Source: Selaginella moellendorffii
Taxonomy: Eukaryota > Plantae > Lycopodiophyta
Assembly (NCBI RefSeq): GCF_000143415.4
Contig: NW_003314269.1
Coordinates: forward strand, 2,177,544 to 2,241,543
Reading direction: 5' to 3'
DNA: 64,000 nucleotides
Shown here: piece after piece, positions 1-64,000 of the stretch
Position numbering within the stretch: the first letter of the stretch is position 1
How the letters are laid out: every line of letters begins with the position of its first letter
The notes under the pieces: generated by a model
The model's input: the letters and a program-made list of their open reading frames with translations, nothing else
Databases searched by the model: none
What the model was told of the DNA's origin: nothing
Made by a program: the position numbers and the translations under genes

Positions 1-898
1 CTTTCCCTGCTCTCTTGCTTGCGCAGCACCCTTTCCTTCGGGAGCACCAAACATGAGAAGCCCGGACCCGTTGATGTCCTGAGTAGCCACCACAATTTGC
101 GCAGCACCTGGTCCATCTCCAAAGGCTACCCCAGTAGGAACTGTGCCAAGGGGCACATTGAGCCTCAAAACACTGCAAAACGAAAGGCAAGATAGAACAA
201 AGAAAACCGGAAAAGCAAACGATACATACTGCAAGTTTTTGCTGGTGGGATCATCCAGCTTGAAAATGCGCACCACTCTGTCAGCACAGGCTGGTTGGAA
301 GAAGATCAAACAATCATGTCAAATACTCCAGACATCGAAAAAACTGATTTTTTTTTCTACCTGTAGCAAGGCCACGACTGTTGGACGAGAATGCAATGCC
401 CGTGATAGCATCGACATGCCCTTTGATAGCGTTGAGTTCCAAACGATGCCGAGGAGTAGGCCGTGCCTGCGCAATATGAGAATCAAAGACATTAGTCTCT
501 ACACTAACTAAAGAGAAACAAAACCTTCTCCAAAGATCCTACAAGTAAATTCAAGCACTAGCTTAGCTCTTGGATATTACCTTAGGCTTCACCTGTGGCG
601 CTGCCTTCTTCTTCCCAAGCTCCTGATCGGGGATCGCCGGAGGACGAGGAGGAGGGGAAGGGGGAGGGGGAGAAACTCGCCGCTTTCTAGCCGGCGGAGG
701 AGTATGCTGCTGCTGCTGCTGCTGCTTCGCTTGACTCGCGACACTGGATTTCTTCCTGATCAAGATCCATGCTACTGATCTCCACACAGCCAGCACAAAT
801 CCAGCGATGAAGCGGATTACGACAGCGCATGCGCATCCGGCAGCGGCAGATCCAAGAACGGCGAGTAGCAATGCGGTGCCGTCGTAGCTCTCTCCCAT
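1..898 (-). CDS. Transducin beta-like 2 (TBL2)-like WD40 protein, 5' part (runs off window)
   Basis: ATG at 898 with a hydrophobic N-terminal anchor. Spliced exons read LELNAIKGHVDAITGIAFSSNSRGLAT/ACADRVVRIFKLDD/LRLNVPLGTVPTGVAFGDG, a WD40 repeat typical of plant TBL2. GT-AG introns. Confidence 0.85.
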
Positions 899-951
899 CC
901 TAGCCCTACTGGTTTAGGGTTTTACAAAATCTTCGATTAGGGTTTTAGGCT
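899..951. promoter_or_regulatory. Putative bidirectional promoter with two telo-boxes
   Basis: 53 bp between divergent ATGs; TAGGGTTT at 915-922 and 938-945. Confidence 0.6.
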
Positions 952-3116
952 ATGGCTGCGAGGTGTCTGGCGAGCGCGCTGGTGCGAAGGCGCCCATGGA
1001 TGATGCCGATCGCGACTTCCTCCGCGATTACGAATCCAATGCGGTCGTTCTCGTCAGGCGCCGATGAGGAATTCCAGGTAGCGCCCGAAATCTTGAGGGA
1101 TCCGGCTATTGGCGACGCATTTCATCTGGATACAAGTAATTTGTGGACGATCTTTAGAGGTCCGGTGAGCCTTGTGGCTACGTTCCTGGACAGCGTTCAC
1201 GTTGCAACTGGAGCTCCCTGGTATGTTCGTGCTCGTTTCAAATATTTCGTTTTTACGTCTTTTCTTTTGATCAGGTGGATTGTCCTTGCGGGATCAACAA
1301 TTGCTGTGAGGGCGGCCCTTTTCCCTGTTACTGTGATCCAGCTACGAAAGACTGCCCAGCTCGCGCAACTCTCTGGAAAATGTAAGCTCCACTATGGCCT
1401 TTTGTGATCTCACTTCTCACACTTCACGTCCAGTGCCCTCGCCAGTTCCTCCTCCTGGGAGTGGTGTCACGCAGTTAGAGCAATTCAAGCTCTATTCTCA
1501 GAAACGAAAGGAGCTTGGAGTTCCCAGTCCTGCATGGTGTTTTGCTTCTCTTTTCGTTCAAGTAAGATTAGTAAGATTTTCATGAAAACAAAAAGATTTA
1601 CGTTTATTCTTTTCTCCACCAGGTGCCTATTTTCATATCCTGGACTTTAGCGATCAGAAACATGGCCATAAACAAGTACCCTGGATTTGAAACAGTCAGT
1701 AACAACTTTGGCTTTGTAAATATTTCTGATCCTTCTCCGCACAGGGTGGTGCTCTATGGTTTACAGACTTAACTGTTCCTGTCAGTGGAGATTTAGGAGC
1801 TCTCTTACCGATATCACTTTCCGTTGCATACATTTGTCATATCGAGGTAATTTTTGACTGGAGCTATTGTCAAATCTAGCGATTGTGCAGTAGGTGTCTT
1901 TGAAAGGAATTGAGCCAAAGCCCGGCATTGTGGGATCTTTGCTTTCGGTAAGAAAACTATTTTTCGAGCAGCGTACTTATGTTTCAAACAGTTCTACGGC
2001 TGGTGGCTGCGTTTCTGTGTGATTCCAGTCTGTATCTCGGGTTTTTATTTCCCTCAGGTATTTATAGCTTGGTTTGGTTCTGATCTTCAAGCTTTATTGC
2101 AGGGTGTTTTCATGTACTGGCTCCCGAACACTTTGTTCTCTCTTGCACAGGTATAAGCCGAGCAATTCTTATTCAGCTTCTTCGCGCTTGACGTTTATGA
2201 TTTCAGACACTATGTTTGAGAAGCAGCTATTTTCGAAAAAGATTAGGCTTGCCCGTGATGGTTGCACCTAAAGCTTCTGCTGATCCTCGTGCCTCTCAAA
2301 GCGAGACTCTTATAAAGGTAAGTTTATCTTAGTTCGAATGTGGTGAACTTTTATAATTTGCGCAGCTCGCTGCGGAACATGTCGTTCGCAAAAACCGTGA
2401 CGCAGCAGTCCAATGTTTGAAGTGAGTGTTCGTGATTGACATCTGGTATCACGTGTCTTTCATCGTTGAACTGGCAGGGCTGCTCTGAAAAAAGATCCGG
2501 AAAATGCGACAGCCTATTTCGCATTGGGAAAGTTGCATACAGACGCCAGTGAATGGGCTGAAGCAACAGACTTGCTTGCTCAAGCAGCTTCAAAGGTGTC
2601 GTTGTATCCGAAGCGTGTGTAGCTTGTCTCAATTTACTGTGTTTATCTGTTTAACAGGCCAAGGACAATAAGCTTCAAATTTCAGCCTACTTGGCGCTTG
2701 GAATCGCTCTGTACAAGCAGGTTGGTGTTTTCCATCGATGGCTACCGAATTCACTATATTGCTTGCAGGGTAAAATAGGCGAGGCCACAGCTGCGCTCAA
2801 GTGCGTGGCTAGCATGGAAGAACCTCAGGATGGCGCTTCCCGAAAGAAATATAATGTGGCCCTTGTGACTTTGGGAAGGTACCTATCTTTCAAACACGCT
2901 GATCTCTGAACTCTTTCTTCCTTTTCTTATTTCAGCTTGTTGAGCCAGGACGGACAGAAATTTGCAGCCTTGGAGTATCTTGAGCGGGCTGCACGGTACG
3001 ATCCCAAGGTTGGCGACCTTTATGTGGAACAGATCAAGAAGGAACTTGCTCAAGCTAAAGAAGTTGAGGAGGTCGAGGAAGCTGATGTTCAGACAGGAGA
3101 CAGTCATGTACGATGA
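952..3116 (+). CDS. OXA1/ALB3/YidC-family insertase with C-terminal TPR (OXA2-like, mitochondrial)
   Basis: Mitochondrial-type presequence. Exons read FLDSVHVATGAPW-WIVLAGSTIAVRAALFP, VQVPIFISW..AIRNMA..YPGFETGGALWFTDLT, QGVFMYWLPN, then TPR-like helices (ALEYLERAARYDP). Stop TGA at 3114-3116. Confidence 0.85.
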
Positions 3117-3188
3117 AAAGTTGAGGGCAAGAATTGGTAAGTGTTACGTACATTACAGTATTGACAATATCTTCTGCCAATTAGATCT

Positions 3189-5387
3189 TTAAACTGCGAA
3201 TAATCCTTGGATGGACTCTTTCATGGTGATCAAACGGAATTTTGTGTTGAAAGTGCTCCGGTTGTTCTTCCGGAGCCCTGGTAGGTGTACATTCGTTATA
3301 TATTCATTCCATCTGATTGACCCGATGTCAAAGCCAAAACCTTCTTTTTCTTCGGGCAGCATTTGCTCGTACAGTGTTTTGGTGTTCGTTATATCAAACC
3401 TGTAAGCAGGTTCAAAGCTGTTACAACACAGTTGAATCTCGGAGAAGATAGCTCACCGTCCTTTGTAAAAAGTGTAAGCGGAATAAGTTTCTACGAGCTG
3501 ATCAAGTCTCTCTGCGAGGATAGCGGTTCGTTTGGCAGAGTTTTGAAGCTTGCGGCTGCCAGATAACCGTGCAACCTGAAAAGAATAACAAGAATTTAAG
3601 GCAAGAAAGTTTGGAGGTCTTACATGGATCGGGAGGCTGTAGCAGAGAAACTTATGGACGGAGAATGCCAACTTGTTGTCGTAGAACGTCATCCTGCGCT
3701 CGACAGGATTTCCGTTTTCATCCAAGACTGGATTGGACTGGAAATACTCTTCGGTACACACTGCTAGTTCCCGGAACGTCAAGGGGTTCACTGTTGAAGA
3801 TCCAACGTGATAGACACTGAGGCCGGGGCGTCCAGCGTGAACGCTCATGGCTGCCAGAAGTGAGTTCACAACCATGTCTGCTGGAATCTACAGGCCACAA
3901 ACGAACTTGTCAGCGGACAGCAGTGACAAAGCAAAATGGCAACTCACGACATCGAGGACGCAGTCCGGATCAGCATAGAAACCCGTCAGGTGGCCAAGTC
4001 CATAGGCAAGAAGCATTGGGTCCATCATCCTGTGTAAGCTCACATTGTTTGCTCGCTATGCAGGTGGGAATACTTCACGTACCTTGTGCCTTGGATCCAG
4101 CCTCCAAATGGCTGTGCGGAAGTTCCTTCCACCACCGACGGGCGAAGAATGACCACGGGAACGTCTCCTCTGCTTTGGGTGACGAGCGTTTCGCCCATAG
4201 CTTTGGTGAAAACGTAAGTGTCTTGCCACCCGTGAAGCTGAGCTCTGCGGCATTACAAGTCAAGGCCAACACCTCCCAGTGACCGCGTACCTTTGCATTC
4301 CCAGCTCTTTTAGTTCCTCAGAAGTGGCTTTTATGTTTCTTACAGAGTCAATCTCTTTCCACACGTCCAGAGGAGGAGCTATACCGTTCGACATGCTAGC
4401 GAGAGGTTTTTCTAAAATTCTTCCTTGTCTGAGCCCGTTCGAGTATGCTGTCACCCAGATGTATCAAAACGAGAATCGTGTGCGGCTTGCGGCACTTACC
4501 AGTGGAGACGTGCAGGAACAACTGCAACCGTGAGCACTTCTTTGCAAACTCCAACAGGTTTAGCGGTCCTTTCGTGTTGACGGCCAGAGCTACGTCGTAT
4601 CTTACAGCCAAGAAAGGGAAATTGCAAAATCAGCGCAAGACTGGTACGTAGCCGCGAAGAACCAACCTTTCAAAGAACTTGGTGGTCGCGGCTGAGTTAA
4701 CCACAACGTCCAACTGGCTGAGGAGCTGCTCCTTGGTGTGCTTCTCGAGTCCCAGATCGTTCTTCTCCACGCTTCCGGGGATGGCAACGAGCTTCTCAAG
4801 CATGAACTGGCGATAGTCGGCCCCATACTCCTCCCGAATCAGCTCAAACAGCCTCGACTCCAGTATCTGCCAGGGAAAAATCAGATTCAGAGAAACAAAA
4901 ACTCCGGCAGGGAGGCGACTTACATCCTTCTCCAGTCTCTGCCGAGCCTTCTCGTGACTGTCAGCGTGCACGAGAAGGTAGATCTTGCTCACTTTCGGCT
5001 GCGCACGCAGGATCTTCTCAACAAGCACTGGAAAAACAAAGAGAGCAGACTCATACACGACGTTTCGAGCAGAACGCCAGTGCCACCTTTTCCGAGGAAG
5101 CCCGTAGCTCCAGTGATGAGGATTCGTTTGTTCTCCAAGAACGGGAGGATCCCAAGCCGCTGCTGCTCGACATGGTCAATCCGTGGAAAGGCAGTAGCAG
5201 TAGCAACAGCAGCAGTGGCAACATTGTCGCGCGTTATGTCCAGCGCGCAGCACAAGGCACGACGGCGAGTGGACGAAACCCGGTGCGTCTCCAGCCGCGA
5301 AGAACAAGCTATCGAGTTCCGACCACCGGAAGAACCAGAACCAGCTGACCGATAGATTGCCGCCTCGAAAGACAGGGAGGGAGCCAT
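3189..5387 (-). CDS. Fatty acyl-CoA reductase (alcohol-forming, MS2/FAR2-like) with probable plastid transit peptide
   Basis: [10 protein letters not shown] Rossmann motif, [20 protein letters not shown] (YxxxK), IPADMVVN and a C-terminal sterile domain. Ser/Arg-rich N-terminal extension. About 9 exons; stop TAA at 3189-3191. Confidence 0.93.
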
Positions 5388-5648
5388 TCTTCTGCACAGC
5401 AGGAGAGCATAGAATCAAGCGTTTTATCCTGTTGAGTGTTGGAGGAGGTCACGAGGTGGGAACACAATTCGATCGCATGTACAAGTCGGCAAAAAAGTTC
5501 CGGAGTGTTTGTGTCCACGCACTTGACATTCGATCTGCAATTACGCCCAAGCTACCCTCCACCACGCGATAGGTGGATTCAATTGACACCTGTGAAAGCG
5601 ATCCGGCGAGCGAGAGCTATCGATCTTCAAAGGAAATAGAGAGAAGTA

Positions 5649-5653
<5 letters not shown>

Positions 5654-5685
<32 letters not shown>
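5654..5685. repeat. (CT)n microsatellite
   Basis: About 16 perfect CT units upstream of the FAR gene. Confidence 0.95.
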
Positions 5686-5690
<5 letters not shown>

Positions 5691-6316
5691 GTGTAGTTGT
5701 TTTTTGTGCCGGGGAAGAGAGATCGAGGACAGGGTTCGGTTTGGAGGTCAAGCTTGGGTCCCTGCATCATAAAAACACAAGGAAGCGCAACACGCTGCTC
5801 TTCGAATACTTTCTCACCGCAGTGTTTTGAGCTGATTCGCTTTGACGTTTGCTCGATTATAGGTGGAAACGCTACACCTTCAATTGCGATAGGCTACAAG
5901 CCGTGTAGTCTTCCGCTGAATGCCTTTTGAAGTACTTTCTAGTCGGTAGAAATATGGTGGCATATACCATGGAAGCTTTGGTGTCTGATTCATATAATTA
6001 GTTAATTCTTGAGTGCTAGGGAACAAATTCTGGTAAAATGTTTTTTGTGCCCAATTTCAAAAGTTGGTACCAATTGAATGATCAAATATTTCTTTAACTA
6101 CCTGTTAAAGGACACTACTGGGGAGAAAAAGAAGGAAAGATGTTGGAAAGTGGCAAACAGGTTTCATGCGAGTGGGGCATTGGAATTCTGCCTGACTTAC
6201 GATTGTCAAAAAATAAATACGTAACTTAAAACTAAACTAGGTTAAGAATAGATTTAATGTGGAAAGATAAAAGTTTAATGGCCAAATTTGTACATAAAAA
6301 TGAATTAGTTCTTCCT

Positions 6317-7287
6317 TTAGTCTGCTGCATTAACAAGTCTCTTCGCAATTCCTGCTGTATATCTCCCTTGGTGCTCAGCCAACTCAAGCTCGGTCTGTGT
6401 TGGTAGCCTGGAACCATCACCAGCAAAAGTTCCAGCTCCATATGGGGAGCCACCCCTCAAATCATCCAGCTTAAACATTCCAGCACCAAATGTGTAGCCG
6501 ATCGGGATAAACACCATGCCGTGATGAGCAAGTTGAGTGATCGCAGTCCATCTAGAAGCAAGTCATAAGTTCAGAAGATCACTCGAAGCAAAAGATGGAA
6601 ATAACTCGGACTGACTTACGCCGTCGTTTCTTGGCCACCACCTTGGGTTCCACTGCTCACGAAGAATCCGGCTGGTTTTCCAGCCAGCTTTTGCTGCTGC
6701 CACAAACTCCCAGTAGAATCGAAGAAAGCTTTCATCTGAGCGGCCATGGCACCGTAACGCGTGGGGAATCCAAAGAGAAAGGCGTCGGCGGCTACGAGCT
6801 GTGCAGCGGTGATGGTTGGAATGGACTCATCCTTCGGCGGAGCGTGCATCTTGTCCAACACCGCCTGTGACAAGTTCTCCGCCACTCTAAAGAGAAATCC
6901 CTCCGCTCCATCCACGCTATCCACGCCTTGCTTGATCTTCTTGGCCAGAGCCTCGACGTGACCATACATGGAGTAGAATCTAAGCAAGCGTCGAGTGAGA
7001 ATGCGCTCTATCTTAGACCGAGATCAAAGATCGCAGGAGAAGAGAAAAAAAACTCACATAATGTAGACTTTGATGGTGGTTTCGGGAGGAGAAGATGGTG
7101 CTACCGCCGCTTCCACCGCTGGATCGTCCTCATTCTCGACTTGGGCTTGCTGGATTTCGTCCGGACCGCATTGGGTCTGTGGCGGATCATCTCCTGGATG
7201 ATCGCCTCCATCGGGCTTGGAGGAGAGCGGCGAGGAGCTCTTGTTCTTCCTGGATTTGCTGGGTATGCATCCGCCCCCTCTGCCCAT
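6317..7287 (-). CDS. NAD(P)H:quinone oxidoreductase, FQR1-like (WrbA/flavodoxin-like)
   Basis: [29 protein letters not shown] and [16 protein letters not shown] motifs. [12 protein letters not shown]-terminus (likely acylation). Three exons. Confidence 0.95.
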
Positions 7288-7512
7288 GACCTAAATGCCC
7301 CTCACTCGATCATCCCACTGGCACCCAGACAAAAGAGAAGAAGAAAAGGAGGATTTCTTCTTTTTTTTTTTTTGCTCGCTGCGTGGGATAATGTGCTATG
7401 ATGCAGTTTGTCTGTCCTTTAGCGAATTTGGCATCGTAAATCCAACTTAGCATTTCTTGCCAATGATCAACTTGTCTACTGACGTACCGTACGTAAGAAT
7501 TCAAGCATTATG

Positions 7513-8345
7513 CATTCCCAGCTCTTGAGCAGTGGCTTTTACGGAATTGATCTCTTTCCACACGTCCAGAGGAAGACCATTCGACGTGCTAGCGAGAGGT
7601 TTTTCTTAAATTCTTTCTTCCTTTTCTGAGCATCACCCAGATTTGCGGCACCTATTAACCGTGGAAACGTGCAAGAACGACTGCAACCGTGAGCACTTCT
7701 TGCGGTCGCTTACACAACCCAGAAAGATCGCAAAAAGACCTGACAATCAGCGCAACTTGCAACTCGTAGGTGGGAGCAAGAGTTAACCACAACGTCCAAC
7801 AGGCTTCCTTCCTCGGATCGATCACAATCGGAACACATTTCTGAGCGATTGGGACTGATGAATCTTCCCAACAGATCCCTTTGAAGTGTAGACCCTTGTG
7901 ACGCCAGCTGAGCTCTGAGAAGTTTGTCCGTGCTCCACACAATTACACTTAAAACAGATGATGTTTGATCGATGTTTTCTCGAGGAAACAACTAGCTGAA
8001 GGTGAAGATCTCCACCTAAGCTTTCTGGCAGTGTGTATGAAATTTGTAGCATTAACACGAAATATGGTGATATATACTGGCAATGAGAGTGATCTAAGAA
8101 CTCTTCCACCTGCGAAACTTCCACCTTTCTATAGTATTTTAGCGAGCTGCAATGGAAGGTGCCTTTGGCAAAGTTTTGGACCATGACAACGTGATATCGC
8201 AAAAAGAAGAGGTTTCAAGGATGTCGCGGTTGGGTAATTTAATCCTTTCTCCCCCGCGTCGTCGTGGACTTTTGCAAGTGTCCATGTTAAATTCCTGGAG
8301 AGCGGCTACACACAATCGTGCCTGCGCGGCGTACAAAGTCGGCAA
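7513..8345 (-). pseudogene. Degraded duplicate of the neighbouring FAR gene
   Basis: 7513-7800 aligns by eye to 4296-4714 (e.g. ATCTCTTTCCACACGTCCAGAGGA, ACTGCAACCGTGAGCACTTCTT, GAGTTAACCACAACGTCCAAC), intron sequence included, with many deletions. 8310-8345 resembles the FAR upstream region 5462-5492. Confidence 0.8.
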
Positions 8346-8437
8346 CTTGGGTGTTTCCTTCGTGAAATCTGGGTTTTATACGCAGCGCTGCCTAGCCTAG
8401 GATCGACCGAGCTAGGGGAATTTTGGTAATCCAATCG

Positions 8438-9154
8438 ATGGAAGAATCACAGCAGCAAAGCAGCAAATTCGATGCTCCCCCATCGCCCTATGTCCCGTCG
8501 CGTGTCTACTTGGCCCAGATCTACTGGAAGAAGCCCGCGATTGTGGTGCTCCGGGTGCTCCAATTCATCTTCTCGCTCATCGCATTCTCGGTCATGGCGG
8601 ATGTTCTTCACGACGTCCAAGGATCAATCAAATCCTTGAGGTATGTCCCAATTCTCTGTGAATGCCCCAATTCCCTCCCTCTCTCGCGCGATCTTGCACA
8701 CACCAATGAACGACGGACTCAAAGTTGCGAGTGCTCTTCTTTGCAGCTACACGGTGGCCATCGGTGTTTTGGCATGCGCGTACGCTTTGGCGCAGCTAAG
8801 TTTCTCGCTTTGGTGCGTGATCCGCGGCGCCACGTCTTCGGCTGGGGTGACTCCGCTGTACCAATACGCGACATTCATCTGCGACCAGGTCCAAACCAAC
8901 GCAATGCCGATGAGATTGATTCTCATGGTTGATCTTTTCTTTGGCAGATGAGCACTTACTTCCTGATCTCGGCCGCATCCGCCACAGCCACACTGATCGA
9001 CGTTTCCGGGGTGTGCGGTTCGAACGGGTCCGGCACCAACCTGTGCTCAAGATCCACTGCCTCCGTCACCTTTGCCTTCCTGGCGTTTCTCGCCTTCTCT
9101 GCCTCCTCGGTTCTCACAGGCTATTATCTCGTCAAATGCATCTTGAAAGCCTGA
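8438..9154 (+). CDS. CASP-like (MARVEL/DUF588) four-TM membrane protein
   Basis: LRVLQFIFSLIAFSVMA, YTVAIGVLACAYALAQ, FICDQMSTYFLISAASA and C..STASVTFAFLAF motifs. Typical three-exon CASPL structure. Confidence 0.92.
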
Positions 9155-9552
9155 AAAATCTGTTAAAACACAAAAATCAAAAACCCATTTTTTATATTTT
9201 TTTAATTTTGCTAAGACTAGTTTTTGGAAGGATACTGGAGGATAAGAAATCTGATCTCGCACAGGAGCTTGCTGACGATGAGATATACACTCACCAGCAT
9301 TTGCAAAAGCTGACAACTATGATATACTATTCACACCTGTACAAAAATCTTACAAACAGTGATAGTAGAGAAAGGAAGGAAGCAAATGCCAAGCAAACAA
9401 CTCCTACCTCCCAGGGCCAGCTACATTAACTCTATCATCTTCAGGTATTTGCTCGTAATTTCACCACCACTCCAAACTTTTAAGACTTTCGATCGCCTCT
9501 CTTAAATAGATGAGATATTTTCTTCTTGCATGCAGCCATGGCACCTGGAGAT

Positions 9553-10541
9553 TTACGGGTGGTGCCACTTGTTCTTGCTCTCGGGGCTGTACATCCTGAA
9601 AATCCAGGAACACAAGAAAGGATGAGAAAAAAGTTTTGACTCGGAAACTACAACCATCGACATGGAAGAAGCTCTCCCTGATCTTTCTTCAGGTGTCCAA
9701 GACACTGATCACTACCCTGCGTTTGTGTATGAGAAGTGATTGGTAGCGATTCTTACGATCTATGGACACCGAATCTGCTAAACTCTATCTTATCTAGAGA
9801 AACAAAAAAGTTCCTTAGAGCTCGTAAGAAATCCATGCAAGAAACACTAAAGCATGAAGAGATAGAGAACCAGCTAGAGCTCGGACGAACAAGGGCTAGA
9901 AACCAAGAACACGAGAGAGACGGCTTACCAGTCATACACAGACGGAGAGTTTGGTGTCACATTGTCGTAGCGAGCGGAGCCCTGGCGCTCCACTGCCCGC
10001 GCTCGCCCGGCTCCCGGATGGAACACCGATCGCCAAACGTTATCTTTGGGCGTGGTTCCTGTTCACGAGAAGAGCACAGTTAGATTCCAAAGACTCCCTC
10101 AAAATCTCGACAAGATAGCAAAGAATCGTGGGAGACAAGGCGAGGACTAGCAAGATCTTGCAGATATTACCAGGAGATCCAGCCATAGAAGATGGGGAGC
10201 CGACGCTAGAGGCGGCTCCCGTCGGGGTAGCCGGCGCGGACTCGTCGCCAAAGCTGGCCGATCGGATCAGCGGCGGGGGGCGGATGTTGATGCTCTGCGT
10301 GACCATGGTGCTGGAGCGCTGATATTTCGGGTCTCGCGCGCCAGGGGCGCCGAGCGGATCACCTGCCACAAAGATCGACCGTGTGAGCAAGAAAACGATC
10401 GCAATATCGCTGCCAGAGACCATCCAAGCCAGTGAGATCCCTGGCGACCGCCTTGGCATTCTTGTTGCGCAGCATTCCCAGGCCTCGATCCGGCTGAGGC
10501 CCGGCCACCACATCGTCCCACAGCTTGTCAAGAAGCCCCAT
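9553..10541 (-). CDS. Dormancy-associated/auxin-repressed protein (DRM1/ARP family), two candidate terminal exons
   Basis: MGLLDKLWDDVVAGPQPDRGLGMLR, DNVWRSVFHPG, PNSPSVYDW. Last exon is either 9716-9689 (VVISVLDT*) or 9595-9553 (MYSPESKNKWHHP*). Confidence 0.93.
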
Positions 10542-11632
10542 GGTGGATCAAAGACGAGCGATCGAGAGAGAGAGAAGACGCTGTAAACCCTCTCAAGAAG
10601 AAGAGGAAGAAGAAGAAGAGAAAACAAACAAGCTCTCTCTCTAAAGCCCTACCATGTCCCCCAAGCATCTTGCGATCGCAGCCGTCCACCCAATTACCCG
10701 CCATCACCGTGGCGTCCATCCGCCGGCCACGTCAGCCCGCCAGATATCGCTATCGTACGGCGAGAATATTCACCCTGTAGAGAGACCTTATCCGGTTCCC
10801 GACCGTCGGATCCGCGCCATCACGTGCCCATCGACGACTGCTTGCTGTCACGCGCGACGATTGGCCCAGATCACCATTTACCCACGGCGAAATCTTTCAC
10901 CCGGCCAGGAAACGAATCCGTCAAGATGCCAAAAGCATCTACGAGCGCATCCAACGGCGGGGAATTTTTCCGCGTGGAAAAGGAAGGAAATATAAAATGT
11001 GGTCGCCCCCACCCCCACCAAAACCCTAAAAAAAGTGACAACACAATTGTGAGCTCAAACCACACAAAAACGCACACTCTCCACTGCCCTATCTGCTCCC
11101 CTGTTCGTGCCCTGTTGGGGGCGACGGTGGCGACGCTCAATGGGCTCTTCTTCCTCGCCCATCAGGTCGCCTTTCCAACGAGCTCCATCTCGCCTAGTTC
11201 TATCCTTTTCCTTGGTTTTGTCCCCTTTGTTTTTTTTTTTTTTTTTTCTCTCTACTCTTCGTCTGGGTCGTGAGGTGAATAGCTCTTAGGGCAACCAAGA
11301 GCTTGAGAGCTCTCCAGGGAGAGAGAGCTAAGTAACTCCTCTACTGTCTCAGAGCTTTCTAGCGAAAGAAGAAGAAGAACGCAGCAGCAGCAAAAAAAAA
11401 AAAGATTTTTTTTCCTTGCCCTTTTTGTCAATTGCCTGAGTAGTTCCTCCTTAGGTCTCTCCGTCACGGCCTTGCTTGCTTGTCCGCGCGAGAGAGAATT
11501 ATTTATCCATACTGTTCTTCCTCTTTCCTTCGTGATTTTTTTTTTTGCTTTGTTCTTCCTCTTCACTCGGTTGGTTCTTTGCATGGGAGGTGTTTAATCC
11601 CCTTGGAGCTGCTCCTCCACAGCAGTAGAGGA

Positions 11633-14182
11633 ATGGGGAAGCAGGGCCCTTGCTACCACTGTGGAATTACCAGTAAGTTCTCATCCATCACCATTAAGCT
11701 ACAAGGTTTGCCTTTGTATACTCTTTGTTTGGCTTTCTTGCAAACTTTGACGTGTTTCCTTCGTTGTAATGGACGTTGTGCTTTTGCTGCTTGTTTGTAT
11801 CACCACGATGATTGATACGAAACAGCTCGAAGGCAAAGCTATATGACATGGTTTTTATCTCTCTGTGTATCCTGGTCTCATAATCGAATCAAACTCGGTT
11901 GTAATTGCCAAAAATGCCAGCGAAGAAACAAAGTCTTGTGGAAAAACCTCTCCAAAGTTTGCTCCCTTTGATCTATAACTTACTCGTGTGCTGCTTCGTG
12001 TTTTTGTTTTTGCCATCTTTCCAGCAACACCACTGTGGCGGAATGGCCCCCCGGAGAAGCCAGTTTTGTGCAATGCCTGTGGCTCGAGGTGGCGGACTAA
12101 AGGCACGCTCATCAACTACATGCCAATGCACTCGGGCGGATTTGGAGTTGGGAGTGACAAAGCGAGATGGAACTCTAACCGGACCGCTCCAGAGAAGACG
12201 ATCATCTCGCGCAAGAGAAAGGAACCATCGGATGGAAACTCGGAGAGCGCTCTCTCGAAAACCAGCACGTATTTCTCCACCAGCGCGGAGGACGATGCCA
12301 GCACGCGATCGAGCCTCGGCTCTGAGGTTTCGACGTTCGATGGTCCCTTCTACAGATCGGCCGTCGCTCCTGGTAACTGGTTTTCACCGTTTTTCACCGT
12401 TTTCTCTTCGGCTGAACTCGTGAATTTCGTCCATGCAGTGCGTGGAACGCCTTGGGACACTCCAGTTCCATCTCGCAGGCGCACAAACATGTTCCGATCC
12501 CGGGCCTCCTCAGACAAAATCGCCAGGAACCTCGTCTCGCTCGAGGAGCAAGAGGTGTCGTCGGTGACATGCCCCGAGAATGGTGACGCTGTAGTTTTGT
12601 TCGAGACAAAGTCACCGCTGGTAGCGGTGGAGATTGGGCTTGGAAGTGTTTTTATCCGGCAGCCTGCGCAGCAAATCGCCCAGCAGCAGGAGCACGAGTC
12701 CGAGGCGAGCTCGTTGCTCATCGATAGTGGCACTAGAGGAGGAGGAGGAGCACACGAACTCGGTGAGGTTCCTGGTCAAAGTACCGGGCTCTACAATTCG
12801 GCCCCGTTGAGAGGAAAGGAGAAGCTCGCCATCGGCTACCAAAGACCCGAGACTCATTACAATCCCAGTAGAACGCTCTTGTAAGTATCTCTTTATTTTC
12901 TCTTTTCTAGTCTAGATTTCTCTATGAAGATGATTTGAAGCTTCTTGTCTTCCAGAGAAATTTTTCCCTACAACAAGAGAAATGTGCTGCAAAGCAAGCA
13001 GTCTCCACTCAACTTCCTGGAACTCAAGGCAAGCTTTCTCTATTCTCCTAAAAGGATTTACTGTAACGTGTTCTTTCGACACGATTGAACAGGATGTGAT
13101 TAATGCTGATACGTTTACCGAGCTATTGACGGATCAAGAGCAACTCCAGCTTCTAAAGTTCCTCTCCTCGGTGGACATCTCGCATTGTCCACAAAGGTAA
13201 AAACTTTCTCCTTTCTTTCTTAGTATCTGAGAAAGAAAACTAAGTGGAGAGCGCTCTCGTGCAGCTTGAGCAGCATGTTTAGCAGCTCCCAGTTCGAGAG
13301 GGCAGTGTCCAACTTTCAGCGGCTTCTTTCCGAAGGAACGTTCGACTCGCCCGAAGCTGGATCCAGTCCTCGCGTTTTGCAGCACTACCAGCAACTTCTA
13401 TCGGTCACGGACTTGGCAGCGTCCGGATGGGCCGAAAGCTTGTCTCAGCTTCAAAATCAAGCTCGAACTTCCAAGCGCCGGGCTGAGGTGAAACCAAACT
13501 TTCTCGTTCGCGTTTCCTTTTTTCATCTCTCTCCTACTTACGTTACAGCAGCCGCCGTGTGGCAAAGAGCACAAGCTTCTCAAGCCTCCCTGCGCAGGAA
13601 ATGCATCGCTGCTCGCGATCGAGAGTAAGAGACGAAAAGGTTTCTCTCGAGGACTCAAAACCATCTCTTTTTTTTTCTTTCTTTGTCTCTGAAGGGACGG
13701 ACGACTCAATCCTCCATGGAACTCACAAGCAACACGAGCTTAACTACGGGGTCTCTTCAAGCAGCTCGAAACCAAGCCAGGAATCATCCGGCCCCCGGCG
13801 AGCTACGACTTCCTCTTTCCTGCCCGAGTCCACGGCGATTCCAGCGCGAAAACCCGTGAAGAACAACCTCATGGAGGAGGGCCACGACAGCGGTGGCGAG
13901 CAGGACTTGCTCGTAAACGTCCCCTCGAGCATGTCCTTCCGCCACGACGCCGAGCTCCTGCTACTCCAAAAGCCACCATCCATGGATCATCTCAGGGACA
14001 AAGGAGGGAATGGAAACGGTGGGAGCAATGCGAGTGGAGGCGATTGCGCGGACTTGATCGTCACGAACACTTGGCATTCGACCGACTGGGATGGATTCTT
14101 GTGGACGAGCCCGGCATCGGCGAGAGGAGGAGGATCGACTAGAAGGCGGGTTCTTCCCAATGGAACCGTGCTCAATCCGTAA
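11633..14182 (+). CDS. GATA transcription factor, GATA26/27-like (N-terminal zinc finger plus ASXH/DEUBAD-like region)
   Basis: MGKQGPCYHCGIT/TTPLWRNGPPEKPVLCNACGSRWRTKG, WDTPVPSRRRT, EIGLGSVFIR, LTDQEQLQLLKFL..VD, MFSSSQFERAVSNFQRLLSEG. Confidence 0.93.
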
Positions 14183-14318
14183 GTAGCAAGAACGGGAACA
14201 CCGAAAAAAACGAAGAACAAAGAGAAAACGAAAAGTAATGTAACTTTTCCCGGTACATTTTGAATTTGCGAATATCCGCGCTATCTTGTCAAAGTCGCTA
14301 CAGTTTTTAGGGCTCTTC

Positions 14319-15149
14319 ATGGCGGGGCTGTTTGATACCCAGGCGGAGATCTACGCGGCTGCGCGCCCCGATTATCCGGATTCCCTCTTCGAATTCCTGG
14401 CGTCGGTTACGCACCATGGATGCGTGTGGGACGTGGGCACTGGAAATGGGCAAGCTGCGATCAAGGTAAGCCAAGCCGGGGTTTGTCTAGAATTTTTGGG
14501 GGTTTCTTAGCTCGCAGAGATCTTCGATCGAGTGATCGCGACGGACGTGAGCTCCCAGCAGCTCCAGCAAGCCCCGCAGCGCCCAAACATCAAATACGCC
14601 GTGACTTCCAAATCGATCACCCGCGACGAGCTCCACTCGGTGATCGGCCCCGACCACTCGCTCGACCTCGTCACCGTCGCGCAGGCCCTCCACTGGTTCG
14701 ACCTGGACGCCTTCTACGGCCACGTCGGCGCGATGCTCCGCCGTGGCGGCGACCGCCCGGGCGTGCTGGCCGCGTGGTGCTACCAGCTCTGCCACGTGGA
14801 CGCAGACGTGGACGCCGTCCTCACCGAGTTCTACGCGGCCACGTCGCCCTACTGGGCGCCACAGCGGCAGCTCGTGGACAACGGCTACCGTACAATCGAC
14901 TTCCCGTTTGAGCCGGTCGCGGGCCAGGCTAGTACGGGGCCGTTACGGTTCGAGTCGATCAAGCGGCTCAATTTGGGCCAGCTCTTGGCCTACTTCCGGT
15001 CGTGGTCCGCCGTACAGACCGCCATGGACAAGGGGGTGGCCATATTGGAGGAGTTTCGGCCGGCATTTGAGAAGAGCTGGGGCGGTGATCCTATGGTGGT
15101 GAAAACGGTGACTTGGCCTGTCCATCTTCTGGTTGGCAAGCCAAAATAA
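14319..15149 (+). CDS. SAM-dependent methyltransferase (Methyltransf_11, embryo-abundant-protein-like)
   Basis: [31 protein letters not shown] (motif I), [22 protein letters not shown]. One intron (14466-14510). Confidence 0.92.
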
Positions 15150-15391
15150 TTATCTTCAGCAGCGAGTTTTACAACTGGATGCAATAACTCTCCTCAATCA
15201 TCCCAGGTCTAAAATAAGTATTTAGACTAAAATATCAGCAGTTGGACCCTATAAGCTAAACCATATTTAAACCCTTAAACCAGCCGATCTGGCCAATCGC
15301 TTTCTCATGATCGAGCAAGACATTTGAAAACAAAGCTTTTATTTTGTGCTTGGTCCCGTACTGTACTACTCTTGGATATCAACGTCCACAA

Positions 15392-15700
15392 GTTTCCATA
15401 ACCATGCTCAGCACAGTTCTTTCCCGTCGGCTCCTCTCGATCCATCCATCAACATGGCGAGTTGCATGATCCTATCTCAAGCAGCAGCAGTCCCACTTCA
15501 TGGCCAACCAGAAGATGACCTTTGACGAACTGCAGGACTTCCTCGACGTGCATGTAAGTATATCGTATGATTGGCTGGATATTGATTGGCTGTGGTTACT
15601 ATGCATTTGTGGAGACTACGCACCGTTGTGGAACGCGAACTCACAAATCGGACCTCCTGGGTGACGAGGAAGGGAACAGCTACTGGGGATTCCTCCTCCA
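15392..15700 (+). pseudogene. Collapsed fragmentary copy of the downstream decarboxylase 5' region
   Basis: Colinear near-identical blocks to 15982-16565 (TCCATCAA.ATGGCGAGTT, CTATCTCAAGCAGCAGCAGTCCCACTTCATGG, GTGCATGTAAGTA intron donor, CCTGGGTGACGAGGAAGGGAACAGCTACTGGGGATTCCTCCTC), separated by deletions. Confidence 0.92.
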
Positions 15701-16055
15701 CTATAACATAAACAATATTTTGCAACATTATAATAAGATTGCATTTTCTGTGCAACGTTATTTTTCAATGCAACTTTGTAGTAATCCTTGTACCATCAAA
15801 AAATACCAATTTGAATATATACGGTGACACCTTACGATTTTGTATTCTTCCATCGCTGGCATCAAATAATGAATTTTATGGTCCCAATCCTTTACTTATC
15901 TGATTTCTTGAAAGGGACATTTGACCCTTCAAGCTAGAATTTTGCTCCACGCTTTTCTCGTGGTTGATCTTGCATATAAACAGTTTCCATTGCTCAGCAC
16001 ACACTAGTCCTTTTTCTCTCTTAGCATCGGGTTCTTGATCAGTCCATCCATCAAT

Positions 16056-17975
16056 ATGGCGAGTTCCATGAGTGATCTATTTCCCGCGCAGCGCGTTTCC
16101 CCTCCCACCACTGACGATTATGTCTATCCTCCACTTCCCAAAGCTCTCGAGGGTGTCAACTTCGATCTTGCGTCGAGTTTGAGGGACAGCAAGCTCCAAG
16201 AGCATCCGGCCAACCGTCTGCAAGCCCGCCAGGAGGCCCTTAACAAGTCGCTCGACTATCTCAAGCAGCAGCAGTCCCACTTCATGGGCTTCCAGGCCAA
16301 CCAGAAGATGAGCTTTGACGAACTGAATGACTTCCTCAACGTGCATGTAAGTAGATATTCATGGTCATTGTTATCAAATGTTTGCTCTGGTCCCAGATTA
16401 ACAACATTGGGGACCCATTTGTGGAGGGCACTTGCACCACCAACACCAAGTTCATGGAGCGCGCCGTGCTCGACTACTACGCGTCGCTGTGGAACGCGAA
16501 CTGGCCTCATAAATCGGCCCTCCTGGGTGACGAGGAAGGGAACAGCTACTGGGGATTCCTCCTCACCATGGGATCCACCGAAGGCAACATGTACGCACTG
16601 TGGAATGCCCGAGACTACCTCGGTGGCAAAATCCTCCTCATGGAATCCGGCGGAGACACAAAGAAGGCGGCGGCTCCGCGGCTTGTGTATCGCCAAGCAG
16701 CCGTGCCTCCAAATGCCAAGCCCAGGCAAGGAGCGCAGCTCCATTCCCAGAATGCTCCGACGAGTTTTGTGAGAACTACTTCTCGCCGGTTGCGTTCTAT
16801 TCGGAGGACACGCACTACTCGTTCGCAAAGGCGACCCGGCTCATCGCCATCCCCACTTTCGGAGTGGTGGGCGAGGAGAAGTACCCCGGGATGTGCCCGA
16901 TCACCCAAGATGGGAAGTGGCCGGACGAGGTCCCCTCGTACGAGGAGGGCCCCGAGGATGGAACCATCCACACCCAGTCTCTCGCGGAGCTAGTGCTCTT
17001 CTTTGCACGGAGGGGCCACCCCATCTTCGTTAACCTCAACTATGGCACCACCTTCAAGGGCGCCTATGATAGCGTCGTTAAGGCCATGGCCGCGCTCATG
17101 CCCATCTTCCAGTTCTACGGCCACGACAAGCGGGTCATCGACGCCGGCGGCAAGGAGAGTGTACGGACGGGATTTTGGATCCACGTCGATGGCGCACTCG
17201 GTGCTGCTTACATTCCGTATCTGAAGCTGGCCGCGGAAGAGGGCTGCAAGTTTGAGGATGGTGACGCTGTGGAAGTCGCGCCCGAGTTTGATTTCAGCCT
17301 GGACGCTGTGCATTCCATCTCAATGAGCGGGCACAAGTGGATGGGTGCGCCAATTCCATGCGGACTTTTCATGTCCAAGAGAAGGTGATGTTCTTACGCC
17401 ACCTGATGAAAAACGTTGACGAAAGTTGTGGCTCTTCCAGGTACCAAATCAACCCACCGAGCAATCCGATCTACACTGGCACTCCAGACACCACCTTTGC
17501 TGGCTCCAGGAATGGCCTTTCGGCGGTCTTCTACTGGAGCTACATCTCCAAGCATACACTCAAGCAGCATATTGACAAGGCCGTGAATTGCCAGGGGATG
17601 GCACGATTCATCTACAACACCATGAAAGAGCTGGGCAAGAAACTCAAGCTCGATCTCTGGGTTGCACGATCTCCACTCTCGCTCACTGTTCGTTTCCGGC
17701 AGCTCAACCATGACCTGGTGCTCAAGTACAGCCTCTCCAACGAGACGCTAGTGGTCAATGGTGTGCAACGCCTCTATTCACACGTCTTTGCAATGGAGCA
17801 TGTCACCAAGGAATTGGTGCTCATGCTAGTGGAGGACGTGATGAAGCTCGGACACAAAGCTTTCAAGGATTTATCGGATGGAATTGCAGGTGGAATCGAT
17901 GGACTGGCTACAGCGATGGATGCTCCTCTTGTTTCATGTGTGCCATTCCAGAGTCGTGGTTTCACCGGCAACTAA
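16056..17975 (+). CDS. Group II PLP-dependent amino-acid decarboxylase (HDC/SDC family, VlmD-like long form); reading frame broken near 16700-16775
   Basis: INNIGDPF, MGSTEGN, SEDTHYS, NYGTTFKGAYD, WIHVDGALG, SMSGHKW (PLP lysine), DTTFAGSRNG. Introns near 16347-16396 and 17385-17440; TATAAA at 15975-15980. The conserved blocks switch frame between the two ORFs. Confidence 0.88.
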
Positions 17976-20309
17976 AGAACTTGTGATCATAAATTACATA
18001 ATAAGTAAATAAATGTTGTTGGAGATTGCAATGGCGCTCAATATTACTAGAAATTGCCAAGTGGAATGCTAGGCGGTTAAGAAAGCTGCTTTTAAAAGAA
18101 GTCTCCCGCTGCTTAGTCACCAGCTCCCGCCTCAAGCACTATCTTTCCTTGGGTGATGTCCTTGCTTTGCCCACACTATTAAACCTCGAGTATGGCTATA
18201 AGCAATTCCCTTTGTGCACTTTAAATATTCCATATAAGGAAATTCCTTATGAAAATGGTGGATCATTTCAAATAAAATCTTTACAAATAGGTCATGAAGG
18301 CCCGGTTTTTTCTACGTATTTAAATTATCAAATACTTGTCCTTATGAAGAGCTATATTTTATATCCCATTTAGTTTATTTTTAGTTTGCTAGTTACACAA
18401 ATAATAAACGAGTGAACATTTCTGGGCATAAAAGCAAGCCACAAATGGCAATTTTTTTTAATTATTACTAGTGACATTATATTATATTCCATAATGCACT
18501 TCCTGCAATTTCTTGAGTAATATTTTTCTAGAAGAAAAAGTTGATATAAAGCTCTAGTCATACTCTTCTAGGAACAATTTTAAAATTCTTAATTAAATCA
18601 CATATTGATCAATTGGACTAATAAATAATACTAAACATGAATGGTGCTACTAGTAAAAAAACCAGCAATTATTTAGAAATCTTTTAAACAATTTAGAGAT
18701 TCTCTTGATAGAATTTATTGATTTCAATGTTGGTAATATGCTAAGTTTGTGTGTGACAATCCCAATGATTAATTATATTTCAACAACACTAAACCCATCT
18801 CCAAGCCTTTTTTCCACGTCTTGTGAGAGCTCAAATGAGTTCTTTCTTTCAGATTACTTGCATTTGTGCTGAGGAAGTCGAAAGATGGCGGAGTATGTAT
18901 CGAACAAGCTAAGCTTCATAAACAATGAGACCAAGTAGGCCTTGATTGATGCTCCTCTACGATCTCTAATAGCGGAGGATGTTTTTCTCAGGTTTAACGT
19001 AAACGGGCCACGATACCACTCTAAATCGTATCTGAGCAAACTGCTTGAGCCAGAAAATCTGCAATCGTTCTAATCCGTTCAACGGTTTGTTGGCTTGCTT
19101 AAGTATGTCTTTCCAATGGAACTGCACTAGGAGATTCACGGGCCAAGTAGCTTGAGAAAGAATGACAAAGGACTTTTAATTAACTATATTACCGTACATG
19201 GCAATTGAAATTGAAAGAAATAATAATGTTTTAAACATAATTATCTGCTTTTTTAGCGGATCACTATCTCGATCGTCTAGACGAGGGTTTTAGAGAGCAG
19301 TTCCCTCACGTCAACCTCAAGGCCGAGGTTCCCCAAGGTTCCAAGGAGAAAAGGAGCTTGCTCGATTGCTACGATCACTGCGAGCCCGGTCGATCGCAAA
19401 GCCAAACGCCAGGGGGGGATTGTCCAGGGACCGCGAGAGGAGGAGGAAAGCTGGAGCGGCCCTCTCGCACAGCCGGGAGGAAGCGAGATTGGCCACCACT
19501 CCATACCGAGCTCCGGTGAGCTCCTTGTAGTTGACGAGCCTGTCCAGCACCAAGTGTGGAAATCGACCAAGATGACGAGCGTGAGAGCCTCGAAATGCCA
19601 CCCGAATCGAGGAAACGGAATTTCTCTTCAATTGCGGGATTCAGGAATGGATTCCTGGTTTGAGCATCTCCCCGACCAGAAGTAAGGTTGTTTCTCGTCA
19701 TGGACGCCGGTTTGAGTCAATGCATGGTGCTTCGTCCAGATCCCTAGAGCAAATGCTGGAGTTCATGAGAAGCTCGCTGCTCAAGTTCGACTATGGGGGT
19801 GCAAGCTCGAGAACGCTGACAAGATCGTTGGCCAGGCGGTGACGATCGAGGGATTCAAGCTTGAAGATCTGAGCGACACCGAAGTGTTGCCTCTGCACTC
19901 CGCGGGGAATCCCAGCAAGTCAATGCAAGATCGTCGGAGTGGATGGCGGGAGAACAAACTTGAGGCTGGTTGGATTTGGCGACGCCGAGCTTGTGCAAGT
20001 TTTATCCTACGAAGGTATTGAAAGGTTGTCGATTTCGACAAGGATTTCCTGGCAATTCTCGACTCCAGGGGCAAAGATCACTTGGAACACTCAGTATGAA
20101 CATTTTTCCCGAGCTGGAGAAAACGGAAATGTCAAAACGCAGTGGCTGCAAATCTCAAATGTATTTTGAGGCGTTTTCTTCCGAACTTTGCTTGATCCTG
20201 GCTTGGTATTTAGATCGGCGAGTGTTACCTGCAGTTCTAAGAACTTCATGAGCTCTAGCGATTGAAAAACAAATACTTACTGTATGTGCTCGATCGTGTG
20301 GCTTGCCGC

Positions 20310-21668
20310 TTAAACTCGAGAGAAAGAATGCTCGGACCAAACTATGGTACCTCCAGGACGAATGTTTTCGTAGTCGCAAGTTCTCAAGTAGAGCCTCTTG
20401 AGCTGCTGGAGGAATTCCCCTTCCATCTGGTTGAGCAGCAAAACGCACCAGGTTCGCTCGTGGACTAGATCCTGGCATCGCTCGCACTGCTGCCTTGAGC
20501 AGCAAGCATGGCAGAAGCAAATTCCGGAGCTCTCCTTGGAGTGGACGTGAATCGCAATGGACTCGACGTAGCTCCTGGACAAGCCCGAGTTCTTGACCGC
20601 CACTGCCGCCGCCGCGAGGATGGCCGGGACTTTCCACCAGATTGCTCTCCTGGCTTGCAGCAATCCAAGGAAATAGTTTTCCACTTCTTCCCGCTTCTGC
20701 TGTGGAATCTCTGGAAAGCTCACCGCTCCTCCTTCAGAAGCTTGCGAAGAAGAAGGGACGAGCGAAGCCAGGAGCTTGCGGAGAACGAGTTTCCATGCAG
20801 TGGAGGCAAGATAGAGCAAGCAGAGCTCGGCAACCTCCACAACTTCGTCACCCTGCGTCGCGGAAGTCACTGCCTTTCTGTGCAAAGAATCCAAAACCGG
20901 GATCCACAGCTCCATCTCGGCGTCGAAGATCGTCATGGCTCCCGTGAGTTTGTAGATCGTCTTGGCCGACGTCCAGTAGGAGATGGCTTCCTGGCACCAT
21001 CTCTCGCAAAGGCAAGAGCTTCCTCTACTGGTGTCCGGGTGATCACTAGTTCCATCTTCCTTCCAAATGGGAATAGCTCGCGTTTTCACCAACCTGCTTG
21101 AACTTATCTCCTCTACGACGCGCTCGAGCCCTTCGCCCAGTCGATCCAAGCCCGACTTTGCTCTCTCTCGAGACAATACCTCCAGAGTGATCGCCTCGGG
21201 AACCTGAAACTCATCGAAGGATCGCTTCCTGGCCGAGGATCCTCCCTTTCTCTCCCGGAGAAACTCCGCGAGATCGGTGTCGGGGGCCGCCACCACGAGC
21301 GAGACGAGCTGCCCGTTGCCAATCCCAAAGGCCTGGATCAAGAAACTTACAAGGACGTTTCTCGCAGTGGAGAGTAGCCGGCATGTGAGCTGAGGCAGGC
21401 CCGGCGGATGGGGCGTGGCGTCCATGAGATCCAGCAGCGCCATGTCGAGAATCTCCATGGACGAGCGCCCCTGGTCAGTGGCTGGAAACCCCCGCATTGC
21501 TCGCTCCAGGAGCGCCGCCCATCGCATTGCCCTGGCCACGCCCCGAGGATGCCAGAAAACGGGCGCCCCGGAAGACTGGTAGCCTGACGCGAGCACCAGA
21601 ATATCGAGAAACGCGGACGCTACCTGGATCAGCTCCTCCAGGCTCATGGCCTCGTGCGCCCACGCCAT
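20310..21668 (-). CDS. Fanconi anemia group F (FANCF)-like protein
   Basis: 452-aa ORF beginning MAWAHEAMSLEELIQVASAFLDILVLASGYQSSG..W....ARAMRWA, as in plant FANCF-like proteins, with a Cys-rich C-terminal part. 3' end uncertain (possible donor near 20350). Confidence 0.75.
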   Translation of the reverse strand: MAWAHEAMSLEELIQVASAFLDILVLASGYQSSGAPVFWHPRGVARAMRWAALLERAMRGFPATDQGRSSMEILDMALLDLMDATPHPPGLPQLTCRLLSTARNVLVSFLIQAFGIGNGQLVSLVVAAPDTDLAEFLRERKGGSSARKRSFDEFQVPEAITLEVLSRERAKSGLDRLGEGLERVVEEISSSRLVKTRAIPIWKEDGTSDHPDTSRGSSCLCERWCQEAISYWTSAKTIYKLTGAMTIFDAEMELWIPVLDSLHRKAVTSATQGDEVVEVAELCLLYLASTAWKLVLRKLLASLVPSSSQASEGGAVSFPEIPQQKREEVENYFLGLLQARRAIWWKVPAILAAAAVAVKNSGLSRSYVESIAIHVHSKESSGICFCHACCSRQQCERCQDLVHERTWCVLLLNQMEGEFLQQLKRLYLRTCDYENIRPGGTIVWSEHSFSRV

Positions 21669-22459
21669 GGATGCCCTAGCTACTTATTTTCTTCTTGACG
21701 AACACTTCGCGCCTAGAAAACACAGGTGGTAGAGAATAAACACAAATTATATTTATGGTAAAAAAGCATTGTTTGCTTATTTAAATTAAAATATTATCAT
21801 AGATGCTTGCTTATTGAATAACTTAGTAAAATAGTATATTTGAACTTTTAAAAAATGATTGTGAAATATATAAACTTTCAACATTCAAATTAAAATAATA
21901 TCTCTTTGGTATGTGTATGTCGCAAATACAGAATTCTATTAATGTTGTAATTCTGTTTTGATGGTAGTTGATATTGTTACTACTTATGTTCAAGGGCAAA
22001 TGCAAGGACATGGTTATGGTTGGTTGATCAATGGTTTTTGAAAACTCATTGAAAATCCAATGCAAATAAAAGCAAAGAAGACTTACTTATAACGTTCTCG
22101 CTTTGAGAACAAAGCCGCCCTGAAAAAGATTGCTTTCCAGTAGCTCTCACCGCTCGTCATCTTCCACGACGGTGCTTGGGGTTATGTAGATATTCTTTCA
22201 TGGTTTGTGACCTCTCCATGGACCTAGAAAAGCTTTTAGCATATCAAAGAGTTGGAAAGAAGAGAGCTACCAATGAACTTCTCGCTATTTCTCATACAAT
22301 CCTTGCAGCTGTAAGAAACCCAAGAAGGAATTCGAGAAAAATCCCAATCCATTGAAGCAAAATTGGGCTACTTTCTATTACACATGTGAAGGGAACAAAC
22401 ACACACGGCTAGTGCTCTACGCATCGTTACTTTGGTTTTGATGCCTCGTTGCTGGTGTT

Positions 22460-22831
22460 CTAGTCGCTCTTCTTCCGGAAGGAGCAGCCTTCTGTGAGAC
22501 GAGCCTTTCCTCCGGTGGGCTGGCATAGAACGTTTTGGCAATTGCTGCAAAACACCACCGTCTGCGAGTGACTGAAGACAGTCGTGATGTTGAAGCATCC
22601 CTGGCATTTCACGTCCTGCGGCGAGACGAGAATTAGCGCTATGGGAGAAAGGGGAAAGGGCTACAAGGTTACCATGAAGAAGGAATTGGGAGTGGGGACG
22701 AGGCGCTTGAGTTTGTGCTTGCGCTTCTCCAGCTCCGCCGGCGGATGCAAGAGATCGATGTCGTTGGAGAGAACCTGGCGGAAGAAGCACACGATTCAAG
22801 CACAGAAGCGGTGAGGAATTCCACTTACCAT
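22460..22831 (-). CDS. RPS27: 40S ribosomal protein S27 (eS27)
   Basis: ATG-only first exon, then [34 protein letters not shown] / [51 protein letters not shown]. Telo-box AAACCCTA at 22851-22858. Confidence 0.97.
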
Positions 22832-23246
22832 TTTCGACACACACGCACCAAAACCCTAGCCGCCAGAGCCCTAGATTCTTACTATATATCTAGCCCTAGA
22901 TCGCATCCTGGCCGTTCAAAGCTGGAGCCGCGTTTTTCTCGATATTCTAGAACAGAGAGTAACTCGTCCATTTCATCGTGTTAGTTGGGTAAAACAGATC
23001 ATAATGGAGGCAGCTCCTTCTCAGCATCGAAGAATGTCGAGTTTTTGTACGGTTAGGATCGTCTAAAACCTTAAAAAGTAGCATATTCTTTTCAAATAAA
23101 CTTTAAGGTAAAGGAGTTTCTTTTTGTAGTAGGACACCTAAAGTAAATTAATTTTTGTCGACTTGACGACTTTAACTTTGTTTGCCAGTGCAAGTTGTAT
23201 TTATTTTAAGAAACCTTTACTGTTTTAGTAATGTATTGATTTGGTC

Positions 23247-23676
23247 ATGGATGCTAAAACATTAGCTAGAGTTTACATGTTAGTGATTTTGGTTTTCGCT
23301 TTGTTATTTTCACTCAAGGTATATAATCCAGATTTTTATCTTATTTTCTTTCTTTTCCTTTCATTTTTAATAGGCTTGCAATGGGTTTTCTAAATCATGT
23401 AGTAATTCTACAGTCAATTTTGTTGGTGTTCTATGGGCATTTTGTGCCCCATCACAGTGGTTTCAAAGTAACTTGCCTCTAGGTTCTAAACTAGGCAACG
23501 ACAATGGCAAACTTGTTCTTGGGAGTGATTTTTGGAAAACATGCCAGCAGTATTTAGTGGATTCCAACGGAATAATTTCGGGACTTTGTTTAAATGAGAC
23601 AGGCTACCATATTTCTGTAGTGTTCCCCTTGGATAATTTTGTCTCAAACGAGAATGGTTATTTGGTTTTTTGCTAA
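23247..23676 (+). CDS. Secreted cyanovirin-N homolog (CVNH) lectin, 124 aa
   Basis: Exon 1 (23247-23318) encodes the signal peptide MDAKTLARVYMLVILVFALLFSLK. GT-AG intron 23319-23373. Exon 2 continues in frame: GFSKSC..LWAFC..SNLPLGSKLGNDNGKLV / DFWKTC..ISGLC..FPLDNFVSNENGYLVFC*, the two ~50-aa CVNH repeats. Confidence 0.88.
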
Positions 23677-24025
23677 TGTAAGCCAAGTCATTCCTCTAAT
23701 GTAGCAACACACTCCCATAAATTTTTGAATCAGTACTGTTAAACCAAATGTAATTCCATTTACTAATAAGCAGCTATTTAATCAGCAAATATCTGATATC
23801 CTGCCTGAAAGTAGTGCTCCACCTTTTACCACTCTTTGCAATGGAACTCAAATTCGTATCATAGGTTTTGCTGTTAAACTGTTCGTACAGTACGGTAGGA
23901 ACTAACCGGGTGTTTGTTAAGACAAATATATTTATGCTAATCATTTGGTCTTTATGTTCCACGTGGCCTAACAGGATTAGGGGCGCCGGGCATAAGCCCT
24001 AACTCTGGGATCTAGGTCTTGATTG

Positions 24026-26118
24026 ATGGAGCGCTGTCGAGCTCGTCTCGCGCGGAGCCGCTCGCCGCTACTGCGATGGTATTCCGCGGCCTCCAGGGAT
24101 CCCTCTCAGGTTTGTCGCATTTCGATCGATCCCCCGAATTCGAGCTGTCTGTGTTTGCAGCAGCGCCTGTGCTTGCTCCACCTGAGGAGCTACCTCCACA
24201 CGGAGTGTGTAGGTACGCCGCCGCCGCCGCCGCCGCCTTTGATTACCGCGATTGCGCTGTGGTTTGACTGGAAATCGTGCTTCTTCTGTGTGTCTTTTGC
24301 CAGATTCTCCGTTGCATTTGCGGCGATCGCAAGTATGGAACAGGTATGGGTGGAAATCTCGCGGCTTTTGTGTGAGTGTGGCATTTTACCAGGAAAGTGG
24401 TGTTGTTGGATCGAGTGGAATCGGAGTTCCAGAAAATCCCGAGACGGGGATTTGCTGCTGGGGGTAAGCTTCAAAGCCGAGTCCCTCTTTTGCCGATGCT
24501 GATTGTTCTCACACAACAGGGGAAGGTGATATCATTGTCCCTTCAATGGGAGAGTCGATCTCAGATGGGAGCTTGGCTTCTTTTTCTAAGCGTGAGTATC
24601 ACGTCTTGCTTTTACTCCTTTCCTTTTTTTTTATCGTGAGGCGAAAGCTAACCTCCTTGACAAATATTACAGAGGTTGGGGATGCTGTTAACGTTGACGA
24701 TGTGATTGCACAGATAGAGAGCGAAAAGGTTTGGATTTTGTATGCATTCAAGTTAACGTTGCAGCTCTTATGGCGACTCTAGGTGACTATCGATGTTCGC
24801 AGTCCTGTTGCTGGCACTTTGAAAGAGGTACTATGCTTTTGTTTCTTCTGGGGTAGTGGAAATATATATATACTTTTTTTCTTCTACAGATCGTTGTCAA
24901 AGTCGGCACGACAGTGAAGCCGGGTGATAAGATTGCCTTTGTTGCGAAAGGGGATACTTCTGGTAAATCTTCCGCTCCACCGCCGCCGCCACCAAAGTCT
25001 GAAGAAAAGCCGTCGCCGCCTCCCAAAGAGGCAACAGCAAAGTCAGCTCCACCTCCTCCGCAACCGCCGCCGCCGCCGCCGCCACCGTCCTCGCCGCGGC
25101 CTTCAACAGAACCACAACTACCTCCTAAAGAAAGGGAGCGACGAGTAAGCGTTTTCCCATATGTCTCTAGGGACATCAGTAACTATTGTATTTTTTCCAC
25201 AGGTTCCCATGACGCGCATCAGGAAAAGAATTGCCACTCGTCTAAAAGATGCTCAAAACACCTTGGCGTTGCTCACGACTTTCAACGAAGTTGATATGTA
25301 AGAGTAGTATTTGTTTAAGTCGAGCGCTTATAGGAGGCTTTATGAAAACAGGACAAATGCAATGGCTTTGCGTGCAAAGTACAAGGACGAGTTTCAAGAA
25401 AAACATGGAGCAAAGCTTGGGTTCATGTCGGTGTTTGTCAAGGTATTCGGCGTGGATTGCGTAATTCAAGAGTTTCTTTTTGCTGACAGACGTCATTTTA
25501 GGCTGCTGTTAGCGCTTTGCAGGCGCAGCCCGTTGTAAACGCTGTGATCGACGGAGATGACATCATTTACAGAGACTACGTCGACATCAGCATTGCTGTT
25601 GGAACTCCAAAGGTATTGTCATGTTCTCGGAGACTAAAAAAAACCAATTTTGTTTTTCCACGTTGTGCAGGGCCTGGTGGTTCCCGTGGTCAGGGGTTGT
25701 GAGAAGATGAACTTTGCAGATGTGGAGAAAACAATTGCCAAGCTCGCGAAGAAAGCAAACGACGGAACCATTACTATCGATGATATGGCCGGCGGGAGCT
25801 TTACCATCTCCAACGGTGGAGTATACGGCAGTTTGATCAGCACACCCATTGTCAATCCTCCTCAGGTTTGGACCTTCACATCTCAGAAGACCTTGTTTTC
25901 ATTGAATTTTTGTTTTTGTTTTCCAGTCTGCTATTCTTGGAATGCATTCCATCCAGAAGCGTCCCGTGGTGATTGGCAACGAAATAGTCATCCGACCGAT
26001 GATGTACATTGCTTTGACATACGATCACAGGCTGATCGACGGCAGAGAGGCGGTTCTTTTCTTGCGGCAAGTCAAGGACGTGGTTGAAGACCCAGCTCGT
26101 TTGGTTCTGGACCTCTAA
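24026..26118 (+). CDS. Dihydrolipoyllysine succinyltransferase (E2 of mitochondrial 2-oxoglutarate dehydrogenase)
   Basis: [11 protein letters not shown] lipoyl domain, Pro-rich linker, [52 protein letters not shown]. Stop at 26116-26118. Confidence 0.96.
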
Positions 26119-26391
26119 AACGATCTGGTACGCGGCTTTGATTTTTATCTAAATTTTTGGATCCGTAAATTTCACTCGCAATAAAACTCAACCCGGTAGT
26201 GTTGTGTTTTTCCAGTTCATAGCTTTTCTTATGTTTTTTGCAGAGAGAAGTTAGGGCCCTTTATAGGTAGAAGAAGAGAGGCGAGTTTCTGTGAGTATGG
26301 CGCGGCATTTTGGTATGTTTTCTCTCTTCCAAGAGAAAGGATGAGCCGGCACTATCAGATGTAAGCCTCGAATTTTTTCTTTCATTCTAGC

Positions 26392-28830
26392 ATGCTTAAC
26401 AACAGTGAAGCCAGAGAGACCCACATCCTTGCGAACTTAAGCGAGGAAGGCAGGACAGGAAGCTTGGTCTCTCAGCTGAGAGCTTGCGGCAGCTCACGAG
26501 ATTTACAGAGAGGCAAAAGACTTCACGCAGCGGCCGTGAGATGTGGCCGGGAGGATTCAGACATTTACGTTGCGAGCTCGCTGCTAAACATGTACTTCAG
26601 GTGTGGAAGTGTCAGGGACGCCGAGGTGGTGTTCCAGGGAATTGCTTGCCAGAATGTGGTGACTTGGACGACGCTGGTCTATGGATACAGTGAGAATGGA
26701 CAGGGAAGCTTGGCTTTGCAGTGCTTCTACAGGCTCCAAGAGGAAGGCTGTAAGCCAAACGCTCGGACTTTTGTGGCTGGAATCAAGGCTTGCAGCAGCG
26801 TTGCTAAGCAGGAAGAGCTCGAGGGTGATGGACAGAAAGAGCTTCCGAGAAAAGAAGCAGCACTTAAGGCAGGGATTGCTGTCCACTTGCGAGCTGGGAA
26901 AGCTGGGATGGATACAGGGATCTTCGTTTCAAATGCGCTGGTGGATATGTACTCCAACTGTGGAAGCATGTTGCTTGCTCGAGAGGTGTTTGAGAAGATC
27001 AAGCTCCCGGATGCGGTGTCGTGGACCTCGTTGATCATGGGCTACGCGGAGAATGGAGAGGAGAAGGTGGCGCTAGAGATGTTTGAGAGGATGCAGAGAA
27101 GGGAGAGCTATTGTGCTCCAAGCGCTCGGACGTTTGTTGCTGCTCTCAAGGCTTGCTCCGGCCTGGTAGCAGAAGATGGGCAGAGGCTTGCTGCTTTGGA
27201 GAAAGGCATGGTTCTTCACTCGCAAGCTGCTTCGTTCGGGTTTGATCTGGATGTGTTCGTCGCCAACACTCTTGTGGACTTGTATGGGAAGCTCGGGACG
27301 ATGGTTGATGCTCGGAAGGTTTTCGACCGGATGGTTCGTCACACAGTGGTTTCCTGGACCGCCTTGATTCTGGGATACGTTGAAAACAACGAGGCCGAGG
27401 CTGCACTGGATCTCTTCCCGTGCATGATCGCGTCGAACTCCCGGCCGGACGCGAGAAGCTTCGTAGCGGCAGTCAAGGCTTGCACGGGCGTAGCAGCCAA
27501 AGAGGATGGATCTCGAGTCGATCATGGCAAGCAGCTTCTAAAGGTGGCGGCGCTGGAGATGGGGATGTTCTTACACTCGGAGGCCATGCGACATGGTTTG
27601 GGCTCAGCCTTGGTGCTTGGAAACGCGCTGATTCACATGTACGTGGAGTGTGGAAGCCTCGTTGACGCTCACAAGGTATTCGAGAGGATGAGGCTTCGCG
27701 ATCTCGCTTCATGGACTGAGCTGATACTTGGCTATGCAGAGAGCGATGGAGGGGAGCTGGCTCTTAGCCTGTTCGAGCAGCTCGTCGATCGAAACGGCTG
27801 TGCTTCGTTGGACGGCCCCGTCTTCGTTGCTGCTCTCCAGGCGTGCTTGAGCTTGTCGGAGAAGGAAGCAGGGACTGCAATGGATGGCAAACTTCTCAAG
27901 GCGAAAGCTCTCGAGCGGGGTATGGCGATACACACCTTGGCAACCAAGGCGGGGCTCAAACCCCACGACCTCGCCTTCGTTACAAACTGCCTGGTGGATC
28001 TCTACGCGAAGTGCGGCAGCATGGCGGACGCAAGCAGCGCGTTCCTCTCGATCGACTCGAGCTCCCGCGGGGTAGTGGCCTGGACAGTGCTCATACAGGG
28101 ACACGCCGCGGCCGGAGATGGCGTACTGGCTTTGGAGATGCTCCAGCGGATGAAAGCCACAGGCATCGCCCTCGACGTGAAAGCTCTCGCCGCGGGGCTC
28201 AAGGCTTGCGAGGCCATGGCGGACGTGAGCGCTGCCAAGCTACTCCACTGGGAGATATGCCGGCTGGGGATGGAGAGCGATCCGGTGCTCGGGACTTGCC
28301 TGGTGAGTTGCTACGCGAAGTGTGGGAGCCCGGCCGACGCGCAGCAGGCATTCGACGCGCTGCCAAGCCGGGGCGTGGTCACCTGGAACGCTCTCCTCGC
28401 GGGTTACAGCCACCAGGGAATGACCAGCCGAGCTCTCGGCCTCCTGGAAGCGATGCGAGAGGAAGGCGTGCGACGAGACGCGGTGAGCTACCTCTCGGTG
28501 CTCACGGCGTGCAGCCATGCCGGGCTGGTGGACGAGTGCCGGGAGAAGTTCGAGGAGATGCGCAGGGAGGAGAGGGTGGAGGCCAGGATCGAGCACTACC
28601 ACTGCATGGCCGATTCGCTGGGGCGCGCGGGGGAGATCGATGAAGCGGTGGCGATGGTGAGGGGGATGCCACACGAGGCGAATGAGGTTACGTGGAGGTC
28701 GGTGCTGGGGGCTTGCGCTCGATCCAAGAATGTGGAGGTGGCCAAGGTTACGTTTGAGCTCTCGGATCGCGCGAAGGACGATGCCTCTGGCGCGGGCTAT
28801 ATGCTCATGGCAAACACTGTGCAAAGTTGA
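26392..28830 (+). CDS. PLS-class pentatricopeptide repeat protein ending in an E-type domain (no DYW)
   Basis: Repeated LVDMYxxCGS...VxWTxLIxGY motifs, then EHYHCMADSLGRAG, W.SVLGAC and YMLMAN followed by stop. The true start may lie in short upstream exons (~26297). Confidence 0.92.
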   Translation: MLNNSEARETHILANLSEEGRTGSLVSQLRACGSSRDLQRGKRLHAAAVRCGREDSDIYVASSLLNMYFRCGSVRDAEVVFQGIACQNVVTWTTLVYGYSENGQGSLALQCFYRLQEEGCKPNARTFVAGIKACSSVAKQEELEGDGQKELPRKEAALKAGIAVHLRAGKAGMDTGIFVSNALVDMYSNCGSMLLAREVFEKIKLPDAVSWTSLIMGYAENGEEKVALEMFERMQRRESYCAPSARTFVAALKACSGLVAEDGQRLAALEKGMVLHSQAASFGFDLDVFVANTLVDLYGKLGTMVDARKVFDRMVRHTVVSWTALILGYVENNEAEAALDLFPCMIASNSRPDARSFVAAVKACTGVAAKEDGSRVDHGKQLLKVAALEMGMFLHSEAMRHGLGSALVLGNALIHMYVECGSLVDAHKVFERMRLRDLASWTELILGYAESDGGELALSLFEQLVDRNGCASLDGPVFVAALQACLSLSEKEAGTAMDGKLLKAKALERGMAIHTLATKAGLKPHDLAFVTNCLVDLYAKCGSMADASSAFLSIDSSSRGVVAWTVLIQGHAAAGDGVLALEMLQRMKATGIALDVKALAAGLKACEAMADVSAAKLLHWEICRLGMESDPVLGTCLVSCYAKCGSPADAQQAFDALPSRGVVTWNALLAGYSHQGMTSRALGLLEAMREEGVRRDAVSYLSVLTACSHAGLVDECREKFEEMRREERVEARIEHYHCMADSLGRAGEIDEAVAMVRGMPHEANEVTWRSVLGACARSKNVEVAKVTFELSDRAKDDASGAGYMLMANTVQS

Positions 28831-29160
28831 GAGACAAACTATATTCTAAATAATATTCTTACAAATTTTGAAAGTTAAACCCTAATCTAAAAGCGATCTA
28901 TTTAGGTCTGGGCTGCCTGAAATTGACTGCTTTTCATCTTCCGAAATTGACAGGCTCTCGTCAGGGATGAAGACGGGCATTGATGGAGGTCCTTACAAGG
29001 TAGTTGATAACATTTGTGTAGATTTGTACAAGGTTTGGTGTACATCAATTGAATCGTCATGGCGGGTAAACTTCGTTGTTACAGTTCAGGGCAGTAGGTT
29101 GGGATCCGTCTACCACAGTGATGTTCACGAAGGGGATAGAAAATAGGTTATCCTTGCAGG

Positions 29161-29667
29161 CAGCATCTCATGGCCTGGATTTGGAGTTCCAAGAAACAGT
29201 TGTATGATGGCTCTTCAAAGGAGCCTGATATCTCGTATGCTTCTAGACAGCCACGATTAGCTCTGGAAGTGGCCTACAAAAATGAGAATCTAGAAACGCT
29301 GGTAAAGTAGCAGACTGGAAGCAGTCGAGGGCCTTCCTTTCTCTTGGGGCTATGACATGGTAAAAGTAATAGAGAAATCAGAACAGGTACAAATGGCAAT
29401 GTATTGGGTTCAACCATAAGTAATAAACGTCAGCCATTTCAGCAAAGAGCAAAGGAGCTTATTTTATGACAAAGACTAAATTGCACTTTCAGTTGTCTAA
29501 CAGTGGTTGACGATTTTAATGTCGAGATAAACTTACGAGATTTAGGAGAACACATAATTGGGTTACTTAAGGATGAAGCAGAAGAAAATCATAGGATGGT
29601 GATGGAATCTATCACCGTTCACTCATTAATGACAATAATTCTTGCTAAACAAGAAACGAAGAAATGA
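29161..29667 (+). pseudogene. Remnant of a Uma2-like PD-(D/E)XK nuclease-fold gene
   Basis: 29161-29310 translates ..DGSSKEPDISYASRQPRLALEVAYKNENLETLVK* (PD...EVA pattern); downstream pieces EQVQMA and VEINLRDLGEHI. No intact ORF. Confidence 0.45.
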
Positions 29668-30228
29668 AATAACACAATTCAGTGCATTGGAGTTAGACTG
29701 TCCCTATGGTTTTGTAATAACTGTAAACCTTCGTTACATGTTATAAGAGAATAGTTTTAGAGATTAAGGCCAAGGACCAAAATTGAATCTTTTTAATTCT
29801 AGTTCTCCAATATGAGTGTGAGAATAAAAAAAGAAGCTGAATTCTCCACTATGAATAGAAAGATTATTCTGTCAATATTCTCAAACATTGAAAACCATAA
29901 AAGATAAATCTAATGTTCTCAAACATTTAAAACAAGAAAGCCTTTGTATAATCTACAAATTCGCTTTGATATGGTGCCTTTTGTTTGTCATCTCCTCATG
30001 GTGTTTTTTGTCATGTCTCCTCATGAAGGATGAAGGGAATGCCATGGTTCCCCATGGTTTCATCCTTTTAAAATAAATAAGGTATGAATGCCAAGAGCTT
30101 TTTGCTCTTGCATCCGTCTTTTCTTCCTTTTTCCGGTTTAGAAAAACGAGTGTTTTGCTTGTGATCCTTCCTACCAACCAGAGCGTAGATCAATCCAAAA
30201 CGACTGAAAAGCGTACCTCCTTCCGTTC

Positions 30229-31584
30229 CTACGTTCCGAGCTCAAGGTTAGCCTCCGAGGTGGAAGGCTAGTTCAAACGAAAGTTATAATCTCTAAACTC
30301 AGGAAGTGGTATTTACCTGGACGTCCGAATCGTGTACGCAAAGACTAGTTCCGGAGTTGGCTGTCGCAGCCACATGCTTATACACCTCACGGCTCCTAAA
30401 AACTGCTCCATTAGTCGCTTGTTCTTTCTATCAAGCACGAAAACTTACCGGTGGACGTGCTTGATGCGGGGCTTCTTCATCCCAAACTCGATGATCCTCT
30501 GGATCTGTTTCTCCATTTCTTCTCGCTTCTCTATTGCTGCCCCCAGCCGAGCAACCCAAACATCTCCAGGATCGAACACGGTGTCAGGACGACACACTGG
30601 ATCCACAACCTTGGCTTGGTCTCGTTGATAACCCTGCTCGATGTAGTCGCTTCGACGTGGATCGCGACGGCAGACTGAAGTTCTTGGCGGCTCATCTGCA
30701 AGCTCGTGGACGTGCTGCATGGGAGCAAAGCCATGGAAGACCGGAGGATACTCCACCGTGCTTCCCCGGATCTCGTCCTCATAAGTTGGCACCTCCATCA
30801 GGTGGTGTTGAACTGGAGCCCCAAAGATTGGATCCACGGGGCAGACACCGCCGAAAAATGCCGAAGGAGGCAAGCGCCTTGGAGGACTGGCATTTAGCTG
30901 CGACGGTTGAAGATGCTCCTGCTGCTTCTCTCGGACGAAGGCACCGAGCTTGTCCCTGAGCCGTGCATCCTCTATCTCGCTCAAGGGAATTATGCTATCT
31001 CGCTTGCTGCTGCTGCCATCGCCAGGAAAATTGCTGCTCCCGACGTACTCCACCAAAATGCTGTCAGCCACCTTGTCTCTCCTCCTCTTGCAGAGTATCC
31101 AGATGCTGGTGACGATGGCCACCATAGCGAGCAGGAACATGACGATGCCTGCCGCGAGCAGCCCAGGCGGCGTCGCAAACGCTGCAGCTGCCGCTGCTGA
31201 TGGCGATGACGACGCCGGAGGGGGAGCAATAGTGGAGGAGCTCCAGCCGAGTGACGAAGGCGGCGATGGCGGCCTTGGTTGCCATACTATCGTGTCGTGA
31301 GCGGGAGGTGGCGGCGGCCCAAACCTCCTTGGTCGCCAAGTGATTGTATCGGAAGAAGGTGGCGGCCCTGTAGCTGGAGGATGGCCGCTGCTGTGCCTCG
31401 GCTTCGCTGGTGGGGACTTGGGCTTGACCGTCTTTGCTGGAGGCGGCGGCGGTGGCGGCGGCGGAGATGACGCCCTCCTTGGCGATGGTTTTTCGCTCTT
31501 GGGCGGCGGCGCGCTCCTCCTCCTGTTGTGTGCCTGATGATGCGACGGCGCCGGTGGCGGAGTGGCGGCGATGTGGCGAGCCAT
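30229..31584 (-). CDS. Proline-rich single-pass membrane protein of unknown function
   Basis: 379-codon first exon with Pro-rich N-terminus and a TM helix (GLLAAGIVMFLLAMVAIVTSIWILC) followed by KRRR. Two further in-frame small exons (30395-30317, 30267-30229) are predicted from GT-AG sites. Confidence 0.7.
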
Positions 31585-31878
31585 AGCGCTAGCGTCTTAC
31601 CAGAGAGAAAAATGGAACTCACCGCTTCTAGCTCAAAACTCGCCTTTATATTAGGGTTTCTAGGGTCTAAATGAGGCACCTTTTATACCTTATGGCCGTT
31701 TCACCGTCAGATCTTTCCCCATCCGGACGGTCCAAATGAAATTTTCATCTGGTTTAGGACTAGATTAATGTGATTAATTGAGGGGCCGTTCGATAATCAA
31801 ATTCAATAAGGACCGTCGATCGGGGACACAAACATAGGGCAAATTTAGGGCAGGAAGAGTTTTGCGTGCGCGAAGAGG

Positions 31879-32214
31879 ATGAGTAAGTGGGCGCCGGTTT
31901 GAGAGCTGTGGTGCTATAGTCTGGTGTGGTTTGTCGCAGGTAAGGTGCACGGATCTTTGGCCCGGGCGGGCAAGGTGCGCGGACAAACGCCCAAGGTCCA
32001 GAAGCAGGACAAGAAGAAGAAGCCCAAGGGCCGGGCGCACAAGCGGGAGCAGTACAACAGGCGCTTCGTCACGGCGGGTGAGTGGCAATCGCATTCTCGA
32101 GAGCTGGAAAAGCCTCCATTCTTTCATTCTTTCTCCTTGTTTTTGCTCACGCTTCTCTCGTTTCCAGTTGTTGGATTTGGCAAGAAGCGCGGCCCCAATT
32201 CGTCCGAGAAGTAA
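31879..32214 (+). CDS. RPS30: 40S ribosomal protein S30 (eS30)
   Basis: 4-nt first exon ATGA, then [45 protein letters not shown] / [15 protein letters not shown]. Confidence 0.97.
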
Positions 32215-32984
32215 AGAGGATGAGATTGATGTTCTAGAATTTTTGTTCTTTGTATGAAACGCGATGTGAGAGGTCACTCAATTGCAAGACACTCTTTAGT
32301 GTGGATCGTGGTTATAGAAGGCCTTCAAATTTCTCAATATCTTCCAGCGGAGATCTATGTTTTTGGGCTGGAGGAGATCACAAATGCAATGGATGCAAAT
32401 TGATTTTATTATCACTGAATGTGTGTTGGAAAAGATGTCCCAAGAGGAAATGTATGGAAAATGTGGTTCAACTCGTACGGTGGGGTAAGTCGTGCTTTTA
32501 TTCCTTCCAGGATCTTCCCAATGTCAATTTTTCTCCATCAATGTGAGATTTACGTACTGGGCTTCTATTTCTTCAGGGTGACCATCACACTTTAAAAGGT
32601 CCCAAAACGTCCCTGTTTTGATGTTCTGGCCTCGGCTGCAAGCATGAGGTCCTTGCCCGAGCACAAGCGTCAATGCCCAGCGAGAAAGATCGATCGAGAC
32701 CCCTCTTGAATGAATGCCACTAACAGTTTTGGCGATAGCAACGCCAACTTCTTCTTCGTCTTCGCGACAGTAAATGAGTGCTCTTTTCACTCCATTATAT
32801 TGGCGATCAGTAAGTAACTTATATTGTACAGATACACAAAGGTGGCGGCGACGGTGGCAGCGAGGCAGCGGCGGCGATGGTTCTCTCCTTTTTCTCTGTC
32901 CTGTGTCACAGTGACTTGATCAGGCTGATCAATCCTCGAGCTTTCCCCGGTTTGATTCTCTCTCGTTGGACCGGGCTTTTGCTT

Positions 32985-35900
32985 CTACGCTGTCAACAAG
33001 TAACGAAAGTTGAAGTCATATGGCATCACCTGGAGGGGCGGCGATGGCGAGCAGCGCCCGATGCATCTCTGGAGCTCGCGCTGGAGGTCGCCCGGGAGCT
33101 GGTCGCAGATCCACTCCACCAGGGACTCCCTGTCCTTCGCAAACACCCGCAGGTTCCAGTCGAGCAGCTTTGGGATGAGGACTTTGCCTTTGCTCTGGCT
33201 CACTCCCACCGCCGCCTGGAGGTACTCCTTCTTTGCGGCCTCCAGCTCGTTCTCCACGTCGCCAGCTGTGTACACGCGAACCTGGAAGAACGTTCCGTGA
33301 TTTCTTTCCTTTTTTCTAAGACAGAAAAACAAAGACAAACTTACAGCTGGTGAAGACTTGCTACCGCAGCAAAGTGCGAAGCAGACAAGTGGCTCGGGCC
33401 ACTCAAGTCCCAAGTTGTTCTGGATGTGTGCCTTATCTTTACTTGTTAGCTTTACAAAAGCCTGGCAAAGCAGAAAGATCCATCCATCAGCCGTGACTTG
33501 ATTGGTATAGAGGAGAGAATAGCTTACTTGTTTTGAGTGGGAGGGAAGGCGGAGGATAAAGTGCTCGATTGCAAGAGCGTTGAGTGTGTATCCTCCGACA
33601 TTTAGCGTTGCCTGGAGATGAATGAAAATGGGATTAGCAGATCAGACACACTTCTATAGCATACCTTCCGCATAAGCCCAACAACTTGATGAGGACCACA
33701 AGGGATCCCGTATTCGAGAAAAGCCTACACAAGCATGACGGAAGTGTGAGCGAGTGGAGTCGGGTGTAAAGCGAGAATTAAAAACAAGACAAACACGAAG
33801 CCGGACAAAAACTTACATGCATCATGCATGCGTTGTATACGTTAATCCAAAATGCCAGCTTCTGCTGTCGAGTCATATGTTGTAGATCGACCCCCGCCAG
33901 CTTGCCTATCAAAACTCTGCATCGATTGCAAGAAAGAAAAGAATTAAGTATCTGGAAAAGATACAATCACAATCTCACCTCAGTCTCCGGAACAAGGATG
34001 CCGAGTTTGGTATCCTGCTGTAGTCAAAGGAATCGGCACCAATGTTCTGGAAGTGCCTGTAGGGACCGACGTCCCGAGACTGACATCCTTGGCAGCAGAC
34101 TCCATATGGATCACGGTCGAGCTCGAGTGAGAAATCCGAGGCGTTCTTGGCCGTCGTGTAGCTGCTCGAGGAGGAGCTCTTTGTCTGCGAGCTAAAGCTC
34201 GAGAATGTGGACCTGGAAATAACGGACGAGGCGTCCGAATCGGAGAGCGAGTACAGTCTCGTCATCATTCCGTAGATTCCCATCAGGCACTTCACCAGCT
34301 CTTCAGAGACCCTGTTTGGTCCGCTCAGCTTCGACTTCTCGGCAGAAGCAGTAGGAGTGGGAGGTTTTGCGGAGACTGTTGGAGCCTTAAAACTTGTATG
34401 AAGCTCGGTCTGTAAATAAAACCATACTCGTGTCACTCAACCAAAGAAAAGCAAAAGTCTGAATAAACTTACAAATTACGTACCTTCGGTGTGGTGCTTG
34501 CTGGTAATAGTTCCTTGTCCGTCTCTTCTCTGGGAAATGTAACAGTCTCAACGTCCTGATTGGCTTTCTTGAGCTGTTGCTGCTGCAGATTCTCCTTCTC
34601 ACGTTCTTCCTCTTGAATGACGGATAGCTTAACGTTCGGGCCGATCCCAAAGTACTTCTCCCTGACACCTTTCACGAATCCATTCGAGTTGAGCAGCTGA
34701 GACTTGTGTAAATTCCTGTTCGTGGCTTGATCCGGATTGGATACCTCGTTGGCTATAGATGCCTTTTGAACTTGCAAGCCTTTCTTCTTCACGCTTTCAG
34801 TAGCCACTTCCTGCTGTTGCTTTTGTTGCTGGTGTTGTTGGTCATCCTTTCTTACCGACGGCAGTAGCTGTGCGATCAAAACGTCCTTCTTCCCTGCTGC
34901 TGCTCGCTTATCTCCGGCCGAAAACAGCTTGGCTTTCCTCAAGCTGGCCGCTGCATCGGCTTTCTGTTGTGAAGAGAACATTGACGTGTAGACGGCTTCA
35001 TCGGTTAAATCCTGTTGTAAGCACAGTACACGGTCCTCCAGCCGCACCACCTCTTCTTCTAGGACTGCTACTTCGGCCAGGAGCTTCCGGGTCTGCAGCA
35101 AATAAATGAACATATTAATGCCTTTGCTCAAATTTAACTCTAGAAGCATACCTTAGCCGGAAGATACTGTGGAACTCTGGGTATCGCCCCGATTGGTCGA
35201 TTGAAAGCTCGCTGCAGTGCCTTGTGGACATTTTCCTCTTGGATCAGCTTCCTTCGCAACCCCGCGACCTGACAAACACACGACAAAAGATATCAACCAT
35301 ATGAATCCAGAACGTAGACATACATCTTGCTCCAGCTCAATTCGCCGCTCCCTAAGCCCATTCCTTCGCCCGACAACGACCTTCGAACAAAAAAAGTTAT
35401 CAGATCTCGACTGATCACGGGAATGCAACAAGAAAAAAAGAAAAAGAGAGAAAAAAAGTACTATCAAAACGCGCAAGGAGCAAGAAAAGAAGCTTACATC
35501 GTTTTTGCTCCCGACTCTGGTGTGCCTACTTCTACCTTGCAGCATTGACACTCTCTCCGGTGCATAAGCTGCTCTGAAAGATCACGATGGAAACAATTGA
35601 GAAGCTTTAAATTTGCGGCAAGAAGAAGAACTCACCTTTCTTGGCGAAAATCCGTGAATCCCAATTTTATATCAGAAGAACCCAGGCCCTGGACAGCACT
35701 CCACGCCGCTGCTGCGCGAACCCCCATTCGCGAATTCGTATTCTTCGCTTGCGACAAGGCTTCTCCTTAGCATCTTCTAACTCAATGAAAATCAGCACCG
35801 TGTTCTTCCATCCATTCCTTTCTGGCCAGACGCTACGAGGATTGCCGCATCAGCTGCCCCTGCCGCTTGCGCGAATGCCCCAAATTTGCGATCTCTTCGT

Positions 35901-36292
35901 ACCGTAGAAGGAACTCTGTGGCTGGAATAATCAAAGGATTTGTCCAGTTCTTAGCTCCAGCAAGGAAGAAAAGGAAAGAAAGAATCAAGCGATCACTTCG
36001 ACCAAATTCTCGAGAAAAACAGGATATACGCAACCAGGACGAGGAGCTACGCTATAATCACTGGTACTGCCTCCAATCTTTTTCACATTCGTTCACGCCT
36101 TTGGGAGAAAGAGGGACAGAGTACACGGCACAGCGATGAATGAATCGGAAACCGATAGAGGAATGAAAGCAAGAAATCAAGAAAAGAGAGGAATGGAGAT
36201 GATAGAAACCTCTCACGCTTACATTTACGATCACCGCCGGCGGGCGGCATAGCCTCCTCCACTCGCCGTGCTCGCGCTTCCATCACCTGCAT
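32985..36292 (-). CDS. DUF547 domain protein with MIP1-type leucine zipper
   Basis: [79 protein letters not shown]. Start at 36292 or 36283. Confidence 0.9.
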
Positions 36293-39200
36293 TGGCCGAC
36301 GACGCAGCTCAGCATCTCCGCGGATCGATCGATAGCCGGGAATTTCCCCCGCAATTCAGATCTATCGGCGGAACGGCGCCGGATTGGCGCTCGAAATATC
36401 GGTCAAGATCAAGATCGCGAGCTCGAGCTAGCCTAGAGCGCAAGAGAAATATGCCCGTTTGCTTTCCTCCCCGTGCTAGAGCAAGCCAGGGCACGCTTTG
36501 CTTTCCTTGCTTTGCTTTGGTTTTCTTTTTTTCTTTTTTACCTTTCACCTCTCCCGCGTGGCAACCCCGCCGCCGCTGACCGGCGGGTAATCTTGCCGAC
36601 CGGATCTTCAGACCGGTGGTCGGCGCCACCACTTAGATGACCGTTGAGAACAGTTCGGAGGTTCGATTCCCAGTACCCGTAACGAACTTAATTAGTTTGT
36701 GATCCGACCGGGGATCGAATCCCATCACTCTCAAAGAGCATATTAAAATTTCTTGTAGCCATGCAAAACAAACGCATTGAATCTTACATGAAAATTTTAC
36801 ATCCTCTCCTGAAAAACAAGGCATATGCAACCACATGGTTGTGAGAAGTTTACTCTTAGTTTTTGCATTTCTTGGCCTTGAATCAAGGCTAATGTTTTGG
36901 GTATGGTAGCTTCCAAACATCCCCCTGCTTGCAAGGTGGCCCAGGGAAAACAAAGTAATTTGCCTGAAAAGACATGCATAGCTAGAGCTAGGCTTTCTCT
37001 CAAACTATATAATCCTCTACAAAAAGTACACAAAGGGACAAGATCCCAAAACCAAATCAATTCAAATGTGCTGGTGTGGTGGTGTTGTTAAAAAGAGCCC
37101 AGACTTGAGATCATCCATTGTTGTGTTTGAGAATAAAAAACAGTTGACCTTGTTTGTGAGTGTTGAGTTTTGTTTTCCTTGGACAGCCAATTTGGGCCTG
37201 TCTCTGGAAATCTTTTGCTCCTCCCTCCTCATGGTGCAATTGCTTGCTTGGTGCCCCACAACATAGCTAGCTCAATCCTGTCCAAGGAATAAAGAGGGAT
37301 GGAGGTGGCCTGGTCATAGTCCACAGCCAAGAAAAATGGTCAGACAAAATTTTCACAGCATGCAACAGTGATCTAACTAATTTGTAGAGACAGCAGGCAG
37401 AGATATTGGATTAAAAAATTATGGGCAAAGCTGCCAATTCTCCATTCACCTCGAAAAGCTGCAATTTTTCATCTTCCTCATAATTTTTTCATATTTTTTC
37501 TCTGTTTTCCTGGGTGGCAGTAACATCTGGGCTGAGCGATCAGTTTCGCAGTTGCTAGCTGCTTCTGCTGGCTGGTGTAAGGTTGTAGAATGGGACCTGG
37601 TTCATGAAGTCCTGGTGTGTGCTTAATTCTCCTCTGAAGTTTCCCAAATCACCCAGGAACAAATACCTGGCAAATTTTCTCTTTGGCTCTGCTTTGGGAG
37701 TAAATGATTGCTGGGAGCAGCTGGTCCTGCCTGGCTGACTGCCCAAGAAGCAATACAAAGAAAACACCAAGAGCAGAGAATGGTCCTGATGATTCGTTTC
37801 CAGCACACGCGTGCACCATCCAAGTTTTTCACCCGCATGTTTTTCGTTTTTACTTTTTACACTGCAGCTGCTGGAGATCAAAAATACTTTGCGATAAAGC
37901 AGACAAAACATGATTCGCTCCCTCGACCCACAAGGCAAAATCATTGTGAATTGTTCTAAAGCCGATGGTGAAGATCATGAAAATAAGAATTCGATGGAGT
38001 GTGAAGGAGGGGCGATCGATCACCCAGTCAGTGTTGAGAAAAGTTTAGAAAGCCAGCGAGCACATGTTCACCATTACTCTGAGGGTGGTACAAAATGCAA
38101 AAGGCCACCCTTTTAAGCCACAGCTTGTTTGTCCGTCGTGTGTGTTTCTAGCGTCCAAAGCTTTGAAACATGGGAATATGGACGGCTATATCTCCACAGT
38201 CCCTTCCAAAAGAGATCTTGAGAGAGGTACTGGAAACCAGCTCGCTTTCTCGTAGCGAATCTCTCGACTCCGGTGGCTTTTTATCTGTAAACCTCACGAT
38301 CAGTGTCCGAGAACAATCTTATAAGAAAAGCTAAAGCGGAGCGACGAGCACAGGTCCTCGGGAGGAGATCTAGCCGGGCACAGATCACCAATCTGATATC
38401 GTACTGCAAGCGCAACAAAGAGAGTGAAAGAGAGAAAGAAAAAATCGAATTAAAACCAGCAGCAGCAGGAGCCAGAGCAAACTACCTGGCATTGTCTTCA
38501 CAAATTAACAAATGCGGAGCTCCATCGCAATCAGCCCCCTGAATTGAGCCGAGCAATTGGTAGGCCTCGTTGACAGCGACTCGAGACAGCGGTGATCCTG
38601 ATGTACGTCCAGAATGACACAAAACCCTGTTGGCGATACTGATCTTCCTCGCTGTCCATTTACTGTAGAGGCCAGAATAGTTAGCTAGAGAGCGAGGAGC
38701 GAAAAGCTCTTGCAAACCTTACAACGGGGAGCGTTCGCCAGTTTACGCTTCTGCGAAGGATCAACGTTTTCGTTTTGCTATTTTTGTTTTTGTTTTTCTC
38801 TTTTTCTTCCTGGGAGCAGCCCGATTGTGTGAACTGCTCGTCTTCCCTGTCTCTTGTGCTAGGAAAGTGATCAGTTCTGGAGCATTTAACTGATGAGTAC
38901 CTTGCTTGCTTTACCAGTGAAGCTGAAAGAACTTGCAGGAGCACCATGCTCTTGTTTGTCTGAAGTAACACGAGATTCTCACGAGAGTTTTTCTTTTTCT
39001 TTCCTTGCCTGCCTGCACGAATTCTCAGCACGCCTTAGAAAAAAAAAAACAGGAAATGAAAGAAACTGAGCTTTCCCGACCAGAGTAATCCATGCTGGTT
39101 ATGCAGCCCCTGAGAGCTTTAAAACAAACATCAGAAGGCACACGAAAGTCATACCAAAGCAGATCTGAGTGCCGAAAACAATATGCCAACAGGGCAGAAG

Positions 39201-39422
39201 GATAGTTAAATTCATTTACCGGTAAGTACTAGAAGAAGTGGTCCATATGATAGCGAATAAACGCCTTCGCCTGAGAAAAACTTACAAACCGACACAGAAG
39301 CGAAGTTGTAGAGTACAAGTGTTATTGTCCGGCAGCACTTTTCCTGGAGAACCACAGTTTTGAAACTCAGTATCTAGAAGCCACCGAGAAGTAACCTGTG
39401 TGTGTGTGCGAAGTTATATAAG

Positions 39423-40754
39423 TCACAGGCCAGCGGAAACCAAGTCATGAAGCTTAACGATCCCGATTACAATGCCAGTTTCGTCCACCACGGGAAGAAA
39501 TGTGACGGGGGATGGAGGCCCTTCCATTATCTGCATGGCATCGACAGCCATCGCATTTGCCGTTGTTTTTCGCGGAGATCTGGAGAAAGAAAAAGAAAAC
39601 AGCTATGACAATGACGAGAGAAGCTTGGAGGTTTCCTGCATACCTGTTGCACATCTCCCCGACGGTCAGCTTGAAAACCTCCTCCCTCTTGGACTTGAGT
39701 GCTCGACGGAGATCACCATCGGTAAAGGTACCAAGAAGCTGCCTGTTGTCGTCGACGACGAGAAGACAACCGCAGCCCTTTGCAGAGAGTTCCAAGAGCT
39801 GCTCCATTATCAGATCGTTTTCCTTGCATAGTGGAAGTTCGTCTCCTTTCTTCATGACATCTCGAACCTTAGAGATGGATGATAGAAAAAAATCGTCAAT
39901 CTACGATGGTAAAGATATAAACAAGAAAATCACGCAGAAAAACGAAGAGAAAAAACAACAAAACAAAGAGAAAAGAGACAAAAGAAAACAGAAACAATTA
40001 AAAATCCGGTAACCAAGTAGCTACGCTACGAACAAACCAGACCAAGTCTTGGAGGACAAAAAAAACAGCTTTGAAAGCCGAGATACGAAAACAAACTTAC
40101 AAACCAAGCAACAAGAGAAAAGAGAAAGAAAAGGAAGAAATCACGTACTCGAAAGATGAGTCTCTTGCCAATGCGACCAGCCGGATGATTGAGAGCATAC
40201 TCCTCCCTAGTCAGATTCTTCGCTTGCATGAGCGCAATCGCCACCGTATCGCCAAAGAGCATCTGGATGGCGGTGGAAGTCACCGGCGCGAGATCAAACG
40301 GGCAGAGCTCCCTCTCGAGCGGCAAATGGACGTGCATGTCACACACCCGGCTAAGCTGCGAGTTTAGCAGCGAAGAGATCCCCACCACGAACGCTCCTCT
40401 GGCTCTCAAGCACGGCACTAGTCTCAAGAGCTCCTCGGTAGCGCCACTCTTGCTCAGCAACACCACCAAGTCCTTGGATCCCACCATGCCAATGTCGCCG
40501 TGCAAGGCATCCGTGGGGTTGAGGAACACCGACTTGGTGCCCGTGGAGACGAGCGTCTGGGAGATTTTCTGGGCGATGTAGCCGCTCTTGCCCACGCCGG
40601 AGAAGAATATGACGCCCTCGGCGGCCAGGCACAGGTCCGTGAAGGCCTGGATCTGGGCGTAGTCGAGATTGGCGAAGAAGAAATCCAGGTACTTGTGCTG
40701 CTCCTCGAACAGCTGCTTGATCTGCGCGGTCCCGGAGACGGCCAGCGCCCCCAT
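39423..40754 (-). CDS. SETH3: Arabinose-5-phosphate isomerase (KdsD/SETH3; SIS plus two CBS domains)
   Basis: [63 protein letters not shown]. Three exons. Confidence 0.93.
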
Positions 40755-40950
40755 TTCGATCGCGAGCGCCGGGGATTCAAGCGCGCGCGGATCTATACCT
40801 GGATGGAGAAATGGCGCCTCCCAAATCAAAATTCCTCGCGCCTTGCCGAGCTCACTCTCACAGTGGAATGCGTCTGCCCTAAAAACCTCGCCGACGTGGC
40901 AGGATCTTAAAGATACTGGCGGCATATTCGACTTTTTTAAAAAACATGAT

Positions 40951-43197
40951 ATGCTGCTCAAGCTTAGTGGACGCGCGAGAAGCCAAGAGGCCCAGCGGCC
41001 CTGTGTAGAGAAGGAAGTGGTCGATCGCTACGCACGGGTGATAAAATTGTGTGGAGTCTCCAAGAATCTCTCGCAAGCCACACAGCTCCACCGGGAAATC
41101 CTTCTCCAGGGACTAGATGGCAGCAGATATCTTTGCAATCTCCTTGTTGACATGTATGGGCGGTGTGGGAATCTCGAAGAAGCTTGTTTTGTTGTCTCCA
41201 ACATGCCGGATCCGAATGTTTTTACTTGGAACATTGTCCTTGCAGCAGTTGCCCGGAATGGGTTTGTTTTGGAAGCGGTTTTGATATTTGAAACCCTGCC
41301 GGAAAAGAACATTGTCACCTGGAACATCATGGTACAGGCATTTGCGAGAAGCAGAAATCTGCAAGAAGCTAGAACTTATTTTGAGAAGATGGAGGAGAGA
41401 GACCAAGTTTCTTGGAACTTCATGATCTTTGCATATGCCCAGAAAGGAGATATTTGCGAATCGAGAAAGTTGTTTGATCTAAACCCGTGCAAGGATGTTG
41501 TCTCGTGGAACACCATGATCACAGCATATGCAAAGAACGGGGATATTTTAGAAGCTCGAAAAGTTTTTGATGAGATGCCAGTAAAAGACACAGTCTCGTG
41601 GACGGCAATGTTTACTGCTTACGCGGAGAAAGGTGATTTGGATCAAGCAAGGCTGTTGTTCGACTCCATGCCAAATCGAAACACCATGGCTTGGAACTCG
41701 ATCATTGGAGCCTACGTTCATCACAAAAAGCTGGAGCAAGCACAAGATCTTTTTGACAAAATGCCAAAGCCGGATGTAACTTCATGGAACACTATGATCA
41801 CAGCTTATGCCCAAAGTGGTGGCCTCGTCAAGGCAAGAAAGATTTTTGACGAAATGCCTCGGAGAGATTCCGTTTCTTGGAATGCAATGCTAGCCGGGTA
41901 TGTCCAGCACGGGCTCGTCAAAGAGGCAAGTCTCTTCTTTGAGAAAAATCCCATTCGTGACGAAGCATCATGGAACACTATGCTTGGAGCGTATGCCCAA
42001 CAAGAAGATATAAAGGCGGTGGAAAGGTTCTTCAATAAAATGCCCAAGAAAGATGTGATCTCATGGACGACAATGGTGGGAGCATACGCTCAAAGTGGCG
42101 ATTTAGATCAAGCCAAAGAAACGTTTGATTCAATGCCACAAAGAAATAACATGTCCTGGAACACGCTCATTGCCGGTTATGCTGAGCGTGGCGACTTGGA
42201 AATGGCTGGAAGTGTGTTTTCCGCAATGCCTTCCAAAGACACAGTATCTTGGACGGTGATGGTCGTGGCCTACGCTCAAAGTGACCGGCTTGTGGAAGCT
42301 AGAGCCATGTTTGATAAAATGCCCCACCAGGACGTGGTTGCATGGACGAGCATGGTGACGGCCTACGCCCAAAGCGGGGATCTAGTTGAAGCCCGGCACT
42401 TATTTGATAGGATGCTCGAGAGAGACGTGGTGTCTTGGAACGCGATGATCGAAGCTTATGCTCGGCGTGATCAACAAAAGGAATCAATGAGGCTCTTCGC
42501 AACAATGGACTTGGAAGGGTTTCGAGCAAACCAGCAAACTTTCCTCGCAATCCTTGAAGCTTGCACGACTCTCTCCGTGCTGGAAGAGGGCACCTTGATC
42601 CACGGAGAGATGATCCAAGCCAGGCTCGAGGCTGGAACTCTGGCTGGAAACTCGATCATCAACATGTATGGCAAGTGTGGAAATTTGGATGCAGTGCTCG
42701 AAATGTTTGAGAAGATGGCTGGAGATCGAGACCTTGTTACTTGGAACACCATGCTTTCGGCATTTGCCCAGGCTGGGTGGAACAAGGAAGCCCTTGATTT
42801 CTTTGGAAAGATGGACATAGAGGGCATCCATCCGGACGAAGTCACTTTTATGAGCATTCTCTCTTCGTGTAGTGCGGTGGGATTACTGAAAACTGGAATC
42901 AATCACTTCGTTTCTATATGTGGTGACTACCACCTTTTCCCTATCTTGGACCACTATGTGTGCATGGTTGACCTCCTTGGACGGAGTGGACGTCTTGAGG
43001 AGGCGGAGGACTTGGTCAACTATATGCCATACGAGGCAGATAGTACGGCGTGGTCAACTCTACTCGGTGCATGTAAAATGCATCGGGACACGGTCAGAGC
43101 AGCCCGAGTGTTTGAGATGGGCAGTCATTTAATCAAAGAAGAGCAGTCAGCTCCATATGTATTGATGTCTAACACAATTTTGTCGATGTCAAATTAG
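40951..43197 (+). CDS. PLS-class PPR protein with a long run of 31-aa S-type repeats and E-type end (no DYW)
   Basis: About 14 tandem FDxMPxxDxVSWNxMIxAYAQxG repeats, then [21 protein letters not shown] and PYVLMSN followed by stop. First in-frame ATG is 40951; the real start is uncertain. Confidence 0.93.
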
Positions 43198-43599
43198 ACA
43201 TTCAGCTGAAAATGATGCTTTCTCTTTTACTTTTAAAAGTAAATACACAAATAAAATTCATATACAACAAAAAAAGATTTTAATCATAATTAAAATATCT
43301 ATATCTGTTCTATCCTGTTTTCTTCTTATTTTCTCTTGTTGCTACTCTTACCTTTGCTTTTATGTAAATCCTTTCATGATATATAATCTCAATATTTTTA
43401 AAATTTTCAGTAAAATGGGAGAACTATGTAGTACCATAAAATCTAGTTTTTGTATAGCATTATAGAATTTATTATCATTTTACTTAATTATTATTTTGGT
43501 ATTTTCTTCTCCATTAATTATCTTCTCTTTCATGTAGATATTTTAATTATGATTAAAATAGTTTTTTTTATATAGTGGTATATTAATTTCACTTGTGTA

Positions 43600-46500
43600 T
43601 TTACTTTGAAATTTCTTAAGATATCAATGGGTTCTTTTTTTTAGCTCCAATCAGATTTTATTACTGTGTGGAAGTCATATCAAGTGTTAGAGCAATATAA
43701 TATAACACTTCACTCATAACTCCAATAAATTATTGAACACCAACTACTTCTTGGTTTCAAATTAAATTTTAGTATGCTAGCAAAATTTAATAACATATGA
43801 TCTAAGTTTTGTGGCTTCCTCAACCAAGTTAGACTTCAAAGCACCATGTAACCTAATTAATTTTCTACTTTAACTTATGAGATTAATTTTACTATGATAC
43901 CTCTTTCTTGGTTTTCTATATTCTTTAGAACCTTGATCTCTTTGTTTAACACTTCACTAGCATGTTCAGCAATACTGATCAAAAGCACATCACCATTAAT
44001 AAGTTGTAACAATTGCACTATGCTTAACATCAAAGTTCCAAATGGTAACCATTAATATTTCATAATACAATGTAGTTCATAAGGGATATTTCCACCTTGG
44101 CATTTGTGAGGATATCAAAGATCTCATGCTTTATTATCTAAATCTAATATCTTTCATGATTACCAATGTTTTTGTTATTTATTTTGATAATAAGAAGAAT
44201 ATCAATTGAGACATCATCATTAAACCTTTGTTCCTCATCTAATGACCCTAGTCTTGGAGCAACCAACACATGAGTAATATGTTATTACAATCAAGATTGA
44301 AGTCATATATTAATAGTATCTTTCTAATGCTAAAAGACAATGTCTAATCATGAACTACCTTTGGATATATTATAGCCATAAAGATCACTTATAGGAGTAA
44401 TGTCCTTATCCTTGCACTTGCTATTAGGCTCATGGAGAATGAAAATATTCATTTCAATTAAAGAGAATAATTTGATAAAAAATCTATAAGGGTTTAGAGG
44501 GAAAGAGCCCATAAAAAAAATGTACCCCCTTTTCCAATTAGTTAAAAAATTTAGAATATTTAAAGTTATCATTTTTACATTTGACTAATACCCAAGATGA
44601 ATGACCTCACAAGAAGTTCAAATTCAAAAGTTTACATTTGATATTACAGAGGTATCAGATTTGAATTTATTGATTGATTAAAAGAATCACACCATATGTT
44701 AAAATTAACATTTAGTATATTTAATTTGGTCCAATTGGGTTTGACATGAGGTAAGGTGTCAAAAGATTAAAGCTTTTGGGAGAGGTGTAACTCTTAGCTT
44801 TTGTTCACGAGGGTATGAATTTTTAAGAAAGCGTAATAAGTTGTAAGCAGAAAAAAAAAATTAAAAATTTGAGAAATGATTCATAAGAATCCAAATCATC
44901 TACAATATTTTAAATTAAGTATCCTAAAACCTTTAACCAATTAATAAAGGGAGTGCACTTTTTCTTATAACCACTTTCCCTTTATATTTGTCATTTTGAG
45001 TTCATTCCTTCTTTATGAATCTTTAAACATTTCTAAATTATTACTCAATTTGAATTCATTAAGTTTAATTTCTCTTTTCAAGTTTTAAGTGATAGTGGTG
45101 TTGATAAAAATTTCATTGACAAAAATTTTTCTCTTTATTGTGGCATTCTTTTTTACATTGTTCAACTTGTGTTGAAGTGATGGATGGTCAATAAATTTCT
45201 TTTGGGCTCATCAAACATAAATTAAGTTGGTATCTTTATCTCAAAGACCTTTATCATTTTTTAATCTTTTTTGATTTGATCTTGTGAATTTAATAGTGTA
45301 ATAGATGTGGTTTAATGATTGAAAAAGTTTCCCTTCATTTAAGTATTATTCTCATGATTTTTTAATTAAAATTTAGCATATTTCTTCATATAAATTTTGA
45401 AATGTTAGTTATCAAAATTTTGATTTTGTCTTTGTAATTGTTATTCATTTAACATCAACTTCATTTATTAGGAACAAATCCACTCTTACCTTAAAAGTAT
45501 GCTAAATTTGAGGATATTTTTTATAAAGGAGATTTAACATCTTGCCATTGTATCAACCTTTTAATTATTCTATTGATCTTGTAGAGGGGTAAATTATCAC
45601 TATAAGTGTGTTATAACTCCTAAATAATAGGGAGTTTAAGTGTCTACAAGATATTAGAATTAATTTTAATCAAGTATGCTAAAAACTTTTTTTGTATGTA
45701 CAATATGCATTAACAAACCAAATGCCTTAACATGTTTTACATAAACTCCTTTAACCTCTTTTTCTTACTCTACTGCTTTGAAAAATCTAGCTTTATGAAT
45801 TATATTAATTAATCTTCCACTTCCTCAAGGATTTGATAATGTTTTTATTGTGGTCTACCAATTTTCCCGAATGAAAAATGTTTTACCATATCAAAAGATT
45901 ATTGATGAATAACAATTGGCTAATCTTATTTGCAAGATTATTCATCTCTATAGACTATTGAACAATATTATTAATGATCAAGAGCCTTAGTTTATTTCCA
46001 TCTTTCATTTATATCAAAAGCAAATTATCAACTTCTCACCATCCTCAAACAGATAACTAATTGAATTATACTATTCAAAATTTTAAGTAGTAATATGGAT
46101 TTTTTATTTTCTAATAATAAGATAATTATGTTTTTCTCCTTTTTTTTATTGAGTTAATTATAATAATTTCTAGCACTCTTTAGCACATAATATCTAATTT
46201 TTTGTTAACTATGGTTTTTATCCTTGTGAGTAATATTCATTTCCTTTATAAATGATTCTATTATTGCTTTGTTACCACTTGGGATTCTTTTCATAAGGAA
46301 GTTCATCATTATTTTTCTTGTGTTCAAACTGCTTATTTCTGTGCAATTGATAATTTTCTCTAACTTAGTCATTCTTTCCAAAATGGATCAATAGTTAAGC
46401 TTATTAAAAGATTATATTTCTGTGTTCTAAATTTGATTATTAATGTCTAGGTCCTTTTTTTTGTGCTCTTTTGCATCTCTAAAATCATTTTTCGATTCAA

Positions 46501-46950
46501 TCTTTCACCATTCATGGGCTTTCATTTTGCACTTTATTAAAATATTATCATTTCTGATCCCATTTATATTTCAACTTAGTATTGATATCATAAACTTATT
46601 ATTTGGCCTTAGTCACTCTTTTAGAGATTGTATTTAAGAATTTATTTTCCAATTTGCTTATACTTTTGAGCTAATTATAAATTTTATCAGGCATTTAAAC
46701 CTTATTTCACACAAATTTAGTTACTATTTAGTGTTCAGCATCAAAGGGGATGATGTTATATATTTACTATATCTTTTTATTTACTAACGATTATATTCAT
46801 TAATTTTTATAATAGTAAGAATTGAGCCTTAAACCTTTAATGATATGTTATTCATATGGAAGGGATCTAAGATTAATATAGACTCATACCTAGGATGTGT
46901 TGAAGGTTTTGAAGACTTTATACTTAGAATGTTTAACATAAATCCATTTT
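43600..46950. mobile_element. Highly decayed AT-rich retrotransposon debris, including a + strand integrase fragment (~45780-46070)
   Basis: Degenerate NLPLPQGFDNVFIVVYQFSRM..IIHLYRL..SHHPQTD integrase-like text; LTR-like repeat copies at ~44460-44636 and 44842-44990; no ORFs. Boundaries approximate. Confidence 0.6.
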
Positions 46951-48459
46951 CCTCCTTTATTATTTAATATTTCTGTGAATTTTATTATATCTCCTTCTCT
47001 CCACAATGAGCTCTTGACAATATATACTTTAGTATTTTATGTTAATTTTTTTAATAATAACTTCATAATAAAGTTAAGAAATATAATTATATTTAGCAGT
47101 AATAACCCTAAGTAGAACAAGTGGATCTTTAAATATTTCTTATAAGTATTATGTTAGAATTTATCAAATAAAAATAAAATAAAAATAATAAATATATATA
47201 ATAATATAAAAATAATTTAGTGGTGTGAGATCTAAGTCTATAGCTATAATACTGTATACTAATATTACTATAGTGGGCTTTTGATACCTGTCAGATTGAT
47301 TTTAATTTGGTATATAAGTGGCTAAGGTTGTTTTAGGCTAATTAATGTGTAGATTTCTGTATTCTTTTTCTATATTCCATGCACTTATATTGGAGAAGAT
47401 GAGGGGAAATCTTGATTATCTCTAAGAAGTGCTTGGATTTAGAATTTTGGTTTAGATTTAAATTTTGCATACTCTAGATCTCACTTTCTTTATAACTTTT
47501 TCAATTTCTTCTTTTGCAGCAACCTTCTTCTTTGACTCTAGAGTAGTAATTGGTGCAAGTTATATGGTTGCAAATAAAAAATCACACTCAATTGACGGTG
47601 ACATTCACAATACTATGTACAACTTTCATTTTTACTGCCAATCTCCACGTCCAACTGGAATTCTTCTATGGGAATATTGGGGATGATGTGTACCATTAGT
47701 TTAATCATTTTATGGTGATTATTACCTATCATTCTTGGGATAATACTTGGCATTTATGTAAGTTTCCCAAATGTTTCTAAGGGATAGCATTGCAATGGTA
47801 CAATGGTTTAAATGTAGCCACTTGTGCCAATTGGAGCATTTTCCCAAATATTTTTAAGCACACATTTGGATAGTTTGACGATTGTGATGATGACTGACTT
47901 TATTGATGATGTCTTAATCCACTCGGAGGGGATTGTATATAACTAATTTTTTCATTTTACTTTAGTCACTTAACCACACCTTCAACACTTGAAAGAGTCT
48001 CACTCACAACCTTCATAAGTTTTATTCCGGACTTGGCTAACCCCGAGAATGACATTTATACCACTAAACCTTTGCACTTGGTCCAAGTGCTCCACATGTC
48101 CAATTCGATGATTGACACCCAAAGGTACCACCGATATATCAGTCTATTATGTTAAGGCCATGCCCATTCATTTTTTTTACACCGGTGATCCAACATTACT
48201 TACATCACAGCCCCGTCTCTCAAAGACTGAGGCATCTGTCCATAAGTGATCATCTTAGATCCACTCCTTAGCATCCTTAGGATGCTCGTAGACATGGGGA
48301 ATAACCATCCCTAATATCTCTTTTTCAGTCCCTACCAAGTCCCTTTCTATCCATAGCCGTGTTCACCAACATTGCCACTAATTCAAGGCCCATAAGCCTG
48401 ATGAGTCAAACTCAGTCTTAGTCTCGGACTCATACTCGGACTTGGTCTTGGTCTCAGTC

Positions 48460-48660
48460 TCAATTCCATCTTGGACTCCACCTTGGGTTCCATTTCGGAC
48501 TCCATCTCGAACTCCATCTCGGGTTCATCTCGGACTCCATCTTAGGTCCATTTCGGACTCCATCTCAAATCCATCTCGAACTCTATCTCAGACTATATCT
48601 TAGGTCCATCTCAGAATCCTTCTTGAACTCCATCTTGGATTCCATCTTGCATTCCATCTT
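48460..48660. repeat. Degenerate 12-bp tandem array (consensus GGACTCCATCTC)
   Basis: About 16 imperfect units inside a ~1 kb insertion (47934-48906) that splits the RT region of the old element. Confidence 0.85.
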
Positions 48661-50280
48661 AAGTCAATTTTGACATTTCCACATGTAATGTGTTCATCCT
48701 TTTGTGTCCCTTTTCTAAAGACTCACTTATTGCTCGTTTTGAGCTTGTTTATCGAGCCCTTCATTGGGAGTTCCACTCCTACTCTTGACTTTTCAAGTTA
48801 AAGCTTTTAGTTCAAATGTATTACGTTCATTTGGTTTCCACTTTGGCCACTACCATGTGGCACCCTTTCGACTCCACTTTTGGGGCTCTGGGATTTGTGT
48901 CTCACATAGATGTGGGAGGAATACATTTGTGATGTTTGGAAGATGTTAAATCAATTGTAGAAAGTTAATTTAAAGCTAAAGTAGTCAAACTACATGTTTG
49001 GGTTTAAGGACATGACTTATCTTGGATATTGTATTTCTCATAAAGGTTTGAAAGTTGATTTTGACAAATTTGTGGTTGTTTTAAAGTTACTTATTCCAAA
49101 GTGTGTGAATGATGTGCAATGCTTCTTGGGCAAGATGCAATATTCAATCATTTTGTTGATCATCTTTTGGATTGCACTACACTATTGTGAGCATTGTTGA
49201 AGTCATTAAAATTATCTTCCATTTGGTCTGAGGATTGTGAACAGGTATTTATTAATTTTAAAGAGTTGTTGACAATTTGTTTAGTTTTAACATATCTTGA
49301 CTACACTTGACCTTTCATTTTGCATATGGATACTTTGGATATCGGTCTTTATGATATCTTAATGCAAGAGAGTACAAGTGTTTTTGATCAATATAATCTT
49401 ATTATGTATATCAACTATACATTATAACTAACAGAAGTGAACTACTCTACAACAAAGAATGAATCTTTAGCAATAGTTTGGGGTTTCAAGAAGTTTCATG
49501 CATATTTGTATGGTTTTTAGACATTGTTAGAAGGTGATCATGTTGCAATTATTTTATTATTGAAGTGGAAAAATTTGGTTGGTCGTACTACTTAGTGGGC
49601 TCTAACACTTCAAATGTATGATTTTGAGCTTGTTCATTGCCCAAGGAGTTTTATGACTGATGCTAATGTCGTTTCTCGAGCTCCTCTCCCTTTTTTGCTC
49701 TCTTATTTTATTCTTAACAAGCCTATTATTCTAGTATTTGTGTATTTTTTAGACAAGGATTTCATACCATCTGCAATTGCTATACTTAATTTTTAATGTT
49801 TATAAGGTGTAGAGTAAGATTTAACTTCTTTTGATGAGGTTTATGAGGCTCAAAAGGTTGAGCCATGGATCTGAAAGCTTTGTAAGAGGTTAGGAATTCT
49901 ACATCACTTGTTGATAACTTGCTATTTTAGCATTTATATTCTCAATATCGCTTTGAGGATGACATTTTTTATTTTTTTTGGGATTTATTTTGATGATCAT
50001 TTACGGTTAGTGGTGCCTTCAATATTTATTCCATGCTTTCTTCATGTTTACCATGATTCTCTTATTCTATGTAGATATATAAGATATTGTCATGTGATTA
50101 AGAAGTTGCATAAGTCTTTATATTGGCCAAAGACACAACATGATATTATTTGATATGTGTAATGTTCCCCTTGTATTACTGAAGGATAGTTAGAGTCAAT
50201 TATAATTTCTTATTTATTTAAGTTGGTGGCATTTGATTTGATAGGGCTTTCTTTACTGTTAATTGTAGGTAATGAGTATA

Positions 50281-50471
50281 TGTAAGCAACTAAAGAGAAT
50301 GACTCGAGAAATGATTCATAAGGGTTTAAATATAAAAAGAAAGGGCCTATGAACAAGAGTGCACCCTCTTTTCTAATTGGTTAAGGGTCTTGGGGTATTT
50401 TGGAGTTAAGCGTCTTTAAGTTTGAATAGTACTGAGTGACCTCTCGAAAAGTCCAAACTCAAGAGCTTATA
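50281..50471. mobile_element. Solo-LTR-like insertion (191 bp) inside the old element's integrase
   Basis: TGTAAG...CTTATA termini, flanked by GTATA/GTACA; absent from the homologous position of the younger copy. Related sequence at 44460-44636 and 44842-44990. Confidence 0.7.
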
Positions 50472-52212
50472 GTACATCATTATTCGTTGGGTGGAAGTTG
50501 ATGTTCTTTCTAGTGCATCAACAATTGTTGTTAGCTATTTCCTTTTAATCAAGTGGTGTTTTAATATTTTTATCTGAAGCAAATTTTCTCAGATAATAGT
50601 TCTATATTTATGGCTGAGGCATTTCATATTTTAATGTTTTGGCTGAGGATATGCTACACTTTCATAAGTGCTTATCATCCATAAACAGATAGCTTGGTGA
50701 AATGGCTTGTTTAGATCTTCAAAGGGATAATCATGAGGTATATGAACTTTTAGTATTTGGATTGGATGGTTATTTGTCATCTCTTTAATATCTGTATGTC
50801 ATAAAGGTATAGAGTTTTGTTAGTGCTTCACTATATAAACTCTTATATGATCATGATCTAATACTACTGACAGAGTTGAATTTACCTTCACAATTACCAT
50901 GAGCTAGCAATATTATGTCTTAGGATCAGTATTTAATAAACATTCTTCCATTTGTCCAAGTAAAGTTTATTGAACACTTGGGCCATATACAAGTGGGACA
51001 ATAACAATGCTACAACTCCCACCATCATTCATTTGCAAAGTAAAAAGTGGACAAATTAATATTAATCCATTTTCAATTTTATAGTATATAGTTTATCTAA
51101 GAAGCTCCTTGCTTAGTGGAAGGGACCATATCAAGTGTTATAGCAAGTTGGACCACAAGTTTATGGGGTTTGGCATAAGGATAATGAATAAGTAGCACTA
51201 TCTACAAATCCACTAATGCCTCTTCTTGATGTTCCTTTAAATATTAGTTTATTCACTAAAGAACCTTGATAACCTTTCATCCTTTTGAGAGGAGGGGATG
51301 ATTTGAGGTTTAATTGTATAGTTATGATGCTATATATTAAAATTAGCATAGCAAGTTTTTTTTTTAGCCATCGGATTGATTTCAATTCAAACCACTCGCT
51401 TTTGTATATAAGCTAGGGTTTTTGAGCTAATTAATATGCACATTATGCACATATAGTAGCAATAAAAATGATCTACCATAATTTATGAAATTATACATAG
51501 ATAAATTTAATATTGGGTCATACATAACTATTTTATTGGATCTTATCACTTAATTTCTATTTTAAAGCTTATGAACTTTAAAAATAATGAAGAGGTTTTC
51601 TTTAATTTAATTGATTTTAATTTTTCAGTGATCAAAAATTAAATAAATTAAAGAGGACATTAATTAAAACATTAAATAAATTAATTTTTCCATCTCAAAA
51701 TTTATAGTTCAAATATTTAAGCCTTGAGCTCGTTAACACTCTCAAATGAGACACAAGCTAGCTGTGACGAGTCCCAAACTGGGTAGCCCTTGAGATGGTA
51801 CAAGTCCTTGATTATCACCTCCCTTTCTTGTTTCATGGTTATAAGATTTAAATTAAAATTCAAGTATAGACCATTATCAAATTTATTTGTTATATGTAGA
51901 GTATGATATAATTTTCATATGGAGGTTGCAATGAGTAAAATTAAATTACATAATAATATATTTTTTCATATTATTATAATATACTATCCAACAATATTGT
52001 TAATACTATACTTAAATGATACCAAAATAAATATAAACATGTATATATTTTGTTTATACTAAAAACATATATTTAATTTTATTGACAAAAATGGTGTGCA
52101 AGCATTTTTAGTAAATTAAAAGGAACTTATTATAATTTATTAAAATTATATAACTAAATATTTTAAAATTTAAATTTAAATTTATAAAATAACTAAATTA
52201 TTTAATTTAGGT

Positions 52213-52387
52213 TGTGAGTGAATGGAATATAGAAAAGGAATACAGAAATATGCATATCAATTAACCCAAAAACCCTAGCTTATATACAAGAGCGAGTGGT
52301 TTGGATTGAAACCAATCCAACGGCTACCAAAATCCCACTACGCTAATATTAGTATACGGCATGGTAGCCGTACACTTAGCCCTCACA
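52213..52387 (-). repeat. 3' LTR
   Basis: Direct repeat of 57053-57227, 19 mismatches in 175 bp by manual count. Confidence 0.95.
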
Positions 52388-55300
52388 TCATCCCCTCCTC
52401 TCGGAATAATGGAAGACCATCAGGGTTCTCTTATAGACAAGCCGGGATCTAGAGGAATGTTAGGAGGAGGCATTTGCGGATCTGTAGGTGGTATTAACTA
52501 CTCATAATCCCTTTGTATGAAGCGTTTCAACTACTACACATGCACAATCTTTGGAGGATTGGCTTGTTAGACATTATGCTAAACCTCATAAACTTGTGGT
52601 CCAACTTGCTATAACACCTAATACAGTTCTTTCCACTGTGCAAGGAGCCCCTTAGATAAACCACGTACTGTAAGATGGGGGAAACGAATTAACACCAAAT
52701 CATCCATGTTGTACTCCGCAGGTGGACGATGATGGGAGTTGTACCGCCATTGTTGTTTCACTTGTATGTGGCCTAAGTGTTTGGCAGACTCCATGCGGAC
52801 AAGTGGAAGAATGCTCGTTAAATACTAATCCTATGACCTAGCATTTGCAGCTTGTGGTAATTGCGAAGGTAAACCCAGCTCCGTTGGTAGTATTGGATCA
52901 TGACCATATAGGAGTTTATATGGTGAAGCACCAATAGAACTCTGCACCCCTGTTACATATGCATACTGAAGAAATGGCAAATAACCATCTCAATCCGAAT
53001 GCTAAAAGTTCACATACTTCGCAATCATCCCCTTGAATGTCCGAACGAGCCGTTCCACCAGACCATCTGATTATGGATGATAAGCACTTTTGAAAGTGTG
53101 GCATATCCCCAACTGAGACATCAAAACATGAAATGCCTCAACCATAAATGTGGGACCATTATTCGAAAGAATCTGCTTTGGACAACAAATGCTGGAACAC
53201 CACTTGATTTAGGAGGAAGTATCCAATAGCAGTTGCAGAGGTGATAGCAAGAGCACCAACTTCCACCTAATGAGTCAAGTAGTCAAAAGCAATAATAACA
53301 TACTCATTGCCAGCAATTGACCGTGAAAAAGGTCTCATAAGATCAAAAACCACCAACTCAAACGGACGGGAAATTGCAATTGACTCCAACCATCCTTCTG
53401 CAACCTGAGGGGGAGTATTACGAGCTTGGCACTAAACGCAGCTACACACATACCGGATAATATCACGTCACATCTCCGGCCAATAAAAAGACCTGCGCAG
53501 CTTCTCAGTTACACAACGATGTCCTATATGCCCACATAGAACAGGAGAATCATGGTAGGCATGGAGAAACCGCAGAATAAAAATAGAAGGGACCACCAGT
53601 CGTAATTGATCATCAGGATCCATCCCCACAAAATAAAGAAGACCATTTTCAAGGCAATATTGAGAATGTAAATGCCGGAAAGACAAGTCATTAACAAGTG
53701 ATGCAAGATTCTCAAACCCATCTCAAAGCTTTCGAATCCATGGCTCAATCTTTTGAGCCTCGCGAACCTCATCAAGAGAAGGTAGATCTTGCTCTGCGCC
53801 TTGTGGACACTGAACGTCAAGTATATAGCAACTGCCGACGGCACATAATCCTCGTCTAGAAAATCCACAGAGGTTGGAACAATAGACTCATCAGAAACAT
53901 GAGAAAAGAATGGAGAAGGAAGAGGAGCTCAAGAAAGGGCATCAACATTAGCCATAGAACTCCTTGGGTGATGAACAACATCAAAATCATATATCTGAAG
54001 CTTCAAAGCCTATCGAGCAGTACGACCAACCAATTTCTTCCACTTCAATAATGAAGTAACAACAGTATGATCACCTTCAAGTAACGTTCGAGAACCATGT
54101 AGATATGCATGAAGTTTCTTGAAACCCCAAACTGTTGTTAAACACTCCTTCTCTGTTGTGGAGAAGTTCATTTCCGCTGGTTAAAATGTACGGCTTATAT
54201 ATGCAATGGGATGGTGTTGACCAGGCACACTCGAGCTCTTTTGCATCAACACACCTCCAAGACTAATGTCAGAAGCATCCACACGCAAAATAAAAGGTCA
54301 AGTGTAGTCAGGATATGCCAAAACCGGAGGAGTTGTCAACAGCTCTTTGAAATCCCCGAACGCCCGCTCACAATCTGGAGACCAAATGAAAGATGATGTT
54401 GATGACTTCAACAATGCTTGCAATGGTGCAGTGCGATCAGAAAGATGATACACAAAACGACCGAGATACTGCACCTTGCCCAAGAAGCATTACACATCAT
54501 TCACACACTTCGGAGTAGGAAACTTTAGAATAGCCATAAGTTTGTCAGGATCAACTTGCAAACCCTCACGAGAAATACGTTACCCAAGATAAGTTGTATC
54601 CTTGAACCCAAACACGCACTTCGACCGCTTCAGCTTTAAACTAACGTCGCGTAGCCAATCCAACACTTTACACACATCACAAATGTGCTCCTCTTACGTC
54701 CCCTCCGAGTGAATCAAGACATCATCAATGAAGTCAGCAGTCACCTCTAGCATATCACAAAGAACTTTGTCCATCATCCGCTGGAAAGTTGCTGGAGCAT
54801 TGTTCAAACCAAACAGCATCACCAAAAATTCATATAAACCAAATGGTGTACAAAAAGCAATTTTAGGAATATCTTCTTCGGCCATCGATACTTGCCAGTA
54901 TCTAGAAGCAAGATCTAGTTTGGTGAACCAACGACTTTGCCCCAGACAATCCAAGAGATCAGCAGTGTGAGGAAGAGGGTACACATCCGGGATCGTTATT
55001 TTTTTTAACGGACGATAGTCGATGCAGAAACGAATACTCCCATCGGGCTTCATCACAAGATGAGGTTCACATGCCCAAGGACTCCGTGACTTCTGAATAA
55101 CACCCTTCTCCAACATCTCCTTGACGTTTGCACGTAAAATCTTGATCTCCTTGGGTGACCGACAACGAATAGGAATCTTGATTGGACAAGCATCTCCGGT
55201 GGGAATCGGATGACGTATGGCAATCTTGGCCCCATATGATAGGTCAAATTCAAAGAGATCAGAATACTCCTTGATGAGCCGGTCAACAGCTGCAACACAA

Positions 55301-57052
55301 AGATTATCAGAGGGATCGGAAAAGGGAAGAGTAAAACAAGATGGAAACACAGGAGGAAATAGTGGGGGAACAAAAGTAACGGAACTAGAGGTAAAAGTAG
55401 AGGGACAAAGAAGTACAGAAGTGAGAGGAATGGATGAAATATAAGGAAGTATGAGACAAAGGGGAGAAGCCTCAAAGTCACACTTGGCATGATTGCGCTG
55501 CAACAAATCTATACTAAGAATGAGGTCAAAAACTTGACTCGGCACCACCCGCAACGACTGCAACTCAAGCTTGAGATCGCCCACATGCACAACTAGGTCC
55601 ACCTCATCTCGTGCACATGCATGTGTACGGCCGTTGCCATAAAGAATGAAAACTGGATCCACCGCACAACGCAAGTGTAGACGACCTTGTGTGGCAACAG
55701 GTCGAGCAATAGAAAATAAACTCGAACCTATATCAACCAACACGAAGAGAATAATAGGAGACCTCTTGTTATAAAAACGAGCTTGGAAAGTAAACACTGG
55801 ATGAACCGGTGCCGAGTGAACCCCTTGATGATACTCCCGAAAGAAAAATGGAGGGGTCACTAACTTATTTGCGTAAGATCCCTTCGTTACTCACGCACCT
55901 CCTCGTTTCTCAGGTGCACCTCGGTGTCCAAACCTTCCACCGCAGCAGCACCAATGGGACGTTGCTGACGCCAAGGTCTCCACCCAAGAAATGGAGGTCG
56001 CCAATTCGGAAAGTGCCGACAACGCCGATAAGTATGACCAACTTCATCACACGCCTAGCAATGAACATCACGGCCACGACCACGTCCTCGCCCTTGTCCT
56101 TGGACTCGAGTAGCAACAGCATCAACCTCCATTAGAATATGACCATCACTCATAGGAAGTGGAGCTGAAGGACATGCAACGAGAAGTGGAAGAAGCGACG
56201 TCTCATAATATTGTGCCAAGTGAAGAGCATCGTCAAGGGTGGTGGGAGCAAGTGCATGCACAAGTCTGACAAGATCTTGACGAAGTGCTAGCCACAACAT
56301 TTCTAGCTTGATCCACTCTAACATATTAGGCTTTGCATGAAGCAAAAGACTTCGAAAACGAACGCCAAATTGCATCACCAACTTAGATGGCCCTTGGTGA
56401 AGACGATGCAATTGCTAGAAGGCATCATCACAATCGTTGACATGTTCGAAGGCGCGTTTGAAGACGTCCAGAAGAACACTCAAATCCCCACGAGTGGCTG
56501 CGCTCAATCCATTGTACCATTGCAATGTCGTCCCTTGGAGACACGTGGGGAACTCACGCAAACGTCGAGCATCATCCCAAGAATGATATGTGGCAATCAC
56601 CGTAAAGTGATCGAACCAATGGTACACATCATCCCTAGGATTCCCACGAAAAAACTCTGGCTAAACGTGAGGATTGGCACCAAGAGCAGGAGAAGTTGGA
56701 CCACATGCTGTGAATGCTGCCATCAATTGAGTTTGGTTGGTTAATTGCAAGTGTATAGCATCAAGCAATTGAACCAACTGCTGCTCTAAAGTCAAAGGAG
56801 GAAATTGTTGATCTGCCATAAAGATGAACGAAAAAGAAAGAGCAAAAGAAGAGAAATGACAAAAAACTGGAAGGAAATGGTAAATCTAGACAATGCAAAA
56901 AGCTAGATCTAAACCAAAATCCTGAAAGGAAAGAACAAAAGAAAGGAAATGGAAAAAGCTAAATCTAGATGATGCAAAAGTTACATCTAAACTGAAATCC
57001 TAAATCCAAGCACTCCCCAGGGACAATCAAAAGTGCCCCTCACCTCCACCAA

Positions 57053-57227
57053 TGTGAGTGCATGAAATATGGAAAGGGAATACAGAAATGTGCATATCAA
57101 TTAACCCAAAAACCCTAGGTTATATACATGAGCGAGTGGTTCAAATTGAAACCAATCTAACAGCTACCAAAATCCCACTACGCTAATATTAATATACAGT
57201 ATCGTAGCTGTACACTTGGCTCTCACA
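57053..57227 (-). repeat. 5' LTR
   Basis: Direct repeat of 52213-52387; followed on the minus strand by the PBS. Confidence 0.95.
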
Positions 57228-57938
57228 AGGTGTGACTGAAATATTTGTTTTATTTCCATATGAGTTAACCTATAACTAAAGTAATTGACTATAATGTGTT
57301 TGACATTATTCATTGAATTTGAGGATTTGATAGTGTTATGAATTTATTTAAAATGAAAGGTAAAGATTGTAAAATTTTATAATGTTTATAGAAAAATACA
57401 ACTATATTTTTGGTTATCATTGTTAAATGTGAATTAAAAAATTAAATAATATAAAAATGTTTTATAAGAATTTATGTAGACTTTCATAAAATTGATAAAA
57501 ATAAGGATTAATATATATAAATGTAGATTATATTGTGGTGATATTTAATAATTTATGAATAATAAAAAAATTATTTTCTATTATTTATCATTAAAGATAA
57601 GGTTTTAAAAATAGTATGTTTAATTTTACAAGAAAATACCATTTATATGTTCAAGATTTATAGTTAAAATTTTAGAGAATTATAATTACTCAAAACCTTT
57701 GTTATGTTGAAGTTTAATAAACTCTAAAATAAATAAACAGAAATTTGATTTATTTTACTATTTACATAAGCAATAATAACTTTTGCATTCTCCAATTAAT
57801 CATATCCAAAAGTTCCCAAATTTTGCCACCTAGCCTAGCATGACACTTAAGTATGTTAAGCATCTTCTCCCCTTCAAAAAATATAATAACAGTCTTGTGC
57901 GTATAAAGTGGTTTTGTCTATAGCCACAAGTTTTAGCT

Positions 57939-58367
57939 ATGGCGGACGAGGAGGTCCAGCACGTTTTCGTCTACGGCAACCTCCGCCCCGATGCCGGAGG
58001 CCCGCAACGCCTCCGACTAGGCAGCAGCAGCCGCGGCGAGGCGGCCTGGCTCCTCGGCGGTCGATTGTTCTGTGTCAATTCACGAGGAAGAGGAGCCTCT
58101 TCCATCAGGCAAGCTGCGGTAAGCCTGGACGAGCCTGGAAATGCCGTCAAAGGATACGTAGTGTCTGCTAGCGACCCCAGTGATCTCTCTAGCTTGCTCC
58201 ACCACTGTGACAGCTCCGAGGAGCACCAAGGATTCGACCGTGATGTTGTGGAAGTCGTGACGGAAGCTGGAAAGCGAGTAGCTGCGTTTGTCTATCACTG
58301 CCCCCAGGTGGATCGTTCTATGCCTGTCCATGGTGGAGACTGGATGAGCTATCCCAGAAATCTGTAA
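57939..58367 (+). CDS. Gamma-glutamylcyclotransferase-fold protein (GGACT/AIG2-like)
   Basis: Intronless 142 aa: HVFVYGNLRP, AVKGYVV, D..E..GFDR..VEV, AFVYH, VHGGDW. Confidence 0.8.
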   Translation: MADEEVQHVFVYGNLRPDAGGPQRLRLGSSSRGEAAWLLGGRLFCVNSRGRGASSIRQAAVSLDEPGNAVKGYVVSASDPSDLSSLLHHCDSSEEHQGFDRDVVEVVTEAGKRVAAFVYHCPQVDRSMPVHGGDWMSYPRNL

Positions 58368-58476
58368 GACCCCTATGGTTTGTCCTTGGACGAAATAAGA
58401 CCGTGACAGGGACGCTGTTGCAGTTTGTAACAGTTTTCCTGTGAGTCTCGAGACTGTGAATTCATAGCAGGGCGAG

Positions 58477-59785
58477 TCAGTCCCAGATGATTGGAACCTC
58501 TTTCCTTGCGTCAACGATGTTCGCAATGGCGTAGTCTGCTCCTTCACACTTGGTGACATTGCCAACCTGAGGTAACGCTCGAGATAAGTCGAGAGCCAGA
58601 TATCTCGAGCCAGAATGAAAGGAAAGAAGTTTTCTTACCAGCACAGTATGAAGACCCACAGCTTTTCCTGCTGCAATGTTTCGCGGGGAATCATCAAAGA
58701 ATAGCTGCATGGTTTCACAGAGACATTAGAAGGCGCAGTGAGCTATGAAATGACTTACAGCTCGTTTAGCGTCCACGTTGATGATCTCAACAGCTCGTTT
58801 CATAGCCTCTGGCGATGGCTTGCAGATAATCGCGGCCACCGTGTTGTTTGCTTCGGGTTTACAGACCACAGCCACGCTGGTCGAGCTTTCGACCATTTTC
58901 AAGCTCTGCCTCCCAACGCGCTTATCTTTGCCTGTTGCTTTCTTTATCATATCCGTCCCCTCGTGACCCATGATTGTTTCAAAACATATGACGGTGTCAA
59001 AACAGTCTTCTAAGCCCATTCGGTGTAGAGCTTTAGACGCATGATTCTTGTCCGCGTTAGTGAAGACCTGTAACGAAGGACATGAAACGAATAACCAGAT
59101 TTTTAAAAGCTCACATATTTGCGTTGCGGCATGCTCAGAAGCATCTCTCGTAACTCGGGATTTGGCTTCAAAAGATCATAAGGTAGCCTGCCGTGTACGT
59201 AACTGCATATGAAATACACCGTGTAAAACTATGTTGGAAACAAAAAGGATTCTCACTTGTGAAAGTCATCGTAATCAAAGTTATAGCCTGTTGCCTGGTA
59301 AAAGTCCTGTCATGAGGTAAATTTCAAGCTTACAATACAGTACCCTTAGTCCAGCCATTGTAGTTCCATGGCATCTGTACAAAGTCTGGCCCAAATCAGT
59401 TGCAATACTCTTATCAATGCCAAGTTTATCCACCATGTATTCTGGAACGAAAATGAAGGCAATAGCGTCAGGAAGGAGAATGAAGTATTTTGAACTCGTA
59501 TGGTAAAAAATCTACCAGACTAGAAAACATTCTTGGCTTGACGCTCGACACGAAATCTGGCATCATGGCACGCTCAATGAGACGTAGCAGAGCCTACTAA
59601 AGCACCATACCTTCGATATTTTGCCTGCATGCTTCTGCGATACCGAGGCTGAAAGGATACAAAGTATCATCCAGATCTGTAAGCAGCCATGCCTGTTAAG
59701 TCGAATCCAAGGAATTGTAGTAATTGTAAAACAGCATACCAAAAAGAAGGCAATCAAAATGCGTGTGCTTCTTTTCGTTCCCCAT
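58477..59785 (-). CDS. HAD-superfamily hydrolase (SDT1/pyrimidine 5'-nucleotidase-like)
   Basis: MGNEKKHTHFDCLLF/DLDDTLYP (motif I), HGTTMAGL, VHGRLPY, FTNADKNH, CKPS, FFDDSPRNI. Confidence 0.93.
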
Positions 59786-60003
59786 CGAGAAGTACTGCTT
59801 CTGCAGTGCGGAGACGGAAATATAAAGTGTTAACGCTTCCACAAATCTTCCATGAAAGTTCTTGTTCTTCCTTCTTCTGTCAAGTCTGCCAGCCTTCTAG
59901 ATGAGGTTGAAAAGGCACATCATGCCAGCTGAAACGACGCGTCCCTTGGCGAAGGAAGAAAAATAAAAAAGCGTACCTATGTACGTCAGGCTGAAAACTT
60001 CGA

Positions 60004-61210
60004 CTACGCACTATGCCCGTTCCGGGCATCACACTCTGCACCTAGAAAGGTCATCACGAAGAATAAATCAAGAACCAAAGTATACCTTCGTGAGCTTCAA
60101 TCATTTCAGCCACATTTTTCTGGACCAGCTCGCAAATGCTTCCTAGAGGAAGGATTGAGAATGGCTCTTCGATTATCACTCCTACCTGGCGAAGAACCGT
60201 CTAAGGAAAAGTTAAGAGCGTAGAAATCCATACCTCGTCGATGCAAAAGAGTGCAGTGGCGCTAAATCCCGTGGCCGGAATGGTGAGCCAGTGGTAGAAA
60301 TCCCACAGCGCCAGCGCCAGCGTGAGGTGCCAGATGATGAGCATCCTGGAAGTGAGGTGCGAGTAAGATGGCGGAATTGGAGTTCGTAGAATGCGTGCAC
60401 AGGCGCCAAGATTGTCGTGGAGCTGCGTGATATTGAGATCCTGCAACCAGGGAGTATGAACCCATTGATCATAAAAAAGAAAGAACTTGCTTACCATGAT
60501 CGCCTTGTTGTGAGCGCTCATCCCCTGGCAAGCTCCAGTCGTCTCGGCGATCCTCAGCAGCACAAGAATTGGTCGATGCGTCGCAGCTAAAACAAACGCT
60601 AGATCTTCCCCATCGAGCACGCCCTTGAGCTCCTCCTGGAGAGCCTTGTCAGTGTCGATGTGGAAGCAATGGAAACGTGGCATTGACCACCATTGACCAT
60701 TACGTTGACCAATGGTTGACCCCAAAGCCCTGTTACAATGTAGCTATCGCCGATCAATGATGAAGCACAGGGACTAGCGCGCAAGATCTCTACACCTGTT
60801 CACGTTCGATCCAAACGCTTTCCTGCCCTCGTTGTAGCGGCTGTAGGAAGAATTTGTGCGGAAGACGAGGAGCAGCGCCAGCGCGGGCGCCGTGAGCTGG
60901 AATGGAATCGGCGAGATGTGGAGGAGCGAGGAATAGGAAAATATTCCGGAGATCACCGCCTGGTTGTAGGCCGAGATTGCCGAGGATCGCTGGCGATTAC
61001 TCGCGACGAGGCGATCGCGCGGATGACGGCGGCTGCTCCTGTGCCGGATCCAGTCCTCCCGGCTGACGGAACTGCCTTCTCTTGATCGGCTTTGGAGGCC
61101 CGGACGAAGAGATTCCGTCCCTGATTCATGAAGAAAGAGGGCCGATGTGGAGGATTGGAGGCGACGCGAGAGCACACAGCGCGATCTGCCAAGCATTCTT
61201 CTTCATACAT
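60004..61210 (-). pseudogene. Disrupted bestrophin-like/UPF0187 (VCCN-type) chloride channel gene
   Basis: WIRHRSSRRH, FQLTAPALALLLVFRTNSSYSRYNEGRK, RILRTPIPPSYSHLTSR, FCIDEVGVIIEEPF. Defects: first TM segment missing, frame changes, and an in-frame TAG at 60774-60776. Confidence 0.8.
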
Positions 61211-61269
61211 CCAAACTGCCCCCAACAGAAAGTTAGGGTTAGGGTTCTAGCGAGGTTTAGATTGCCGCC
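61211..61269. promoter_or_regulatory. Putative bidirectional telo-box promoter
   Basis: 59 bp between divergent ATGs, containing TTAGGGTTAGGGTT. Confidence 0.55.
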
Positions 61270-64000
61270 ATGGCGAAGCCAGCGCACAAGAAGAAGGATG
61301 GCGCTTCTTCTTCTTCTGCGGCATTGAAGCCGAGAAATGCAGCTGGCAAGAAGAAGCGCGGCGATTCAGGGAAGAGCAAGGGATTTGGCGAGAAGAACAA
61401 GGGCAGCAAGGTCGCGATTGCAAAATCAGGGCATTTTCAGAAGAAGCGTAGCGGTGGAGGGGATCAATCACGAACACCGCAAGAGTGAGTACGCTGCTAA
61501 CTTCGTTCTGTTTCATTAGAAGAGTTCTTTTTTCCAGAAAGAAGCGAAAACTATCGTTTAAGAAAGACGAGGGGGTAAACGAAGACGCTGCAAAGCCTTC
61601 GGACATTCACAAGAAATTCGACAAGAAGAAACCTGTGGATCGCAAAGCTAAGAAGGTTTTCTTCCTTCTATACATGTTTCAATGTATTTATCTTATCTTG
61701 ATAGGAGCTTCTGGAGTCCCGGAAAAGGAAGCGAAAACCAAATTTCGACATTGAAAAGGTGATCCATTGTAGTAAACAATGCGAAACGAATTAAATGTTG
61801 GGCGTGCATTCAGGACGTTGTCTCGCTATGGGAGAAAATGAGGCAGAGAAACATAAAGGCCGAAGATCGATCAAGGTATAATAAAGTTTCGAGGTAGCTT
61901 GGAGTGTGCTGAAAAAATTATCTCTGTTTTGTCAGGATTGTGTCAGAAACATTGGCGAAGATGAAAGGGAAAATGGTGCAAATGGCCATGTCTCATAGTT
62001 GCTCGCGTGTTTTGCAAGTGAGTAGATTGTTTGAAAATTTTCTGTACCTGGTGATTGTGTGATTGCGTTTTGCAGTCTTGTGTCAAACATTCTCAAGAGG
62101 CACAAAAAAACGAGGTTTTTCAAGAGCTCAGGCCCAGCTTCCTAGATTTGTGTTTGAACACTTACGCTTGTCACCTTGCACTGAGAATGATTGACAATGG
62201 TGAGTACTTTCATCAACGGTGTTTTGTTCCAACTATGTCGATTTGCAGCTAAAAAGGATCAGCTTCAACAACTTCTTTCAATTCTGCATGGGAATGTTGT
62301 GCGTCTTCTTAGGCATCCGACTGGCTCAGCTGGTACGTGCTTCAGGAACATACTCTAGTGAAATAATAGACTGGGACTTTGTAGTTGTCGAGCATGCCTA
62401 TCACGCTGCCAGTGGTTCTCAAAAACAGGAGCTTGTATCGGAATTTTTTTCTCCCGAGTTCCGCTTGTTTAGAAACATTACCAAAGGAAGGTAAGAGAAC
62501 AATTTTCATAGTGTGGAACTATAAACTTTCAATATGCAGGATCAAGGAGATACTTTCCGATGAACCGGCTGCCAAACGTAAAACGGTTCTGGAACACATG
62601 ACACTAAGTATTCAACCGATACTAGAGAAAGGAATAGTCGACCACTCAATTATTCACCGAGTACTTGTCGAATATTTGAGTATAGCTCCAATGGTAACAA
62701 CTTTCTTCTTTTTTGTTCATGCTTATGACGATTTTGTTCAGAGTATGGTTGGTAATATTGTTGACCAACTTTCGGGACCTCTTCTCGTGCGTATGCTCCA
62801 CACAGCAGATGGTGCGAAACTTGGTGTTCTGTGTGTGCGCCATGGATCTGCAAAAGTACGTGTAGCTTGGTTCCTTTTTCTTTGTATAATCTGTTGACTG
62901 GTAAATCACGTGCACAGCAAAGGAAGAAGATTATTAAAGCGTTGAAGGGTCAAGTCTTAAAGGTTGCTCGCGACGATCATGGTTATGCTGTAAGTTTTTC
63001 TCGTTATTATCCGCCGTACGTCCTTGACAGGCTCCATCGGCAGGTCCTTCTGAGTGTAATTGACGTTGTTGACGATACTGAACTTGTGACCAAGGCAAGT
63101 GTGTAAGTTGTGAAGTTTTTTCACGCCTTGAATTTCTGTGGGTGCAGGTTATCATGTCAGAATTGGCAACAGAAATCAGGGAGTTAAGTGTGAACAAGGT
63201 AGGCTTCATCTTAAAATTTCTTGTGGGATATTTGTCGTTCGCAAAAGTATGGCCAGCGATTAATTCTACATCTTCTCACACCAAATATACCGAGATATTT
63301 TCCTGCGGAGCTGCTGAAGACACTCAAGTCTCCAGTCGAGTTTAGTAAGTCCATTTAACTCATTTTGATGACGTTGTGTGATGAGGTGGTTGCATGTGCA
63401 GTTTCAAGTTCGAAAACGACAGCCGATGCTTGCGAAAAAGGAGATGATGAATGCGGGGACGTAAACGATGGTGACGACAATACGGAGAGTGCGCGCATTA
63501 GCAAAAAGGATCCATTCTTACGAAGAACCGAGCTGCTTTCGAAAAGTGGATTTGCGCAGGTACTTTCTCTTTTAGAGCTGAGGGCTTGCAGTGTATCTCA
63601 GTTTGCTCTTGGCTTTCGGCTTGTGTAGAAGCTAGTGGAAGCATGTGCGACCAACGCAGGGGAGCTGTTACGATCGCCTCTCGGGAAGGACGTCATCTAC
63701 GAGGTAAGCTTTTGAAGTCATCGATTTCTTTTGAGTATATGTGCTTGGTGCAGGTAGCACGCGGTGGCGTTGACGGAATAATGTTGAAAGCTACGCCGGA
63801 AGGAATATCATCAGTGCATAAAGCAATAGCGGACCTAGCTGCATTACCAAAAGACAAGAAAACAGAAGAGGAACACGTGCTGGAGCACTACCATGCTAGC
63901 CGCACGATCCGGAGGCTGGTTCTGGACAGCAGCTGTCATAAGTTGGATGGGAGCTCGGAGTCTTTTGCGCAAATGCTGTGGAGCCTCGCACTGCAAGGGA
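61270..64000 (+). CDS. Pumilio-family nucleolar protein (APUM24/Puf-A/Puf6-like), 5' part
   Basis: Lys-rich N-terminus, SLWEKMR, SHSCSRVLQSCVK, VVEHAY, IQPILEKGIVDHSIIH, RMLHTADGAK, ISKKDPFLRRTELL. Many short introns; runs off window. Confidence 0.92.

What the first reader, a model, noticed from the sequence alone, without database searches (positions are those of the whole stretch)
9553..9935. One DRM1/ARP gene appears to encode both family-typical C-termini as alternative last exons
Seen: the phase-2 donor inside ...SVYD-W (TG|GTAAG, ~9928) can join either of two CAG acceptors, and both supply the G that completes Trp. Exon 9716-9689 gives WVVISVLDT*; exon 9595-9553 gives WMYSPESKNKWHHP*. 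Knowledge (from memory): seed-plant family members end either like WLYS.ETRS.H (DRM1 type) or like W(I/V)VISALDR (the other subgroup). Inference: an ancestral alternative-splicing switch later partitioned between paralogs.
Basis: partly seen in the sequence, partly recalled or inferred. Interest (0 to 1): 0.75.

Follow-up and report, generated by a model that had tools for sequence, protein, structure and literature searches.

The report
Spikemoss dormancy gene, two spliced tails
One spikemoss gene of the dormancy/auxin-repressed (DRM1/ARP) family makes two proteins that differ only in their last 8 to 13 residues by choosing between two splice acceptors; liverworts, mosses, clubmosses and ferns do the same, while seed plants carry the two tails on separate genes.

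Summary
A four-exon PF05564 gene lies on the minus strand. Its third exon ends in a phase-2 donor (TG|GTAAGC, 9929|9928). Two downstream CAG|G acceptors both complete the Trp codon: 9716-9689 gives VVISVLDT*, and 9595-9553 gives MYSPESKNKWHHP*.

It is not new as an annotation. The window's exons are 100% identical to Selaginella moellendorffii RefSeq isoforms X1 (161 aa, second tail) and X2 (156 aa, first tail).

- **Both exons in one gene:** the two mini-exons sit in the same order, behind CAG|G acceptors, in three liverworts, a Sphagnum and Diphasiastrum.
- **Annotated isoform pairs:** Marchantia polymorpha, Ceratopteris and Sphagnum fallax each have both tails annotated on one gene.
- **Seed plants are partitioned:** DRM1-type genes end WLYSGETRSKHR, and homolog-3/4 genes end WVVIS(A/S)LDR. 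Neither kind keeps the other exon in the three angiosperm loci read.
- **Tree:** a tree built without the tails puts both seed-plant clades together (92/87), outside the dual-tail genes.

I found no paper describing it. Condition-dependent use of the junctions and the function of either tail remain untested.

The parts
10421..10541 (-). Exon 1: ATG at 10541, 40 codons plus 1 base, donor G|GT at 10420. Encodes family Domain I (LWDDVVAGPQPDRGLG).
   Evidence: Pfam PF05564 E 1.1e-09, 39.3 bits; 100% identical to P0243 residues 1-40.
10171..10362 (-). Exon 2: Ser/Pro-rich, low-complexity middle part. It follows a 58-nt intron (10420-10363).
   Evidence: 100% identical to P0243 residues 42-104.
9929..10058 (-). 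Exon 3: family Domain II (NVWRSVFHPG...SPSVYD), ending with TG, the first two bases of the Trp codon.
   Evidence: Pfam PF05564 E 5e-16, 59.8 bits; 100% identical to P0243 residues 106-148.
9927..9928 (-). Shared phase-2 splice donor GT (TG|GTAAGC). If the intron is retained the frame reads TGG TAA, so the protein ends at Trp.
   Evidence: the ORF ending ...SVYDW; the old model P0001 (117 aa) ends this way.
9689..9716 (-). Proximal acceptor (cag|G) and mini-ORF 4a: G + VVISVLDT + TGA. Gives the 156-aa isoform.
   Evidence: equals the tail of RefSeq isoform X2 (P0243); conserved in five other genomes.
9553..9595 (-). Distal acceptor (strong pyrimidine tract, cag|G) and mini-ORF 4b: G + MYSPESKNKWHHP + TAA. 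Gives the 161-aa isoform.
   Evidence: equals the tail of RefSeq isoform X1 (P0244); homologous LYSG.TKS.WR exon found in five other genomes.

Best explanation
This is the Selaginella moellendorffii DRM1/ARP (PF05564) gene. It encodes a small protein that the literature describes as intrinsically disordered. One phase-2 donor after ...SVYD-TG competes for two downstream CAG|G acceptors. The proximal, weaker acceptor (9716) adds the hydrophobic tail VVISVLDT and stops. The rest, including the second coding piece, most probably then serves as 3' UTR up to a shared poly(A) site; that step is inferred. The distal acceptor (9595), which has a strong pyrimidine tract, skips that piece and adds the polar, basic tail MYSPESKNKWHHP. 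The result is two proteins with identical bodies and mutually exclusive C-terminal peptides. That both isoforms exist in annotation is shown. That the tails mediate different partner binding is inferred. The switch dates back at least to the common ancestor of the bryophytes and vascular plants sampled here, because liverworts, a moss, lycophytes and a fern keep both mini-exons in one gene. After a duplication on the seed-plant stem, one copy kept only the LYS-type tail (DRM1/DRM2 clade) and the other kept only the VVIS-type tail (dormancy-associated protein homolog 3/4 clade).
For: - **Sequence and phase of both junctions:**
- **Public isoforms of this exact gene:** X1 and X2 carry the two tails, and the window exons are 100% identical to them.
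- **Both mini-exons behind cag|G, 4a before 4b, in other genomes:** Marchantia paleacea L001, Riccia L002 and Calypogeia L003; Diphasiastrum L004 (IAISVLDS*) and Sphagnum L005 (VVITSLDK*), hidden in the annotated last intron.
- **Purifying selection on 4a:** substitutions in 4a among the three liverworts are synonymous or Lys/Arg.
- **Same-gene isoform pairs annotated elsewhere:** M. polymorpha Mp7g06170, Ceratopteris KP509_02G019800 and Sphagnum fallax BDL97_14G070600.
- **Seed-plant tails are partitioned:** all 60 or so homolog-3/4 proteins read end in VVIS(A/S)LDR-like tails, and DRM1-type proteins end LYSGETRSKHR. Isoform lists never mix the two.
- **Angiosperm loci lack the other exon:** Nymphaea colorata homolog-3 L007 has 4a and no 4b; N. 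thermarum DRM1-type L009 has a last intron of about 100 nt with no 4a; Arabidopsis DRM1 L006 has no 4a.
- **Body-only tree:** seed plants form one clade at 92/87, which splits into a LYS clade (85/86) and a VV clade (80/83), with the dual-tail genes outside.
- **One ancient clade of all VV-annotated genes is rejected:** p-AU 4e-6.
Against: - I could inspect no RNA-seq junction counts. The Selaginella X2 isoform is a Gnomon model whose read support I could not see.
- The tree rests on about 150 columns of a disordered protein. The key branches are not starred, and Selaginella sits on a long branch.
- The AU test group was defined after the tree had been seen.
- No gymnosperm genomic locus could be fetched, so loss of the second exon is shown at DNA level only for angiosperms.
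- Hornworts and streptophyte algae were not examined at DNA level. Algal relatives show other tails (WYNRLD, WYNPLTT).
- Whether the 4a transcript ends at its own poly(A) site or a shared one is unknown.
- The function of either tail is unknown.
Confidence: 0.8

Rival explanations
1. Only the distal (LYS-type) junction matters. On this view the proximal acceptor and its 8-codon ORF are splicing noise or an over-eager gene prediction.
For: The 4a acceptor has the weaker pyrimidine tract. The allelic or paralogous Selaginella copy carries only the 161-aa model (P0046). Several genomes annotate only one isoform.
Against: An intronic 9-codon ORF, with its cag|G acceptor, phase and TGA stop, is kept in six genomes spanning bryophytes and lycophytes, with synonymous or conservative changes. 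VVIS-tailed transcripts exist as Trinity assemblies and Picea cDNAs. The same tail is the only tail of a whole seed-plant clade.
Confidence: 0.05
2. 4a is a cassette exon. A donor overlapping its stop codon splices it on to 4b, so the protein carries both peptides in series, as in the Calypogeia fissa model P0078 (WVVISALDR-LYSGKHKSEYR).
For: P0078. Calypogeia (AG|GTGACG) and Sphagnum (AA|GTGAGG) do have a GT across the last sense codon and the stop.
Against: No GT exists at that position in Selaginella, M. paleacea, Riccia or Diphasiastrum. No other protein among about 430 read has both tails in series. RefSeq X2 stops after VVISVLDT.
Confidence: 0.05
3. The two tail types were already on separate genes in the land-plant ancestor. 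On this view the dual-exon genes arose later, by exon capture or gene conversion between neighbouring paralogs.
For: VVIS-only paralogs exist in Sphagnum (L008). VV-annotated paralogs exist in Diphasiastrum and ferns. The body tree has only moderate support.
Against: The VV-annotated non-seed paralogs group with dual-tail genes of their own lineage, not with each other or with the seed-plant VV clade. Forcing one VV clade costs 130 lnL units, p-AU 4e-6. The identical exon order, phase and acceptor context in liverworts, moss and lycophytes is explained most simply by inheritance.
Confidence: 0.1

Closest known systems
Arabidopsis DRM1 (At1g28330) splice variants; Actinidia DRM1 intron-retention variants
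   Same: Same family, and the same last intron after ...VYD-TG is the site of alternative processing. Arabidopsis has an alternative exon inside that intron (P0158). Its splicing responds to light in seeds (PMC6746916). Intron retention is reported for kiwifruit and Arabidopsis (PMC3596386).
   Different: The Arabidopsis alternative exon uses an AG|C acceptor, which turns Trp into Cys, and it encodes an unrelated peptide (VDNEAQRKEHVALCLVGAWIK). That peptide is shared with Carica, Theobroma and Craigia. It is not the VVISALDR tail. The VVIS/LYS pair in a single gene is found only outside seed plants.
Seed-plant 'dormancy-associated protein homolog 3/4' genes (probably Clade 2b of Wood et al. 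2013, PMC3596386; this equation is my inference)
   Same: They end in W(V/I)VIS(A/S)LDR, the same tail as Selaginella exon 4a, and they share Domain I and the ...SPTVYDW motif.
   Different: They are separate genes with that tail only. The NVWRSVFHPG part of Domain II is lost. The Nymphaea locus has no LYS exon downstream.
HBS1/SKI7: one alternatively spliced gene in plants and animals, two genes in yeast (PMC6143672, listed; title and abstract only were seen)
   Same: The same evolutionary pattern: two protein forms made by alternative splicing in some lineages are made by separate paralogs after duplication in others.
   Different: An unrelated protein family. There the isoforms differ by a domain with a known function; here they differ by 8-13 residues of unknown function.

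Membership tests
Pfam PF05564 Auxin_repressed (DRM1/ARP) | Score above the curated gathering cut-off (25 bits) | tested here: met
   Exon 1 scores 39.3 bits and exon 3 scores 59.8 bits, each searched alone.
Pfam PF05564 Auxin_repressed (DRM1/ARP) | N-terminal Domain I (LWDD..AGP.P..GLG) and Domain II (NVWRSVFHPG ... SP(S/T)VYDW), as defined in PMC3596386 | tested here: met
   Both motifs are present in the exon translations. The domain definitions were read.
Isoform-to-paralog partition (subfunctionalization of splice forms after duplication) | Both forms are encoded by one gene in lineages that lack the duplication | tested here: met
   Genomic exons in six genomes. Annotated isoform pairs in Selaginella, Marchantia, Ceratopteris and Sphagnum.
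Isoform-to-paralog partition (subfunctionalization of splice forms after duplication) | Each duplicate keeps one form and has lost the exon for the other | tested here: met
   Angiosperm loci L006, L007 and L009. Isoform lists of ten seed-plant clusters. Gymnosperm DNA could not be fetched.
Isoform-to-paralog partition (subfunctionalization of splice forms after duplication) | The duplication is younger than the splicing switch | tested here: inconclusive
   The body-only tree puts both seed-plant clades in one clade at 92/87, outside the dual-tail genes, but the branches are not starred and the alignment is short. The AU test rejects one ancient VV clade.
Isoform-to-paralog partition (subfunctionalization of splice forms after duplication) | Both junctions are really used in vivo in the undivided gene | not testable with these tools
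   Only annotation isoforms and transcript-derived proteins from other species were available. No read-level data were available.
Alternative last exon (separate poly(A) sites) versus alternative 3' splice site in one terminal exon | A poly(A) site between the first stop and the second acceptor | tested here: inconclusive
   The gap is only 93 nt and holds no AATAAA-like signal on reading. 3' ends of transcripts were not available.

The most novel reading that the evidence does not exclude
The two long-recognised subgroups of the seed-plant DRM1/ARP family (DRM1/DRM2 versus homolog 3/4) are the descendants of two splice isoforms of one ancestral land-plant gene. The splicing switch has been kept for over 400 million years (my estimate from general knowledge of land-plant divergence times) in bryophytes, lycophytes and ferns. 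It was resolved into paralogs on the seed-plant stem, and independently in some mosses. The two short tails would then be distinct, ancient interaction motifs of a disordered growth- and dormancy-associated protein.
Probability: 0.65. Interest if true: 0.6.

Novelty: new member of a known kind. Interest (0 to 1): 0.5.

Why it matters
DRM1/ARP genes are widely used dormancy and auxin-repression markers, but their molecular function is unknown. Three things follow from this result.

- **The tails are under selection.** Finding that the family's two C-terminal types began as splice isoforms of one gene says that both tails are separately selected, and it points to them as the functional ends of an otherwise disordered protein.
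- **It gives a clean experimental handle.** In Marchantia, a single gene (Mp7g06170) carries both tails, so isoform-specific edits can separate their roles without paralog redundancy.
- **It is a deep case of coding alternative splicing in plants.** It adds a well-documented, protein-changing alternative-splicing event conserved across the bryophytes and vascular plants sampled here. To my knowledge few such events are known. It is also a clear example of splice forms being partitioned between duplicates.

The isoforms themselves are already in public annotation, so the gain is the evolutionary link, not the junctions.

Tried and rejected
1. **Isoform pairs in the first homolog lists.** I looked for pairs with identical bodies and different tails and found none. 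The reason is technical: the database clusters at 90% identity, so isoforms collapse into one representative. Listing cluster members solved this.

2. **Loci that could not be fetched.** P0066 (Diphasiastrum 09G) and P0155 (Adiantum) were not on record. The Cryptomeria locus was too large to return DNA. No fern or gymnosperm genomic check was therefore possible.

3. **Literature.** Searches for Mp7g06170, AtDRM1/AtDRM2 splice variants, DRM1 isoforms, and auxin-repressed family phylogeny with Physcomitrella and Selaginella found no description of the VVIS/LYS pair. Rae et al. 2014 (Mol Genet Genomics) and the 2013 DRM1/ARP review, both recalled from memory, are not held in the library, so I cannot exclude that they mention it.

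4. **Cassette-exon reading of the Calypogeia model.** Rejected because the required donor is not conserved.

5. **Joined spliced protein.** Exons were translated and compared one by one by reference, and full-length comparisons used database proteins P0243 and P0244.

Full report
**What is in the window**

On the minus strand between 10541 and 9553 lies a small four-exon gene. Each exon was translated by reference.

| Exon | Coordinates | Content |
|---|---|---|
| E1 | 10541-10421 | MGLLDKLWDDVVAGPQPDRGLG... |
| E2 | 10362-10171 | Ser/Pro-rich middle part |
| E3 | 10058-9929 | ...NVWRSVFHPG...SPSVYD, plus TG |

- E3 is followed by the donor GTAAGC at 9928.
- E1 and E3 each pass the Pfam PF05564 (dormancy/auxin-associated protein) cut-off on their own.
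- Two AG|G acceptors lie downstream. At 9716 the reading is (W)VVISVLDT, stopping at 9689. At 9595 it is (W)MYSPESKNKWHHP, stopping at 9553.
- Both acceptors supply the G that completes the Trp codon.
- Read-through of the donor gives TGG TAA, a protein that ends at Trp.

Exons were handled one at a time by reference, and database proteins were used for full-length comparisons.

**Whose gene it is, and what is already public**

- A HMMER search with E3 alone found 44 family proteins and one unrelated repeat protein. The best hit is a 117-aa Selaginella moellendorffii model that ends at Trp.
- Listing the 90%-identity cluster of the RefSeq protein showed two isoforms of one S. moellendorffii gene. 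They are XP_002967377.1, isoform X1, 161 aa, with the MYSPESKNKWHHP tail, and XP_024527989.1, isoform X2, 156 aa, with the VVISVLDT tail.
- The window's three body exons are 100% identical to these proteins.

**Is the second exon real or chance?**

I fetched the genomic loci of relatives and scanned the region after the ...VYD-TG|GT donor.

- **Three liverworts.** Marchantia paleacea, Riccia sorocarpa and Calypogeia fissa each have cag|G + VVISALD(K/R) + TGA, then 210-285 nt further on cag|G + LYSG.(T/H)KS..(W/Y)R + TAA.
- **Sphagnum.** In a gene annotated only with the LYS tail, the last intron hides cag|G + VVITSLDK + TGA.
- **Diphasiastrum complanatum.** In the same situation, the last intron hides cag|G + IAISVLDS + TGA.

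Order, phase, acceptor form and even the TGA stop are the same as in Selaginella.

In an alignment of the three liverwort introns, the two mini-exons stand out as conserved islands. The differences inside 4a are synonymous or Lys/Arg.

Public annotations give same-gene isoform pairs with the two tails in three further species:
- Marchantia polymorpha Mp7g06170
- Ceratopteris richardii KP509_02G019800
- Sphagnum fallax BDL97_14G070600

VVIS-tailed proteins also come from Trinity transcript assemblies and from Picea cDNAs, so such mRNAs exist. Chance is excluded, and splicing noise is very unlikely.

**How it most likely works**

One donor chooses between two 3' splice sites.

- The distal site has a long pyrimidine tract. 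The proximal site has a poorer one, which is usual for a regulated proximal site.
- Only 93 nt, with no obvious poly(A) signal, separate the 4a stop from the 4b acceptor. I therefore infer that the 4a isoform keeps the 4b region as 3' UTR and uses the same poly(A) site. That makes this an alternative 3' splice site rather than two last exons in the strict sense. It is inferred, not shown.
- The Calypogeia model that strings both peptides together (P0078) needs a donor across the 4a stop. That donor is absent from four of the six genomes, so I treat the model as an artefact or a local oddity.
- The protein is described as intrinsically disordered, with a predicted strand at the ...VYDW... end (PMC3596386). 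Swapping a hydrophobic VVISxLD tail for a polar, basic LYSxETKSKWR tail would plausibly change a short recognition motif. That is inference only.

**The evolutionary claim**

- **Tail types in seed plants.** DRM1-type proteins of gymnosperms and angiosperms end WLYSGETRSKHR-like. A search from a Picea VV-type protein brought in the angiosperm 'dormancy-associated protein homolog 3/4' clade, whose members end W(V/I)VIS(A/S)LDR almost without exception.
- **Isoform lists.** Ten seed-plant clusters were listed, and none mixes the two tails.
- **DNA level.** The Nymphaea colorata homolog-3 locus has 4a but no LYS exon behind an acceptor in the 2 kb after it. The Nymphaea thermarum DRM1-type gene has a last intron of about 100 nt. 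Arabidopsis DRM1 has no VVIS exon.
- **Tree.** A maximum-likelihood tree of 36 proteins with the tails cut off puts all seed-plant sequences in one clade (92/87). That clade splits into a LYS clade (85/86) and a VV clade (80/83). Fern, lycophyte and bryophyte genes lie outside, grouped by lineage.
- **AU test.** Forcing all VV-annotated genes into one clade is rejected (p-AU 4e-6). The group was chosen after the tree had been seen.
- **Parallel losses.** Sphagnum also has VVIS-only paralogs (L008), so similar partitioning probably happened more than once.

**Comparison with what is known**

- Alternative processing of this same intron is known in Arabidopsis DRM1 and in kiwifruit (PMC3596386; PMC6746916). 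The Arabidopsis alternative exon encodes a different peptide behind an AG|C acceptor.
- The family's clades have been described from protein alignments (PMC3596386).
- In the library available to me I found no paper linking the two tail types to splice isoforms of one gene. Two relevant papers are not held.
- The general pattern, in which splice forms are partitioned between duplicates, is established. HBS1/SKI7 is a plant-relevant example.

**Verdict**

- It is a new, well-documented member of a known kind of evolutionary event, in a family whose function is still obscure.
- Interest is moderate.

Noticed in passing
L001:4095-4308, L002:4083-4367, L003:4484-4737 (alignment A2): Between the two mini-exons, the three liverworts share non-coding blocks that are as conserved as the exons. 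One is CCG.GGCGACCATT, about 30 nt after the 4a stop. Another is a stretch of about 45 nt (GCGAGTAATT ... TGCTCGCC ... CTTGGTGCAG) leading into the 4b acceptor. They are candidates for splicing control elements.
   Followed up: partly
L006:3649-3716 (Arabidopsis DRM1 last intron): Arabidopsis DRM1 has a different alternative exon in the same intron. It sits behind an AG|C acceptor, which makes the Trp codon Cys, and it encodes VDNEAQRKEHVALCLVGAWIK. Similar tails (...ALCLVAAWK, ...LSLIGAWK) occur in Theobroma, Craigia and Carica isoforms. Some rosids therefore seem to have gained a new alternative tail at the site where the old one was lost.
   Followed up: partly
L008:5333-5377 (Sphagnum magellanicum 04G paralog): Downstream of the VVIS-only exon lies an ORF, MFSAEISSSRALDH*, behind ttttgcag|CA. 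This may be a decayed, out-of-phase remnant of the LYS exon.
   Followed up: no
P0006, P0014, P0023, P0040, P0180: A third set of tails follows the Trp: WYNPLTT, WYNPLTI, WYNKLD and WYNRLD. The last is from the alga Mesotaenium. The Spirogloea model stops at the Trp. Whether streptophyte algae have one, two or other tails was not examined at DNA level.
   Followed up: no
window 44000-52000: A long AT-rich stretch (GC 0.27-0.37, against about 0.48 elsewhere in the window). Not examined.
   Followed up: no
P0063, P0136: Two plant DRM1-type proteins are filed in public databases under bacteria (Cysteiniphilum litorale and Escherichia coli), on contigs of about 600 nt. This is almost certainly plant contamination of those assemblies.
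   Followed up: no

What the first reader, a model, noticed from the sequence alone, without database searches (positions are those of the whole stretch)
16056..17975. Bacterial-type (VlmD-like) PLP decarboxylase domesticated with spliceosomal introns
Seen: all group II decarboxylase motifs plus two GT-AG introns and a TATA box, embedded among ordinary plant genes, so it is not contamination. Knowledge (from memory): plant serine decarboxylase SDC1 is compact (GTEGNLHG, NIGTTVKGAVD, HCDGAL). This protein instead has long inserts and the motifs ERAVLDYYASLWNANWPH, WNARDYLGGK, NYGTTFKGAYD and LWVARSPLSLTVRFRQ, which I recall from Streptomyces VlmD (valine decarboxylase of valanimycin synthesis) and its relatives. 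Inference: a horizontally acquired amine-producing enzyme of unknown substrate in a seed-free plant.
Basis: partly seen in the sequence, partly recalled or inferred. Interest (0 to 1): 0.85.

Follow-up and report, generated by a model that had tools for sequence, protein, structure and literature searches.

The report
Bacterial-type amino-acid decarboxylase gene in spikemoss
This spikemoss gene makes an enzyme that strips CO2 from an amino acid; its closest studied relative is a Streptomyces methionine decarboxylase, not the usual plant enzymes, and a liverwort, clubmosses and ferns share it, so it entered plants long ago.

Summary
Window 16056-17975 (+) is a three-exon gene of Selaginella moellendorffii. 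Both GT-AG introns (50 and 56 nt) are spliced out in contigs of likely RNA runs, and all the quoted motifs are present.

The transcripts and a 93%-identical paralog both carry those 10 bases, which restore a 607-aa ORF.

The gene is already annotated as SELMODRAFT_439888 and LOC9635404. Both models hide the deletion with invented introns. Automatic names call it histidine decarboxylase, and call a paralog "serine decarboxylase 2".

The protein belongs to the long, bacterial MetDC-type branch of group II PLP decarboxylases. It is about 41% identical to Streptomyces L-methionine decarboxylase (PDB 7CIF) and about 20-22% identical to plant serine/alanine decarboxylases and bacterial HDC.

A bacterial origin is supported, but not as a Selaginella-specific event. 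In an ML tree, Selaginella, Diphasiastrum, Ceratopteris, Adiantum and the liverwort Riccia form one clade (99/96) nested among bacterial sequences. Selaginella, Adiantum and Riccia share a phase-0 intron at the same codon boundary. The gene therefore entered once, before land-plant lineages split. I found no seed-plant member.

The substrate is untested. I think it most likely acts on methionine or branched-chain amino acids, which makes the clade a candidate for the fern L-methionine decarboxylase purified in 1990. An earlier scan note only told me the genome is a spikemoss.

The parts
15975..15980 (+). TATAAA box about 30 nt upstream of the 5' ends of the transcript contigs
   Evidence: Read directly. 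The first contigs start at about 16007 (table 8).
16056..16346 (+). Exon 1 coding part (ATG at 16056, 97 codons), ending ...LNVH. It contains the GFQANQ motif whose Gln80 matches MetDC Gln64.
16347..16396 (+). Intron 1: 50 nt, GT-AG, phase 0, immediately before INNIGDPF. Adiantum capillus-veneris and Riccia sorocarpa have an intron at the same position and phase.
   Evidence: Spliced out in the contigs of X1 and X2, and in X3 and X7 with a near-identical junction. Shared position shown.
16397..17384 (+). Exon 2, the catalytic core: GSTEGN, DTHYS His240, HVDGALG Asp365, SGHK Lys414. In this assembly it is broken by a frameshift.
16721..16722 (+). Site of a 10-bp deletion in the assembled allele. 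Transcripts carry CCGCCCCAAG here and the paralog carries CCGTCCCGAG. With these bases the ORF is continuous (607 aa).
   Evidence: table 4.
17385..17440 (+). Intron 2: 56 nt, GT-AG, phase 2, between KR(R) and YQINPP. It is present in the Selaginella paralog and absent from the Adiantum and Riccia genes.
17441..17975 (+). Exon 3 coding part: the catalytic-loop Tyr in NPIYTG (matches MetDC Tyr421), GSRNG, the C-terminal domain and the family-typical ...P.QSRGF tail. The stop codon TAA is at 17973-17975.
17976..18024 (+). 3' UTR, running up to where the transcript contigs end.
   Evidence: table 8: X3 record 15 and X7 record 16 end at 18023/18024.
15359..15800 (+). Decayed partial copy of the gene's start, the end of exon 1, the intron-1 donor and a piece of exon 2. 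The same fragment lies upstream of the paralog, so it is older than the roughly 2.8-kb segmental duplication.

Best explanation
This is an expressed nuclear gene of Selaginella moellendorffii for a cytosolic-looking, roughly 67-kDa PLP-dependent group II amino-acid decarboxylase of the long MetDC type. That type is otherwise bacterial.

Inferred mechanism, by homology to Streptomyces MetDC: PLP is held as an internal aldimine on Lys414, stacked on His240 and anchored by Asp365. A neutral aliphatic L-amino acid forms the external aldimine and CO2 leaves. The loop Tyr in NPIYTG protonates C-alpha, releasing a primary amine. The most likely substrates are methionine and/or Val, Leu or Ile, which would give 3-methylthiopropylamine or isobutyl- or isoamylamine.

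Evolution: the family entered the plant lineage once from a bacterium, before liverworts, lycophytes and ferns diverged. It gained an intron before the INNIGDPF motif and was inherited vertically. It duplicated repeatedly in ferns and Selaginella, and I found no member from seed plants.

The copy assembled in this window carries a 10-bp frameshifting deletion in a variable surface loop. The mRNAs found in public runs have the intact frame.

Shown here: gene structure, splicing, the deletion, family placement, plant monophyly, the shared intron and conservation of catalytic residues. Inferred: the substrate, the direction and date of transfer, and loss in seed plants.
For: - Splicing and the 10 extra bases are seen in contigs of 3-4 studies. 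The repaired ORF has 607 aa and no internal stop.
- The same 10-nt block is present in paralog L010 and in LOC9655838.
- PDB sequence search: L-methionine decarboxylase 7CIF matches the three catalytic pieces at E 5e-54, 2e-28 and 7e-27. SDC matches at 1e-7 to 1e-6.
- The AlphaFold model of paralog P0161 has pLDDT 84.7 and pTM 0.89. Its best Foldseek hits are the eight MetDC chains (E about 1e-47, 41% identity). SDC/AlaDC and HDC follow at E about 1e-22 and 20-22% identity.
- The Atlas structure search gives TM 0.82 to a cyanobacterial cluster and 0.62 to the plant SDC cluster.
- The NCBIfam HDC equivalog scores 193 bits against a cutoff of 305.
- All 33 invariant and 68 of 70 near-invariant family columns are kept, including Q80, H240, D365, K414, the loop Tyr and R453.
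- dN/dS against the paralog is 0.33.
- ML tree (LG+C20 PMSF, 62 rows): the plants form one clade at 99/96, and the lycophytes at 97/97. The plant clade sits inside a set of bacterial clades from Cyanobacteriota, Myxococcota, Acidobacteriota and Bacillota. The actinobacterial MetDC-like clade and true HDCs branch earlier.
- Bacterial gene context of nearby hits is shown.
- A shared phase-0 intron occurs in Selaginella, Adiantum and Riccia.
- Plant members are named.
Against: - No enzyme assay exists for any plant member. Gln64 is conserved across the whole family, including members that may use other substrates, so it does not fix the substrate.
- The plant clade is not closest to the actinobacterial enzymes with known activity; identity to them is only about 41-45%.
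- The nodes that place the plants inside bacteria have moderate support (90/94, 87/68, 81/80), and the donor phylum is unresolved.
- Absence from seed plants, mosses, hornworts and algae rests on top-120 hit lists and on the 150 best cluster representatives. Many unnamed Logan and ENA sequences could not be assigned to organisms.
- The assembled allele here is frameshifted. The probable second haplotype's RefSeq model (LOC9655838) goes out of frame in exon 3, so the sequenced clone may lack an intact copy at this locus.
Confidence: 0.72

Rival explanations
1. A recent transfer from an actinomycete (VlmD-like donor) specifically into Selaginella.
For: The best PDB match is a Streptomyces enzyme. 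The quoted motifs are shared with Streptomyces homologs such as P0011.
Against: Diphasiastrum, Adiantum, Ceratopteris and Riccia have orthologs that form one clade with Selaginella at 99/96. They share intron 1. The actinobacterial clade is not sister to the plants. Bacterial hits from cyanobacteria and myxobacteria are as close or closer, at 48-50% identity.
Confidence: 0.04
2. The gene was inherited from the cyanobacterial ancestor of the plastid (endosymbiotic gene transfer) or from an even older eukaryotic ancestor, and then lost many times. It would not be a later horizontal transfer into the land-plant line.
For: Cyanobacterial proteins (Nostoc, Microcoleus, Oscillatoria) are among the closest relatives, at 55-58% identity to the fern proteins. 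The plant clade sits in an unresolved polytomy that includes them. Two family members lie on long ENA contigs with sparse, short ORF calls that might be eukaryotic.
Against: No algal or seed-plant member appeared in any search. The plants are not specifically sister to cyanobacteria. The scenario needs very many independent losses.
Confidence: 0.12
3. The locus in this window is a dying pseudogene, and only the paralog on GL377667.1 is functional.
For: The assembly has a 10-bp frameshifting deletion. In the deep run X3 the window's own SNP variants make up only about 12% of the depth, e.g. 523 of 4203 at 16903. That would fit a poorly expressed or NMD-degraded allele. S. moellendorffii also has clearly degenerate copies (SELMODRAFT_408374 and 402494). 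The LOC9655838 model is out of frame in exon 3.
Against: Contigs about 99% identical to this locus, against 93% for the paralog, are abundant, spliced and in frame from about 16082 to 18024 in three studies. All conserved residues are intact. dN/dS is 0.33. The deletion could be an assembly error or a single null allele.
Confidence: 0.25
4. It is a histidine or serine decarboxylase, as the automatic database names say.
For: UniRef and JGI name family members 'histidine decarboxylase' and RefSeq names the paralog 'serine decarboxylase 2'. HDC is the best NCBIfam model.
Against: The HDC equivalog score is 193 bits against a cutoff of 305. Identity to solved HDC and SDC is only about 20-22%. The only characterised enzyme I could compare from this long branch is a methionine decarboxylase (PDB 7CIF). 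VlmD, a valine decarboxylase (PMC7794544), is said from memory to be similar to MetDC.
Confidence: 0.1

Closest known systems
L-methionine decarboxylase (MetDC, EC 4.1.1.57) of Streptomyces sp. 590, PDB 7CIF/7CIG/7CII/7CIJ/7CIM
   Same: The two align over almost the full length at about 41% identity, and MetDC is the top hit by both sequence and fold. Both are long (557 against 607 aa). The inserts relative to HDC/SDC match. The PLP Lys, the Gln64 equivalent (Q80) and the Tyr421 equivalent are conserved.
   Different: The plant protein is not in the actinobacterial clade. Its surface loop after WNARDYLGGK is about 20 residues longer, and that loop holds the deletion. It has two spliceosomal introns, its activity is untested, and it is a plant nuclear gene.
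Valine decarboxylase VlmD of Streptomyces viridifaciens (valanimycin pathway)
   Same: From memory of Hayashi et al. 2017, MetDC is similar to Streptomyces valine decarboxylases. VlmD is a promiscuous decarboxylase of aliphatic amino acids (PMC7794544), which is the kind of chemistry proposed here.
L-methionine decarboxylase purified from the fern Dryopteris filix-mas (Stevenson, Akhtar & Gani 1990, Biochemistry 29:7631; cited in PMC9737665)
   Same: It is a PLP enzyme from a fern. Ferns carry several genes of this clade. The only other characterised source of this activity that I found is the Streptomyces enzyme, which is the closest solved relative of this clade.
   Different: As far as I know the fern enzyme has no published sequence, so the link is an inference. 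Dryopteris itself was not sampled here.
Plant serine decarboxylase SDC1 / tea alanine decarboxylase (PDB 8JG7, 8JIJ)
   Same: Same group II fold and the same HDC-like subfamily. Some motifs are shared (NN.GDPF, S-x-H-K).
   Different: Identity is only 20-22%, with E 1e-7 against 5e-54. SDC is about 190 residues shorter and lacks the family-specific N-terminal helix region, the inserts and the C-terminal ...GRGF tail.

Membership tests
Long MetDC/VlmD-type branch of HDC-like group II PLP decarboxylases | Group II decarboxylase domain with the PLP-binding Lys in S-x-H-K, the pyridine-N Asp and the stacking His | tested here: met
   PF00282 matches. K414, D365 and H240 are conserved. The predicted fold matches.
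Long MetDC/VlmD-type branch of HDC-like group II PLP decarboxylases | Closer to MetDC than to short HDC or plant SDC over the full length, including the branch-specific inserts and termini | tested here: met
   E 5e-54 against 1e-7. Identity 41% against 20-22%. The alignment runs end to end with bacterial members 560-630 aa long and includes the C-terminal GRGF tail. The ML tree agrees.
Long MetDC/VlmD-type branch of HDC-like group II PLP decarboxylases | Equivalents of MetDC Gln64 (substrate pocket) and Tyr421 (acid catalyst) | tested here: met
   Q80 in GFQANQ and the Tyr in NPIYTG align with them. The roles of these residues come from memory of Okawa et al. 2021. A deposited Q64A mutant structure, 7CIG, appears. 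The paper itself is not held.
Long MetDC/VlmD-type branch of HDC-like group II PLP decarboxylases | Decarboxylation of methionine or branched-chain amino acids | not testable with these tools
   This needs a recombinant enzyme assay.
VlmD (valine decarboxylase) specifically | Direct sequence relationship to S. viridifaciens VlmD (UniProt Q84F32) | not tested
Plant serine decarboxylase (SDC1) clade | High similarity to characterised SDC and a compact length of about 420-480 aa | tested here: not met
   Identity to 8JG7/8JIJ is 20-22% with E 1e-7. The protein has 607 aa. The Atlas gives TM 0.62 to the SDC cluster against 0.82 to a cyanobacterial cluster.
Histidine decarboxylase equivalog (NCBIfam NF002748) | Score at or above the curated cutoff of 305 bits | tested here: not met
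   P0161 scores 192.7 bits, Adiantum 223 and the MetDC-like P0011 203. True HDCs P0123 and P0126 score 373 and 365.
Bacterium-to-plant horizontally acquired nuclear gene | Integrated in the nuclear genome: spliceosomal introns, plant neighbours, expressed | tested here: met
Bacterium-to-plant horizontally acquired nuclear gene | The plant sequences form a clade nested inside bacterial diversity | tested here: met
   Plant clade 99/96. The nesting nodes are 98/91, 90/94, 87/68 and 81/80, rooted on true HDC. The FastTree of 221 rows agrees. Support for nesting is moderate.
Bacterium-to-plant horizontally acquired nuclear gene | Absent from the other eukaryotes and plant lineages that vertical descent would predict | tested here: inconclusive
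   Named eukaryotic hits came only from Selaginella, Diphasiastrum, Adiantum, Ceratopteris and Riccia. Hit lists are capped and many sequences are unnamed. Two ENA contigs have an unclear host.

The most novel reading that the evidence does not exclude
This clade is the missing gene family for the plant L-methionine (aliphatic amino acid) decarboxylase activity purified from the fern Dryopteris filix-mas in 1990. On this reading, an enzyme acquired from bacteria by the ancestor of land plants still makes volatile or defensive primary amines, such as 3-methylthiopropylamine or isobutylamine, in a liverwort, lycophytes and ferns. No seed-plant member turned up here, which would mean it was lost there.
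Probability: 0.35. Interest if true: 0.65.

Novelty: new member of a known kind. Interest (0 to 1): 0.5.

Why it matters
It corrects the identity of a plant gene family that databases label "histidine decarboxylase" or "serine decarboxylase 2". It shows that a bacterial MetDC-type enzyme has been a nuclear gene of seed-free land plants since before liverworts, lycophytes and ferns diverged.

It gives concrete candidate genes for an enzyme activity from ferns that, as far as I know, has no sequence (EC 4.1.1.57). One expression-and-assay experiment could test that.

It also flags that both public gene models of this locus are wrong. They hide a 10-bp deletion behind invented introns, and LOC9635404 thereby loses a conserved motif.

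The value is limited because the gene is already annotated, ancient bacterial genes in early land plants are a known phenomenon, and the substrate is still a guess.

Tried and rejected
- **A third short intron to explain the frame change.** I listed all GT/GC...AG pairs that join the two frames without a stop. None looks like an intron, and the transcripts show a 10-nt indel instead.
- **L010 (P0161) as the other haplotype.** Rejected: only about 2.8 kb around the gene is shared, at 91-93% identity, with no flanking synteny. It is a dispersed paralog.
- **Contamination.** Rejected by the introns, spliced transcripts and plant neighbours.
- **Riccia P0045 grouping with bacterial P0033 and P0037.** FastTree showed this at support 17. 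It did not survive the site-heterogeneous ML analysis, and the shared intron contradicts it.
- **Dead ends.** The look-up of encoding contigs had no record for the Diphasiastrum model P0312 or for LOC9655838 (P0277). So I could not check the lycophyte intron or the second haplotype's exon-3 frameshift on DNA. The MetDC structure paper (PMC7888583) is not held. The organisms behind the mRNA-like Logan sequences P0282, P0317 and P0290 and the ENA cluster P0331 could not be named.
- **Paper searches.** Searches for locus tags, for methionine decarboxylase with Selaginella or Dryopteris, and for HGT with Selaginella and decarboxylase or pyridoxal found no description of this plant clade. Nor did the plant PLP_deC survey or the Ceratopteris genome paper. 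The large HGT catalogues for land plants could not be checked.
Full report
**What is in the window**

Reading 15500-18500 and its ORFs shows a plus-strand gene:
- ATG at 16056 and exon 1 to 16346;
- a 50-nt GT-AG intron at 16347-16396;
- exon 2 at 16397-17384;
- a 56-nt GT-AG intron at 17385-17440;
- exon 3 to the TAA stop at 17973-17975.

Pfam finds Pyridoxal_deC. NCBIfam finds histidine decarboxylase as the best model for the three catalytic pieces, always far below its cutoff.

Earlier scan notes call the genome a spikemoss. This was confirmed. GenBank SELMODRAFT_439888 (P0162) and RefSeq LOC9635404 (P0182) of Selaginella moellendorffii, both on a 3.67-Mb scaffold, are identical to the window's translation except around the frame break.

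The neighbours are ordinary plant genes: a GATA factor, two PPR proteins, a MIP1-type protein and a retroelement RT.

**Expression, splicing and the frame break**

Exon 2 changes reading frame near 16720. No plausible intron joins the two frames.

I laid Logan contigs of four small runs from four studies on 15300-18300. The tool only guesses that these runs are RNA, but their contigs are spliced. The result:
- Both introns are removed.
- Contigs begin near 16007, about 30 nt after the TATAAA at 15975-15980, and end near 18024.
- Three runs carry ten extra bases (CCGCCCCAAG) after 16721. The fourth, very deep run has its contigs break exactly there.

Ten bases restore the frame and give a 607-aa ORF with no internal stop.

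The paralog on GL377667.1 (L010, protein P0161, named "serine decarboxylase 2") has ten bases at the same site. LOC9655838 (P0277) encodes the same restored peptide stretch.

The assembled allele therefore has a 10-bp deletion. It lies in a variable surface loop that is about 20 residues longer than in MetDC.

Both public gene models hide the deletion with invented introns. One of them deletes the conserved WNARDYLGGK region.

The contigs are about 99% identical to this locus and carry SNPs typical of LOC9655838. Examples are Q59K, I98V and the 16847, 16903, 16952 and 17179 changes in runs X3 and X7. LOC9655838 lies on the 6.95-Mb scaffold, and that scaffold also carries the counterpart (P0147) of a degenerate copy (P0007) found on the window's scaffold. 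The two scaffolds are therefore probably the two haplotypes.

The LOC9655838 model leaves the frame after NPIYT in exon 3, yet no contig shows an indel there. I could not fetch that locus. Whether the reference clone has an intact allele is unresolved, but intact mRNA clearly exists.

The dispersed paralog L010 shares only about 2.8 kb with the window (15359-18171, 91-93% identity). It has both introns, and dN/dS against the window gene is 0.33.

**What the protein is**

Against PDB sequences, the three catalytic pieces hit L-methionine decarboxylase of Streptomyces sp. 590 (7CIF) at E 5e-54, 2e-28 and 7e-27. Plant serine decarboxylase and bacterial HDC reach only 1e-6 to 1e-10.

An AlphaFold model of the intact paralog has pLDDT 84.7 and pTM 0.89. 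By Foldseek it matches the eight MetDC chains first (E about 1e-47, 41% identity). Tea AlaDC, Arabidopsis SDC and Photobacterium HDC follow at E about 1e-22 and 20-22% identity.

The ESM Atlas agrees, with TM 0.82 to a cyanobacterial cluster and 0.62 to the plant SDC cluster.

The HDC equivalog model scores 193 bits against a cutoff of 305. Real HDCs in my hit set score about 370.

The protein aligns end to end with bacterial proteins of 560-630 aa, including an N-terminal SPPT.D stretch and a C-terminal ...GRGF tail.

It keeps all 33 invariant and 68 of 70 near-invariant family columns. These include:
- Lys414 (PLP), Asp365 and His240;
- Arg453;
- Gln80, which matches MetDC Gln64;
- the loop Tyr, which matches MetDC Tyr421.

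The roles of Gln64 and Tyr421 are from my memory of Okawa et al. 2021. The paper is not held, but a deposited Q64A mutant structure appears.

There is no N-terminal extension beyond the bacterial proteins, so I expect a cytosolic enzyme. That is an inference.

**Relatives and origin**

An exhaustive HMMER scan of 1.84 billion cluster representatives with the 220-aa core found only 321 proteins at E<1e-3. The best non-Selaginella hits are 50-56% identical.

Word-indexed searches with a family profile, with P0161 and with an Adiantum protein gave more than 1000 to about 2000 relatives at the E-value thresholds used. Those that are named come from Cyanobacteriota, Actinomycetota, Myxococcota, Acidobacteriota, Bacillota and Eremiobacterota. 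Four unnamed close hits sit in clearly bacterial gene neighbourhoods.

The eukaryotic members that can be named are:
- S. moellendorffii, with at least two near-intact loci plus degenerate copies;
- the lycophyte Diphasiastrum complanatum;
- the ferns Adiantum capillus-veneris, A. nelumboides and Ceratopteris richardii, each with several genes;
- the liverwort Riccia sorocarpa, with two genes. GCA_046195345.1 was identified through a preprint, and R1sor_015323.

A FastTree of 221 rows and a site-heterogeneous IQ-TREE analysis of 62 rows (LG+C20+F+G4 PMSF) both recover one plant clade, at 99/96 in the latter. Inside it:
- Diphasiastrum plus Selaginella are supported at 97/97;
- Riccia joins a fern group that also holds three mRNA-like sequences of unknown species.

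Rooted on true HDCs, the actinobacterial MetDC-like clade (98/96) branches off before a set of bacterial clades, among which the plant clade sits. The nesting nodes are supported at 90/94, 87/68 and 81/80. The donor phylum is not resolved.

Exon mapping adds independent evidence. The Adiantum gene has a 2400-nt intron and the Riccia gene a 455-nt intron. Each is that gene's only intron, is in phase 0 and lies exactly between ...L[ND][TV][HE] and [IV]NN[IV]GDPF. That is the same place and phase as Selaginella intron 1. Selaginella intron 2 has no counterpart in the other two genes.

Together these results point to one entry into the plant lineage before liverworts, lycophytes and ferns diverged, followed by vertical inheritance and duplication. 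No seed-plant, moss, hornwort or algal member appeared. This absence is only as good as capped hit lists and unnamed sequences allow.

**Function**

The two characterised enzymes I know of on this long branch are:
- Streptomyces MetDC, which makes 3-methylthiopropylamine;
- VlmD, which acts on Val, Leu and Ile and is promiscuous on small aliphatic amino acids (PMC7794544). I place VlmD on this branch from memory of Hayashi et al. 2017 and could not compare it directly.

L-methionine decarboxylase was also purified from the fern Dryopteris filix-mas (Stevenson, Akhtar & Gani 1990; citation confirmed). As far as I know it was never sequenced.

Ferns carry several genes of this clade. The simplest hypothesis is therefore that the clade encodes that activity. 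The Selaginella enzyme would then decarboxylate methionine and/or branched-chain amino acids. This is an inference, and I give it roughly even odds or less for the exact substrate.

**Novelty**

The gene is annotated but misnamed. I found no paper that links plant genes to MetDC or VlmD, or that lists this family as a transfer. I could not inspect the large HGT catalogues for land plants.

It is a new member, in fact a plant clade, of a known enzyme kind. It is also one more case of an ancient bacterial gene in early land plants, with a testable link to a fern enzyme that, as far as I know, was never sequenced.

Its Selaginella-specific, VlmD-centred interpretation needs the corrections given above.

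Noticed in passing
window 15359-15800: A decayed partial copy of the gene lies upstream. It has the start region, the end of exon 1 with the intron-1 donor, and a piece of exon 2. The same fragment sits upstream of the paralog L010 (7347-7706), so it predates the roughly 2.8-kb duplication.
   Followed up: partly
window 16600-16810 (public models SELMODRAFT_439888 and LOC9635404): Both database gene models bypass the 10-bp deletion with artificial introns. They remove 16 and 40 residues. LOC9635404 loses the conserved YALWNARDYLGGK region.
   Followed up: yes
S. moellendorffii LOC9655838 (P0277), 6.95-Mb scaffold; corresponds to window ~17470-17490: This is the probable second haplotype, about 98% identical at the protein level. 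It has the intact 10-nt stretch, but its RefSeq model leaves the frame after NPIYT in exon 3. Transcript contigs with this allele's SNPs show no indel there. The locus DNA could not be fetched.
   Followed up: partly
L004 8001-10441 (Riccia sorocarpa, P0045): One of the two Riccia copies has Pro instead of the Gln that matches MetDC Gln64 (LGFPGVV), and it sits on a very long branch. The other copy (P0053) keeps the Gln. This could mean a changed specificity or a decaying copy. Ceratopteris KP509_17G003300 also has altered motifs (SSEQKF in place of SGHKW).
   Followed up: no
L012 5001-6911 and L013 5001-6821 (ENA long-read metagenome contigs of 478 kb and 82 kb): Intronless family members are surrounded by sparse, short ORF calls with no Pfam hits. 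This looks more like eukaryotic or otherwise unusual DNA than a typical bacterial neighbourhood. The host is unknown.
   Followed up: no
L002 822-7785: In one bacterial contig the decarboxylase lies next to a flavin-dependent halogenase-like gene and a 1320-aa LodA-like amino-acid oxidase. This may be a small amine-tailoring cluster.
   Followed up: no
window 44000-52000 and 54694-55860: There is a very AT-rich block (26-37% GC against about 45-54% elsewhere) next to a reverse-transcriptase ORF. It is probably a retroelement-rich stretch.
   Followed up: no
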